NCBI GenBank assembly: GCA_002269645.1
Contig: NIVC01002246.1
Span: 124,001-188,000 of the forward strand
Source: Macrostomum lignano
Taxonomy: Eukaryota
Direction: 5' to 3'
Length of the DNA stretch: 64,000 bases
Under the pieces are notes generated by a model. That model did not search any database. It was not told the DNA's origin and saw only the letters and a program-made list of their open reading frames with translations. Numbering within the stretch: the first letter of the stretch is position 1; each line of letters begins with the position of its first letter. Position numbers and translations under genes: made by a program. Positions 1-64,000 of the stretch are shown one piece after another.

Positions 1-83
1 GATCTCAGACTCTGTTATCCGATATCGCAGTTCAGAGCCGCGTCTGACTCATTTAATTGAATCTGGAACTCGCCAAACCCCAG

Positions 84-575
84 ACGCCAGACGCCGGTCA
101 GCACCTGCGGCACAAACGCGGCGGCAGCAGCCTGCTGGCCAAGCTGAACGAACTCGCCTTGATCGGCCGCCTCGCGCCCTGCAGCCCCGCCTCGCCCGTT
201 GCCCCCGCTGCTGCCACCGAGTTCAACAGTCCATCAGCTGCTGGCTCTGATGAGCGTCAGCGTCCAGACGGTCAATCGTCGCTGTACCGCCAGCTGAACT
301 CCCCCGCTGCCGCAGTCAGTAGTGCCAGCGGCAACAACGGCTACTCGTCAGCTAGCGGGGCATCTCCGGGATTCGATTCCAGGACCTTCCGCCGGCCGCA
401 TTCTCGCGGAGTCAGCGCCGGAACCGCGCCGATTGGTGCTGGAGGCGGAGGCGGAGGCTACGAGGATTCAGCTGACGGTGGCATCGGGGCATCGACGAGC
501 TCGCAGGAGCGGCTGCACGACCTCACGGATGTGCAGATTGTGGCCAAGATGCAGATTGATGCGCTGAGGCAGCAG
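84..575 (+). CDS. SLAIN: SLAIN motif-containing protein, internal exon (gene starts upstream of the window; 5' boundary approximate)
   Basis: Encodes LHDLTDVQIVAKMQIDALRQQ, matching the conserved SLAIN1/2 block DLTDVQIMARLQEESLRQ. Donor CAG|GTGGGT at 575/576, phase 0. In-frame TAA at 54-56 means the exon starts after it; candidate acceptor CCCCAG at 83. Confidence 0.75.
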
Positions 576-610
576 GTGGGTTTTAAGGATGCCGTGCTGC
601 GGGATGGAGG

Positions 611-1537
611 GGTTGAGGGTTCAGGGTTGTGAAGGGTTGAAGGGTCAGTGTTGGGAAGGGTTGAAGGGTCAGTGTTGGGAAGGGTTGAAACGGAAGGGTC
701 AGGGTTGTGAAGTGTTGAAAGGTCAGGGTTGTGAAGGGTTGAAGGGTCAGGGTTGTGAAGGGTTGAAGGGTCAGGGTTGTGAAGGGTTTAAGGGTCCGGT
801 TTGTGAAGGGTTGAAGGGTCAGGGTTGTGAAGGGTTGAAGGGTCAGTGTTGTGAAGGGTTGAAGGGTCAGGGTTGTGAAGGGTTGAAGGTTCAGGGTTGT
901 GAAGGGTTGAAGGGTCCGGTTTGTGAAGGGTTGAAGGGTCAGGGTTGTGAAGGGTTTAAGGGTCCGGTTTGTGAAGGGTTGAAGAGTCAGGGTTGTGAAG
1001 GGTTGAAGGGTCCGGTTTGTGAAGGGTTGAAGGGTCAGGGTTGTGAAGGGTTGAAGGGTCAGTGTTGTGAAGGGTTGAGGGGTCAGTGTTGGGAAGGGTT
1101 AAAAACGGAAGGGTCAGGGTTGTGAAGGGTTCAAGGGTCAGGGTTGTGAAGTGTTGAAGGGTCAGGGTTGTGAAGGGTTGAAGGGTCAGGGTTGTGAAGG
1201 GTTGAAGGGTCAGTGTTGTGAAGGGTTGAAGGGTCAGGGTTGTGAAGGGTTGAAGGGTCAGGGTTGTGAAGGGTTGAAACCGAAGGATCAGGGTTGTGAA
1301 GAGTTCAAGGGTCAGGGTTGTGAAGTGTTGAAGGGTCAGGGTTGTGAAGGGTTGAAGGGTCAGGGTTGTGAAGGGTTGAAGGGTCAGGGTTGTGAAGAGT
1401 TGAAGGGTCAGTGTTGTGAAGGGTTGAAGGGTCAGGGTTGTGAAGGGTTGAAACCGAAGGATCAGGGTTGTGAAGGGTTGAAGGTTCAGGATTGGGAAGG
1501 GTTGAAGGGTTGGGTTGTGAGGGTTGAAGGGTCAGGG
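611..1537 (+). repeat. 24-nt G-rich intronic minisatellite (GGGTCAGGGTTGTGAAGGGTTGAA)n
   Basis: Direct tandem repeats; they account for the spurious GQGCEGLK ORFs. Confidence 0.95.
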
Positions 1538-1594
1538 AAATCCAACCTATAACAGTAGCAAAAGTCAGCTTGGACTTTTGATGCACAATGGCAG

Positions 1595-1912
1595 GTGAGT
1601 CGGTCGCGTTCGCAGCAGAGCATAGCCAGTTCGACCGGCTCAACTGACGATTTGGCAGCCTCTCAGCCGCATCAGCAGCAGTCGCACCAGCTGGCAGTGG
1701 GGGCGGCAGGACCGGCTGGGCTGCACCACTCGGCACCTGAGAGCGGGCATCAGCGGCAGCGCAGGACTTTGCCAGCCAGGCCGGCCCAGCACCAGCTGCA
1801 GCACCAGCGGCCCTCGAGCGCGATGGGCCAGGCGTACAGAGGCGCCTCAGCTGCTTCTGCCCAGCAACAGCAGCAGTATCACCATCAGCAGCAGGTGCTG
1901 GCTCAAAGTGCC
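1595..1912 (+). CDS. SLAIN: SLAIN-like protein exon (VSRSRSQQSIASS...AQSA)
   Basis: Acceptor GCAG at 1594, donor GTATGT at 1913, phase 0 at both ends; continues RQQ|VSRS as in SLAIN proteins. Confidence 0.7.
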
Positions 1913-2002
1913 GTATGTTTGTAGTTCATTATTGTGTTTAAACAGCACATTTTAACAGCGCTTGAGTCTAAACTGTGCATTCACTGACTCCCTTCACCGC
2001 AG

Positions 2003-2281
2003 CTGCCATCTCGGCCTGCCTCCGTCACTCCGGTTGTCGCCCAGCAGCGGTCCAGCATGCTGCCCAGGCCGAACCAGACCGCCTCCCCGGTGCCACCCGG
2101 CGGCGGTGGCGGCGTTGGCGGCGCCAGACGGGCCTCCAGCGGCCAGATGGGTTTGCCGCGGCCTGTGCAGCAACAAGGCGGCCGAATTCCCTCGCCTCTG
2201 CGTAGTGGCGCCGCCGGCAGGGCCTCAGTGGATCACGGAGCCTCGCTGAATGGCGGCTTCGGCTATCATGGCCAGCGCTGA
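2003..2281 (+). CDS. SLAIN: SLAIN-like protein last exon with SxIP-like motifs (SMLPRP, GLPRP, GRIPSP)
   Basis: Acceptor TTCACCGCAG at 2002 after a 90-nt intron with a CTGAC branch-like motif; in frame with ORF 2057-2281; stop TGA at 2279-2281. Confidence 0.7.
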   Translation: MPSRPASVTPVVAQQRSSMLPRPNQTASPVPPGGGGGVGGARRASSGQMGLPRPVQQQGGRIPSPLRSGAAGRASVDHGASLNGGFGYHGQR

Positions 2282-3026
2282 CCCGTCTACATCTGCCGAT
2301 ATGTTGTGTAAATAACTTTTTGTGTAGAAAATTAATTATTATTTTAAATGGTGTGTTTTAAATAGAGAAAATTCAAAATTAATTATAGAATAACTTATTA
2401 CCTCTGTTTCTACCCATGTGTTCTAATATACTTTTAGACTGATGACGTCACTGATGAGTGATGACGTCACTGATGAGTAATGAATGATTAAAAAATAAGC
2501 ATGTTTTGTTTGTTTGTCGGCAAGGTATCAATACTGTAGTGGAAGTTATTTTGAATTCAATTTTATTCATTGGTGGTTATTTAATTTTTATCTACAGCTG
2601 CACATACTGTTACTGCACTACTGACTAAAGCTGCATTAGTAGTATATGCATTGATTTTTTGTTAACAATTGAATGCAAAGCGCCCCAAAGATTCAAGCAG
2701 TAGTCAGCTATGAATATTATCCTATTAAATTGTCCGTCTGTTTTTTTACAAAATGTTTTATTGGCGATAATTATGATTTTCTACATAATTTTTTTATCCT
2801 CATTTCCGTGTCGATTTGTTTTCTTGGCTTACTACTTGAGGTAGTATGAGTTGTTTTCAATTTTTTGTTTATTTTTAGTTGATCTGATCACTGGGTCAGA
2901 TTTTATCGCGAAGTTCTGTTTTACCTACCGTCTGACTGCTTTAGAATATCCTGCTGTTGAGCTTTATTCGTTCGTCTGTGTGATTAAACTGGACAATTCT
3001 CAATTTTACTTGTATCTCATTTTTTG

Positions 3027-5246
3027 TCTGTAATAATCAGCTGTCAGAGCAGTCTGTAATCAGCTGTCAGAGCAGTCTGTAATTAGCTGTCAGAGCAGTC
3101 TGTAAGCAGCTGTCAGAGCAGTCTGTAATCAGCTGTCAGAGCAGTATGTAATTAGCTGTCAGAGCAGTTTGTAATTAGCTGTCAGAGCAGTCTGTAAGCA
3201 GCTGTCAGAGCAGTCTGTAATTAGCTGTCAAAGTAGCCTGTAATCATCAACTGTCTAAGTAGTCTGTGATTACTTGTCGGAGCAGTCTGTAGTTATCTGT
3301 CAGCAGTCTGTAATTAGCTGTCAAAGTAGCCTGTAATCAGCCGACAAAGTAGTATGTAATTAGCTGTCAGAGTAGTCTGTAACTACCTGTCGGAGCAGTC
3401 TGTAAATATCTGTCAGCAGTCTGCAATCGGCTGTCAAAGCAGTCTGTAATCGGCTGTCAAAGCAGTCTGTAATCGGCTGTTAAAGCAGGCTGTAATCGAC
3501 TGTCAGAGCAGTCTGTAATTTACTATCAGAGCAGTCTGTAAGCAGCTGTCAGAGCAGTCTGTAAGCAGCTGTCAGAGCAGTCTGTAATTAGCTGTCAGAG
3601 CAGTCTGTAATCAGCTGTCAGAGCAGTCTGTAAATATCTGTCAGCAGTCTGCAATCGGCTGTCAAAGCAGTCTGTAATCGGCTGTTAAAGCAGGCTGTAA
3701 TCGACTGTCAGAGCAGTCTGTAATTTACTATCAGAGCAGTCTGTAAGCAGCTGTCAGAGCAGTCTGTAAGCAGCTGTCAGAGCAGTCTGTAAGCAGCTGT
3801 CAGAGCAGTCTGTAATTAGCTGTCAGAGCAGTCTGTAATCAGCTGTCAGAGCAGTCTGTAATTAGCTGTCAGAGCAGTCTGTAATTAGCTGTCAGAGCAG
3901 TCTGTAATTAGCTGTCAGAGCAGTCTGTAATTAGCTGTCAGAGCAGTCTGTAATTAGCTGTCAGAGCAGTCTGTAAGCAGCTGTCAGAGCAGTCTGTAAT
4001 CAGCTGTCAGAGCAGTCTGTAATTTACTGTCAGAGCAGTCTGTAAGCAGCTGTCAGAGCAGTCTGTAAGCAGCTGTCAGAGCAGTCTGTAATTGCCTGTC
4101 AAAGTAGCCTGTAATCATCAACTGTCTAAGTAGTCTGATTACTTGTCGGAGTAGTCTGTAGTTATCTCTCAGCAGTCTGTAATTATCTGTCAGCAGTCTG
4201 TAATTAGCTGTCAAAGTAGCCTGTAATCAGCTGTCAAAGTAGTATGTAATTAGCTGTCAGAGTAGTCTGTAACTACCTGTCGGAGCAGTCTGTAATTACC
4301 TGTCAGAGCAGTCTGTAAATATCTGTCAGCAGTCTGTAATCGGCTGTCAAAGCAGTCTGTAATCGGCTGTTAAAGCAGGCTGTAATCGACTGTCAGAGCA
4401 GTCTGTAATTAGCTGTCAGAGTAGTCTGTAGCTACCTGTCGGAGCAGTCTGTAATTACCTGTCAGCAGTCTGTAAATATCTGTCAGCAGTCTGTAATCGG
4501 CTGTCAAAGCAGTCTGTAATCGGCTGTTAAATCAGGCTGTAATCGACTGTCAGAGCAGTCTGTAATTACCTGTCAGAGCAGTTTTTAATCGGCTGTTAAA
4601 GCAGGCTGTAATCGACTGTCAGAGCAGTCTATAATTTACTATCAGAGCAGTCTGTAAGCAGCTGTCAGAGCAGTCTGTAATTTACTGTCAGAGCAGTCTG
4701 TAATCGGCTGTTAAAGCAGGCTGTAATCGACTTTCAGAGCAGTCTGTAATCGGCTGTTAAAGCAGGCTGTAATCGACTGTCAGAGCAGTCTGTAATTTGC
4801 TATCAGAGCAGTCTGTAAGCAGCTGTCAGAGCAGTCTGTAAGCAGCTGTCAGAGCAGTCTGTAATTAGCTGTCAGAGCAGTCTGTAAATAGCTGTCAGAG
4901 CAGTCTGTAAGCAGCTGTCAGAGCAGTCTGTAATTAGCTGTCAGAGCAGTCTGTAAATAGCTGTCAGAGCAGTCTGTAAGCAGCTGTCAGAGCAGTCTGT
5001 AAGCAGCTGTCAGAGCAGTCTGTAAGCAGCTGACAGAGCAGTCTGTAAGCAGCTGTCAGAGCAGTCTGTAAGCAGCTGTCAGAGCAGTCTGTAAGCAGCT
5101 GACAGAGCAGTCTGTAAGCAGCTGTCAGAGCAGTCTGTAAGCAGCTGACAGAGCAGTCTGTAAGCAGCTGTCAGAGCAGTCTGTAAGCAGCTGTCAGAGC
5201 AGTCTGTAAGCAGCTGACAGAGCAGTCTGTAAGCAGCTGTCAGAGC
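3027..5246. repeat. 23-nt minisatellite (CAGCTGTCAGAGCAGTCTGTAAT)n, about 2.2 kb
   Basis: Visible tandem array with blocks of variant units. Confidence 0.95.
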
Positions 5247-5920
5247 TAATATGTGAATTGTTTTGCTTATTCTGTGCAAATATTCAAAGTTCATGCGCTG
5301 ACCTCTCTTCTCTCTATTCATTTATCTTGGCTTGCCGTGAGCTTCCGGACAAAACTACTCTGGGTAGTAGAGATCAATTTTTGTGTTATTAACAATTAAT
5401 ACGCATTGCATGCAGGTATGTGGATACTTTTTACTCTTGCTTATTGCCGCACAGAGCATATTTAGCCTGTTATTGCGTACTGCAAGCACTTTGACATGCT
5501 AATGAAGTTTACATAAATAAAATTATGCATATAGATTTTTAATAAATCTTTGCTTTCGATATGTGCCTCTATGCTACTAAAAGTAATGCTGGCAAATATT
5601 TAGTAGTTAATCTTTCATATCAGATTTTATGCTATTGTGTCGGTTTGAGAAATAAAGGTTAACAAGTACAGCCATGCGCTGGGGGACACGGGTCTCCGAT
5701 GACAAACTTGTTAGTTGCTGATTTCATGCGGGACAGGGCAGTGCCACTGAACATAGGTGTCATTTGACAGCCACATAATGTTCACGTTCTTAGAAGGGGC
5801 CGTGGCCTCCACAACAATTGCGCTTCTCGGAAAGCAGAATGAAAAATAGGCAACCAAGCTCAATGAATTGCAGGACCTCAACGATTGCCACCTCCTGTTG
5901 GACGGGGCATCCACACGCTA

Positions 5921-6997
5921 GGAGACAGGGGCGCCCCACCAAGAGACAGGGGCGCCCACCAAGAGACAGGAGCGCCCACCAGGAGACAGGGGCGCCCACC
6001 AAGAGACAGGGGCGCCCACCAAGAGACAGGAGCGCCCACCAGGAGACAGGGGCGCCCACCAAGAGACAGGGGCGCCCACCAAGAGACAGGGGCGCCCACC
6101 AAGAGACAGGGGCGCCCACCAAGAGACAGGGGCGCCCACCAGGAGACAGGGGCGCCCACCAAGAGACAGGGGCGCCCACCAAGAGACAGGGGCGCCCACC
6201 AAGAGACAGGGGCGCCCACCAAGAGACAGGGGCACCCACCAAGAGACAGGGGCACCCACCAAGAGACAGGGGCGCCCCACCAAGAGACAGAAGCACCCAC
6301 CAAGAGACAGGGGCACCCACCAAAAGACAGGGGCGCCCACCAAGAGACAGGGGCGCCCACCAAGAGACAGGGGCGCCCACCAAGAGACAGGGGCACCCAC
6401 CAAGAGACAGGAGCGCCCCACCAAGAGACAGGGGCACCCACCAAGAGACAGGGGCACCCACCAAGAGACAGGGGCGCCCCACCAAGAGACAGAAGCACCC
6501 ACCAAGAGACAGGGGCACCCACCAAAAGACAGGGGCGCCCACCAAGAGACAGGGGGCGCCACTAAAGAGACAGCGCGGCGCCAACCAAGGGATAAAGACG
6601 CCCACCAAGAGACAGGGGCGCCCTCTAAGAGACAGGAGGCGCCTATCAAGAGACAGGGGCGTCCACCAAGAGACAGCTAGGGGCGCCCACCAAGAGATAG
6701 GGGCGCCCTCTAAGAGACAGGAGGCGCCTATCAAAAGACAGGGGCGCCCACCAAGAGACATGGGCGCCCTCTAAGAGACAGGAGGCGCCTATCAAGAGAC
6801 AGGGGCGTCCACCAAGAGACAGCTAGGGGCGCCCACCAAGAGACAGGGGCGCCTACCAAGAGATAGGGGCGCCCACCAACATCGGCGCCCTCTAAGAGAC
6901 AGGAGGCGCCTATCAAAAGACAGGGGCGCCTACCAAGAGACGGGGGCGCCCACCAAGAGACAGGGGGCGCCTACCAAGAGACAGGGGGCGCCCACAA
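5921..6997 (+). repeat. 20-nt minisatellite (CCACCAAGAGACAGGGGCGC)n, copy 1
   Basis: Tandem array; the same unit occurs at 20215-21110 and inverted at 34255-34712. Confidence 0.95.
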
Positions 6998-7116
6998 GTG
7001 TAACTTATTTTATTTTTTAGGACAAACACGAGTACATGTACGTCATTCTTCAATAGCATACGCTACTGTATTGTATCTGACTGGCAAGCCTAAAAATCTG
7101 GATTGAATCAATCAAT

Positions 7117-9112
7117 TGATGAGGACGCACTTTTTCCCAAATCCCGCGCTAGCACATGGGCTCTAAACTTACTTGCCTACTAACAGTGGGCAGTGGGCAT
7201 TTTTATCCTTTTTCTGCGAATTTTCATAGAATCTATACTAGATATAATGTCTGGTCATACTAGTAGTCATAATAACATAGGCGCAGCTTTTTGGGTCATA
7301 AATCATCGCTTTCGAAGCTGATCTGACAGCCACCTGCGCCTCACTCAGTGTTGAAGCGGGCGCCAGATGGTCTGAGAGGATGCGGGCGGTAGCTTTTTTC
7401 TCATCATTTTGACAGGCCATCAAGATTTATGAGGTCAGAGCCTATTGTTCGGATTCACTCAAGCGTGTGACAGCTTTGACAGCTATGCGTTTTACCCCTA
7501 AAAGTACCTTGGGATTAGCGATTAGCGATTTCTCTTCATTATCTTCACTTTCTATTTAATAAGAGCTTTCTAATGTATATTTTTTCATTAATTTCTGTCA
7601 ATCCTACGCGAAAAGTCATAAATCATTTTGTTGCGATTTTGAGTGATTTATGGCCGCACCTGTCATCTTTTTACGACCCTGTGGGAACTGATAGGATCTC
7701 TCGGTCACGTGATTCTGGGTAGCAACGAGCTTAGCCAATCAGAAAATTCGGCGCTCATTTTAACAAAACGGCTCAGCCAATCAGAATCGACGTGTTCCGT
7801 TATAACAAACTGCGGTCCAGTTGGCGGCTATTTAAACCGGAGTTTTTGGCCCGCTCGGACGCAACTTCTTCTTACTTTGGCTCGGGCCCAGCGCGCAACT
7901 TCTGGTTCCCGGAGCACGACCGTCGTTTCTTGATCCCCGGATTGCAACTTCCCCCATCATCATCAAGGACGAGTCCCCCGGTCGACAGCAGCGAACATCC
8001 AGTTAAGAGCATCACCTGCTAGCTAACAGCGAAGATTGTGACAGCATCATCCCGAGTCTACAGCTGCAGAGCATCGAGCCGATTCGGTCACTGTGGAATA
8101 CCTGGTCTCCGGCTGTTGAGTTTCTGATTGGTTGGGTGAGAGGCTACCTAGACTTGCTTGATTGGGTGATCCCTTTTCTGTCCCCTGTTGCAGTAGCTGA
8201 ATTAGGCGCACACTTTTGCTCATTTTGTTCAGTAGTGCTGTTGCTGAGGCAGGAATCATTCAATAATACTGCCAGTAGTCTAAGACTCCAATTCAATCTA
8301 AAGTGTGAAGTGAATTAAGGAGAAGGTTAAAAAAAACAGTTATCTTTGTCGGCTTTATTTCTTTGTTCGCCGATGGCTCAGATGAGTAGCTAAGCTAGTA
8401 GGCGCCGGTCACAGTGGACCAATGGCAAGGCAGTTCTCAGTCGACCAATCTAACAAATCAGTGAGCAAAACTGCCAAAAGTGCAGAATCGGCGCCAGAGA
8501 TGTACTTTGTGCACTCAGGGTAGCCAAGCGGCTCGGGTAAATGAATCATGCGGTCTCTGAAGTTCGAGTTAGCCTATCATCAGCGCTATGAGAGGCTAGT
8601 TGGCGCGTTGAAGGCTAAAAGTACATATCTTCGTATTTAGCAATGTAATAGTACATGTAGCTACCCCATAGACTCGCCACCGCAAGAATCCCCTGCACAA
8701 GTCCCCTCTGTACCTGCATGGCCAACGCGATCTAGTCCCAGCAGTGTCCCTTATCATCGGCTATGACTTCGAGATTGACAGCAAAAAGACACTAGTTGGC
8801 AGGTAAGTGCAAAGCCCCTTCTAGTCGGAAGCCCGATTTCGAGAGTCCCGGTGTGGTGAGCCAGGGCGCACGGGCTGGTGGCAGCAAGTTAGTTGATCTG
8901 CGGATTAGCTAATTTCTACTTTCAAAATTCTCCCTGCTCGTCTCTCGCTGTCCCTCTCTTAGCTATAGGACCTAGACTGCTCGCCACACGATCAAGCTAC
9001 CATGGGGCTGACCATCTGACAGGAGTGGGGGGCCAGGTCTCTAATTGATTTATTTCTGAGCCTGAGGCTCGAAGGCTTCCCTAACAAGGAGCCCGAAGGT
9101 CGAAACCCATCA
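7117..9112 (+). repeat. 5' LTR (1996 bp)
   Basis: Direct repeat of 15531-17527; identical small ORFs in the track at offset 8414. Confidence 0.97.
7705..7836 (+). promoter_or_regulatory. Putative LTR U3 promoter: E-box GTCACGTGAT, two AGCCAATCAG CCAAT boxes (7735, 7777), TATTTAAA (7829); repeated in the 3' LTR at +8414
   Basis: Motif order and spacing typical of NF-Y/TATA Pol II promoters; no transcript evidence. Confidence 0.5.
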
Positions 9113-9114
9113 AA

Positions 9115-9132
9115 TGGTGGCAGCGGTGGGAT
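9115..9132 (+). other. Primer-binding site TGGTGGCAGCGGTGGGAT, complementary to the 3' end of tRNA-Leu (AAG/TAG type)
   Basis: Starts 2 nt after the LTR end; reverse complement ATCCCACCGCTGCCA+CCA is the 3' end of metazoan tRNA-Leu(AAG/TAG). Confidence 0.85.
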
Positions 9133-11641
9133 ATGGTAAACACTAGCCGGTAAGAAGTGGTAAAGTGCTCACCGGTAGTGATAGCTGGTAAATGGCAAAT
9201 TGTGACAATAATAAAATCGAGTTGCGCCGTTTAGATTTCAAAATTGGGAATTTAGGTTTCTTATTAGATTACTGTAAGTAGTCAGTTGCGATAGCTTTTC
9301 AAGTCTGAGTTATGAGAGTCCAAAAATGCACAAAAAATTTATGCTACTGGAACCAAAAAAATTACTAGTATGAATTGCTTATCATTAAATGCATGCCTAT
9401 TCAAAAAAAAAATCTACCAAAAAAATTATAAAATTCAAAAAGCCAGAGTATATAAAAAAAAATCAACCCCGCACATATAACTCTCTCAGCTTGATCAGTT
9501 ATCTAGGCTCTCTGCTTAGTTCTCCAGTTTTGATTTCAGCCAGCTAATTATGCGGAAAATAGAGACTTAGGATAGTTCTTGTACTTTTGCTAAACAGAAA
9601 AGTTTCGAACTGATCACTCGAAATTAAGCTATTAATTTTTGTCGTGTAGACAAGAGGCCATTATCCGAATGATAATGCTTCCTCGGCCAAAACGTTCATT
9701 ATAGAATGCTGACAGCGCTCGTAGTTTTTGTCTTGTTTGCAAAATTTAGAATCAGGCAGCTTTTTGGATGTGCGAAGCCTTGGTTTCATACGCAGGGCCT
9801 CACGGGTTTTGGGTTCAAAGGTTATACTCTGGAGCAGATTAGTACGGGACAGTCGGATTAGCGTACTGTGTGATTATAGTATCATTTCGATTTAAATCGG
9901 GGTGTTCTATCTGAGTGCTTCTCCGAATTGTTGTCCGCTATTCGGGCTTTGGTGGTATAAATCGCCTTAAGTGGCAACGGAGAGCTCAAATTCCCACCGC
10001 AATTCTCGGTATTCCGGCTAACAATGGCAAGTGCTGTGCCGTTGGGCCTCTGGATGCGCTGGGTCAGACATCCATGTCCTGAAAAATATGTCTGGGGTTG
10101 ATGGCTACCGGAACGCGAGAACAGCCACGCTACTTTGGGTTTGGGTACAGAATTGTGAGGTCTGAAGTTACTTTAAGTTCGTACATTTACCATCTGCTTA
10201 GCCTAGGAGTCTGGGAAGTGTGTAGGTATTACTTTCAGTAGTACAGTTTGCCAGTGCACAAGTAATTTTTCCTGGTTGCGGAATTTAGGGTTTGGAAGTT
10301 TGCTTTTGCTCTTTTGGTTCTTTCTTAGAATCGGAGGGGTATCTAATGTAAATACAGTAAGGAAAGCGGAGAGAATTACCCACACGGTGCCATGGTAGTA
10401 TGTGCGAATTCCAGCTACCGCTCTGGTTAACGATTCTGCAGAGAGCAGAAAACGCCGTGGCTATTCATTTTTATGATAGCAAGAGGAGGGGAGCGCAGCT
10501 TTGTCTGGACAGACTCTACTGACTCAAGACACAGATGTCTTCTGTGGTTCGCCGCTATAAAAATACCCGACCCGATAACGTAGGGTCATAATATTTGACA
10601 AACTTTCCTGCTGCCCATAGCTTTTTCTATGATCAAAAGTCTTAGGGACCGTGCCATAAGGTTTTGTTGCGGAGTGAACACTACACTACGGACCTGCTTA
10701 ACTCCTTGTGTATTATCTGTCTGTTCGCGAGTATCGTATATTAGGTGTAATCCGCCCTCACCGGTCAATGCTGACGAAAGCTACACAGAGGGGCCACTGG
10801 GCGCGCTGGGTCAGACGTCCAAGTTCCGCTAAAAGATCAGCCTTGATGGGGATTGTGAATCTGTCTAGCCGTAGCAGCACCCGGACGGTTTCCTAGTGGC
10901 GATACCACGCAGGAGAGCTCTGATACACATGAGGTGCCCACATATTGGCGCCTGCAATTTAGACTAATGAGAGCTGATGAGACCCTCCATGATTAACTAG
11001 CCCATCAAAATTATTCGGAAGCAAAAAGAGCCGCTCAGAGAGAAAGAGAGACTGAGACTGTAGTAGCCTGCGGAAAGCTGTGGCCTTAGCCCAGTTGAGA
11101 ACCAGTGAGTTTAAAAGCAGCAATTCGAGAAAATCCGAGATCGGATTCAAGGCAGAGACAGAAGGATTTTTAGGTGTGAAAAAATTTGAGTCAAGTGTGA
11201 CTGCGGTGTGAGTGGAATAAGTGAAGTTTCCGCTTCGTTGGTTTTTGCATATTTTTCCATTTTTGTGCTGTGTTTGCGATCATTATCGCAAGCCCCGCGC
11301 TCGTATTGTACGCTTTTTGTATATAGATCGCGTATCTTTTGCTTATTTGCGTGTTTTATGCTTTTTGCTTATTTTTGCTTGTAATTTATTGTTTTAGCTT
11401 TGAGCTCCCCAACTCGCGGTGCTCAACCCCCCATTGCTTACTTGTGTCAAAACCCTACCCCAGTTAGGCTTTTTGCACAATCTCCCCCCTTCCCCCCCCA
11501 TTCGATTCGATTCATTGCCATTGTCTTGCTTTGAAGCAGACACCCAATTTCGGCTAGTAGCCAATTGCATTCATTTTTTCCGCCCCGGTTCAGATTTTCA
11601 TCCTTTAGTTCTGTCCCGGCAACTGGTGTTGTGCCCGAACT

Positions 11642-13000
11642 ATGGAAACATGTAATTCCAGTACCAGTAAGTCAGGAGGTAGAGGCAGAAGAGGTAGAGG
11701 GAATAGGAACGGATCAGCAGCCGCCGCTGCAGCCGCCTGCGATTTTTCGTCCCAGGGCTCAGGCTCCCCCGAGAGATCAGAGTGCGGATCATCACCGCAG
11801 AGAGCCCCACCTCAACCCCAAGCCGCCGACATGGCAGCCCAATTAGCGCAAGCCCTTGCAGCTATTGGATTGGGCAGAGAGACACAGAGTGTCAAGATTA
11901 GCGTTGAGAAATTCAACCCAGCAGAATCCTGCTTCCCACAGTGGGTTGACAGAGTCAAATACAAACTCAGATCTGAAGAGATTAGGGACAGAGAGCAGAA
12001 GAAGAGCACAGTAATCTCGCTCCTCCCCCCAGATCTGCAGAGTCTTGCTATTGCCCTCCATCCCGGCCTTGACTTCGAAGAATTCATAGAAAGGTTAGGT
12101 CGCCAGGTAGGAGAGGCCAGTTCAGAATTAGCGAAGAGGAACAAAGTCCGGAATTTGAAACAGAAAGCAGGCCAGAATCACCACGCCTACTCGGCCATGG
12201 TGTGTAGTGTGATAGCTTCTGCTTACCCCGACATGAGTCCTAGACAGTTAGAGTCGGAGGTGATCTTCGCCTACTTGGAAACGGCTGATATTGCCCCAGA
12301 TGTGCGCAAGTCGCTGCTAGGGCAACAGTTTCGCAGCATTGATGAAGTGCTGGCAGCACAGCAGAATCTCCAAGAGGCAGATGAGATTTCCCGGCGCTTA
12401 GCGCGAGACCAGCCCAGGTATGATCAGCGTAGGGACGATAGAAACAGAGATCAGAATCGCCCCAGCGACAGAGAATATCAACGCAGGTGGGTCCGCATGC
12501 TAGAGTCGGAGGAAGGAAGGGAAGTAGAAGAGGCATTGACAGATTTACAGCAGCGCCAAAACAGCCTTGATGAAACCGTCGGCAAGATTTACGGCGCTAT
12601 GAGCCAGGTTGCGGAGAGGATTGATCAGGCCATGATGAGCCACTCAGATCATTGGGAGGGAGACCTCACCGTGGTAGAAGATACTGAGCGAGCTAGCCAA
12701 CCGCCTGAGGGCAAGTCCCCGCCCCCCTCATCTCAAAATCTGTCAGAGAAGCCCGCGCTACAGAGGCAGAATGCGATTTATGGTGACCCGGCCAAGCAGA
12801 TTGAAAAAACTGAGATTTACCGGCCCCCGCAGTTGCGCAACAGTGCACGCGCGCGCCCGCCTCCCCTGCGTGTTCCTACCCAGGGAGAGAGCAGAGTAGG
12901 AGAAGAAAGCTGGAGCCCCCCGCCAACCCCGGCGCCTGGAGCGCAGAGACAGCGGCCCTCTTTCTATCTTCCGTCTGGGCCAGCCGGTTCGGAAAACTGA
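11642..13000 (+). CDS. gag: Retrotransposon Gag-like capsid protein (452 aa), no CCHC zinc knuckle
   Basis: Intact ORF with good start context (AACTATGG); capsid-like core (KFNPAESCFPQWVDRV...RNLKQKAGQNHHAY); lies between PBS and protease. Confidence 0.8.
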   Translation: METCNSSTSKSGGRGRRGRGNRNGSAAAAAAACDFSSQGSGSPERSECGSSPQRAPPQPQAADMAAQLAQALAAIGLGRETQSVKISVEKFNPAESCFPQWVDRVKYKLRSEEIRDREQKKSTVISLLPPDLQSLAIALHPGLDFEEFIERLGRQVGEASSELAKRNKVRNLKQKAGQNHHAYSAMVCSVIASAYPDMSPRQLESEVIFAYLETADIAPDVRKSLLGQQFRSIDEVLAAQQNLQEADEISRRLARDQPRYDQRRDDRNRDQNRPSDREYQRRWVRMLESEEGREVEEALTDLQQRQNSLDETVGKIYGAMSQVAERIDQAMMSHSDHWEGDLTVVEDTERASQPPEGKSPPPSSQNLSEKPALQRQNAIYGDPAKQIEKTEIYRPPQLRNSARARPPPLRVPTQGESRVGEESWSPPPTPAPGAQRQRPSFYLPSGPAGSEN

Positions 13001-13008
13001 GAGTAGGG

Positions 13009-13503
13009 ATGGGTGGCGCCCACACTCACCCCTCTTCTGGACTTTTAAGGGCAAATTTAGTAAACTGTGGCAAAAGGAAAATGAATCTTGTACCCGATTT
13101 CATTGTCCCTAGGAAGTCTGTAACATTTAGAAGCTCTCGAGCTGATGTTTATGTAAAAGTTCAAGTAGAGAGATTGCCAGTCCGAATCTTAATCGATTCT
13201 GGGTCGGCAGTTTCCATCTTACCCTTCAAAGACTTCGTGGCGGCCACTAACGATGATATGGACAGGTTGGAGGCCCCTACAGTTTCTATCTATTCCTATA
13301 GCGGGCATAGACTGGAGATTGTGGGTCAATCTAAGCTGACAGTCATCTTAGGCAGTGAGACCATGCCTGTCATGTTCCTGATTGCCAGTGACCCCGGCAC
13401 GAGGCCTCTGTTGGGCAACTCTTTCCTCGCAGCAGCACCTGCTGTGTTGGATTACCACACTAGAAATCTATTAGTATTGGGGCAAATGCTCCCATTTTGT
13501 TGA
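13009..13503 (+). CDS. Retropepsin-like aspartic protease; frame open from 12787, -1 relative to gag
   Basis: Catalytic motif ILIDSGSAVSIL, flap-like YSYSG, C-terminal PLLGNSFL; clean stop after QMLPFC. Confidence 0.88.
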   Translation: MGGAHTHPSSGLLRANLVNCGKRKMNLVPDFIVPRKSVTFRSSRADVYVKVQVERLPVRILIDSGSAVSILPFKDFVAATNDDMDRLEAPTVSIYSYSGHRLEIVGQSKLTVILGSETMPVMFLIASDPGTRPLLGNSFLAAAPAVLDYHTRNLLVLGQMLPFC

Positions 13504-15514
13504 CTTCCTTGAGAACTCTGAAGGTCGGGGGCCCGATTCGCTTTTCCCCTTGCTTATCCTCTGCTAGATCCGGTTTATTTCGTAAAAGTATTATAACAGG
13601 TTGGACGTATAGAGGGAATAGATGAAATCAGTTAATTAGGGAGAATTCTACGTAATCTTTCGATTAAGTCGTTCGGCTCAAGTGATTAGTTAGCGAACAG
13701 TACCTATATTTATATGTTCAACTTTTAACCAAGTTTTTGTCATGCCGGAGCAAAATTCGAACTCCCTATTTTTCTTTTTTTTGTGCTGCCATGCCCCTTG
13801 TAAATATATCCTCTTATTGCGTGAACTATTGCTTTCTCATACTGTCTTTTGTACCCCCCGATTCCCCTGTGAATATCCCCCGGTGCTTTAAAAATGCGTT
13901 TTTTTTCTACCAGTATATTTATACTCAATGTTGTGCCATTATTTATCTCCGCGTATTTCTCTCTCTGTTGTGTCATTGCTTATTTTGTCGTGCCTAATTT
14001 CTTCTTTGCTCATTTTTTCTTTGTAAAAAGTTCGTCAAATGGTGGCGGAAACAATATGTTGTGTGCGTGAATGTGACTGCTTGCTTATTGTGCTTAATTT
14101 GTCGTGAGTGCTTTCGAAATTAAATGTGAAACTGAACCTTGGTTTGAGTTAAGTTTGAAACTGAAATTTAGGACTTCTCGTGTTACTAAACTCACTGAGC
14201 CAAGGCGAAGAAAGGGATCAATGATGAGCGAATTAGGTAATTAATATAGAAGAATACTAGGCATAATTAAACTAATAAAAGTCTTAAATAAGGTACGAAT
14301 GGTCCACCTGAATTAATACGAAATTCTAATTGTACTCGAAAACTTAACTCGCGGCCGTGCGATACTACTGACATGTAGTAATACTGAGTGTAAAGCAAAA
14401 TAGGATTGTGTGAATTAAATTTGAAAGTGAATGCGATTGAAGCGGAGTCTTGAGGACAAAAATCTTTGAAAGGACTTTTAAAATTTAACAATAGTGCTCA
14501 AAATTGTTCTGCCTCTTATCTGAAACTCTATTAATAATACATCTTAAAGTACCTATCTGCACAGCACTGAATGGGCAAGTGAGTAGGAGGGAGTGTACCC
14601 TGAAGGCTGCTGAGACTGTGGGATGGGTCTGGGATTATCCGATTGAGTAGAGTGTATGGTAGAGTATCACAGAGCTGAGATGAGACTTACCAGTTGAAGA
14701 TCGGAGGTCTGCAGTGGCTGGCCTGGCTCGGTGCAAAACCGGCAAAGGTGGCAGTGGCGAAGCGCTGGCTGGCAAATCGGAGGCTGACGCAGGATTTGAA
14801 GATGAAAATCATAATTTGTGGATGACCTGAGTGGTCAGTCGCTTTTATCTCCCTGTGAACTCGAGGTGGTTGAGATCATCCTCCCCCAGCAGCGTCTCAG
14901 CCAGTCAGCAAAGATGACTCGAGGGTCCCTTAATCCTCTGAGGGTCGCCATTCGTCGGCTGCCGCCAGATGAGCACGGCAACCCCAGGCACGTGGACTCC
15001 ACAGGCGGGAGGGGAGAATGTGCAACGCATTTCCCAAGCTCCTCGCCCATCCTGGCTCGGGTCGGCCGCGCGGCGAAGGAATTAAGCCATCAAGAGGCTT
15101 AACAGGTAGAATCGAGACTGACTCGAACGCGAACAATGAAGCTTAGTCTCATTGAACATGCGCTGTTTATTCCATCTCGCACATTTTGAATTATACCTTC
15201 TCGCGCGGCAATAATTTATCTGTCTATTATCCCCTTACGTGTATCTCGCACTTGATACTGTATTTGCAATGCAATATTTAGTTGAAGCACCTTTCTCTTG
15301 ATCCCTCTCTTTCTTCAATCCTTCCCTTTCCCCAATTTCTTTCTCTTTTGGGATTTCCATTCTTGGGATGCGTATTAGTCTAATATTTTTAGTACCTATT
15401 TGTGAGTAACTATTTTTATTTTTTACTACTCTGTTCGATGCGCTAGCTGCGATTTTGTACAAAACTGCGCTCATTTTTCTTCTTTGTTTTTGAGTTAATC
15501 TGCGATCAACTCAC

Positions 15515-15526
15515 AAATAGGGGGGG
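15515..15526 (+). other. Polypurine tract (AAATAGGGGGGG) upstream of the 3' LTR
   Basis: Purine run ending 4 nt before TGATG at 15531. Confidence 0.7.
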
Positions 15527-15530
15527 CATA

Positions 15531-17527
15531 TGATGAGGACGCACTTTTTCCCAAATCCCGCGCTAGCACATGGGCTCTAAACTTACTTGCCTACTAACAG
15601 TGGGCAGTGGGCATTTTTATCCTTTTTCTGCGAATTTTCATAGAATCTATACTAGATATAATGTCTGGTCATACTAGTAGTCATAATAACATAGGCGCAG
15701 CTTTTTGGGTCATAAATCATCGCTTTCGAAGCTGATCTGACAGCCACCTGCGCCTCACTCAGTGTTGAAGCGGGCGCCAGATGGTCTGAGAGGATGCGGG
15801 CGGTAGCTTTTTTCTCATCATTTTGACAGGCCATCAAGATTTATGAGGTCAGAGCCTATTGTTCGGATTCACTCAAGCGTGTGACAGCTTTGACAGCTAT
15901 GCGTTTTACCCCTAAAAGTACCTTGGGATTAGCGATTAGCGATTTCTCTTCATTATCTTCACTTTCTATTTAATAAGAGCTTTCTAATGTATATTTTTTC
16001 ATTAATTTCTGTCAATCCTACGCGAAAAGTCATAAATCATTTTGTTGCGATTTTGAGTGATTTATGGCCGCACCTGTCATCTTTTTACGACCCTGTGGGA
16101 ACTGATAGGATCTCTCGGTCACGTGATTCTGGGTAGCAACGAGCTTAGCCAATCAGAAAATTCGGCGCTCATTTTAACAAAACGGCTCAGCCAATCAGAA
16201 TCGACGTGTTCCGTTATAACAAACTGCGGTCCAGTTGGCGGCTATTTAAACCGGAGTTTTTGGCCCGCTCGGACGCAACTTCTTCTTACTTTGGCTCGGG
16301 CCCAGCGCGCAACTTCTGGTTCCCGGAGCACGACCGTCGTTTCTTGATCCCCGGATTGCAACTTCCCCCATCATCATCAAGGACGAGTCCCCCGGTCGAC
16401 AGCAGCGAACATCCAGTTAAGAGCATCACCTGCTAGCTAACAGCGAAGATTGTGACAGCATCATCCCGAGTCTACAGCTGCAGAGCATCGAGCCGATTCG
16501 GTCACTGTGGAATACCTGGTCTCCGGCTGTTGAGTTTCTGATTGGTTGGGTGAGAGGCTACCTAGACTTGCTTGATTGGGTGATCCCTTTTCTGTCCCCT
16601 GTTGCAGTAGCTGAATTAGGCGCACACTTTTGCTCATTTTGTTCAGTAGTGCTGTTGCTGAGGCAGGAATCATTCAATAATACTGCCAGTAGTCTAAGAC
16701 TCCAATTCAATCTAAAGTGTGAAGTGAATTAAGGAGAAGGTTAAATCTAACAGTTATCTTTGTCGGCTTTATTTCTTTGTTCGCCGATGGCTCAGATGAG
16801 TAGCTAAGCTAGTAGGCGCCGGTCACAGTGGACCAATGGCAAGGCAGTTCTCAGTCGACCAATCTAACAAATCAGTGAGCAAAACTGCCAAAAGTGCAGA
16901 ATCGGCGCCAGAGATGTACTTTGTGCACTCAAGGGTAGCCAAGCGGCTCGGGTAAATGAATCATGCGGTCTCTGAAGTTCGAGTTAGCCTATCATCAGCG
17001 CTATGAGAGGCTAGTTGGCGCGTTGAAGGCTAAAAGTACATATCTTCGTATTTAGCAATGTAATAGTACATGTAGCTACCCCATAGACTCGCCACCGCAA
17101 GAATCCCCTGCACAAGTCCCCTCTGTACCTGCATGGCCAACGCGATCTAGTCCCAGCAGTGTCCCTTATCATCGGCTATGACTTCGAGATTGACAGCAAA
17201 AAGACACTAGTTGGCAGGTAAGTGCAAAGCCCCTTCTAGTCGGAAGCCCGATTTCGAGAGTCCCGGTGTGGTGAGCCAGGGCGCACGGGCTGGTGGCAGC
17301 AAGTTAGTTGATCTGCGGATTAGCTAATTTCTACTTTCAAAATTCTCCCTGCTCGTCTCTCGCTGTCCCTCTCTTAGCTATAGGACCTAGACTGCTCGCC
17401 ACACGATCAAGCTACCATGGGGCTGACCATCTGACAGGAGTGGGGGGCCAGGTCTCTAATTGATTTATTTCTGAGCCTGAGGCTCGAAGGCTTCCCTAAC
17501 AAGGAGCCCGAAGGTCGAAACCCATCA
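15531..17527 (+). repeat. 3' LTR (1997 bp)
   Basis: The only differences I found from the 5' LTR are AAA vs TCT (8332-8334 vs 16746-16748) and one extra A near 16931. Confidence 0.97.
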
Positions 17528-17595
17528 CAATCAATCAACGATAAAAACAACTAAATCAAAATTGCGCGTTTGGTTTAAATTTCATGAAAATCTAG

Positions 17596-17804
17596 ACAGC
17601 GGAAGAACGCTACCAGCTGCTCTTGCACCGAGTGCACTTCGGACAGAACGAATACTTGTCTCTTTTCCTTCAAGAGTTGTGTCCGGAAGTCCAAGAGTGT
17701 GATATGGCTAATTTATTGCTAAAATCAGTTAGTTCTACCTACGAAATTCCTGCTTCAGCAGTCCATGTTAAACCTACTATACATGAGCGATACATGTACG
17801 TACA
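17596..17804 (+). CDS. Putative exon of unknown product (TAEERYQLLLHRVHFG...HERYMYV), possibly the N-terminal part of the Mab-21-like gene
   Basis: Stop-free frame between acceptor-like TCTAG (17595) and donor GTGAGT (17805), followed by a short 21-nt repeat. Confidence 0.3.
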
Positions 17805-17941
17805 GTGAGTGCCTGTGGCGCTAAAATAAGTGCCTGCGGCGCTAAAATGAGTGCCTGCGGCACTAGAATGAGTGCCTGCGGTGCCAAACGAGGTGCTGAC
17901 AACACCAATTCTGAAAATAATGTACATGTTCATGTAGAATT

Positions 17942-18585
17942 TGTGGCTATGTCCCAGCTGGACCCCTCACGATAAAATTCGTGGCGACGCCTCTGGTCAC
18001 ATTTATTCCATACAGTGAATCTTGTTCCCAGAGTGAATATCGTGGCGCCTCGACTATGGAAATGTAGCTGTTGAAAAATCTATAGGCTATGTCGGTATCG
18101 GGGACTCTAGTTTCAGTATGCTCAACTTCAGTATGTTGCAGGGACATCCTGAGAGATTCGATTTCCAACCAAAACATTTTTCATATTCGAGAGAGTAGCG
18201 GACGGTTGGAAACATCCCGCAGTCCCAGAGTCGCCTCCGGGTCAGGACGGAAAGTTCCTGCGGGTGAGCACAGCCCTGCTGGAGAAAGCCATCATGCGCA
18301 GCCTCACCAACCGTGCAGGGCCAGTTCTTCCATCCTTCTCAAGTTCCCAAGAACCTCTGTTTTACACGCTCGACGAGACGTCAGAAGACTGGAAGCTGCA
18401 GAACTTGCTGGAACTCGTGCGGCAGTCGCTGCAGCTGCTGGTTGAGATGATGGAGGAGCTCAGACTCCGAGAACCGCGAGTGCATGAAACCATTCTTCCT
18501 GCGCAATGTCAACTTTTACTTGAGAAACATGCACATGCGCATTGTAGAATTTTTTCCAGCATCTCTTAAGGTAGGGGGATTGTAG
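17942..18585 (+). pseudogene. Frameshifted Mab-21/cGAS-like receptor (cGLR) nucleotidyltransferase remnant
   Basis: Ordered blocks FLRVSTALLEKAIMRSL, LFYTLDETSEDWKLQNLLELVRQSLQLL and (next frame) CMKPFFLRNVNF resemble the Mab-21 motifs WRLSFS.aEk.L, LF+l.E...dW..enL and PHYF+P..NL. Several frame changes and a short spacer are needed to join them. Confidence 0.45.
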
Positions 18586-20069
18586 TCCCTCACCCCAGTC
18601 AAACAAATTTCAATGGGCTTGGTATTCTTACTATTCAACAACGATTTGATGAATATGCATTCTGGTCTAGACAAATGCTGCGGACTGCTATTTACATTGT
18701 AGCTGGTTGTGTAGCCGCACAGCTGCATGTAGATCAGGCACGATTCACTTTTAGTTTTACATGAACATGCAGCCATCTGTACCGAGAATGGTTTCATAAC
18801 AATTGCTTTAATTGAGATGCTTTGAAAGCAGTCCGGCCGTATGTTGCACTGTGTACTGACTCATCACCACGAGAATGAAGGGGTTGTAGCCTTCGCGGGT
18901 TTGATTCTTGACCCCACTTTGAAACAACTTGCGTCCTTGAACAAGGCCCTTAACTCTGCATCTGATGAATGCAGAAACAAAAAACTGGGGCACTTACTTC
19001 AAACTTGATAAAATTTTAACTAATAGACTGCTAAAATGTCAATTGGTTCATGAGGACTTTCTGAGATGCCGAGAGTCAATTGGGAGTTGTTGCTAGGCCA
19101 AGTACCAATATGGAGAGCTATAGTTACGCCATGGCTTAAAGGGAGGCTTTGATGCCAAATCTCAAAGGACTTTGATTAAAAGGTCATTTTCCTTAAGAAA
19201 GTAACATTGGTGATTGTACAAAGTTGAAAGCTAAATTAGTTTATTAAAAAAATTTATCTTTGTTACCGCCCCAGCGGGGGGAGGCGAAGATTGCTAGCTA
19301 GTCCAGTATACTAAAATTCAGCCACTAAATACACATGTTGTTGGTCATAATATCTTCAAGAGAAAAATATTATTGTATTAAGGAGGAAAAGTGAAGACTG
19401 AATATCCAGCCTAAAGTTGCTGGAAATGCATACAATGTAGCTGCAAAGTGTTCTGTGGGCAAACATCATCTGGTCTCGTCATGGACATTGTCTTTCTATC
19501 AAGCCTGCTGCACTGCGAGAGGTAAAACTAATTACCATTTTGCATAGAAAATAAGTCTCATATAGACATCAAAGCCGTGGCATCAACTCCTATCACCGAG
19601 ATGATTGATTAAGTGCCATGGTGAAAACGAAACTTTAATGACAACTATCGAATCTTTAAATAACGCAGTTCTCCAATACAAATAGAGTTGAGTCTTGGAA
19701 GTTCTTCTTCTTCTTCTGCTGCTGCTGCTGCTGCTGCTGTTAAGTGGAAAAGAAAATTCTTAAGCTGCTTTGCAATGGCATATCCAAAGCGCATATCTGA
19801 GCAGTAAAGTCTTGAGCACGAGTCGAGCGCGTGGCATTTATGGGGTTGGTGTACACCACCGTTACAGACAATGCAGGGCAGAATTCGCTTTTATAAAAGC
19901 AAAATGCATTTGCTGTCTGAGCTCTGTTGTCAAGCACGCGCACTCAGTATTTTGTTCTGTTTGCTGAGTCTCTGCGCAGTCTGAGTTCGGATGCGTTGAG
20001 CACAACTTTGAATGATTTTAAACGACGATGGCTTTTAATTGCCTATAAGACTTGTTGGCGAAATCGTCC

Positions 20070-21172
20070 CAGCGGCGTACGCAGGGAGGGGCCCAAGGGG
20101 TCGCGGCCCACCACCCCAACCGCCGCCATAAAAATTTCGCTCCTTCATAAAATTTATGAACGAGGCAACCCAGCTCTACGAATGACAGGAGCTCAACTTT
20201 TGCTACTTTTTGGACGTGGCAGACAGGGACAGAGCCGCCTGCCAGGAGACAGGGGCACCCACCGAGAGACAGGGGCGCCCACTAAGAGACAGGGGGCGCC
20301 CACCAAGAGACAGGGGCGCCCACCAAGAGACAGGGGCACCCATCAAAAGACAGGGGCACCCACCAAGAGACAGGGGCGCCCACCAAGAGACAGGGGCACC
20401 CACCAAGAGACAGGGGCGCCCACCAAGAGACAGGGGCGCCCACCAAGAGACAGGGGCACCCACCAAGAGACAGGGGCGCCCACCAAGAGACAGGGGCACC
20501 CACCGAGAGACAGGGGCGCCCACTAAGAGACAGGGGGCGCCCACCAAGAGACAGGGGCGCCCACCAAGAGACAGGGGCACCCACCAAGAGACAGGGGCGC
20601 CCACCAAGAGACAGGGGCGCCCACCAAGAGACAGGGCGCCCACCAAGAGACAGGGGCGCCCACCAAGAGACAGGGGCGCCCACCAAGAGACAGGGGGCGC
20701 CTACCAAGAGACAGGGGCGCCCACCAAGAGACAGGGGCGCCCACCAAGAGACAGGGGCGCCCACCAAGAGACAGGGGCGCCCACCAAGAGACAGGGGCGC
20801 CCACCAAGAGACAGGGGCGCCCACCAAGAGACAGGGGCGCCTTCCAAGTTACAGGGGCGCCCACCAAGAGACAGGGGCGCCTTCCAAGTTACAGGGGCGC
20901 CCACCAAGTTACAGGGGCACCAACCAAGAGACAGGGGCGCCCACCAAGAGACAGGGGCGCCTACCAAGTTACAGGGGCGCCCACCAAGAGACAGGGGCGC
21001 CCACCAAGAGACAGGGGCGCCTACCAAGAGACAGGGGCGCCCACCAAGAGACAGAGGCGCCCACCAAGAGACAGGGGCGCCTACCAAGTTTCAGGGGCAC
21101 CCACAAAGAGACCAAATATTGGCGCCATTTGGGGTTGCGACCCCTCCAATAAAATTACTGCGTACGACACTG
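20070..21172. mobile_element. MITE-like non-autonomous DNA transposon (hAT-like) carrying the 20-nt minisatellite
   Basis: TIRs CAGCGGCGTACGCAGG and (reverse complement) CAGTGTCGTACGCAGT, 13/16 identical; subterminal AGGGGTCGC at both ends; flanks AATCGTCC and CATCGTCT (6/8, degenerate 8-bp TSD). Confidence 0.65.
20215..21110 (+). repeat. 20-nt minisatellite (CCACCAAGAGACAGGGGCGC)n, copy 2
   Basis: Tandem array inside the TIR element. Confidence 0.95.
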
Positions 21173-21556
21173 CATCGTCTTAGAACAATCAGTCAGTGCT
21201 GAGTCAATTCTGTACATTTTACTTTGATGTGCACGCACTCATACACAGGCTCACACAGGGTGCACAGCTTCCCATTGACTTTCTAACCATCAGGCGTGTA
21301 CTCTCTGTGCGCTGTGGGTTGGCCCTCACTCATATGGTTGTAAAATTTAAACCCATGTGAACCCTCAATTTACTATGCGAACTATCACAGAAAGTCAACC
21401 AAGTTTCTTTTCCAAGGACAACTTGAGAGTACCTCTTTAGTCGTCCTTGCCTTTCGGTTGCTTTGGTTTCGAGTAATTAATTAGTTCTTACATGTCATTT
21501 TGAAACACCAAAAAAGGCAACTTTTTATGAGGTTCTAATTTTTTAGAAGATTTTTT

Positions 21557-21744
21557 AGGTTGTGGCATGTACAAGGTTAGTGGAATGTGAAAGGTTGTGG
21601 CAGGTACAAGGTTAGTGGAATGTGAAAGGTCGTGGCAGGTACAAGGTTAGTGGAATGTGAAAGGTTGTGGCAGGTACAAGGTTAGTGGAATGTGAAAGGT
21701 TGTGGCAGGTACAAGGTTAGTGGAATGTGAAAGGTTAGTGGCAT
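21557..21744. repeat. 35-nt tandem repeat, about 5 copies (GTACAAGGTTAGTGGAATGTGAAAGGTTGTGGCAG)
   Basis: Direct tandem copies. Confidence 0.9.
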
Positions 21745-23848
21745 ATATTCCATAATGTTGGTAAAATATACCAGATTAGTGGAGTGTACTCGTATCAGGT
21801 TAGTGCATTTCCATGTAGTGTGTTCGAGAAAACGTGTAGCACTTCATGGGTTCGGCCATAGACAAATTCCAACTAAAATAATCCGATTTCTCCAGAGCAT
21901 ACTCAAGCCGCGTTCTTTACTGTCCTCCATCTCATCTTAGCTCGTAGGCTACCTTTGCTACCTATAGCTACTGCAGTTGTCACGTGTTCCAAACTTTTTC
22001 CTACACTGTAACTGGGCCTCGCTAACCATTGCTACAGATCAATGCAAAGTTAGAACCCAGCTAGGGGATTAATGCAAGCAGTCTATTGTTAGAAAAGTGC
22101 AACTTTACTAGTAACAAGCCTAGTGAAGTCGGTCATTTCCAGGAACTTAATGCCCGACAAACTAAAATTAGCCACACGTTATTCCAATATTAGCTGAACT
22201 GTGTCCGGTGTCCGACACTAAACTTGCTTCAATCCTTTACTGCTGAAGTTAAACAATTGCTTGTTTAAGTGCAGGAGTGTAAAATAGGTCAAGGATAGGC
22301 GTACAGTGGATACTGGAGCTGGTGCAGCCCTCTGCCCTGTCAGAATCGCTATCAACCCCATGCTTTGACAATTGTCTATGGCCAAAGCCGTGTAGATGGG
22401 GAGAGCATTGAAATTTCAGACTTAAGCTCAGGCAGAACCATTTTAGACCATAGACGAAAGCAGAATTTTCGGCAGTGTCTAAAAATGACAGTTCGAATAA
22501 ATAAAATTGTTTTTACGTAATGCCAAAAAGGCTTGCGGTGTAATTAACTCACATCCCATATTCCATATTGTAAAATTTTCAACATCCTGTCATAAAATTC
22601 AAGAAGAATTTAAAATAAATCAGATTGGCAGCAGCCAGTTATTTATAGGCAATAATAGACATCTTCTGCATGACAGCGGGTGTACAGGCATCAGTAGTTC
22701 ATTGTGCCTCCTCTGTTACCCGCAGTCAGTCACGCTCTGGCTGCCAGGGGAGGCATGCTAGCTACGGCACGGGGTTTTGGGTTCTAATTTACCCTCGGGC
22801 ACAATGCAAAGAAACTACTTAGCTATTACACAGAGTTGTCCATGGCAACGCTTGACAACGCAGAGAAACTGCGAAGAAAGAAAAGCGGTTGGCCTCCCAC
22901 CCCCGCCCGACCCGCCAGCTCTCTACACTTCGACGACCTTTTCAATGCTTTATCTCTAGCCCTAAGGTCATTGGCTGGGCGACCACCCCACCGCCAAGTA
23001 TTTCAAACTATGAGGGCTGCCCTCCCCCACGACCCAGCTCGCTCTCTCTCTCTGCTTTCCACGTCATGAGATTTCTGCCACGTGTTTAACTGCAACAGAA
23101 GAAAACTTATAGAAGAGCAGAACCAAGAGAAGACCCGGTTGCACTGTGCTGGACTTCACACTAGCCGAGTTCCGATGGCAACTAGCAGCTGTTTTGCAAC
23201 TGTGGACACAAATGGAAGTCGTGGTAAATAAAATCCACCCTGGCGCCATTGTCATGCTTGCAGTTCAATAGGCATCTGATAATTCCACCAAGATTGTCTT
23301 GGAAAGCTTTGAAATTTTCCATATGAGTAGGAGCCACTCTGAGTTAATTTTCCCTTTTAAATCTTTGCTCAAACAGTAATTAAAGCACAGGTGCAGTTTT
23401 GTATTTAATTTCAGCCACGGTGAGAAACCCAATCACTCTGATTGGCAGAATTATTTAGTCGTAAAGCAATTTCCCGATGGACTGGTCCGACTGGCTGGAT
23501 GAGTGGGAGAGAGAGGCTGGGGAGAGAAACTTCTGTCTCTCCTCATCTGACCTGATGCAGCTGCTGCTGTGTGCAGCATCTCTGTAATCTCTCATCCCCT
23601 ACAGCTGCAGCTCCACCCGCCTCTGAGATAATACTGTGTTCAGCGTTGCCATGGCAACTTGGACCGCTTAACTGCGGCCAGCTGGAAATTCTGTACCCCT
23701 CACTGCCGCCTCCCCCGCCCCTCAGATCCCTGCAGTCTGTTCCCCCTAATCAAAGTATCGCCTGAGCCAAAGAGCCTGTTGATATAAAAGAGGCTCCGAG
23801 AGACGCTTCCTTGAGCACCGCGACAACCCCCCCGCCCCATCCTCGCAG

Positions 23849-23953
23849 ACTCGTCCGCAGCCCCTGCTGTTCAGTTGGGCAGCAGACGGAGCAGCCGGAA
23901 GGCGAAACCTACGAAAAGTTTCTTCGATCTGCAGGCCTCCACTCTGTGGTCGG
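23849..23953 (+). CDS. Putative upstream exon of the ZMYND8-like gene (SSAAPAVQLGSRRSSRKAKPTKSFFDLQASTLWS)
   Basis: Acceptor CCTCGCAG at 23848; donor GTAAGC at 23954, phase 1, is compatible with the next two exons. An alternative donor exists at 24121. Confidence 0.4.
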
Positions 23954-24125
23954 GTAAGCGGCGGGCTTCCACGGCATTCGAGTCGGCCGCTGAGGAGGGA
24001 GACGGGACACCGCCTGATGAGAAGTCGCGCTGCTTGGATATTGGCAGAACTGACCGTGGAAATGGCAGTTCGGATACACTGACTGTGCGGCACACTAATG
24101 GGGAGGGAGGGAAAGCACAGGTATG

Positions 24126-24975
<850 letters not shown>

Positions 24976-25023
24976 GCGAGAAAGAGCGAGCGAAGCGAGC
25001 TCTTTCGAGCTTGTTTGCCGCAG

Positions 25024-25094
25024 CCAATCAAGCTGAAAGCACGCACACAAGATCACCGGAAACGATTAAGGCAGCTGGAAAGCCAATGGGCGCG
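25024..25094 (+). CDS. Putative small exon of the ZMYND8-like gene (NQAESTHTRSPETIKAAGKPMGA)
   Basis: TTTGCCGCAG acceptor, GTAAGC donor; phase 1 in, phase 0 out links to the MYND exon. Confidence 0.45.
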
Positions 25095-25171
25095 GTAAGC
25101 GCTTTTATCCAGAGGAACTACCTGCTGGAACCAGCTATGCCGAACGAAAATCAGACTACTCAAGTAGTGCA

Positions 25172-25290
<119 letters not shown>

Positions 25291-25331
25291 GTATAATTGA
25301 TGGATAAGATTGAACCCAATGCATTTCGCAG

Positions 25332-25931
25332 AAGCCGGCAGTGCAAAAAGCTATTAACATGCTCCCACCGAAAGAAGACTCTGCAGCAGCAGCAGCAGAC
25401 TCAGTCAGCCAGAAGCTCCGCGAACAGCAGCGCTGGCTCATCGAAAGCATCAAAGAGGGCGCCATTAACGCCTTCGCCAAGATAGTCGAACATCGACTGC
25501 ACCCGTCGGCGTCGGCGCCACCCGAACCGGCGGCCAACTCGGAGCCCGAGAGCGCGGCGCAGCTGGCCCAGCGCCTGGAGCTGATGACGCGGCAGCACGC
25601 AGTTGAGACAGCCGAACTGCAGATGCTGCACCAGCTGCAGCTGGCGGAGCTCCGGCACAACCACACGGTGGCGTTGTGCGAGCACCGAGCCGCCCTGGAC
25701 CTGGAGAAGCAGGCAGCCCTGGCCGAGGCGCTCCGCTTCCAGGAGTCTGAGATGGCGCGCCAGATCGAGGCTGTGAAATCGCGTCAATGGTGCGCCACCT
25801 GCGACAGGGAGGCGTTCTTCTACTGCTGCTGGAACACCTCCTACTGCGATGCCGCCTGCCAGCAGAGACACTGGCCGGCGCACATGGCGACCTGCGCTCA
25901 GCGGGGCTCTCAGGTTGCTGGGCGGCGATGA
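25332..25931 (+). CDS. ZMYND8: ZMYND8/PRKCBP1 (RACK7)-like coiled-coil + MYND zinc finger, last exon
   Basis: [37 protein letters not shown] matches ZMYND8 MYND ([37 protein letters not shown]), preceded by ELRHN...EKQ coiled coil; acceptor TTTCGCAG at 25331. Confidence 0.85.
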   Translation, partial: [199 protein letters not shown]

Positions 25932-26010
25932 GATAAGATGAGGTGCTGCTCGATTGTACATAGGGATGCTGAGTAGTTTCTGAGCGTTTTGTACAACATT
26001 TTTCTGTGTA

Positions 26011-26016
26011 AATAAA
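26011..26016 (+). terminator. Polyadenylation signal AATAAA of the ZMYND8-like gene
   Basis: 80 nt after the stop codon. Confidence 0.6.
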
Positions 26017-26030
26017 GTGCAGCTTCATTA

Positions 26031-26320
26031 GGCGCTATCAATGTGGCGCTATCAATGTGGCGCTATCAATGTGGCGCTATCGATGTGGCGCTATCGATGT
26101 GGCGCTATCAATGTGGCGCTATCAATGTGGCGCTATCAATGTGGCGCTATCAATGTGGCGCTATCAATGTGCCGCTATCAATGTGGCGCTATCAATGTGG
26201 CGCTATCGATGTGGCGCTATCAATGTGCCGCTATCAATGTGGTGCTATCAATGTGGCTCTATTTATATGGCGCTATCAATGTAGAGCTATCGATGTGGCT
26301 CTATTTATGTGGCGCTATAT
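26031..26320. repeat. 14-nt minisatellite (GGCGCTATCAATGT)n
   Basis: Tandem array. Confidence 0.95.
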
Positions 26321-26892
26321 AAAGTAATTAATCAATTTTGATAACGTCATAATGCAATTATTTTAATTGAGTAGATATTCATGAATAGAAGTACCGCATG
26401 CACTTCCTGATCTTTACATTTCATTCCTCTATATTAACGCTTAACATTTTATCGTTGCATTGCCAAACTCTAGTATAGACCAATAGACACTTGTAAATAC
26501 ATCACTGTACACAGATGAATGTACGCCCCCAGCTCATGGAAATTCCATGGGCTGTCCTGTGTGATGTATTCTATAAACATTTTGTCGTTAAAAGACTGTC
26601 CCTCTTTTGCTAATGCCCATTGACTTTAGCAATGTCCTACCTAATACCTCTATTTGCCTAACAACTTTGCTTTAGTTGAAAACAAAAACTAATCATTTTG
26701 CTTAGAAAGCTTTTCACCCAATTTACTTTCCATTGACTTGTGCTAAACCGTGGTAGAAAAAGGCCATGTTGAAACTGAATCAATACTCACCTACTTTGAT
26801 GCTTTATTATTCATTTTACTGACCAGCAAAAACTAACAAAAGTCAATTCTTCATACTACTAAATGTTCATTTATCGGCTTTGAGGATGAAAG

Positions 26893-27420
26893 AAGATCAG
26901 AGAGAGGGTTGAGAGGAGATTGGAGAGAGAGTGAGAGGAGATTGGAGAGAGGGTGAGAGGAGATCAGAGAGAGGGTGAGGGGGATCAGAGAAAGAGAGAG
27001 ATAGTGAGAGGAGATCACAGAGAGAGAGAAAGAGGAGGATGAGAGGAGATCATAGGGTGAGAAGAGATCAGAGAGAGAGGGGTTGAGAGAAGATCAGAGA
27101 GAGAGAGAGGGTAAGAGTAGAGAGAGTGAGAGAAGACCAGAGAAAGAGGGTGAGAGGAGATCATCAGAGAGAGGGTGAGCGGAGATCAGAGAGAGGGTGA
27201 GAGGAGATCAGAGAGAGGGTGAGCGGAGATCAGAGAGAGGGTGAGAGGAGATCAGAGAGAGGGTGAGAGGAGATCAGAGAGAGGGTGAGCGGAGATCAGA
27301 GAGAGGGTGAGCGGAGATCAGAGAGAGGGTGAGCGGAGATCAGAGAGAGGGTGAGCGGAGATCAGAGAGAGGGTGAGCGGAGATCAGAGAAAGACGGTGA
27401 GAGGAGATCAGAGAGATCAG
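26893..27420. repeat. Purine-rich ~22-nt minisatellite (GAGAGGAGATCAGAGAGAGGGT)n
   Basis: Tandem array, degenerate on the left and homogeneous on the right. Confidence 0.9.
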
Positions 27421-28076
27421 TGAGATTCTAGAACAGTCTAAGCATGAATCAATGCATGACACAGATTCATCGGTAAATCTAGACTGTTACCAGATATGAT
27501 CATTTTCATTTCTTGAAAAATTTTGTCATATTTCACGGAAAAATTTATGACTAACATGGGAGCCATTGGTTCACTGTGATAATCACAATTGGCACTGGTT
27601 TTCTTATCGCACAAATTTATCTGTCTGTTATCTGGCAAAGGACATTTTAGTTTCTGTGAAAGCTTGGCGCATTTGAGATCTGTGATAAGGGGCGTCAGTT
27701 GCTGTGCTGTCAGCATTCAGGAGTTGCCACTGAACTGTGAGTGGGGCTTGAAATGTCAAGGCAAAGTCAACCGATCGATAATATTCAGCCCAGAAACTGG
27801 GTTTTGCTGATGTGATCAGCGGTTTAAGGCTAAGCGCTTTTAATTGTTCAGCGTAATCATATAGGCTACAAATCTATAATAGCTATATTCCTGCGATAAT
27901 TAGAGGTCAAAAAATTATTCAAAAAGGGCAAGGTACAAGAAAGATTTTATTAGGGACGACTAAAATAAAATAATTGTAGCCTGAATTTCAAATTTTCTAC
28001 TTTAAGTAGAGTGTTGCGAGATCTCTTGAGAGTATAGGAGTGCGCATTCTTTGTTCAAGCATGTAGATTTAGCTTT

Positions 28077-29011
<935 letters not shown>

Positions 29012-29123
29012 GCCCAAAGGGAACTTAGTACAGTGCATAAATGATGTCATGCATGCTTGAAGCAGTGCTGTGTTGACTGCACTGCTCGCAAACCTCATGA
29101 TGTACGTGGGCCGACGTGCACAC

Positions 29124-29143
29124 CTTATATATTTCTATATAAG
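29124..29143. promoter_or_regulatory. Inverted TATA pair CTTATATA-TTTC-TATATAAG upstream of the Rac-like gene
   Basis: 8-bp inverted repeat containing TATATAAG, about 350 nt upstream of the ATG. Confidence 0.3.
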
Positions 29144-29490
29144 CAGCGAAATTTAGCATGTTAGATAGAGATAAGAAATCAAACATGCAGAGAGGCAGTT
29201 TTTGTTGTTTGAAAAACCCAATCTTCACACACTCCCTATGCATGCTCGGTCACTCATCCTGTTTCCGGTTTACAATTGGAGGCGAAACTGTCTGCTTTGC
29301 CAGAAAGCGCGCACAAACGAATCTCGATGAACTGAATGTGCACCCAGCGGTTAGCGCGAGTTTCACCAGCAAGAGAGAGAGAATTTGCAGTTGCGTAGTA
29401 TTAAATCATTCAACACCTTGTGTTCAAATTAGCTATCAACATAATTACCTAATACCCGTAGTAATCCTTGTCTCCGCAAATTCGTTTCCA

Positions 29491-30084
29491 ATGCAGGCGG
29501 TGAAATGTGTTGTCGTTGGCGATGGGGACGTTGGCAAGACTTGCCTGCTCATGTCCTACTCAGAGAACGCCTTCCCGGCCGAGTACACGCCCACAGTGTT
29601 TGACAACTACTCCACCAACATCGTGATTGACAGCAAGCCTGTCTGTCTCGGCCTCTGGGACACGGCCGGACAAGAGGACTATGACCGGCTCAGACCGCTG
29701 AGCTACCCCAAGACAGACATCTTCCTGATCTGCTTCTCCCTGGTGAACCCACACAGCCGGGACAATGTCCTGGCCAAGTGGTACCCAGAACTACAGCACC
29801 ACTGTGGCAATGCACCCATCATTCTGGTTGGAACCAAGAGCGACTTGAGAACTGATCCGGACAAGCTCAAGGAGCTCGAACGGTTCGGTCAGAAACCCGT
29901 GAGCACAGAGGAGGGCCGTCGATTGGCTCACGAGATCCGCGCCGAGGCCTACATGGAGTGCTCTGCCAAGCTGAACATGGGACTCAAAGAGCTCTTTGAA
30001 GAGGCCGTGATGTGCGTGCTCAAGATGAGAAAGAAGAGAAGTCAGCCGAGGCGGCGGTTCAGTGGATTCTGTTCGGTTTTGTGA
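29491..30084 (+). CDS. Rac: Rac-like Rho-family small GTPase, 197 aa, intronless
   Basis: [50 protein letters not shown], Rho insert, polybasic tail and CAAX CSVL. Confidence 0.93.
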
Positions 30085-30149
30085 ACTTTTGCCTCTGTGC
30101 TCAACTTGACTGACTCAAACTGGTCTGTACTGGCTGACCAGTGTGATAC

Positions 30150-30687
30150 TGTGGTGTGATTGGGATGTGTAACACCTTTGATAATTGGGGTGTGTAACAC
30201 CTGTGTGATAATTGGGATGTGTAACACCTGTGTGATAATTGGGATGTGTAACACCTGTGTGATAATTGAGATGTGTAACATCTGTGTGATAATTGGGATG
30301 TGTAACACCTGTGTGATAATTGGGATGTGTAACACCTGTGTGATAATTGGGCTGTGTAACACCTGTGTGATAATTGGGATGTGTAACACCTGTGTGATAA
30401 TTGGGATGTGTAACACACGTGTGAGAATTGGGATGTGTAACATCTGTGTGATAATTGGGATGTGTAACACCTGTGTGATAATTGGAGTGTGTAACACCTG
30501 TGTGATAATTGGAGTGTGTAACATCTGTGTGATATTTGGGATGTGTAACACCTGTGATAATTGTGGTGTGTAACACCTGTGTGATAATTGGGATGTGTAA
30601 CACCTGTGTGATAATTGGGATGTGTAACACCTGTGTGATAATTGGGATGTGTAACACCTGTGTGATAATTGGGGTGTGTAACACCTA
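30150..30687. repeat. 27-nt minisatellite (GTGTGATAATTGGGATGTGTAACACCT)n
   Basis: Tandem array starting about 65 nt after the Rac stop. Confidence 0.95.
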
Positions 30688-31047
30688 TCAGATGGGGTAG
30701 GGTTTTGACACCTGGGCACCTGTTTCTAAGGCTACTACTGGTCGCGTGGCAACCTGTACTCGAGTTTACCCTGTGTAATGAAACTTATAGTTTGCTAAAT
30801 AATTTTTTTGCACTCCGAATCGTAACGTATCAGCATTGAGCTCTTGATGCTTGCGTGCAACCTATAATATTATTTAATTTCACCTTCATATGCTTATCAA
30901 GATCCACTCAAGACAAAAGTGTAAATTACCGATAGGCTGAATTTACTACAAAGAATTTTAAGAATTATTCACCAAATCTTTTGTACATGTATTCTACTGC
31001 ATGCTAATACTGCTGGCTCAGTATTGCCTGTCTGTGTGTTGTCGCAG

Positions 31048-31625
31048 GATAGATAAGGTAGACAGGGTAGGCAGGGTAGACAAGGTAGTCACGGTAGACA
31101 GCTGGTAGACATGGTAGTTAGGGTGAACAGGGTAGTTCGGGTAGACACGGTAGTCAGGATAGTTAGGGTTGATAGGGTATTCAGGGTAGTCAGGGTAGTC
31201 AGGGTAGTCAGGGTAGTTAGGGTAATTATGATAGTCAGGGTAGACACGGTAGTCAGGTAAAAACGATAGTTAGGGTAGAAACGGTAGTCAGGGTAGACAC
31301 GGTAGTTAGGGTGGACACGGTAGTCAGGGTGGACACGGTAGTCAGGGTAGACACGGTAGTCAGGGTAGACACGGTAGTTAGGGTAGACACGGTAGTCAGG
31401 GTAGACACGGTAGTTAGGGTAGACACGGTAGTTAGGGTAGACACGGTAGTCAGGGTAGACACGGTAGTCAGGGTAGACACGGTAGTCAGGGTAGACACGG
31501 TAGTCAGGGTAGACACGGTAGTCAGGTAGACACGGTGGTCAGGGTAGACACGGTAGTCAGGGTAGACACGGTAGTCAGGGTAGACACGGTAGTTCGGGAA
31601 GTCAGGTAGTCAGGGTAGTCAGAGT
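31048..31625. repeat. 9/18-nt minisatellite (GGTAGTCAGGGTAGACAC)n
   Basis: Tandem array. Confidence 0.93.
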
Positions 31626-32179
31626 GGACCCGCGTATTGGTGCCGCAAGTGCACGACATTCACTGTAAGCAAAAGAAAAGAACTCCTTTTTAATGTGGCT
31701 ACTTATGTCAGTAGTAGCTAGCCAAATGCTACTAACAAGTAGCTATAGGAGATAACATAAAAGCCGCTCATTTAACATGTTTGTCGTCAGTTTATTTTTG
31801 TCAGCAACATGTATGATAATAATATGACACGGGGAGACAGCGGTTCTGCGACTGCTTGGGGGAGGAGCTGAGATCTCCCTGGAGTGTTTTCGTGGGTTGG
31901 GTGGAGTTCGGCCGCTTCGTAACGGAGAAAATAACAATCAATATTGTCAGTGAGTTTACTGCTTGATCGCTTGTGCTTGACTTCCCATGGCGAGTTCCGG
32001 AATAATATGGAGGGAAGGAAGGTGAAGAAGTGTCATTTGCTGTGGGAATTTTCGTGATTGAGTTCTGCTTCTGTGTTTTGTTGAGCAATTTTATTCAATG
32101 TTTTTGTTACACAGAGTAGTGGAGCTAACATAGAGTACGGATTAGAAAATGTGATCATAATGAAGGTCTATCTACAAAC

Positions 32180-33255
32180 TGGGTAGATAGGGAGATAGGG
32201 TAGATAAGGTAGTCAGAGTAGACAGGGTAGACAGGGCATACACGGTAGTCAGGATAGTCAGGGTAGATAGGGTAGTCAGGGTAGTCAGGATAGTCAGGGT
32301 AGATAGGTTAGTCAGGGTAGATAGGGTAGTCAAGGTAGATAGGGTAGTCAAGGCAGATTGGGTAGTCGTAGATAGGGTAGTAAAGGTACGTCGATAGGGT
32401 AGTCAGGGTAGATAGGGTAGTCAGGGTAGATAGGGTAGTCAAGGTACGTAGATAGGGTAGTCAGGGTAGATAAGGTAGTCAGGGTAGATAAGGTAGTCAG
32501 GGTAGATAGGGTAGTCAAGGTACGTAGATAGGGTAGTCAGGGTAGATAAGGTAGTCAGGGTAGATAGGGTAATTAGGGTAGATAGGGTAGTCAGGGTAGA
32601 TAGGGTAGTCAAGGTAGATAGGGTAGTCAGGGTCATAGGGTAGTCAGGGTAGATAGGGTAGTCAGGGTAGATAGGGTAGTCAGGGTAGTCAGGGTAGTCA
32701 GGGTAGACAGGGTAGAAAGGGTAGAAAGAATTCAGAGGGTAGACAGTGAAGTAAGAGTAGACAGAGTAGACAGGGTGGACAGGGTGGACAGAGTAGACAA
32801 AGTAGACAGGGTGGACAGGGTGGACAGAGTAGACAGGGTGGACAGAGTAGACAGGGTGGACAGAGTAGACAGAGTAGACAGGGTGGACAGAGTAGACAGA
32901 GTAGACAGGGTGGACAGAGTAGACAGATTAGACAGGGTGGACAGAGTAGACAGATTAGACAGGGTGGACAGAGTAGACAGGGTGGACAGAGTAGACAGGG
33001 TGGACAGAGTAGACAGGGTGGACAGAGTAGACGGAGTAGACAGGGTGGACAGAGTAGACAGAGTAGACAGGGTGGACAGAGTAGACAGGGTGGACAGAGT
33101 AGACAGATTAGACAGGGTGGACAGAGTAGACAGAGTAGACAGGGTGGACAGAGTAGACAGGGTGGACAGAGTAGACAGATTAGACAGGGTGGACAGAGTA
33201 GACAGAGTAGACAGCTAGGGTGGACAGAGTAGACAGGGTGGACAGAGTAGACAGT
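32180..33255. repeat. Related 9-nt-based arrays (GGTAGTCAG/GGTAGATAG, then GTAGACAGA/GTGGACAGG)
   Basis: Tandem arrays with a switch of unit near 32740. Confidence 0.93.
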
Positions 33256-34254
33256 AAAAGCTTTTATAAACGCTCAGCACTCAGCAGTGGAGAGCACAGT
33301 TTCAAAGCGCTGGACAGAGGGACGCTCACAGAAAAGCAGCAAAAACGTTTTTGAAAAATAGCTGAACACAACGGCATGGATGGAGACTTGTGGTGCTTTG
33401 CCCTGCCCTTGTCTACCGCACTGGCAAGGGCGGCCCTCCCGGGGGCTGCTGGCTCGATCTCCCCCCCCCCCCCCAGAAACCGATCCCTTTAAACTTCGAC
33501 CCTGAACCCCTTCGGCAATTATCTGGTGGAAGTCCCTAAGGATACTGGTAGCAACTGAAAGCACTGATTTGTACTCTTCAGGTAAGACCTCCGCTCAGAC
33601 CTGTCTCTCAGGTGTCCTGCTGATTTGTACAATACTATAAAATCAGAGCTGTACACCCCGGTGAATATTGAACGATTCTGCAACAGAATCGCCAGACAGA
33701 CACAGCTGGCCCCAGGAACTTTTCCACCGATCTGATATTTCCAGGGATTCCTGCAGTCCGCCTAACGGATCCGCCAATTCCATTAAGGAAGTTCGACGCA
33801 AAAATAAAACTTTTTTTTCAAAGCTGGTTACTAAGGGAAAAGCGTCTATTTTTACGATGAACTTTCCCTCACTCGGATCCATCAGCCGCACTAGTGAACT
33901 GGACATTGGCCTGTCTGGCGCAGAGTTGGCGGTGATAGAGCTTCTCCTGAATGCTTTTTCTGGGCCGGTCTGCCCATTCTGTCCACAATAAGTCCGTATC
34001 TGGCCGCCGTGGCAATATTGAAAAATGCAGCCTCCTGCAAAGTGAAAAAGCAGGTACTGAAAGGTAACACTGCCGTTCGATGGAAAACTTTTCTGACAGC
34101 TCAAATGTTGCATTCAGTTTTCTTAAACCTTCCAGTGTGTAAATAAAAATGGTTGGTTTCCGATTGGAAATTTGTTGAAGACTGCACTGGAGGCTTAAAA
34201 AGCCAAAGTACTGCGTGTTCTTTAATAAGAGGAGGCCGCATTCCACCTTTTGAG

Positions 34255-34712
34255 TGTCTTGGTGGGCGCCCTTGTCTCTTGGTGGGCGCCCCTGTCTCTT
34301 GGTGGGCGCCCCTGTCTCTTGGTGGGCGCCCCTGTCTCTTGGTGGGTGCCCCTGTCTCTTGGTGGGCACCCCTGTCTCTTGGTGGACGCCCCCAGTCTCT
34401 AGGTGGGCGCCCCTTTCTCTTGGTGGGCGCCCCCAGTCTCTAGGTGGGCGCCCCTGTTCTTGGTGGGCACCCCTGTCTCTTGGTGGGCGCCCCTGTCTCT
34501 TGGTGGGCGCCCCTGTCTCTTGGTGGGCGCCCCTGTCTCTTGGTGGGCGCCCCTGTCTCTTGGTGGGCGCCCCCAGTCTCTAGGTGGGCGCCCCTGTCTC
34601 TTGGTGGGCGCCCCCAGTCTCTAGGTGGGCGCCCCTTTCTGTTGGGTGGCGCCCTCTGTCTCTTGGAAGGCGCCCCTGTCTCTTGGTGGGTGTCCCTCTC
34701 TTGGTAGGCGCC
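34255..34712 (-). repeat. 20-nt minisatellite (CCACCAAGAGACAGGGGCGC)n, copy 3, inverted
   Basis: Reverse complement of the unit in copies 1 and 2. Confidence 0.95.
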
Positions 34713-35170
34713 TCTGCCTCTGTCAGGCCTTAATGCTTCAGGCGCTGCTGATTTTTCATTTGTTCAACAGGACATGACCTGGAATATTTGATGAAAGCCA
34801 CCATTCTGCCGTAGTTTTCAATAACCTACTGAGTCTCCAGTCTGTCAGTCAGTTAACCCTGCCAACAGGGCATGCCACATCTGACCCCTGTTGCCTGATG
34901 CCTGCCCTCTACCAAGAGTTTCTGGCTATAAACACATGAAATGCTCCTGGGTAGAAGGGGTGGGGTTGGAGGCACAGGTACACTTGTCATCGCGGTGCTT
35001 GCGTTGACGGCCGTGACACTCCGTCAGTGAGGCAAATGTCTGTCGTCCTTTGGTAATTTGAACTTCTAGCCTTTAGAGCCACTGACGTTCACTAAGAGAC
35101 CCGCTGCTGTCTTCTGGGAGCAAAGTTTGTTGCCTGCTGTTACCGACTTAGTTAGCGGCGTAGATTTTTT

Positions 35171-35282
35171 GGCGCCACTAAACACACAGAAATGGCGCCA
35201 CTAAGCTCACAGAAATGGCGCCACTAAACACACAGAAATGGCGCCACTAAACACACAGAAATGGCGCTACTAAGCTCACAGA
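35171..35282. repeat. 23-nt repeat, about 5 copies (GCGCCACTAAACACACAGAAATG)
   Basis: Tandem copies directly before the (CAGT)n tract. Confidence 0.85.
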
Positions 35283-35291
35283 CTGACTGGC

Positions 35292-35314
35292 TCAGTCAGT
35301 CAGTCAGTTAGTCA

Positions 35315-35360
<46 letters not shown>

Positions 35361-35366
35361 TAGTCA

Positions 35367-35417
<51 letters not shown>

Positions 35418-36661
35418 AGTCAGTCAGTCAGTCAGTCAGTCAGTCAGTCAGTCAGTCAGTCAGTCAGTCAGTCAGTCAGTCAGTCAGTCACCCACTCACT
35501 CAAGTCAGTCAGTCAGTCAGTCAGTCAGTCAGTCAGTCAGTCAGTCAGTCAGTCAGTCAGTCAGTCAGTCAGTCAGTCAGTCAGTCACCCACTCACTCAA
35601 GTCAGTCAGTCAGTCAGTCAGTCAGTCAGTCAGTCAGTCAGTCAGTCAGTCAGTCAGTCAGTCAGTCAGTCAGTCAGTCAGTCAGTCAGTCAGTCAGTCA
35701 CCCACTCACTCAAGTCAGTCAGTCAGTCAGTCAGTCAGTCAGTCAGTCAGTCAGTCAGTCAGTCAGTCAGTCAGTCAGTCAGTCAGTCAGTCACCCACTC
35801 AAGTCAGTCAGTCAGTCAGTCAGTCAGTCAGTCAGTCAGTCAGTCAGTCAGTCAGTCAGTCAGTCAGTCAGTCAGTCAGTCAGTCAGTCAGTCAGTCAGT
35901 CAGTCAGTCAGTCAGTCAGTCAGTCAGTCAGTCAGTCAGTCAGTCAGTCAGTCAGTCAGTCAGTCAGTCAGTCAGTCAGTCAGTCAGTCAGTCAGTCAGT
36001 CAGTCAGTCAGTCAGTCAGTCAGTCACCCACTCAAGTCAGTCAGTCAGTCAGTCAGTCAGTCAGTCAGTCAGTCAGTCAGTCAGTCAGTCAGTCAGTCAG
36101 TCAGTCAGTCAGTCAGTCACCCACTCAAGTCAGTCAGTCAGTCAGTCAGTCAGTCAGTCAGTCAGTCAGTCAGTCAGTCAGTCAGTCAGTCAGTCAGTCA
36201 GTCAGTCACCCACTCAAGTCAGTCAGTCAGTCAGTCAGTCAGTCAGTCAGTCAGTCAGTCAGTCAGTCAGTCAGTCAGTCAGTCAGTCAGTCAGTCAGTC
36301 ACCCACTCAAGTCAGTCAGTCAGTCAGTCAGTCAGTCAGTCAGTCAGTCAGTCAGTCAGTCAGTCAGTCAGTCAGTCAGTCAGTCAGTCAGTCACCCACT
36401 CACTCAAGTCAGTCAGTCAGTCAGTCAGTCAGTCAGTCAGTCAGTCAGTCAGTCAGTCAGTCAGTCAGTCAGTCACCCACTCACTCAAGTCAGTCAGTCA
36501 GTCAGTCAGTCAGTCAGTCAGTCAGTCAGTCAGTCAGTCAGTCAGTCAGTCAGTCAGTCACCCACTCAAGTCAGTCAGTCAGTCAGTCAGTCAGTCAGTC
36601 AGTCAGTCAGTCAGTCAGTCAGTCAGTCAGTCAGTCAGTCAGTCAGTCAGTCAGTCAGTCA

Positions 36662-36704
<43 letters not shown>

Positions 36705-36722
36705 AGTCAGTCAGTCTGTCAC
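35292..36722. repeat. (CAGT)n microsatellite, about 1.4 kb, with recurring CACCCACT(CACT)CAA interruptions
   Basis: Direct observation. Confidence 0.97.
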
Positions 36723-37348
36723 TGCATTGCCCCCTATTAGTGCACAAGAAGCTCTTACAGCCCTGGATAATCCCAAACCCACCTTGTCCTGGTTATTATA
36801 TTGCTGCCCATAGGATTAACATTTTCTAAGAAAGAGAGATTAACTCGCCGCCATAAAAGTCCAAATATGCAGCGCTTCGGGGATTAATCCCCTTTGCCCT
36901 GATGATTCTCCCCGTGAAGCCGTTGCCAGCGGCAACAAGCCACGTGTTCCCCATCATAATGCCTGCCCTTTCGCCCCATCATCGCTGTCAAATTACACTT
37001 CCCGTCCTCTTGGGAGTTGCTGCTGGTTGGGGGGGGGGGGTTGGTGGGCCAAATCTTTGTTGAAGCTGTTAAATCCCGGATCGAATGGTTTTGAATGCAG
37101 GGAGGCTAGAGGCTTTTATTTAGGCGTTGGCTTCATCGGCAAGCCTTTGGCCAATTTCAATTTGCTGGTTAGCCCCTGAAATGACTCAACCAAGATATTT
37201 GAATGGCTCATCTGAGATAGCGGGTCAGCGAGGTCGGTAGCGTGGGGGGATAAAAGGCAAGGAGTTAAGATGGAGAGCAAATTTGAGCAGTTTTTCGATG
37301 GACAAACTTTCTTTTTTATTGCTGCAGATTTGCTTTGAGAAATGCTAA

Positions 37349-37770
37349 CCCCTCCCCTCCATCACCAGATTCTCTGTAGGTAAGGGTCAGTTGACCCCTC
37401 CATCACCAGATTCTCTGTAGGTAAGGGTCAGTTGACCCCTCCATTACAGGATTCTATGTAGGTAATGGTCAGTTGACCCCTCCATTACAGGATTCTCTGT
37501 AGGTGAGGGTCAGTTGACCCCTCAATTACAGGATTCTCTGTAGGTAAGGGTCAGTTGACCCCTCCATTACAGGATTCTCTGTAGGTAAGGGTCAGTTGAC
37601 CCCTCCATTACAGGATTCTCTGTAGGTAAGGGTCAGTTGACCCCTCCATTACAGGATTCTCAGTAGGTGAGGGTCAGTTGACCCCTCTATTACAGGATTC
37701 TCAGTTGGTGGGGGTCAGTTGACCCCTCCATTACCAGATTTGCCGTAGGTGAGGGTCAGTTGACCCCCTT
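37349..37770 (+). repeat. 41-nt hairpin-forming minisatellite (GACCCCTCCATTACAGGATTCTCTGTAGGTAAGGGTCAGTT)n, array 1
   Basis: About 10 units; same family as 43783-44190. Confidence 0.93.
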
Positions 37771-38521
37771 CAGGCACATGCTCACACAAAGTGTACATGT
37801 ACAGGATTGTCGAACAGGAGTGTCTAACAGGAGTTACCAATACCCAATACCCGACCGTAGCTTCCTATTGCCCCGCCTCTCCCAGAGCGCATGGCAACCG
37901 TCTCTGACGCAGCCACAGCCAATGAGTGACCAGTGACTGCAGGCCCAGCCCTACCCTGTCAGTCTTAACTCCCCTCTTCGACACTGCATGGCAACTAAAG
38001 CACATAAAGAAGAACTGCTGCCTCTGTCGTTTTTGTCTTTTCAGTTCAGAGGAAAAGCCTCTCAGAAAATTTTTGACTTCCCACTCAGAAGCAGAAAACA
38101 AAAGCCACTCAAAGTTGCTGCAAAGTTTTCCCGTCAGTGCGGCAGGGAAAAAGCACCTTTTAGGGCTTAGACGCACCAATTAGACAGAATGGCTGTAGCC
38201 GACTGTCTTACTTAAATACATTCAATTGGTTTACGTCTGAACTGAATAAAAAAATATAATCGGCTGGGACAAATTCAAGCCAGAGACTTGGACCACTGCA
38301 CATTCCGGAAGTTAATATTTACTGGAAACTGCAGATACTAATCCACTGGTTAGGTGAGTCTGCTGCTTTTGATTAGTGAATAATACTGCTGCTTTGGGAG
38401 AACTTTCATGTTTAAAAATAAACGCATTTCAAGGGGACCATGGTCTGCAAGAATCGCTGATCTTAGACGCTGTAAATTATTAGACTCCGGACTCTATAGG
38501 CCTTAGACTTGGATCTTAGAC

Positions 38522-41500
38522 TCTATAGATGAGTTCAGAGAGAGAGAGACACAAACCCTATAGATGAGTTCACAGAGAGACACAAACCCAATAGATGAGT
38601 TCACAGAGAGACACAACCCTATAGATGAGTTCACAGAGAGACAAACCCTATAGATGAGTTCACAGAGAGACAAACCCTATAGATGAGTTCACAGAGAGAC
38701 AAACCCTATAGATGAGTTCACACAGAAACACAAGCTCTATGGATGAGTTCACAGAGAGACACAAACCCTATAGATGAGTTCACAGAGAGACACAACCCTA
38801 TAGATGAGTTCACAGACACACAACCCAATAGATGAGTTAACAGAGAGACACAAACCCTATAGATGAGTTCACAGAGAAACACAAACCCTATAGATGAGTT
38901 CACAGAGAGACACAAACCCTATAGATGAGTTCACAGAGAGACACAAACCCTATAGATGAGTTCACAGAGAGACACAACCCTATAGATGAGTTCACAGAGA
39001 GACACAAACCCTATAGATGAGTTCAGACAGAAACACAAGCTCTATGGATGAGTTCACAGAGAGACACAAACCCTATAGATGAGTTCACAGAGAGACACAA
39101 ACCCTATAGATGAGTTCACAGAGAGACAAACCCTATAGATGAGTTCACAGAGAGACAAACCCTATAGATGAGTTCACACAGCAACACAAGCTCTATGGAT
39201 GAGTTCACAGAGAGACACAAACCCTATAGATGAGTTCACAGAGAGACACAACCCTATAGATGAGTTCACAGAGAGACACAAACCCTATAGATGAGTTCAC
39301 AGAGAGACACAAACCCTATAGATGAGTTCACAGAGAGACACAAACCCTATAGATGAGTTCACAGAGAGACACAAACCCTATAGATGAGTTCACAGAGAGA
39401 CACAAACCCTATAGATGAGTTCACAGAGAGACACAAACCCTATAGATGAGTTCACAGAGAGACACAACCCTATAGATGAGTTCACAGAGAGACACAAACC
39501 CTATAAATGAGTTCAGACAGAAACACAAGCTCTATGGATGAGTTCACAGAGAGACACAAACCCTATAGATGAGTTCACAGAGAGACACAAACCCTATAGA
39601 TGAGTTCACAGAGAGACACAAACCCTATAGATGAGTTCACAGAGAGACACAAACCCTATAGATGAGTTCACAGAGAGACACAAACCCTATAGATGAGTTC
39701 AGACAGAATCACAAGCTCTATGGATGAGTTCACAGAGAGACACAAACCCTATAGATGAGTTCACAGAGAGACACAAACCCTATAGATGAGTTCACAGAGA
39801 GACACAAACCCTATAGATGAGTTCACAGAGAGACACAAACCCTATAGATGAGTTCACAGAGAGACACAAACCCTATAGATGAGTTCACAGAGAGACACAA
39901 ACCCTATAGATGAGTTCACAGAGAGACACAACCCTATAGATGAGTTCACAGAGAGACACAAACCCAATAGATGAGTTCACAGAGAGACACAACCCTATAG
40001 ATGAGTTCACAGAGAGACAAACCCTATAGATGAGTTCACAGAGAGACACAAACCCTATAGATGAGTTCAGACAGAAACACAAGCTCTATGGATGAGTTCA
40101 CAGAGAGACACAAACCCTATAGATGAGTTCACAGAGAGACACAAACCCTATAGATGAGTTCAGACAGAATCACAAGCTCTATAGATGAGTTCACAGAGAG
40201 ACACAAACCCTATAGATGAGTTCACAGAGAGACACAAACCCTATAGATGAGTTCAGACAGAAACACAAGCTCTATGGATGAGTTCACAGAGAGACACAAA
40301 CCCTATAGATGAGTTCACAGAGAGACACAAACCCTATAGATGAGTTCACAGAGAGACACAAACCCTATAGATGAGTTCACAGAGAGACAAAGCTCTATAG
40401 ATGAGTTCACAGAGAGACACAAACCCTATAGATGAGTTCACAGAGAGACAAAGCTCTATAGATGAGTTCACAGAGAGACACAAACCCTATAGATGAGTTC
40501 AGACAGAAACACAAGCTCTATGGATGAGTTCACAGAGAGACACAAACCCTATAGATGAGTTCACAGAGAGACACAAACCCTATAGATGAGTTCACAGAGA
40601 GGCAAAGCTGTATAGATGAGTTCACAGAGAGACAAAGCTCTATAGATGAGTTCACAGAGAGACACAACCCTATAGATGAGTTCAGACAGAAACACAAGCT
40701 CTATGGATGAGTTCACAGAGAGACACAACCCTATAGATGAGTTCAGACAGAAACACAAGCTCTATGGATGAGTTCACAGAGAGACACAAACCCTATAGAT
40801 GAGTTCACAGAGAGACACAAACCCTATAGATGAGTTCACAGAGAGACACAAACCCTATAGATGAGTTCAGACAGAAACACAAGCTCTATGGATGAGTTCA
40901 CAGAGAGACACAAACCCTATAGATGAGTTCACAGAGAGACACAAACCCTATAGATGAGTTCACAGAGAGACAAACCCTATAGATGAGTTCACAGAGAGAC
41001 AAACCCTATAGATGAGTTCACAGAGAGACACAACCCTATAGATGAGTTCACAGAGAGACACAAACCCTATAGATGAGTTCAGACAGAAACACAAGCTCTA
41101 TGGATGAGTTCACAGAGAGACACAAACCCTATAGATGAGTTCACAGAGAGACACAAACCCTATAGATGAGTTCACAGAGAGACACAAACCCTATAGATGA
41201 GTTCACAGAGAGACACAAACCCTATAGATGAGTTCAGACAGAAACACAAGCTCTATGGATGAGTTCACAGAGAGACACAAACCCTATAGATGAGTTCACA
41301 GAGAGACACAACCCTATAGATGAGTTCACAGAGAGACACAAACCCTATAGATGAGTTCACAGAGAGACACAAACCCTATAGATGAGTTCACAGAGAGACA
41401 CAAACCCTATAGATGAGTTCACAGAGAGACACAAACCCTATAGATGAGTTCACAGAGAGACACAACCCTATAGATGAGTTCACAGAGAGACACAAACCCA

Positions 41501-42558
41501 ATAGATGAGTTCACAGAGAGACACAACCCTATAGATGAGTTCACAGAGAGACAAACCCTATAGATGAGTTCACAGAGAGACAAACCCTATAGATGAGTTC
41601 ACACAGAAACACAAGCTCTATGGATGAGTTCACAGAGAGACACAAACCCTATAGATGAGTTCACAGAGAGACACAAACCCTATAGATGAGTTCACAGAGA
41701 GACACAAACCCTATAGATGAGTTCACAGAGAGACACAAACCCTATAGATGAGTTCAGACAGAAACACAAGCTCTATGGATGAGTTCACAGAGAGACACAA
41801 ACCCTATAGATGAGTTCACAGAGAGACACAAACCCTATAGATGAGTTCACAGAGAGACACAAACCCTATAGATGAGTTCACAGAGAGACACAAACCCTAT
41901 AGATGAGTTCACAGAGAGACACAACCCTATAGATGAGTTCACAGAGAGACAAAGCTCTATAGATGAGTTCACAGAGAGACACAACCCTATAGATGAGTTC
42001 AGACAGAAACACAAGCTCTATGGATGAGTTCACAGAGAGACACAAACCCTATAGATGAGTTCACAGAGAGACACAAACCCTATAGATGAGTTCACAGAGA
42101 GACACAAACCCAATAGATGAGTTCACAGAGAGACACAAACCCAATAGATGAGTTCACAGAGAGACACAACCCTATAGATGAGTTCACAGAGAGACACAAA
42201 CCCTATAGATGAGTTCACAGAGAGACACAAACCCTATAGATGAGTTCACAGAGAGACACAACCCAATAGATGAGTTCAGAGAGAGACACAAACCCAATAG
42301 ATGAGTTCACAGAGAGACACAACCCTATAGATGAGTTCACAGAGAGACACAAACCCTATAGATGAGTTCACAGAGAGACACAAACCCTATAGATGAGTTC
42401 ACAGAGAGACACAAACCCAATAGATGAGTTCACAGAGAGACACAAACCCAATAGATGAGTTCACAGAGAGACACAAACCCAATAGATGAGTTCACAGAGA
42501 GACACAAACCCTATAGATGAGTTCAGACAGAAACACAAGCTCTATAGATGAGTTCACG
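38522..42558. repeat. 29-31-nt satellite (CCCTATAGATGAGTTCACAGAGAGACACAAA)n, about 4 kb
   Basis: Long homogeneous array with a recurring variant unit (GAGTTCAGACAGAAACACAAGCTCTATGGAT). Confidence 0.97.
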
Positions 42559-43782
42559 AAGACAATGCTCAGATGAATTGTGAAATATGAAATATTTTGC
42601 CTAAAATATTCATTACTTTTACGCCGCTTGAAGTGAACGCCATAAAAGTCTGGAGCGATTCTTCTTCCGTCAATCATTATCAGCTGCATAAGCAAAAGGT
42701 CATTGCCGGACCTCAGGTATAATAAGAGAGAAAGAAAACTAACAGACTTTCTCTGCAAAACTGAGCCGCAGAGGACCGAGCGGAAGACGTATCATGACAG
42801 ACTTTTGCCCGCAAAAGATACATGTTGGCGGGGTAGAAGCCGAAGGTCGAACGCGGGAGGATAACTTACGTGACAAGACGTATTTTCCTAAATCGAGATG
42901 GGATTTCTGCGTCCGAAGACTCTCTGGCAGATTTTTCACCGGGATAGGAATATAGAAAAACCCGGAGAATATGATTCGAGTTTAGTAAAACAAAGGAAAA
43001 ATGACAGTTTAAACAAACAGAAATAATTGCTTTACTGCTTTCTATTATCTTTACTAATTATTCTGGTAAGTCAAAACTCTTAAATGTTCACATGATGCTA
43101 CTGAAAATCTATATCAGTAAATAAGTAGCATGTTGAGGATTTCGTACGCGTAAAAAATATCCAGTTTTGTCGAATTTAAAATTGTTATTCTGTTCTGAGC
43201 CCAGTTTGGCTGCTGTCGCGGACAGGAGGGACGTGGGGAGAGGGGAGATCTGGGACGGCTGAAGCAGAGATGGGAAGAAAGTTTTCAGAACTCAAAAGTT
43301 GACGAGGCAAGGAAGCTCAAGGTTCTCATGCGAGTCCGCGTGGGCGGTGTGCCAATGGCTGGGAGCTCGTCCTGCTCCAGTTCCCAGCCTCCCAGCCTCT
43401 CCATCACTCCCTGCCTCTTCCTTCATCCGTCCTCTCCTCGCTATTCCTTCCCACTCAAAATGAGTGAGGAATTCGGGAACCTCCCCCCTCCTTGTGCACC
43501 TCGGCCTCGAGTATATCAGCCAAGGGTTTGAGCACACAGCTGCCCCAACAGCCTCAACACCCTTCGGTGACTCTGGTTTTTTGTCTTGAGCACATTTTGA
43601 GCACTCGCATTGTCACGTTTTAATCATTAATAACAAGAAACTGACCTGTTTATCCGATAGGTTTTTTTTACACCCCAGCGAATGGGGTCACGGAGCTGGA
43701 GAGGTGAGTAAGATTAATAATAGTAAGACTGATCTCCCTCTCCGTTTTCGCGAATTTGTAAATTGCTCAAACAGAATAGGAA

Positions 43783-44190
43783 GCCTGGCAGATTCTCTGT
43801 AGGTGGGGTCAGTTGACCCCTCCATTACCAGATTCTCTGGAGGTGAGGGTCAGTTGACCCCACCATAACAAGGTTCTCTATCGGCGGGGGTCAGTTGACC
43901 CCTCCATTACAAGCTTCTCTGTAGGTGGGGTCAATTGACCCCTCCATCACCAGATTCTCTGTAGGTAAGGGTCAGTTGACCCCTCCATTACAAGATTCTC
44001 TGTAGGTGGGGTCAGTTGACCCCTCCATTACCAGATTCTCTGTAGGTGAGGGTCAGTTGACGCCTCCATAACAAGATTCTCTATAGGTGAGGGTCAGTTG
44101 ACCCCTCCATAACAAGATTCTCTGTAGGCGGGGGTCAGTTGACCCATTCATCATCAGATTCTCTGTAGGCAGGGGTCAGTTGACCCTCTC
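43783..44190 (+). repeat. 40-41-nt hairpin-forming minisatellite, array 2
   Basis: About 10 units, same orientation as array 1. Confidence 0.93.
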
Positions 44191-45530
44191 GGTTTGCAAA
44201 ATGAGTGTCAATATTTTTCCTAAGCTTCGATACTCAATCTAGAATGAAGAGAAACTCACAAAAGCACTTTGTGAGCTGCCGCAGCTGCATGCAGTTAAAA
44301 GTGCACTACAGTGCAAAAACACAGCGGCAAATGGCTGCAGTTAATCCCTCTATTGACCCTAACAGCCCAACAGGAACAAACACGGCGTACTTTGCCCAGC
44401 CTGTCTTTTACAGACCAATGCATTTAAGAAGCAATTTAGCAAGAGGGGGGCTGACGTTGGTGGTGGAGAGTGAGTGGAGAACGGACAGAATACGAAGGTG
44501 CTAAAAATCTTCCAGTCACCAAAGCAGATTCGGCCAATCCCAGCAGCAGTAAAGAAGACTGCCAGGCGGCTTGCTGCTGCTGGGGGGCGCGCCGCAATCG
44601 TGCGACCTCGGTTTGCCGACTTTTCCAACCCTTGGCGGTCGATTTTTCTGGCGGGGTCGCGGATTTTTTGGTGGGGGGGAGAATCTACCTGGCTGGGGGT
44701 AGGGGTAGCCCCCCCCCTTTCCCACGTAGGAGCTAACGCAGTTCAGTCTGGATACGTCCTTCTAAGTCCCTTTCTCTCTCTCCCTCCCTCCCTCCGTCTC
44801 ATGCACCGGCTCCGCCCAGCCTTCGCCTTAGCTGCACACACAGGCAGGCGCATTGTGTCTTACTGTTGAAGAGAATGCGATAAGCCAAGCCGGGCCCCCC
44901 GTCTCTATGAACGAACCCAGCTAACCATATGCTTGGGGGATTCTTGCCCTCCTCTTCCCCTTTCGCCCTTCGTTCCCTGTCTTTGCCCGGCTGCCACCTC
45001 TTCCCCACCCAGGCCTTTGCAGTCAATTCTTCCTCCAAAACCCTCTTTTGTTATAAATAAAGGCAGACAAGGAGACAGACAGGGAGACAGTGAGAGAGAG
45101 AGTGAGAGGGAGAGAGAAAAGTAGACAACGGAGAGATCTGGCGCGGCAAGCGAGTCTCTCCAAATCTCCAATCTCACTCTCCACTTTACAAGTATTTTAC
45201 CGCTTTTCTTAGAAAAAAACAAATTTTTAAAGCTTTTTTCGACCGCAACAAACCGCTTTGAACCGCTAAGTTCCGCCACTTTCATTTCGAAATCTACTGA
45301 AGCTCGCTTTCTGCAAATGTTTTCTGAGATTATAACAGTTTTTTTGTCAACTCTAGCATCATCATTTTCTGCCGCACACAGAAAGATAAAGTTTCGCATT
45401 CTGAACAAACACAGCAGAAGAAGCGGATTTGAATTGACGCCGACCAGAGGCAAACGCGAAGCAAGTCAAAGAAGCCGACGGACAACTCCTTCAGAGTCAT
45501 TTTCACACCGTTGCCAAGGCTGCTCCCAGC

Positions 45531-45915
45531 ATGACAACGGATGGCGGCCGCTTTGACTTCGAGGACGGCGGCACCTACGTGGGCGGCTGGAGCGAGGGCA
45601 AGGCGCACGGGCTGGGCCTGGTGACGGGGCCCCGTGGCCAAGGCGAGTTCGCCGGCCTCTGGGAGGACGGCTTCGAGGCCTCCGGGGTGTACATCTGGCC
45701 AAGCGGCAACACTTTCGAAGGCGAATGGCGTCAGGGCAAGCGGCACGGCCTCGGGACCGAGGTCAAGGGCCGGTGGATGTACCGCGGCGAGTGGATGACC
45801 GGCTTCAAGGGGCGCTACGGGGTGCGGCAGAGCGAGGCCAGCGGGGCGCGGTACGAGGGCACCTGGCAACTCGGCATGCAGGATGGAACCGGGGTTGAGA
45901 CCTACTCTGATGGCA
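45531..45915 (+). CDS. JPH: Junctophilin first coding exon (N-terminal MORN repeats)
   Basis: [20 protein letters not shown]...[11 protein letters not shown]...ETYSDG closely matches the junctophilin N-terminus; donor GTGAGT at 45916 (phase 1); upstream acceptor CCTTCAG at 45494. Confidence 0.95.
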
Positions 45916-46009
45916 GTGAGTGGCTGCGGGTGGCTTGGTCAACTAGGGTTTTGCAATTACGGGTCTCTGTTTCAGGTGCGCTAACCGCGTCTATTGTTGC
46001 TAAAATATT

Positions 46010-46314
46010 GTGTCCCAATCCCTACTTTGTGTGTGTCCTAATCCCTACTCTGGGTGTGACCTAATGCCTACTCTGTGTGTGTCCTAATCCCTACTTTGTG
46101 TGTGTCCTAATGCCTACTCTGTGTGTGTCCTAATGCCTACTCTGTGTGTGTCCTAATGCCTACTCTGTGTGTGTCCTAATCCCTACTCTGTGTGTGTCCT
46201 AATGCCTACTCTGTGTGTGTCCTAATGTCTACTCTGTGTGTGTCCTAATGTCTACTCTGTGTCCTAATGCCTACCCTGTGTGTGTCCTAATGCCTACTCT
46301 GTGTGTGTCCTAAT
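46010..46314. repeat. 23-nt intronic minisatellite (CCTAATGCCTACTCTGTGTGTGT)n
   Basis: Tandem array. Confidence 0.93.
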
Positions 46315-46890
46315 CATTACTTTTGCGAATTCAAACTGCTTTTAGACTAGGATTTGCAACATACGCTGGTATGTATCGAGTGAAAATCCCTTCGAATGCG
46401 TGACATCCGGTGTAACTCAGCTCCACAGTGTAGGCGTTCTGTCACAGCTCCTGTCAGTCACTGTCAATCCGTGACAGTCAGTGCAACTGCACCCAACCCT
46501 GGCACGCATGCCGTTATCAAATTTCGCCCGATTCGTGTCGGGCCGTCTCCCAGACGTGGAGCATCTGGCTTATCTTATTGCTTCACTGGCCAGAATAAAA
46601 ATGCCATAGGAGGGAAAAAGGCGGACTAGGCGTGGCGCTCGATCACTTGTGATTTCCTCCGCATCGATTCTGCCCCAGTACTGCTCGGCTTGTATATCAG
46701 TCACGAGCGTTTTTTTCTGTTTGTAAAAATGTCCTCACTGGCTCTGCTTATCAGCAGCTGCAGTCGTGCTATTTTGGCGTTCGCTCGCTTGAAAATCATC
46801 GAAGCTAAAAGCTATATAAAACCAACCACTTTGCCATTATTTTTTATGTTTCTACTACATAATTGTCGCAAGTACAAGCCATAATGACAT

Positions 46891-47779
46891 CACGCCTTGT
46901 GAATGTACATTCATCGAAGGAGCTTTTCTTTCCTGCCCTTACTCCTTAAAACACCCACCTCACGCCTTGTGAATGTACATTCATCGAAGGAGCTTTCCTT
47001 TCCTGCCCTTATTCCTTAAAACACCCACCTCACGCCTTGTGAATGTACATTCATCGAAGGAGCTTTCCTTTCCTGCCCTTACTCCTTAGAACACATACCT
47101 CACGCCTTGTGAATGTACATTTATCGAAGGAGCTTTCCTTTCCTGCCTTTACTCCTTAGAACACCCACCTCACGCCTTGTGAATGTACATTTATCGAAGG
47201 ATCTTTCCTTTCCTGCCCTTATTCCTTAAAACACCCACCTCACGCCTTGTGAATGTACATTCATCGAAGGAGCTTTCCTTTCCTGCCCTTACTCCTTAGA
47301 ACACATACCTCACGCCTTGTGAATGTACATTTATCGAAGGAGCTTTCCTTTCCTGCCTTTACTCCTTAGAACACATACCTCACGCCTTGCGAATGTATAT
47401 TTATCGAAGGAGCTTTCCTTTCCTGCCTTTACTCCTTAGAACACCCACCTCACGCCTTGTGAATGTACATTCATCGAAGGAGCTTTCCTTTCCTGCCCTT
47501 ACTCCTTAGAACACATACCTCACGCCTTGTGAATGTACATTTATCGAAGGAGCTTTCCTTTCCTGCCTTTACTCCTTAGAACACCCACCTCACGCCTTGT
47601 GAATGTACATTCATCGAAGGATCTTTCCTTTCCTGCCCTTACTTCTTAAAACCCCCACCTCACGCCTTGTGAATGTACATTCATTGAAGGAGCTTTTCTT
47701 TCCTGCCCTTACTCCCTAAAACACCCACCTCACGCCTTGTGAATGTACATTCATCGAAGGATCTTTCCTTTCCTGCCCT
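46891..47779. repeat. 70-nt tandem repeat, about 13 units, each with the palindrome TGAATGTACATTCA or a 1-nt variant
   Basis: CACGCCTTG recurs every 70 nt from 46891 to 47731. Confidence 0.95.
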
Positions 47780-48311
47780 GCCCTTATCAGATATATCTTT
47801 CGTTTCTGCTTGACCTAAATGACAGGCAATCGAGCAACGATTCTCGCCCAGAGTTGCTAAAGATTCCTGCAGCCATCAGAAAGAGGAAAAATCATTTAAG
47901 TATTCAGTTTAACCCTCGGTCTTGAGAGTTCCAATTTCCTTCCTCTCAGGTTGCCTGGCCAGTCTTATTATGGGCCAGGGACTCCAGTCCAGAGGGACAA
48001 GGGTGAGAGCACAGGATGCCTTTCTGGTGGCCGAGGACAGACAGCGGATTGAGTTGAGGACGACTCAATTTCATCTCAACTCCTTCCCGAAGCTCTGAGG
48101 AGTGATGCGATTTTCCTAGGGAACAAGAAAAGGGATGGAAAGTTGGGATTCTCTTCTATACCCGTGTCTCCGGGCAGACAGAAATTAAGTTTCAGGTTGC
48201 AGACCTCTGATTGAAAGATTCAAATAAGGAGCGCTCATGCTAGCACTGCCTCTATGCACAGTTCAGCAATCCGATCTGAACTGCCCAATAATATTTGCTT
48301 GCAGCCTCATG

Positions 48312-48750
48312 AAGTATCACTCCTGACACACAAAGTATCACTCCTGACAACCAAAGTATCACTCCTGACACACAAAGTATCACTCCTGACAACCAAAGTA
48401 TCACTCCTGACACACAAAGTATCACTCCCGACACACAAAGTATCACTCCTGACGCACAAAGTATCACTCCTGACAACCAAAGCATCACCCCTGACACACT
48501 AAGTATCACTCCTGACACACAAAGTATCACTCCCGACACACAAAGTATCACTCCTGACAACCAAAGTATCACTCCTGACACACAAAGTATCACCCCTGAC
48601 GCACAAAGTATCACTCCTGACACACAAAGTATCACTCCTGACACACAAAGTATCACTCCTGACAGACAAGGTATCACTCCTGACACACAAAGTATCACTC
48701 CTGACACACAAAGTATCACTCCTGACGCACAAAGTATCACTCCTGACACC
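48312..48750. repeat. 21-nt minisatellite (AAGTATCACTCCTGACACACA)n
   Basis: Tandem array. Confidence 0.93.
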
Positions 48751-49359
48751 GCCACTGACGCCACTGGCCCGAACTGACAGCCATGACATCTTTGCAGTAC
48801 AAGTACAACTGTCCCAACACGTGACCTACATAAACCAGGTGAAATTGATGCTTTTCCACTCGCAGACTCGGCCCCCACGGCCTCTCCCACACGAAGTGCG
48901 CAGATAATCAGTTTTCAATCAAGCAGACAGGCTGGCCAAATATTGCTTAACAAGCCTCAGTCAATTGATTTGATTATGAATAGATTACCATGGCAACACA
49001 GCAAGCATTCATGAAGCCTCCCCGCTGGGAAGAGCCCGAACTATTCTAAAAACCGCACGTAGGCTTGTGGAGCGTATCCTCGGAAATGGCATTAACTAAC
49101 GGGCTGGGCTGCCCGCACTTCAATCGGAGGGTTAATTTAATTGCCGGACTCACAGTCGGAGAATACTGAGCGATCACTGCACTCAATCGAGACATTTTTT
49201 TTTATAGATTTCCTGTCCGAAATGCGGGTCTCTTAGCCCAAGTTTTAGTTTTATGACATTAATTTTGCGGCGAATAATGTTCTCTTGTACAGCACTCAGA
49301 GAAAATTACTTTTATCCTTTTTAGGGTAGAATAAGTAGGAGATAGATAGAAAGATATAG

Positions 49360-50008
<649 letters not shown>

Positions 50009-50569
50009 CGAGTAGATAGCAGGCAGGAGGCAGCATTTATTGCTTTTCCTTTTTCCCCTGGGCCTGCTCGGCAGCAGGGCTGTGCACTTTGCGGCTTAAA
50101 GCAGGCTACAACCTCCCCTCGTCGTCTGCCCATCCGGTTCGGTCATTCATTTCCCCCCTTCGAACAGTCAGTCTCCGGCGGGGGGATATTTTTCCCCGGC
50201 TAAAGGGGCAGTTTTTCTCACGGAAAAACGCAGACTTTCCCCGACAGGCCCGCTCTGCCCTCTGCCCGGGCGAACTGCTTGGGGGAGAGGGAGAGGATGC
50301 GGAACGGGGATCTTCAGACTTAGGCAGTCGCGCCACTGCAGCAATGAGGGTTCAAGTCAGTCCAGTAAATTCTTCAGGTTCAGTTCCTCCTTCTACAACT
50401 GCAGAAGTGAAGGCTGGGTGGTGGAGCCTGGCGGGGTCCGGCTGAGTGAAATTCCAGAACCAGCAGCTCTGACGAATAAGAAAGAAAAATCAGGAAAGTT
50501 GAAAGTAGGAGCTTTTAAATCATTGAACTTATTATTCTTTGCTTTTACGCCGGTGACTGATGGCGCTCC

Positions 50570-51020
50570 CCCAAAAAATGGCGTCTCCACAGAATGGCAC
50601 CACAAAGACAAAAAAGACACTCACAAAAACAGCAGTCTCACAAAAAGGACACTTTTACCAAAATGCCACTCTCACAAAAATTGCACTCTCAAAAAATGGC
50701 ACTCTCACAGAAATTGCACTCTCAAAAAATGGCACTCTAACAAAAATGGCACTCTCACAAAAATGGTACTCTCACAAAAATGGCGCTCTCACAAAAATGG
50801 CACTCTCACAAAAATGGCACTCTCAAAAAATGGCACTCTCACAGAAATGGCACTCTCACAAAAAGGGCCCTTTTACCAAAATGGCACTCCCTCAGAAATG
50901 GCACTCTAACAAAAATGCCACTCACAAAAATGGCTCTCTCAGAAAATGACACTTTTTAAAAAATGGCACCTTTACAAAATAACACCTTCACAAAAAATGG
51001 CGCTCCACAAAAATGGCGTA
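50570..51020. repeat. Degenerate ~17-nt minisatellite (AAAAATGGCACTCTCAC)n
   Basis: Tandem array. Confidence 0.85.
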
Positions 51021-52227
51021 AGTGGTTACGCGTCTTTCTAATTTAGCTGTTCACGACCATAAATATTTGATACTACTGCAGTCAGTCTATTATATCACTT
51101 GACCTACATAAGAGACCTCAACTAATTATAGATTTGATGCAGTTTCTACCTGAGACTCTGAGAGTGCAGTTAACCCATAATTAGAAATACAGAAATCTGT
51201 ACTTTATGCCTGGGTATAATCGCGTGATTCACGAATAGTTGGAGCGACAATGGCTAATTAATGAGTTGATGCTGAGCATAGGGTTCTGATTATAGATAAA
51301 TCACATGGGAATATTGGCTGAGGAACAACAGCTGCAATGCTCTGTGCTTTGAGTGCTCATGCTTATCTAAGCTTCATCCTGCACCATCCACTCGGCCCAT
51401 GTTCCATGCCCTTGACAGAGGGAGGGCACTAAGACAACACAGGCAGGTCTTCAAGTAGGAAACGAGTACAAGCTGGGGCAATATGATGGTAAAATGAAGC
51501 GAAGTTGAGTCGAGCGCTGTGATGCCCATTCGATCGACAGCGGAGCACTTGATGTACTCTCTGGCAGATTTTCTGTGTGCCTTGCTGATGGTTAATGGGT
51601 CCCATGATGGCGGCAGTTTCCCAGAGAAATTTGATATGCACGAGTCAAAAAATAGCATTGCGACTAAAGCCCCCTGGGACTGTAAGCTTATGGTAAAAGC
51701 GTCGTCTGACTCTTGAGACGCGACCTTGGGTTCTATCTCACAGTCGACAGTCACATTTGTTTGGAGCTTTTATGCACGGCCGCTGTACACCCAAGGACAA
51801 CTTAAGTAGTAGGACGCAACACTCGCGTATCGTGTAATTTTTATTGGAGGCCTGCAGGGTCTTCACACATATGTAATTCTCGACTAGTTGCACGTAGGAA
51901 GCTAATTCTTTCGGCATTAGGTCCAGAATTTTGTTCTTCGTTAAAATGTAAGTAATAAAATAGTAGACTACATGTATAAGCAGCGTACAGTTAAGTACAG
52001 TGAAAACAACCCAATTTCGTGCAATTTAGAAATACGCCAAATTTTCTTTACTTCAGTAACTTTAGTTGTCCTTGTGTACACCCGGTGTGATCGTGCTCAT
52101 GTTCTATGATCTCAGGAGGCAGTGGAGTTGGTTGCAAAATAAAGACGATGCTTCGGGAAGATTCAAATTCTCCTGCAATTACCAATTATTATTAATGCGC
52201 ATCTAATCTCCCGAATTGTCCACGCAG

Positions 52228-53032
52228 GCACCTACTCGGGCTGCTGGTTCCACGGCACCCGCCACGGCCTGGGCATTCGCCAGTCGGTCCCATTCGGCTT
52301 GGCCGCTCACTACAAAGAGGAGCGCCGTCTCCGGGAATCGCTGACCTCTCTGCGCTCCCAGGATGAGGCCTCGGCCGAGGCGGCCGCTGCCCAAGACGCC
52401 CGAGAGCGAGCCAAACGACTCGACGAGCCTCGAGGCGGTTTCGTCCTGCGCGGCCGCATGATCGACGCCGCGGCGGCGCTGTCCTCCGGCCAGGCTGGCC
52501 AGTCGACGAAGCGCAACTCGCTCACCAAGGGTCTGATCGGTCGGTTGCGCAAGCAGCGCTCGACAGGCGACGTGAACAATGACCAGCGCTCGTCCGCTCG
52601 CTATTCGGGCTCCTTGCGCTCGGCTCTGAGCGACAGGTCGGCCACTCTCACCGCCGGAGGAGGCGTCGTCGGCACAGCTTCGCCGGACTTTTTCGAAGAG
52701 ATCGTCGACCCGTCGACTACGGAGGCCTACTACGGCGACTGGAAGCAGGACAAGAGGTCCGGCCTGGGCGTCGCCGAGAGAAGCGACGGCCTGAAGTACG
52801 AGGGCGAATGGGAGGACAACAAGAAGCACGGCTACGGCTGCACGACTTTCCCAGACGGCAGCGTCGAAGCCGGAAAGTACAAAAGCAACGTGCTGGTGGC
52901 ATCGACAGCCAGGCGGAGCAAACTGTTCATCATCAAGACCGCCCGATTGCGCGAACGCGTCGAGACGGCTGTGCGCGAGGCGAGGAACGCCATGGCTGAG
53001 GCCATCAAGAAGGCTGAGAACGCTCAGTCCAG
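52228..53032 (+). CDS. JPH: Junctophilin exon 2 (MORN6, joining region, MORN7-8, start of the alpha-helical region)
   Basis: STYSGCWFHGTRHGLGIRQSVPFG; YYGDWKQDKRSGLG...KYEGEWEDNKKHGYGCTTFPDG; acceptor CACGCAG at 52227, donor GTGCGC at 53033; phases fit both neighbours. Confidence 0.93.
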
Positions 53033-53135
53033 GTGCGCTTAGTACTTGAGGGGGCCGTTTGATAGCTAGTTGTGGCATTTTGAGCACAATTCACTATCCA
53101 AGCTTGTATTTCTTGCTTCTTATTTCTTTCTTACG

Positions 53136-54446
53136 TCCTCCTCTCCCCCTTCTACTCCTCCTCTCCCCCTTCTACTCCTCTTCTCCCCCTTCTACTCCTC
53201 CTCTCCCCCTTCTACTCCTCTTCTCCCCTTCTACTCTTCCTCTCCCCCTTCTACTCTTCCTCTCCCCCTTCTACTCCTCCTCTCCCCCTTCTACTCCTCC
53301 TCTCCCCTTCTACTCCTCCTCTCCCCCTTCTACTCCTCCTCTCCCCTTATACTCCTCCTCTCCCCTTATACTCCTCCTCTCCCCCTTATACTCCTCCTCT
53401 CCACCTTCTACTCCTCCTCTCCCCCTTCTACTCCTCCTCTGCCCCTTCTACTCTTCCTCTCCCCCTTCTACTCCTCCTCTCCCCCTTCTACTCCTCCTCT
53501 CCCCCTTCTACTCCTCCTCTCCCCCTTCTACTCCTCCTCTCCCCCTTCTACTCCTCTTCTCCCCCTTCTACTCCTCCTCTCCCCCTTCTACTCCTCCTCT
53601 CCCCCTTCTACTCCTCCTCTCCCCCTTCTACTCCTCTTCTCCCCCTTCTACTCCTCCTCTCCCCCTTATACTCCTCCTCTCCCCCTTATACTCCTCCTCT
53701 CCCCCTTATACTCCTCCTCTCCCCTCTCTCTACTCCTCCTCTCCCCCTTCTACTCCTCCTCTCCCCCTTATACTCTTCCTCTCCCCCTTCTACTCTTCCT
53801 CTCCCCCTTCTACTCCTCCTCTCCCCTTCTACTCCTCCTCTCCCCCTTCTACTCCTCCTCTCCCCCTTCTACTCCTCCTCTCCCCCTTATACTCCTCCTC
53901 TCCCCCTTATACTCCTCCTCTCCCCTTATACTCCTCCTCTCCACCTTCTACTCCTCCTCTCCCCCTTCTACTCCTCCTCTGCCCCTTCTACTCTTCCTCT
54001 CCCCCTTCTACTCTTCCTCTCCCCCTTCTACTCTTCCTCTCCCCCTTCTACTCCTCCTCTCCCCCTTATACTCCTCCTCTCCCCTTCTACTCCTCTTCTC
54101 CCCCTTCTACTCCTCTTCTCCCCCTTCTACTCCTCTTCTCCCCCTTCTACTCCTCCTCTCCCCCTTCTACTCCTCCTCTCCCCCTTCTACTCCTCCTCTC
54201 CCCCTTCTACTCCTCTTCTCCCCCTTCTACTCCTCCTCTCCCCTTATACTCCTCCTCTCCCCTTATACTCCTCCTCTCCCCCTTATACTCCTCCTCTCCC
54301 CCTTATACTCCTCCTCTCCCCCTTCTACTCCTCCTCTCCCCCTTCTACTCCTCCTCTCCCCCTTCTACTCCTCCTCTCCCCCTTCTACTCCTCCTCTCCC
54401 CCTTCTACTCCTCCTCTCCCCCTTATACTCCTCCTCTCCCCCTTCT
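53136..54446. repeat. Pyrimidine-rich 19-20-nt minisatellite (CTCCCCCTTCTACTCCTCCT)n
   Basis: Tandem array in JPH intron 2; source of the spurious extensin-like ORFs. Confidence 0.95.
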
Positions 54447-54835
54447 GATAACCTTTTTCCACACAATTATTTTAACTCTCCATCACCAATATGAACCTCG
54501 TCAGTTTGCCATACCATAGCTACCTGAACTATTCTTTTTTAAAGAAAAGTCATTTCTCTTCAGGAGTGAAAGAATTTATTTGTACTTTTTTTCGCGGATT
54601 TTTACCGCGAAGATGGCGAAATGTCAGAGAGGAAGTTTTTGCTCCTCCGAAAAAGCGCACAGGATACTGGTTTAATTCATCATTTTTTCTGGAAGCAGCT
54701 GAACCAACGTACTGGTAGAACAAGCTATAATCTGACTCGCTGAAGTTAGGATTTTTCCCGAAAATATGTAGCTTACAAGCCTATACAAAGTTGTTCGCGG
54801 TGGGAGGCACTTGTAACTTTTTTGGAATCTATTGT

Positions 54836-55367
54836 GTGTGGCCTAGCAATTTCAACGAGTTGTCTATGGCCTAGTAGTGTCAGTGAGTTGTCTATGGCCT
54901 AGTAATGTCAGTGAGTTGTCTATGGCCTAGTAATGTCAGTGAGTTGTCTATCACATAGTAAATTCAAAGAGTTGTCTATGGCCTAGTAATGTCAGTGAGT
55001 TGTCTATGGCCTAGTAATGTCAGTGAGTTGTCTATGGCCTAGTATTGTCAATGAGTTGTCTATGGCCTAGCAATTTCAGTGAGTTGTCTATCACATAGTA
55101 AATTCAAAGAGTTGTCTATGGCCTAGTAATGTCAGTGAGTTGTCTATCACATAGTAAATTCAAAGAGTTGTCTATGGCCTAGTAATGTCAGTGAGTTGTC
55201 TATGGCCTAGTATTGTCAATGAGTTGTCTATGGCCTAGTATTGTCAATGAGTTGTCTATGGCCTAGTAATGTCAGTGAGTTGTCTATGGCCTAGTATTGT
55301 CAATGAGTTGTCTATGGCCTAGTAATGTCAACCAGTTGTCTATGACCTAGTAATGTCGATGAGTTGA
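54836..55367. repeat. 28-nt minisatellite (GAGTTGTCTATGGCCTAGTAATGTCAGT)n
   Basis: Tandem array. Confidence 0.92.
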
Positions 55368-55581
55368 CACCTGGTGGGACCTTGTCAATATCAAGGTGCC
55401 ACCCGTTGAAGGTGCTGACAGCGTCAGGGTGATGACGGAATGCTTAAGAGACTAGCTGAGGATGTCCAGCAGTTGAGGTTTGCCCACTGTCGTGACTTGA
55501 TCGGCGACAGGAGTCTATGGGAGAAGTGTTTTACACAACATATCGGTATAATTAAACTTTACTATCCAATTAACTTTGCAG

Positions 55582-55700
55582 GCAGCAGGTCAGTCGCCAG
55601 AAAGCGGAACTGGCGGATCAGGCCGCGGAAAAAGCGCGCCAAGATGCGGAAATGGCGCGCCGTTTAGCGCACGAATATGCGCCAGATTTTCATCAGCCAG
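55582..55700 (+). CDS. JPH: Junctophilin exon 3 (RQKAELADQAAEKARQDAEMARRLAHEYAPDFHQPG)
   Basis: Matches the conserved A..LA.ELAPDFYQPG end of the helical domain; acceptor CTTTGCAG at 55581, donor GTGAGC at 55701. Confidence 0.92.
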
Positions 55701-55749
55701 GTGAGCCGCTTGACTGACAGGTGCCCTGTCATCCACCTGTCTATTTCTG

Positions 55750-56297
55750 GATTCTGTCACTTTCTGGAATCTGTCACTTTATAGAAATCTGTCACCCTAT
55801 AGAATCTTTCACTCTGAAGAATCTGTCACTCTATACAGAATCTGTCACTCTATACAGAATCTGTCACTCTATACAGAATCTGTCACTCTATACAGAATCT
55901 GTCACTCTATACAGAATCTGTCACTCTATACAGAATCTGTCACTCTATACAGAATCTGTCACTCTATACAGAATCTGTCACTCTATACAGAATCTGTCAC
56001 TCTATACAGAATCTGTCACTCTATACAGAATCTGTCACTCTATACAGAATCTTTCACTCTATACAGAATCTGTCACTCTATACAGAATCTGTCACTCTAT
56101 ACAGAATCTGTCACTCTATACAGAATCTGTCACTCTATACAGAATCTGTCACTCTATACAGAATCTGTCACTCTATACAGAATCTGTCACTCTATACAGA
56201 ATCTGTCACTCTATACAGAATCTGTCACTCTATACAGAATCTGTCACTCTATACAGAATCTGTCACTCTATACTAATCACTCTAATGTCACTCTAAT
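55750..56297. repeat. 19-nt minisatellite (GAATCTGTCACTCTATACA)n
   Basis: Tandem array. Confidence 0.95.
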
Positions 56298-57150
56298 GTG
56301 GATTAGCACTCCTACATGCAAATAACATAACTCGCTCGCTGTTTTCCACTCGCACGCCACAATCCACGGCGGCGCTCGGGAATTCCCTGGCGACGCTATG
56401 AGCCCGACCGAGTGATGGGAAAAATAGGAAGCGAGGAGGAGATGGGGAGGGGGATGTGAAAGGGATGAGATGGGATAAAGCTTCATCACGCCCGACTGTC
56501 TCTCCCCTCCCATGCCCCAGGCCAATTCACCTCCCCTCTTCTGCAGTTTCCTTATTTTCTGTTTAATTAAACGCGGAGAGAAATAAAATCTGATATTTCA
56601 TCCAGCCGCATCGGTGCATTGAATTTCAGCATTGAGTAAATAAGATGCAGCAGCCTCCCCCAGCCCCTGTTGACCAAGAGAGCAAAATAAGATAGAGGGT
56701 AGATCACTAAATTAGACTGGAAAAGTGCATCAACTCATTGCAAGACAAGGCGACTCAATTTCTTGATTAAGTTTGCTTCTCTCGAAATTCGATTATTGTT
56801 TTGTTAAATTTATTTGCATGCTGGCAATCGGCTGATCGAAAAACGTTACAAAAAGTTTTGCAATAATTTTCTTACTTTGGGGAGCGTTCTGAAATCGTAA
56901 TTTTAGGTTTTAAAAAACTACAAATTCTGTTTCTAAAAGCAGGCTTTTTGTGACTCACAGCTTTCGTGTTTCTAAAAATAGGCACATGTTCGTGATTCAT
57001 AGAGTTTCTTTCTAAAAATAGCTTCAATTTCGTGAGTGATAAAATCACTTTCTAAAAATAGATACATTTGCATGAGTCAAAGAATTCTTCTCTAAAAAAA
57101 GCCGTCGTGTTTTTTAAATTTTGAATTCGACGACGTTAATTTAACTTCAG

Positions 57151-57401
57151 GCTCGGAATTTCTCAAACGCCGATTGGACTCGGATGCCCTCAACAGCTTG
57201 TCGCTAACCAGCCATCAAAATGGCTCAAAACCGTCAGGCGTCAGCGCCAATTCGACAAGCGCGACAGCGACGTCGGCAGCAGCGGCGGCGGCAGCGAATT
57301 CTCGCACTCTTCAGAGACAGCGCAACATTGAAGAGTCTCCAGGGCTGAGTCCGCCGCAGCAACAGGGTGGTGGCGGCCTTCAGGTGGATGGCATCCTGCA
57401 G
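57151..57401 (+). CDS. JPH: Junctophilin exon 4 (GSEFLKRRL... divergent region)
   Basis: Acceptor TTAACTTCAG at 57150; continues QPG|SEFLKRR like vertebrate PGPEYQKRR; donor GTAAAC at 57402. Confidence 0.8.
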
Positions 57402-57526
57402 GTAAACTTATAATATGATTACAATTTTCTCATTTGCATTTTATCTTTGCATGCAAAGTTAGGAGTGCGTTTTTCGTTACAACTTTTCGTTTAATTAATA
57501 TATGGCACAAATACACGTACATTAAC

Positions 57527-57815
57527 TAGCCGAAGCTATGATGTACATTGGGATGCCAAAGCCATGTACATTGGCTAGCCTAAGCTATGTACATTGGGAT
57601 GCCAAAGATATGTACATTGGCTAGCCTAAGCTATGTACAGTGGCTAGCCGAAGCTATGTACATTGGCTAGCCGAAGTAATGCATTGTACATTGGTTAACC
57701 TAAGCTATGTACATTGGCTAGCCGAAGTAATGCATTGTACATTGGTTAACCTAAGCTATGTACATTAGGTAACCTAAGCTTTGTACATTGACTAGCCGAA
57801 ACTATGTACACTGGG
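57527..57815. repeat. ~23-nt minisatellite (TGTACATTGGCTAGCCTAAGCTA)n
   Basis: Degenerate tandem array. Confidence 0.85.
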
Positions 57816-58327
57816 TAGCCGAGAACATATATACAGTTGGTCCCACAGAAAATCTAATCAAATTTCATATCCAATCCATAAGCAATAATTCATGCCCAGC
57901 TACACCGGTGTCACTTATTCCAGCATGTTGATATAGAACTGACAATTAGTCAGTTATCTTTGTCAGATAGTTTGGCAACTGATGACTGTCTTGGTGGTAT
58001 TGTATGCCAGGTAAGGATGCCAACCCGCACAACAGAGCACTGTTCACTGTTTGTACAATTTAATCTACCTGCTATTAGTTCACCAGTTGGACACCAAATA
58101 TTCAGCACGCACAGTCCATGCTCACATTGTCTGCGCACATTGTGTGCAAAATTTTTATTCTGCACAAACTTGCTTAGAGGTTGAATTTCTTGAACTGGTT
58201 CTGGATTTCATATGAATTTTTTGTTTGTTTAAACCCGATCCTAAATTAGGTTGCGATTCAGTAACGTTATAACAAATTTTTGACGTATTATAATCACAGA
58301 ATTTAATACGATATTAGAGGGAATAAT

Positions 58328-58860
58328 GGAGTGACAATATGAGATAGAGAGGGGCGGAGCGACAATATGAGAGTGACGGAGTGACAATATAAGAGAGTGA
58401 CGGAGTGACAATATAAGAGAGTGACGGAATGATAATATGAGAGTGACTGAGTGACAATATGAGACAGAGAGTTACGGGATGACAATATAAGATAGAGAGT
58501 GACGGAGTGACAATATGAGAGTGACAGAGTGACAATATAAGAGAGTGACGGAGTGATAATATGAGAGTGACGGAGTGACAATATATGAGAGTGACGGAGT
58601 GATAATATAAGAGAGTGACGGAGTGACAATATGAGAGTGACGGAGTGACAATATATGAGAGTGACGGAGTGACAATATGAGACAGAAAGTGACGGGGTGA
58701 CAATATAAGACAGAGAGTGATGGAGTGCCAATATGAGAGTGACGGAGTGACATTATGAGAGAGTGACGGAGTGATAATGGGAGAGAGTTCCAGAGTGAAA
58801 TGATAGAATGACGGAGTGACAATAAGAAACGGTGTCAGGAGTGAAAATAGAGTGAATAAG
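58328..58860. repeat. 22-24-nt minisatellite (GAGAGTGACGGAGTGACAATAT)n
   Basis: Tandem array. Confidence 0.9.
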
Positions 58861-59499
58861 AGAACGGATTAATAACGGTATTGGTGGAGTACTTGGAGAA
58901 TAACTCCACTCAAAAATCAAAGTGCACACTGGTCCCTCTTCTCGCAGAGTCTAGCGCAGCTCTCCATTTGTTAAATGCTGTGCGATTGAGACTGAGAGAA
59001 CCGCCCACCACCCACGCGGCTGGGGGGTGGGGGGTCGACGTCAAATATGGGATCAGAGCCAGTCAAACAGAGTTATGCCTAATTCAATATTTGAGCTAAA
59101 TCCCGGCTCATATAGACTCGGCCGAGCTTCGTTAGAGTCGATAAAAAAGTGTCAGGCCGTGTGCTCAGGCTGGTTGCTATGCCAGGACCCCTGTCGGAGT
59201 CCGAGCTGTTCTCGGTCAAAGTCGAACTACTGCGTGAATTGAGATTGGCATTGGGTGAAGGGGGTTGATGGAGTTGGACTTCATCTCCTTGTCTGCTCAC
59301 AGCTACGTGACTTTTGGATTTGTTTGCTCAACTTATTTTTTGCAATTTTTAATGAGATCTTTGGCAAAGATTTTGGAATGGGAAGATGTGCGAAGGAGTG
59401 CATGGGAAGGATTCCAGATAGTGCAGATAACAGACTTACTGGTAGTTAATTCAAGAAATTCAGAAAAATCTGAGGAATTCTGATTTTTCAGAAGAGCTT

Positions 59500-60700
59500 G
59501 AAGGAATTCAGGAGATCTTGGGGAATTCAGGAGATCTTGGGGAATTCAGGAGAGCTTGGGGAATTCAGGAGATCTTGGGGGAACTCAGGAGAGCTTGGGG
59601 GAATTCAGGAGATCTTGGGGGAACTCAGGAGAGCTTGGGGGAATTCAGGAGAGCTTGGGGGAATTCAGGAGAGCTTGGGGGAATTCAGGAGAGCTTTGGG
59701 AATTCAGGAGAGCTTGAAGGAATTAAGGAGATCTTGGGGGAATTCAGGAGATCTTGCGGGAATTAAGGAAATCTTAGGGAATTCAGGAGAGCTTGGGGAA
59801 TTAAGGAGATCTTGGGGAATTAAGGAGATCTTGGGGGAATTCAGGAGAGCTTGGGGAATTCAGGAGATCTTGGGGGAACTCAGGAGAGCTTGGGGAATTC
59901 AGGAGATCTTGGGGAACTCAGGAGAGCTTGGGGGAATTCAGGAGAGCTTGGGGGAATTCAGGAGAGCTTGGGGAATTCAGGAGAGCTTTGGGGAATTCAG
60001 GAGAGCTTGAAGGAATTAAGGAGATCTTGGGGAATTCAGGAGATCTTGCGGGAATTAAGGAAATCTTAGGGAATTCAGGAGAGCTTGGGGGAATTCAAGA
60101 GAGCTTGGAGACTTCTGGAGATTTTAGGGAATTCTGGAGAGTTTGGGGGAATACTGGAGAGCTTGGGGGAATTCTGGAGAGCTTGGGGGAATTCAGGAGA
60201 GCTTGGAGACTTCTGGAGATTTCAGGGGAATTCAGGAGAGCTTGGGGGAATTCAGGAGGCTTGGGGGAATTCAAGAGAGCTTGGGGAATTCAGGAGAGCT
60301 TGGGGAATTCAGGAGAGCTTGGAGACTTCTGGAGATTTTAGAGGAATTCAGGAGAGCTTGGGGAATTCAGGAGAGCTTGGGGAATTCAAGAGAGCTTGGG
60401 GGAATTCAGGAGAGCTTGGGGGAATTCAGAGAGCTTGGGGAATTCAGGAGAGCTTGGGGAATTCAGGAGAGCTTGGGGAATTCAAGAGAGCTGGGGGAAT
60501 TCAGGAGAGCTTGGGGAATTCAGGAGAGCTTGGGGGAATTCAGGAGAGCTTGGGGGAATTCAGGAGAGCTTGGGGGAATTCAAGAGAGCTTGGGAATTCA
60601 GGAGAGCTTGGGGGAATTCAGTAGAACTTGGGGAAATTCTGAAGATTGAGGGAATTCAGGTGAGGTCGAGGGAATTTAGGAGAGTTTGGGGAATTCAGGA
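59500..60700. repeat. 20-21-nt minisatellite (GGGAATTCAGGAGAGCTTGG)n
   Basis: Tandem array. Confidence 0.93.
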
Positions 60701-61042
60701 GAATTCGGAAAGTACGGAAATAAGGACAGAGCTTGATCCTAGAAGTCGATTTTAATTTCTTTAAAAGATTTCATATTTTCTCTGAAAATCAGTTTATCCT
60801 CAAAGACTAGGAAGTATATTGTGTCTTAAAGCCTAGAATTTCAATTCATTTGACTGCTTTTCCAAGAAACAGCTGATTGAAAAAGGCCTTTAGTTAAACA
60901 AAAAAATCCTTCACAAGATTTTCATGTTGCATTTGCTAATTAGTTTTGCTGAGGCAGGAACTGACATCCATTATTGCGCAAATATTGAGCGAATGAGTGA
61001 AAGAGAATGGGACTAATTGGGAGTGAAGAAGAGAGTAAACAA

Positions 61043-61716
61043 GGGATCGTGAATGAGGGATCGTGAATGAGGGATTTTGAATGAGGGATCGTGAATGAGG
61101 GATCGTGAATGAGGGATCGTGAATGAGGGGTCGTGAATGAGGGATTGTGAATGAGGGATCGTGAATGAGGGATTGTGAATGAGGATCGTGAAGGAGGGAT
61201 CGTGAATGAGGATCGTGAAGGAGGGATCGTGAATGAGGGATCGTGAAGGAGGGATCGTGAATGAGGATCGTGAAGGAGGATCGTGAATGAGGGATCGTGA
61301 AGGAGGGATCGTGAATGAGGGATCGTGAATAAGGGATCGTGAAAGAGGGATCGTGAATGAGGGATCGTGAAGGAGGGATCGTGAATGAGGGATTGTGAAT
61401 GAGGGATCGTGAATGAGGGATCGTGAATGAGGGATCGTGAATGAGGGATCGTGAATGAGGAGATCGTGAATGAGGGATCGTGAATGAGGGATCGTGAATG
61501 AGGATCGTGAAGGAGGGATCGTGAAAGAGGATCGTGAATGAGGATCGTGAAGGAGGGATCGTGAATGAGGATCGTGAATGAGGGATCGTGAAGGAGGATC
61601 GTGAATGAGGGATCGTGAAGGAGGGATCGTGAATGAGGGATCGTGAATGAGGGATCGTGAAGAAGGGATCGTTAATAAGGATCGTGAATGAGGGATTATG
61701 AATGAGGGATCGTGAA
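61043..61716. repeat. 13-14-nt minisatellite (GAGGGATCGTGAAT)n
   Basis: Tandem array. Confidence 0.95.
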
Positions 61717-62470
61717 GAAGGAATTGGTTAGCTCACAGCCCCTGAGTCTAGTGCAGCCATCAGTCCCAGCTGAGCAGACCCATTCCTTCCTTCCTGTCCG
61801 CGCTGCTGCCCCTGCAGACTCAGCCGCATTCTGGCAGGCCTCACAAGCATCCTTGGCGCTGGCTTTTGTGGGGCCTCATCAACTTATTGATTCCACATCT
61901 CCTCATTCTATAACCATAAAAGGAGCGAGTGAGAGCGGGAGGAGAGAAAGACTCTCACAAGGTCGGGATGACAGAAAACCTACTGGAACTGCGTACGGAA
62001 GTCTGCTATCTTCTAGAAGAAGAGCGACAATTGCAAGTCTCTTAAGACAAGAAATTCCATGTCGGTGCAGAGTAACCGGGGAAACCAAAGCATCGATTGA
62101 TAATGGAGCAGGTAGTTTCAATGCTGCAACCAAAAACCCCAGTTTATTGTCCCTGCATTTTCCTTTTGTCTTTTTTACAGGATAAATTGGTGCATTGTTA
62201 CTACTTAAGCTACTGATAAGCAAGTAGTAATTCTTTTTTTTGAAATTCTGACACTTAGTTAGAGTAGTAGTTAGAGATGACAACAATTGCGAGAATGATT
62301 TGAGAAAAACAAATATTTAAAACAAAATAATGTTAAAGTTATCAGTAAAAGAGTTTCGACAAAATAAGAAAATTAAAAAATCACAATGTTAATTTTGTTT
62401 AATTTTATCAATGAAGTGTCTTTTTAAGGAAAATGCTTTCTAAGAAAACGTGCGCTAAATTCAAATTCAG

Positions 62471-62699
62471 GTCGGTGGAGGCGGCAGTCGACGCGGCAGC
62501 TTTCGGGCGGTCCGACGCGCAGCGGCGGAGGCGGCGTGGCGCGGAGAAGCGCCTCCATCAACCAGAACCCGACGGTTCAACAGGCCGCAGGTGCACCATC
62601 TTCGGCTGCTCCAGCTGTCCTGATGTCAACGAAGTTGTCACCAGGCTGCAGGCAGCCCCTGCAGCTGCTCAGAACCCTCAGCTGAGACGCCAGCAGCTT

Positions 62700-62760
<61 letters not shown>

Positions 62761-62863
62761 TGTCGCAGCCAGCTTATTCAACTGATAGAGTTGAATCGCT
62801 GACACAAATTCTCAGCGGTGGCAGCGGCGGCGCCCCGGCTAGCGATCATTTCGATCAGTACAG
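62471..62863 (+). CDS. JPH: Probable junctophilin exon(s) 5 (VGGGGSRRGSF... polyQ ...SDHFDQY); needs an internal 61-nt intron or indels
   Basis: Acceptor AAATTCAG at 62470, donor GTGAGC at 62864. The phase-0 frame stops at 62621 unless 62591-62651 (GT..AG) is spliced out. Confidence 0.6.
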
Positions 62864-62904
62864 GTGAGCGCTTTGTTTGAATGGTTCATTGATGTACTTC
62901 CTAG

Positions 62905-63480
62905 AGATTTCTGATGGAATTCCTGGGATTTCCGATGGGACTTCCTGGGAATTTCCGATGGGATTTCCTGGAAGTTCCGATGGGATTTCCTGGGGATTTC
63001 CGATGAGATTTCCTGGGGATTTCCAATGGGATTTCATGGGAATTTCCGATGGATTTCCTGAGGATTTCCTGGGGATTTCCGATGGGATTTCCTGGAAAGT
63101 TCCGATGGGATTTCCTGGGATTTCCGATGGGATTTCCTGGGGATTTTCGATGGGATTTCATGGGAATTTCGATAGGATTTCCTGGGGATTTCCGATGAGA
63201 TTTCCTGGGAATTACCGATGGGTTCCGTAAATTTTTGATGCGATTTCCTGGAGATTTCTGGTGGGATTTCCCAGGGATTTCAGAGGGGATTTCTGAAAAT
63301 TTCCGATGGGATTTCCGATGATATTTTCGATGGGGTTTCCAATGGATTTCCGATGAGACTCCATGTGGGTTTTCGTTGGAATTCCCTGTGGGATTTCAAT
63401 TGAGATTCCCTGAAAACTACCGATGGGATTACCTGGAGATTCCCGACAGGATTTCCGACGTGATTTCGAAGGGATTTCCT
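62905..63480. repeat. Degenerate (GATGGGATTTCCTGGGGATTTCC)n minisatellite
   Basis: Tandem GGGATTTCC-based array in an intron. Confidence 0.88.
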
Positions 63481-63587
63481 GTTGATTTGCAACGGAGTTT
63501 TCTCAACATCCAAGAGGATTTCCGAATGATGTCTCAATAATATCAGCGCAGTTTTTGCTGGGTTCATCGCAATTCAACAATATGCAG

Positions 63588-63948
63588 ATGTCTATCGTCT
63601 ACCATCCAGAACCCTCGGCCACAACGGCGGCACCCGTCGAAAGCGGACAGCGGCATCGGGCCGACTCCTCTTTCGAAGAATCTACGGCCTCGCCCAACAA
63701 TAGCGGCGGTGGAGGCGGCAACGCAAGCGGCAGAGGCGTGGCGCCGGGGGCGGCGGCAGAGGCGCCGCGAACGTCGGAGGAGCGGCCGGGCCTCGGCTGG
63801 CGACTCGGACAGCGGGCTGAGCGAAGTCAGCGGCTCCGGACAGCTGGGACGCGGCGGCCGACGCAGACGGACAATGCCCTCCTGCTGAGCACCCGCCAGT
63901 GCGACCGGCCACAGTGGCGCACTCGACGCTGGAGGAGATCGCGCACAG
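63588..63948 (+). CDS. JPH: Probable junctophilin downstream exon, reading frame ambiguous
   Basis: GC-rich coding-like block between TATGCAG (63587) and GTGAGA (63949); the phase-compatible frame hits TGA at 63886. Confidence 0.45.
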
Positions 63949-64000
63949 GTGAGACTGGCGTCCACCGACACATGTCGATGGTCGATTGTGGATTGTAGAT

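Follow-up and report, generated by a model that had tools for sequence, protein, structure and literature searches.

The wheat families RLG_Sabrina_SA (8.1-8.3 kb) and RLG_WHAM encode Gag and protease without RT or IN, and have RLG_Wilma as their partner (PMC9744471). Einkorn RLG_Quinta has kept Gag, and has its PBS and LTR ends in common with the helper RLG_Cereba, that supplies RT and IN (PMC11302176). In animals, zebrafish BHIKHARI (Bik-1 and Bik-2) and chicken ENS-1 are recently mobile Gag-only families (PMC12067270). TR-GAG elements are shorter than 4 kb, of Copia type, with 5-bp target-site duplications (TSDs), and were chosen for the absence of a protease (PMC4350172).

Here we describe an LTR element of 10,411 bp from Macrostomum lignano, lying on the + strand at positions 7117-17527 of a 64-kb window (the whole stretch of DNA analysed). 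A junctophilin exon with 100% identity gave the identity of the host. The initial annotation took it for an active non-autonomous family that makes its own Gag and protease (PR). The non-autonomous reading remains the most likely, while 'active family' rests on one copy. The same annotation presented this division of labour as unusual. Its novelty was overstated, since RLG_Sabrina_SA and RLG_WHAM have the same Gag + PR set and Bik-1/2 and ENS-1 are animal Gag-only families. Nor are TR-GAG and LARD, its reference systems, the closest analogues. The former are small and lack a protease, and LARDs are large LTR elements without protein-coding ORFs. The 10.4-kb size, the presence of a protease and the exclusion of a 5-bp TSD rule out TR-GAG, and two intact ORFs rule out LARD.

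Architecture of the element

The features of the element are collected in the table.

Table. Features of the M. lignano element (window positions)
Feature	Position	Strand	Description
TSD, apparent, left copy	7113..7116	+	CAAT, within (AATC)n microsatellite
5' LTR	7117..9112	+	1996 bp, TGATG...CATCA; 99.8% identity with 3' LTR
LTR promoter, likely	7735..7835	+	CCAAT boxes 7735, 7777; TATA-like TATTTAA 7829; motif scan
Splice donor, candidate	8800..8808	+	CAG/GTAAGT; U5 part of LTR; motif only
PBS	9115..9132	+	18/18 complementary to tRNA-Leu(AAG) 3' end; 2-nt gap after 5' LTR
Non-coding leader	9133..11641	+	2.5 kb; Pfam, shuffles, codon asymmetry, pol profile
Internal repeat, copy 1	10044..10079	+	34-36 nt; can fold as 9-bp hairpin; self-BLAST E 0.001
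Internal repeat, copy 2	10791..10826	+	three stem substitutions, all pairing-compatible
Splice acceptors, two candidates	11575..11608	+	pyrimidine-rich; AG ends 11593 and 11608
gag	11642..13000	+	452 aa, intact
-1 frameshift signal, candidate	12991..13040	+	G_GAA_AAC on last two gag codons, TGA stop, then hairpin
Retropepsin, -1 frame	12997..13503	+	DSG 13195-13203; completes predicted 620-aa Gag-PR fusion
Non-coding 3' region	13504..15518	+	2.0 kb; expected place of RT-RNase H-IN; no remnant found
Polypurine tract (PPT), short	15519..15526	+	8 purines only; 4 nt before 3' LTR
3' LTR	15531..17527	+	1997 bp
TSD, apparent, right copy	17528..17531	+	CAAT; flank reading

The annotated LTRs of ~2 kb with about four differing positions were borne out, the four positions being two events (AAA versus TCT at 8332-8334, and an extra A at 16931). 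Assembly error could be the source of both, as each touches a homopolymer run. The intact inverted termini were read again at both LTRs, giving the two LTRs with TG...CA ends that Ty3/Mdg4 (Gypsy) LTR retrotransposons require. The annotated PBS and PPT, likewise a mark of such elements, are also present. The PBS is identical to the 18 nt with which a published probe for the tRNA-Leu(AAG) 3' end begins, and many LTR-like contigs carry this 18-mer 0-2 nt after a CA. Ty3/Mdg4 (Gypsy) elements are expected to have TSDs of 4-6 bp. The annotated 4-bp TSD stood only in part: CAAT is found on both sides, but its length is ambiguous. Because CAAT sits in an (AATC)n microsatellite, duplications of 0, 4 and 8 bp look alike in the flanks, while 5 and 6 bp are excluded. 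With near-identical LTRs, a perfect PBS and intact gag and PR, this copy is best read as a very recent insertion. No second copy was found inside the window, and Pfam gave no host gene around the insertion (matches in 0 of the 29 flanking segments scanned, 61 being listed).

Such a locus could also be left behind if the pol of a normal element was lost in a collapsed or chimeric assembly join. The M. lignano genome is rich in repeats and difficult to assemble, and both LTR differences resemble homopolymer-type errors. However, the window contains no N, neither the gag frame nor the PR frame has an indel, and the protease stop falls at a structural boundary common to its closest relative, P0123 (see below). 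We consider an assembly artefact highly improbable.

The candidate splice donor agrees with the M. lignano donor motif GT[G/A]AG. The two candidate acceptors are among only three such sites in the leader, and no ATG lies between them and the gag ATG just downstream. Upstream of gag lie 44 ATGs, which a spliced gag message would avoid. A motif scan of the LTR promoter gave no canonical three-unit site for the heat-shock elements known from other M. lignano families.

The hairpin of the internal repeat keeps 9/9 pairs between copies, with one double change; 241 of 500 shuffles scored as high, and its folding z-scores were not significant. RNA structure in the non-coding scaffold was not enriched in general (9/139 windows with z <= -2; mean z -0.07). 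A ribozyme or structured RNA of the retrozyme kind was rejected, as Rfam gave a single match in 10.9 kb (E 0.92), a chance snoRNA.

Gag and protease

The uninterrupted 452-aa gag and the DSG protease with a clean stop were found as annotated. Two features had gone without mention there: a slippery site precedes the protease, which is encoded in the -1 frame, and Gag lacks a CCHC knuckle. Gag is laid out as an RG-rich N-terminus, a capsid (about aa 87-245), a basic-acidic stretch and a Pro-rich tail. It was assigned to the atlas Retrotrans_gag clusters (0.93), with a Pfam match to PNMA at E 0.028. A single-sequence model of the capsid (pLDDT 64) gave a VIA Z of 8.7 to Arc CA, and the top Foldseek rows were Arc, Ty3 and PNMA2, all with E > 0.05. 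With moderate confidence, the model points to an Arc/Ty3/PNMA-like retroelement capsid fold. No Gag homologue was found by word search among 7999 candidates of 248-791 aa, nor by PDB sequence search.

The protease frame is open over 12814-13500, with the stop codon at 13501-13503. Pfam gag-asp_proteas matched at E 6e-4 and ASPRV1 at E 2e-10, the alignment running to residue 144. The model (pLDDT 91.6) has a Ddi1-like fold (E 7.5e-9), and its last beta strand occupies residues 140-143 of 145. The identity of PR as a retropepsin is strongly supported, and in the model the stop is the structural end of the domain. A capsid-fold Gag together with a retropepsin is the coding set expected of Ty3/Mdg4 (Gypsy) elements. 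The hairpin behind the candidate frameshift site has a folding energy of about -16 to -18 kcal/mol, with a z of -1.4 to -1.7, by itself not significant. It may be noted that a published M. lignano CsRN1 family also carries AAAC directly before its gag stop (supplement sequence).

Among 1.84 billion representatives, the closest relative of the protease was P0123 (43% identity, E 3e-24, SH-aLRT 97); none closer was found, RT-fused or not. P0123 terminates 3 residues beyond the point at which the element's protease stops. Since 9 of the 77 protease matches stop no more than 6 residues away from there, this end-point match alone has a chance of about 1 in 8. Moreover, P0123 comes from a single Logan contig of 1426 nt, that could have truncated it. 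In protease matches for which an RT-start motif was found, a linker of 67-220 aa follows the protease (row labels).

Absence of pol and env

An autonomous Ty3/Mdg4 (Gypsy) element has a pol with RT, RNase H and IN in order; this one has none. That no internal ORF exceeds 110 aa outside gag and PR, as initially annotated, is correct: without a stop codon, the frames run for at most 106 aa (9113-11641) and 103 aa (13504-15530), on a par with the shuffle medians of 107 and 102. Of the five 300-nt windows that begin within gag, four had a codon-position asymmetry of 11-22. The value was 16.8 for the PR core and 4.5 for the window of the gag/PR overlap, and 1.4-10 elsewhere. The absence of RT, RNase H, integrase and env likewise held, with Pfam matches to them in 0 of 145 stop-free segments (all 68 of at least 20 aa in the 3' region, and 77 of at least 22 aa, among 90, in the leader); four unrelated matches fell below the cut-offs. 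When the 77 protease-match proteins were used in tblastn, nothing appeared at E < 0.02 outside the protease.

Degenerate RT or IN, named at the outset as a finding that would speak against a non-autonomous family, was found neither by Pfam nor by a custom profile built from 10 pol tails. The internal frames scored at most -3.0 bits, the LTR 1.2 and shuffles at most -1.2, compared with 86.7 for held-out pol. Only 3 of about 15 held-out 30-aa pieces scored at least 9 bits, so that very short remnants could escape this profile. For the GC-rich patch at 14600-15200, the idea of an ORF, be it antisense or accessory, was rejected (no Pfam match, no codon asymmetry). A second LTR-end/PBS-like 12-mer occurs at 14035.

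These results bear on the main rival view, that the element is a one-off defective copy. It would belong to an autonomous, unannotated family with 2-kb LTRs and would have lost RT-RNase H-IN privately, either through template switching while it was reverse-transcribed or through deletion soon after insertion. A single copy was seen, and any very young copy is expected to have intact ORFs. Some 3 kb of pol would bring it to 13-14 kb, and an Osvaldo-type element has been recorded that measures 11.9 kb and has LTRs of 2137 bp. The 12-mer might mark a recombined segment that replaced pol. If pol of the parent is read from a further frame, the clean end of the protease may be native. But such a loss must have breakpoints that spare the whole protease, leave no linker residue and erase all traces of pol. 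Inspection of the protease end showed no second slippery site of canonical form. Moreover, the searches described above gave neither a related RT-fused protease nor a Gag homologue. We regard a private loss as unlikely; it would make the element only a marker of an unannotated long-LTR family.

The element offers no RT for placement among the clades Mdg3/micropia, Osvaldo/Gmr1, CsRN1 and Mag, and 40 of 73 inner branches of a quick protease tree were unresolved. The Leu PBS with a 4-bp TSD (ambiguous here) fits Culex Mdg3 rows; the 2.1-kb LTRs fit an Osvaldo row, whose PBS is Lys; most Mag rows have 5-bp TSDs. Two RT-bearing M. lignano families are of Mdg3/micropia type, with 41.5 copies on average. 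As to a helper, the PBS motif did not occur in the supplement sequences available for 6 of the 137 published M. lignano families, taken from incomplete alignment rows in which line breaks may hide the motif. The four families whose 5' ends were read have other LTR ends, another PBS and another LTR length (250-402 bp). LTR retrotransposons make up 21% of the M. lignano genome. For the genome paper, LTRharvest was set to require TSDs of at least 5 bp and unclassified elements were discarded, and the 2025 catalogue was seeded on RT; elements with only Gag and PR would therefore be missed.

Proposed propagation and comparison with known systems

We favour, with a probability of about 0.65, a semi-autonomous Gag-PR family of Ty3/Mdg4 (Gypsy) type that is mobilised by a helper. 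Because capsid and protease are encoded and the enzymes for copying and integration are not, RT and IN are probably borrowed from another element. The LTR promoter would give the genomic RNA. Most ribosomes would make the 452-aa Gag, and a minority would slip by -1 at G_GAA_AAC to yield the 620-aa fusion. The element would thus provide the capsid of the particles in which its own RNA is packaged, together with a dosed maturation protease; as Gag has no CCHC knuckle, this packaging is a proposal only. A co-expressed autonomous element sharing the signals would provide RT for reverse transcription from the tRNA-Leu primer and the PPT, and IN for integration through the TG...CA ends. The multi-copy wheat Gag-Pro families and the helper-dependent zebrafish Gag-only families show that such a strategy works. 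Counted against it are the single copy seen, a frameshift hairpin not significantly stable, the ambiguous TSD and the lack of a helper among the sequences searched.

A bolder form of this reading is doubtful, and we put it forward tentatively. The element would belong to an old, unreported flatworm lineage, whose coding part stops after a frameshift-dosed protease (43% identical to P0123). Its members would use a gag message, spliced or trans-spliced, to build and mature capsids of their own, and would hijack RT and IN from a distantly related family. If so, the PEG10-type gag-frameshift-protease genes would have a counterpart that still transposes. Such an element would stand, as a living intermediate, between a retrotransposon and a domesticated capsid gene, in an animal open to transgenesis and RNAi.

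If the helper-dependent element is one of a family, the semi-autonomous Gag-Pro strategy of plants extends to an animal, and a blind spot in the M. lignano catalogues is exposed. Retention of PR under frameshift control without the rest of pol would then imply that particle maturation, and not capsid supply alone, is worth carrying. Transgenesis and stem-cell work in M. lignano make helper choice and the origins of PEG10- and Arc-like genes testable.

The PEG10 gene has lost its LTRs and is fixed. A domesticated gene of that type, recognised by the loss of LTRs and mobility signals, was rejected since the LTRs, PBS and PPT are intact. PEG10 resembles the element in its Ty3/Gypsy-derived gag, programmed frameshift (a candidate here) and DSG protease able to process Gag; it differs in being domesticated, in having a CCHC knuckle and in its longer pol-like part (PMC10076021), whereas the element retains all mobility signals. 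A cassette that serves the host while its copies are still mobile, like PEG10 or Bik-1, by carrying RNA between cells in capsids or restricting a related element, is another matter. The order gag, -1 frameshift, DSG protease without a working RT mirrors PEG10 (PMC10076021), zebrafish development is described as requiring the mobile Gag-only Bik-1/2 (PMC12067270), and Arc is the best match of the capsid model. Yet full LTRs, PBS, PPT and near-zero divergence indicate selfish mobility, and helper-dependent spread alone explains ORF retention, leaving a host role quite improbable.

TR-GAG1 (PMC4350172) and the cestode ta-TRIM (PMC4558846) are, like this element, non-autonomous LTR elements with a tRNA-Leu primer; ta-TRIM is a miniature element, and in E. 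multilocularis, another flatworm, most of its TSDs are 4 bp long (PMC4558846). RLG_Quinta likewise keeps Gag, but with a domain of unknown function and no protease, and it is a centromeric plant element. Bik-1/2 are animal LTR elements with an intact Gag, no pol and recent insertions, and are comparable in length (cut-offs for full-length copies, 8,750 and 9,350 bp; PMC12067270). They are relatives of lokiretroviruses with a single Gag ORF and no pol component, whereas the M. lignano element has a protease, a candidate frameshift site and a predicted Ty3/Arc-like capsid.

Neither this family nor any mobile family of animals with only Gag and PR was met in the literature consulted, though either may exist in print elsewhere; the strategy itself is already known, from wheat Gag-Pro and zebrafish Gag-only families, and the animal Gag-frameshift-PR version was not met there. 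RLG_Sabrina_SA and RLG_WHAM differ in being plant families with a single GAG-Pro ORF, thousands of copies and a known partner; the M. lignano element is from an animal, has PR behind a candidate -1 frameshift and is known from one copy. They are alike in their large size, in an intact Gag and PR without RT or IN, and in dependence on a helper, known in wheat and proposed here for M. lignano.

LTRs, priming signals and surroundings

The two LTRs bear the termini TGATG and CATCA (coordinates of all features are collected in the table). Their alignment spanned 1997 columns with 4 differing positions, corresponding to two events (AAA/TCT and a one-base indel), in agreement with the near-identity reported in the initial annotation. 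Because both events adjoin homopolymer runs, the true divergence may be zero. The 4-bp TSD described there stood only in part: CAAT is duplicated on the two flanks, but the surrounding sequence is an (AATC)n repeat, so that duplications of 0, 4 and 8 bp are indistinguishable there; 5 and 6 bp are excluded. The PBS and polypurine tract (8 purines) were both recovered. The PBS 18-mer begins two bases 3' of the 5' LTR and is identical (18/18) to the start of the tRNA-Leu(AAG) 3'-end probe published in PMC6103689.

When prokaryotic genome contigs were scanned, the same 18-mer was found at 109 loci, many of them 0–2 nt after CA, as in LTR elements, and concentrated in a few marine bins. Of the 60 loci scanned with ARAGORN, 2 gave tRNA calls; each was the 3' end of a cyanobacterial tRNA-Met. 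The junction of LTR end and tRNA-Leu primer site occurred in many copies in several prokaryotic genome bins (L001, L014, L019, L022, L024, L026, L030, L031, L037, L038 and others), which suggests that these bins hold animal DNA with LTR retrotransposons.

By its junctophilin exon, the window comes from the free-living M. lignano or from a genome practically identical to it. It is densely filled with micro- and minisatellites, and arrays of one 20-bp unit, at 5922-6995 and 20242-21112, flank the element. A third array is inverted; two of the three copies have ~75 nt of unique 5' flank in common, and the dispersed arrays are probably a minisatellite-carrying mobile element. No Pfam domain was detected in the 29 scanned of 61 listed segments flanking the element.

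Features of the element and its surroundings (window positions)
Feature	Position	Strand	Remark
20-bp minisatellite arrays	5848-6995; 20163-21112		flank the element
5' LTR	7117-9112	+	
Splice donor	8800-8808	+	consensus; in U5
LTR-end/PBS junction	9110-9121	+	
Leader repeat	10044-10079; 10791-10826		34-36 nt, 85% identical, 747 nt apart
TATAAAA box	10556-10562		perfect
gag ORF	11642-13000	+	452 aa
Protease frame	12814-13500 (open)	+	-1 relative to gag
12-nt junction copy	14035-14046		exact
GC-rich patch	14600-15200		52-55% GC
3' LTR	15531-17527	+	
ZMYND8/11-type coiled-coil + MYND exon	25314-25931	+	host gene
Ras-family ORF	29143-30084	+	host gene; single long ORF
Third 20-bp array	34254-34724		inverted
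Junctophilin exons	45532-53042	+	exon 52143-53042 100% identical to M. lignano junctophilin in UniRef

Gag, protease and their expression

The gag frame was uninterrupted, as first annotated. No Gag homologue was found among 7999 word-matched candidates of 248–791 aa, or in the PDB by sequence. Residues 60–270 were grouped with Retrotrans_gag clusters at 0.93 in a language-model atlas (129/256 features in common), which is moderate evidence. With a single-sequence Gag model (pLDDT 64), the best-placed Foldseek matches were the capsids of Arc, Ty3 and PNMA2, none at E < 0.05; a wide structure search with the Gag model placed Arc CA first (Z 8.7, rmsd 4.5, 69 aligned) and Copia, Ty3, PNMA2 and PEG10 capsids within the top 18. 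Gag has no CCHC knuckle, and its basic stretches (N-terminus and residues 250–290) may bind RNA instead.

CCAAT boxes and a TATA-like box, found in the LTR by motif scan, suggest a transcription start near 7860, from which 44 ATGs would precede gag. A spliced gag message is plausible from sequence, since U5 holds a consensus donor and two of the three pyrimidine-rich leader acceptors lie 34 and 49 nt 5' of the gag start codon, from which no further ATG separates them; even then 11 ATGs would stay upstream of the donor. About 30% of M. lignano genes undergo SL trans-splicing (PMC8629364); neither gag-proximal acceptor matched the top trans-splice motif. The TATAAAA box in the leader, ~1.1 kb before gag and with 8 ATGs still downstream, is a possible internal promoter.

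A candidate slippery site, G_GAA_AAC, is formed by the last two gag codons; the TGA stop comes next, and then a hairpin. It is the better of two slippery-like heptamers in the gag/protease overlap (four in the whole gag frame), and a -1 slip there is predicted to give a 620-aa Gag-PR fusion. Taken by itself, the hairpin does not stand out (z -1.4, 34/300 shuffles equally stable; second test z -1.7, 14/200). AAAC directly 5' of the gag stop also occurs in one published M. lignano CsRN1 consensus (PMC12801592 supplement).

The protease matched ASPRV1 (E 2e-10) as far as residue 144 of 145, and the last strand of its model (pLDDT 91.6, 57-row alignment) spans 140–143; the stop therefore falls at the domain end, with no linker toward RT. 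The intact protease with a clean stop in the initial annotation thus appears, on this model, to be a complete domain. With 112 matches at E up to 0.001, the model resembles retroviral proteases as well as Ddi1. The catalytic D is invariant in 57/57 rows, as are the two conserved glycines.

A search of 1.84 billion representatives returned 77 proteins matching the protease. The outstanding match, P0123 (43% identity, E 3e-24), was followed by P0124, a pol-type polyprotein (30%, E 1.7e-11). P0123, from a single 1426-nt Logan contig, has 146 aa and the active site DGG, ends three residues past the element's protease stop, and is placed by a quick tree as the sister row of the element protease (SH-aLRT 97). 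Searching with a profile at near length yielded nothing further. The common endpoint is no more than suggestive: among the 77 hits, nine stop at most 6 residues away from the element's stop, and 38 continue for > 50 residues.

Absence of pol and the helper-dependent reading

In the leader (2529 nt) and 3' region (2027 nt) the longest open stretches were at dinucleotide-shuffle level, and codon-position asymmetry was absent. None of 145 stop-free segments matched RT, RNase H, integrase or env families. With a profile from 10 post-protease tails, internal frames scored at most -3.0 bits (shuffles -1.2, held-out pol 86.7); of about 15 short control pieces only 3 reached at least 9 bits, which means that very small remnants could slip through. 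The reported lack of pol and env withstood these searches for degenerate RT/IN. Rfam gave no credible match in the element. The GC-rich patch of the AT-rich 3' region has an antisense splice donor near 14690 and no ORF or Pfam evidence. In the leader repeat every stem substitution preserves pairing (n=2, not significant); the pair are possible packaging or dimerisation hairpins.

The element keeps the cis signals on which reverse transcription and integration depend, together with capsid and protease frames, while the enzymes using those signals are absent. We consider it about two-thirds probable that it is helper-dependent, as initially proposed: Gag and a little Gag-PR would assemble and mature particles around element RNA, and a co-expressed family with matching primer and ends would lend RT and IN. 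Gag and protease without pol fit this proposal, but only one copy is in evidence and its family status is deduced indirectly. That single copy also leaves room for a private loss of pol, as does the 12-nt junction copy in the 3' region, which runs on as a degenerate primer site and is possibly a recombination scar, left by a captured LTR-leader segment. Such a loss is unlikely, as its breakpoints would have to fall so that the protease stayed complete, no linker was left behind and every part of pol was gone. A host role for the element is more improbable still, and an assembly artefact the least probable. Within the helper-dependent reading, an old flatworm lineage of mobile elements ending after a frameshift-dosed protease is a tentative and not very probable extension.

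Comparison with known systems

Among published M. lignano families with sequences, PBS matches were 0/6, and the 5' ends compared in four all differed from that of the element (PMC12801592). The current catalogue, as described there, was seeded on RT, and the genome paper gives a TSD minimum of 5 bp (PMC5730564); each of these procedures would miss the element. According to the latter paper, one transgene inserted into a '2-kb long LTR retrotransposon' on scaf3369; by size, this could be a solo LTR of the element's family. The indications of clade are divided: Culex Mdg3 elements have a Leu primer and a 4-bp TSD, as here if the ambiguous TSD is 4 bp, and Osvaldo has 2-kb LTRs, fitting the element's (both PMC3286476).

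The element falls outside the TR-GAG definition of PMC4350172, and its gag and protease frames mean that it is not a LARD. The claim that its strategy is unusual in an animal held in part. No animal Gag-frameshift-PR mobile family was found in the literature searched, such a family being more likely to be filed in repeat databases; the strategy itself is known. Recently mobile Gag-only families are on record from zebrafish, namely Bik-1 and Bik-2 (PMC12067270), and the coding layout resembles that of PEG10, a domesticated mammalian gene (PMC10076021). The element is real and cleanly built, and represents a variant of an established strategy: its proposed mode is like that of Einkorn RLG_Quinta (PMC11302176) and of RLG_Sabrina_SA and RLG_WHAM from wheat, whose coding content is Gag and protease without RT or IN (PMC9744471).

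Follow-up and report, generated by a model that had tools for sequence, protein, structure and literature searches.

Retroviral packaging signals lie between the PBS and gag, and in MLV this stretch holds the repeated stem-loops SL-A to SL-D (PMC5874298, accessible part). Among LTR retrotransposons, the wheat elements RLG_Sabrina_SA and RLG_WHAM encode Gag and protease alone and rely on a partner for RT and integrase, with a shared PBS; RLG_Wilma is described as autonomous, with a complete protein set, and has almost no DNA in common with its partners (PMC9744471, accessible part). RLG_Quinta is a Gag-only helper that shares LTR parts with RLG_Cereba. For this pair a mutualism has been proposed, and gag is exchanged through template switching. 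The dependence is one-way, since RLG_Cereba encodes its own protease (PMC11302176, accessible part).

The C-loop is an internal loop with a 3-nt long strand that starts with C, a free position 3, and 0-2 bulged nt opposite (accessible parts of PMC4551918 and PMC9516175). Egl-BicD reads two bulged stem-loops per RNA, kept in structure without being kept in sequence, one of them in a retrotransposon RNA (PMC13186709, accessible part).

The element described here lies in the window, meaning the whole analysed stretch of 64,000 nucleotides of Macrostomum lignano DNA. Its leader contains two copies of a predicted RNA module, each with a C-loop-type arm, a linker and a second hairpin. As in MLV, these are repeated stem-loops between PBS and gag, and some copies of hairpin 2 have C-GAC-G. 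Unlike in MLV, the module triloop is not conserved and there is no conserved palindrome or GACG tetraloop; the spacing between the modules is 750 or 380 nt, the PBS is distant, and no CCHC knuckle is seen in the window Gag. For the MLV signal, the accessible part of PMC5874298 mentions no C-loop junction. By analogy, the module would work like an MLV-type hairpin pair, but it is not one.

The internal loop has the same asymmetry as the C-loop in the RNA 3D Motif Atlas (IL_73276.5), the same third base C, and the same U-A and C-G closing pairs. It also has the same single bulge on the short strand, and sits within a hairpin with WC helices on both sides. A C-loop is a motif and not a function, and the non-canonical pairs and triples of the module are predicted from sequence only. 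The Egl-BicD signals differ in that they are single bent hairpins read at U-A pairs, with no C-loop or three-way junction in the accessible part of PMC13186709.

Like RLG_Sabrina_SA and RLG_WHAM, the window element has a partner that carries RT and integrase. Here, however, the pol-bearing partner is without protease, LTR and leader are 97-99% shared, and the split recurs in two sister families within one animal genome. In the literature covered, no mutually dependent retrotransposon pair was found, only the wheat helper systems; nor was a C-loop packaging signal in a retrotransposon or its leader.

Two complementary forms

The window element (7117-17527; all features given are on the plus strand) is a Ty3/Gypsy LTR retrotransposon that codes for gag and protease and nothing else. 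It is flanked by a CAAT target-site duplication (7113-7116 and 17528-17531). Its LTRs (TGAT...ATCA, 7117-9112 and 15531-17527) differ by 3 substitutions and about 1 indel, so the insertion is very recent. Two CCAAT boxes (7729-7786) and a TATA-like site (7829-7836) in the 5' LTR are, going by these motifs, its likely promoter. The PBS (9115-9132) is complementary to the 3' end of tRNA-Leu, and the 3 matching loci checked are all tRNA-Leu genes.

The non-coding leader is 2.5 kb long and contains 32 ATGs (9133-11641). The gag ORF (11642-13000) has 452 aa, is capsid-like with a weak PNMA match, and shows no CCHC knuckle. The aspartic protease frame, with a DSG active site, is at -1 relative to gag (12814-13503), and a candidate -1 frameshift heptamer, G GAA AAC (12991-12997), lies directly 5' of the gag stop with a hairpin behind it. 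A second family, introduced below, also has a candidate -1 heptamer in its gag/protease overlap, G GGA AAC (L087 about 7855). Such heptamers would yield Gag-PR, not Gag-Pol. No RT, RNase H or integrase follows 3' of the window protease frame. What follows is about 2 kb of non-coding DNA (13504-15530), common to both forms of the element and partly kept in a diverged subfamily; its stretch 13626-15530, shared with the pol-bearing form, has a polypurine tract at the end (about 15519-15526). The Ty3/Gypsy assignment is based on LTRs, TSD, PBS and PPT, with the RT-RNase H-integrase order taken from that form.

In both families, pyrimidine tracts and then an AG are found shortly 5' of the gag start (window 11560-11641; L087 6390-6455). 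Cis- or trans-splicing may take the leader out of the translated RNA. The surroundings of the window element are repetitive. Positions 1-7000 and 20000-64000 are packed with mini- and microsatellite arrays whose units are 4/8, 9, 20, 23 and 31 nt long, the insertion is about 100 nt from a 20-nt satellite, and most long ORFs listed in the window are repeat artefacts.

Searching with the leader brought up 27 matches: 16 full-length copies at 96-100%, and among the others several diverged subfamilies at 73-95%. These copy counts are lower bounds, and haplotype duplicates are possible (L018/L019 are identical; L025/L026 share flanks). Genes adjoining element copies (L100, L103) are presumably Polinton/Maverick-like, with DNA polymerase B, a packaging ATPase and a capsid-like protein. 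A solo LTR of the window family (95%) sits inside another Gypsy element (L198:3819-5810).

A protease search found a sister family, here family 2, with Gag 37% and protease 40% identical, the same PBS and a 2.3-kb leader. Apart from the PBS, BLAST detects nothing alike in the leaders of the two families. A 184-codon open frame (L087:3568-4119) lies toward the 3' end of the family 2 LTR; it is kept in several copies and has no Pfam match.

Both families consist of a gag+protease form (G) and a capsid-RT-RNase H-integrase form (P) that has no protease. The G and P copies are the window element; L137/L138 (C3095) and L139/L140 (C1757); and L087/L088 (C181), L141/L142 (C936) and L143-L146. LTRs are 2.0-2.2 kb. 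Across LTR and leader, G and P are 97-99% identical: the P copies, located via an RNase H search, match the window element at 98.3-98.8% (98-99% in the leader), and in the sister family the shared identity is 97.4-97.7%. The P coding region departs about 40 nt past the start codon and encodes a capsid paralogue, a beta-rich domain, RT, RNase H and integrase. The capsid domains of G and P are 22-24% identical. In family 1, the two P copies whose leader is of the window type both have their frame broken ahead of RT.

A protease profile run in six frames matched 0 of 6 P elements; as a control it found 3 of 3 held-out conventional elements (E 2e-19 or better). In the ESM Atlas, the domain before RT groups with unnamed eukaryotic clusters (0.94) and not with proteases (0.78 or less). 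Seven further close RNase H matches have no protease-search match in line with them, among 150 of 1069 protease candidates scored; the RNase H search likewise scored 150 of 3149 candidates. A complete element of the clade may be among the remaining candidates, and unrelated Gypsy families could supply the P forms with protease.

G is commoner than P: 14 G, 2 P and 4 unclassified in a set of 20, and 25 G and 5 P in a set of 30. P leaders nest among G leaders, with a clade of 3 G and 2 P at 98/96 support. Recurrent recombination between co-packaged RNAs would give just such near-identical leaders with diverged capsids. A two-component architecture is, on these data, likely.

No close relative was found outside this genome. 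Metagenome contigs contained none. Of the Gag protein searches, one gave 0 matches and another 2 at 21-22%. For the P-form polyprotein the best RT identity outside this genome is about 50%, and its capsid part has no match among the 120 sequences listed.

A duplicated RNA module in the leader

The first-pass annotation pointed to two 31-mers in the leader, 10044-10074 and 10791-10821. They are indeed identical at 27 of 31 positions, differing at 10049 (T/A), 10054 (A/G), 10055 (T/C) and 10070 (A/G), and three of these four differences lie in a 6-bp stem and keep its pairing (A-U to G-U; U-A to C-G). When the leader was shuffled 60 times with its dinucleotides kept, the top off-diagonal 31-mer reached 23 identities (mean 21). 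Genome-wide the 31-mer pattern turns up 29 times, each time inside a copy of one and the same element, and its reversed control 0 times. The accompanying words are also where they had been placed: TTCTCG at 10003, TTCCGG at 10012, CCGGAA at 10108 and CGAGAA at 10116 around copy A, TCAATGCTGA at 10765 and TCAGCCTTGA at 10837 around copy B, and the flanks CAATG (10022/10766) and TTGATGG (10098/10843).

The 31-mers turn out to be one arm of a module of about 70-90 nt, present as copies A and B. A 4-bp stem carries a C-loop-type internal loop of the form CCNCU*A(N)G, above which the upper stems vary; an A-rich linker then leads to a further hairpin, in which an A is bulged. There is no third copy in the window element.

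In module A, arm 1 (10044-10079) has its basal stem at 10044-47/10076-79, followed by the C-loop-type loop, the 6-bp stem, and an apical 3-bp stem with a triloop. The loop itself (C10048-U-C10050, with 10075 bulged) is closed by a C-G pair and by U10051-A10074. The linker (10080-10090) contains two adenines that are invariant in all aligned copies. Hairpin 2 (10091-10112) has a lower stem, the bulged A, a 4-bp upper stem and a triloop that is GAU in the window and GAC in other copies. Module B (10781-10868) reads as a three-way junction. Its closing helix is 10781-10788/10861-10868 with a 2-nt joint, AG; arm 1 is at 10791-10826 (loop C10795-A-C10797, with 10822 bulged) and hairpin 2 at 10838-10855 (bulged A10852). 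In B and both sister copies this closing helix, its pairs read from the sequences, shows A-U/G-C and C-G/U-A changes. Module A seems to sit in a larger junction.

Covariation was assessed on homologues within family 1. In an alignment of 12 rows from three subfamilies, the 22-pair structure is paired in 95.5% of 264 cells, and 11 pairs show two-sided change; because the rows are related, they count as about six independent types. Only 1 of 500 shuffles did as well, and slid partners reached at most 48% paired and at most 4 two-sided pairs. The basal 4-bp stem, which the first-pass annotation had not noticed, changes on both sides between copies, and in the apical 3-bp stem two pairs are switched on both sides among diverged copies. 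L025/L026, in which module B has a 4-nt insertion and no hairpin 2, were excluded from alignments A5 and A6 as decayed relics in a duplicated, fragmented region; with them included, the arm is still 93.6% paired, with 5 of 14 pairs two-sided.

With filters off, a covariance model built from family 1 alone (R1) has two sense-strand matches in the sister leader, one of 20.9 bits (E 8.6e-5) and one of 9.7 bits (E 0.097). With default filters both were missed. Among 100 kb of DNA from other Gypsy elements and the host, no full-length match to R1 exceeds 9.3 bits. The first sister match therefore stands out clearly, and the score of the second is no better than noise. This second match rests solely on its position, its exact loop and an 11-nt linker in common with the first. 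With the sister rows added (alignment A6, fitted to the model), 13 of 22 pairs are two-sided (0 of 500 shuffles); this joint figure rests on about eight independent module types, since the rows are related. Pairing then reaches 100% in the basal stem, where 3 of 4 pairs show two-sided change, and 94.5% in the upper stem. Different lineages have found different WC solutions for the basal stem, while the internal loop was kept.

That loop is present in 10 of 10 module copies listed, and the two linker adenines are likewise invariant. Position 3 of the loop is U, A, C or G, the bulge is U or A, and the other six positions do not vary. C2/A6 and C4/G7, the bases of the two predicted crossing pairs, are conserved in all ten. 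G-U pairs fill 44 of 273 cells, which argues for sense-strand RNA and not a DNA palindrome. In each family G and P alike carry both modules, which lie on the sense strand 3' of the PBS and 5' of gag.

The conserved core is thus this loop just below the stem plus the two linker adenines, and not the inner 12 nt, which had been called invariant. Among related copies those 12 nt come in three types. They show compensated change between subfamilies and are homogenised between A and B inside each: apical A and B agree at 12/12, 11/12 and 10/15 within subfamilies, against 6/12 for the window and the most distant subfamily. The window's apical type occupies both modules in 14 of 16 full copies, and one copy is a hybrid. 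Linker and hairpin 2 instead group by position (A/A 26-30/33, B/B 24-26/31, A/B 12-15/33). As the apical part groups by subfamily and the rest by position, the duplication is old, with repeated local conversion. Hairpin 2 of the second module is near letter-for-letter alike in both families, so the duplication likely predates their split. Its loops are GAC, GAU (window) and CAU (sister family). GAC is therefore not kept, and there is no conserved kissing loop. Apical loops across copies are GGU, UGU, UAA, UGG and UGA.

Some other proposed parts fared less well. The outer stem of copy B is 69.7% paired, which 47 of 500 shuffles equalled, so it is not conserved. For copy A, the outer helix TTCTCG/CGAGAA (10003-10008/10116-10121) is kept, 98% paired, but without two-sided change; together with a small hairpin (10022-10044) it may close module A. 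Its companion TTCCGG/CCGGAA also lacks two-sided change, and one of its pairs is broken in 3 of 9 rows. The flank TTGATGG stands in the window but reads TCGACGG in other copies, which looks like CpG decay. Module sequence conservation between subfamilies is 0.63-0.78, against up to 0.97 in the flanks. Since it is no better conserved than its flanks, an argument from sequence invariance fails; it is the structure that has been retained.

Folding energies do not favour the module in most copies. The minimum-energy fold is the module in 2 of 10 copies, and in the other 8 the module lies 2.2-6.5 kcal/mol above it (60-nt flanks), under a nearest-neighbour model that ignores base triples and ligands. 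Z-scores against shuffles are mostly unremarkable. A sequence/structure descriptor, composed after all copies were known, matches besides the modules once in 347 kb of background and once, spuriously, in a G+C-rich insert.

Several competing pairings were also seen. In module A (10012-10047, 10076-10113), an extension of the upstream hairpin competes with the basal stem and the outer TTCCGG pairing with hairpin 2, and both of these survive in diverged copies. In B, TGTAATCC competes with hairpin 2. Such competition could be a conformational switch. The word TGTAATCCGCC (10746-10756) is also found upstream of the second module in the sister family. It is complementary to the 3' strand of hairpin 2, a possible but weak alternative pairing without covariation.

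The core of the first-pass annotation, a duplicated and selected plus-strand RNA structure in an LTR-element leader, is borne out by covariation and by the recovery in the sister family. That the element is one half of a two-element system had gone unseen in that annotation. That the structure is real and under selection is very probable.

The conventional Gypsy elements examined, same-PBS ones included, have short leaders and no module. For the tRNA-Leu-primed comparison, 20 of about 35 non-family-2 PBS matches were covered, 10 of the 20 being scanned with model R2; those fetched families that have ORFs are conventional with short leaders. The best R2 match outside both families (16.2 bits) was rejected as a minisatellite. 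Five of these conventional families (L188, L189, L190, L197, L200) have an extra 340-520-codon ORF after integrase.

What the module may do

The reading preferred here, at slightly under an even chance, is that the module is a packaging or Gag-recognition signal that would let both RNAs enter one particle. It is in sense genomic RNA between PBS and gag, where retroviral packaging signals also lie (PMC5874298, accessible part), and in every form that needs packaging. It sits 0.9-1.8 kb from the PBS, farther than retroviral packaging signals do.

Under such a mechanism the module would fold as described, with the C-loop and linker adenines as a fixed three-dimensional core and the apical part free to vary. 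As neither form completes the cycle from its own RNA, packaging would work in trans and would need an explicit signal, in two copies for avidity or redundancy. G and P RNAs would be co-packaged, which could explain why the leaders are 98-99% identical though the capsids are only about a quarter identical. Matching apical loops of A and B inside a subfamily would arise by template switching between the two copies, and their likeness would be kept neutrally, or because one ligand reads both.

Other readings have to be weighed against this one. Perhaps the module is bound by a host protein as an RNA transport signal (nuclear export of unspliced RNA, nuclear import or motor-driven germ-line localisation), in two copies because its adaptor requires two. 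This is unlikely. A host ligand would account for an invariant core across families with 37% identical Gags, and the retroviral CTE is also built from duplicated loops. The conventional Gypsy elements of the same genome would need such a signal too, yet have no module. C-loops are nuclear-import signals in viroids (PMC9516175, accessible part), but their reader there is a plant protein. Egl-BicD carries I-factor retrotransposon RNA and requires two bulged stem-loops per RNA, sometimes hundreds of bases apart (PMC13186709, accessible part); compared with the Egl signals, which are read at U-A pairs, the arm differs in being short and rich in G+C. With 44 ATGs between the TATA-like site and the gag start, and a single kind of leader from which both forms have to be translated, the module might instead be part of an element for translation, be it an IRES domain, a shunt or a binding site for initiation factors, that takes ribosomes past the roughly 3.8 kb 5' region. 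A-rich three-way junctions do occur in viral IRESs. But between the end of the nearer module and the start codon there are still about 780 nt and 5 ATGs in family 1, and about 480 nt and 7 ATGs in family 2, and splicing could remove the upstream-ATG problem. Rfam searches on the element, the module region and the sister leader returned nothing below E 1, be it IRESs, ribozymes or others. A role in translation is decidedly unlikely.

The close match of apical parts inside two subfamilies, lost between them, would fit direct A:B or inter-RNA pairing, in which the hairpin arms open to extended duplexes, dimerise the genome and keep A and B alike; the first and third loop base could pair in such a duplex in 4 of 5 loop types. 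Yet the two apical parts of the sister family are unlike each other, the 10/15 subfamily has a non-pairing loop, and template switching alone also predicts homogenisation, which leaves this reading very unlikely. More improbable still is that the copies reflect neutral duplication plus gene conversion, a site acting at the DNA level, or a short uORF. A-B conversion is evident, and both window copies lie in the same frame of short uORFs. The structure is kept, however, where sequence cannot be aligned, G-U pairs occur on the sense strand alone, and outside the arm the low A/B agreement is not that of a longer decaying duplication. Covariation and the sister-family recovery already largely refute the neutral reading. 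The uORF reading was rejected: in 3 of 7 copies listed a frameshift interrupts the A uORF, and no start of a B uORF was found in the subfamily that has diverged most. A new self-cleaving ribozyme, akin to the ribozyme-like fold raised by the first-pass annotation, is highly improbable. The module is a small junction with conserved adenines, and the linker of module B resembles the J4/2 strand of HDV. HDV-like ribozymes have an invariant catalytic C in J4/2; here the sole candidate is not conserved, being U or absent in A, C and D and present solely in B copies. An HDV-type nested pseudoknot is unsupported, a candidate P3 pairing is broken in other copies, and a cut in mid-leader would sever the reverse-transcription template. 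Likeness to HDV, hammerhead or twister, judged by eye, was likewise unsupported.

Returning to the packaging signal, a wider version of this reading is possible, though rather doubtful: an obligately two-component ('segmented') animal LTR lineage, whose duplicated C-loop three-way junction co-packages both RNAs. One element would give Gag and the only protease, and the other a capsid-tagged RT-RNase H-integrase. The fast-changing apical loop would mark subfamily identity as a tag.

Packaging signals of Ty3/Gypsy elements are poorly defined, and the module is a compact, covariation-supported candidate for one. Its predicted 3D motif is recognisable, and nature provides it in two copies and in a distant variant, which makes it open to direct probing. 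The gene split has apparently been kept across two families whose Gags are 37% identical. The published helper systems found, in the accessible parts of their sources, have a fully autonomous partner. Mutual dependence, if true, would be a retroelement parallel to segmented viruses, with selection in trans replacing cis-preference.
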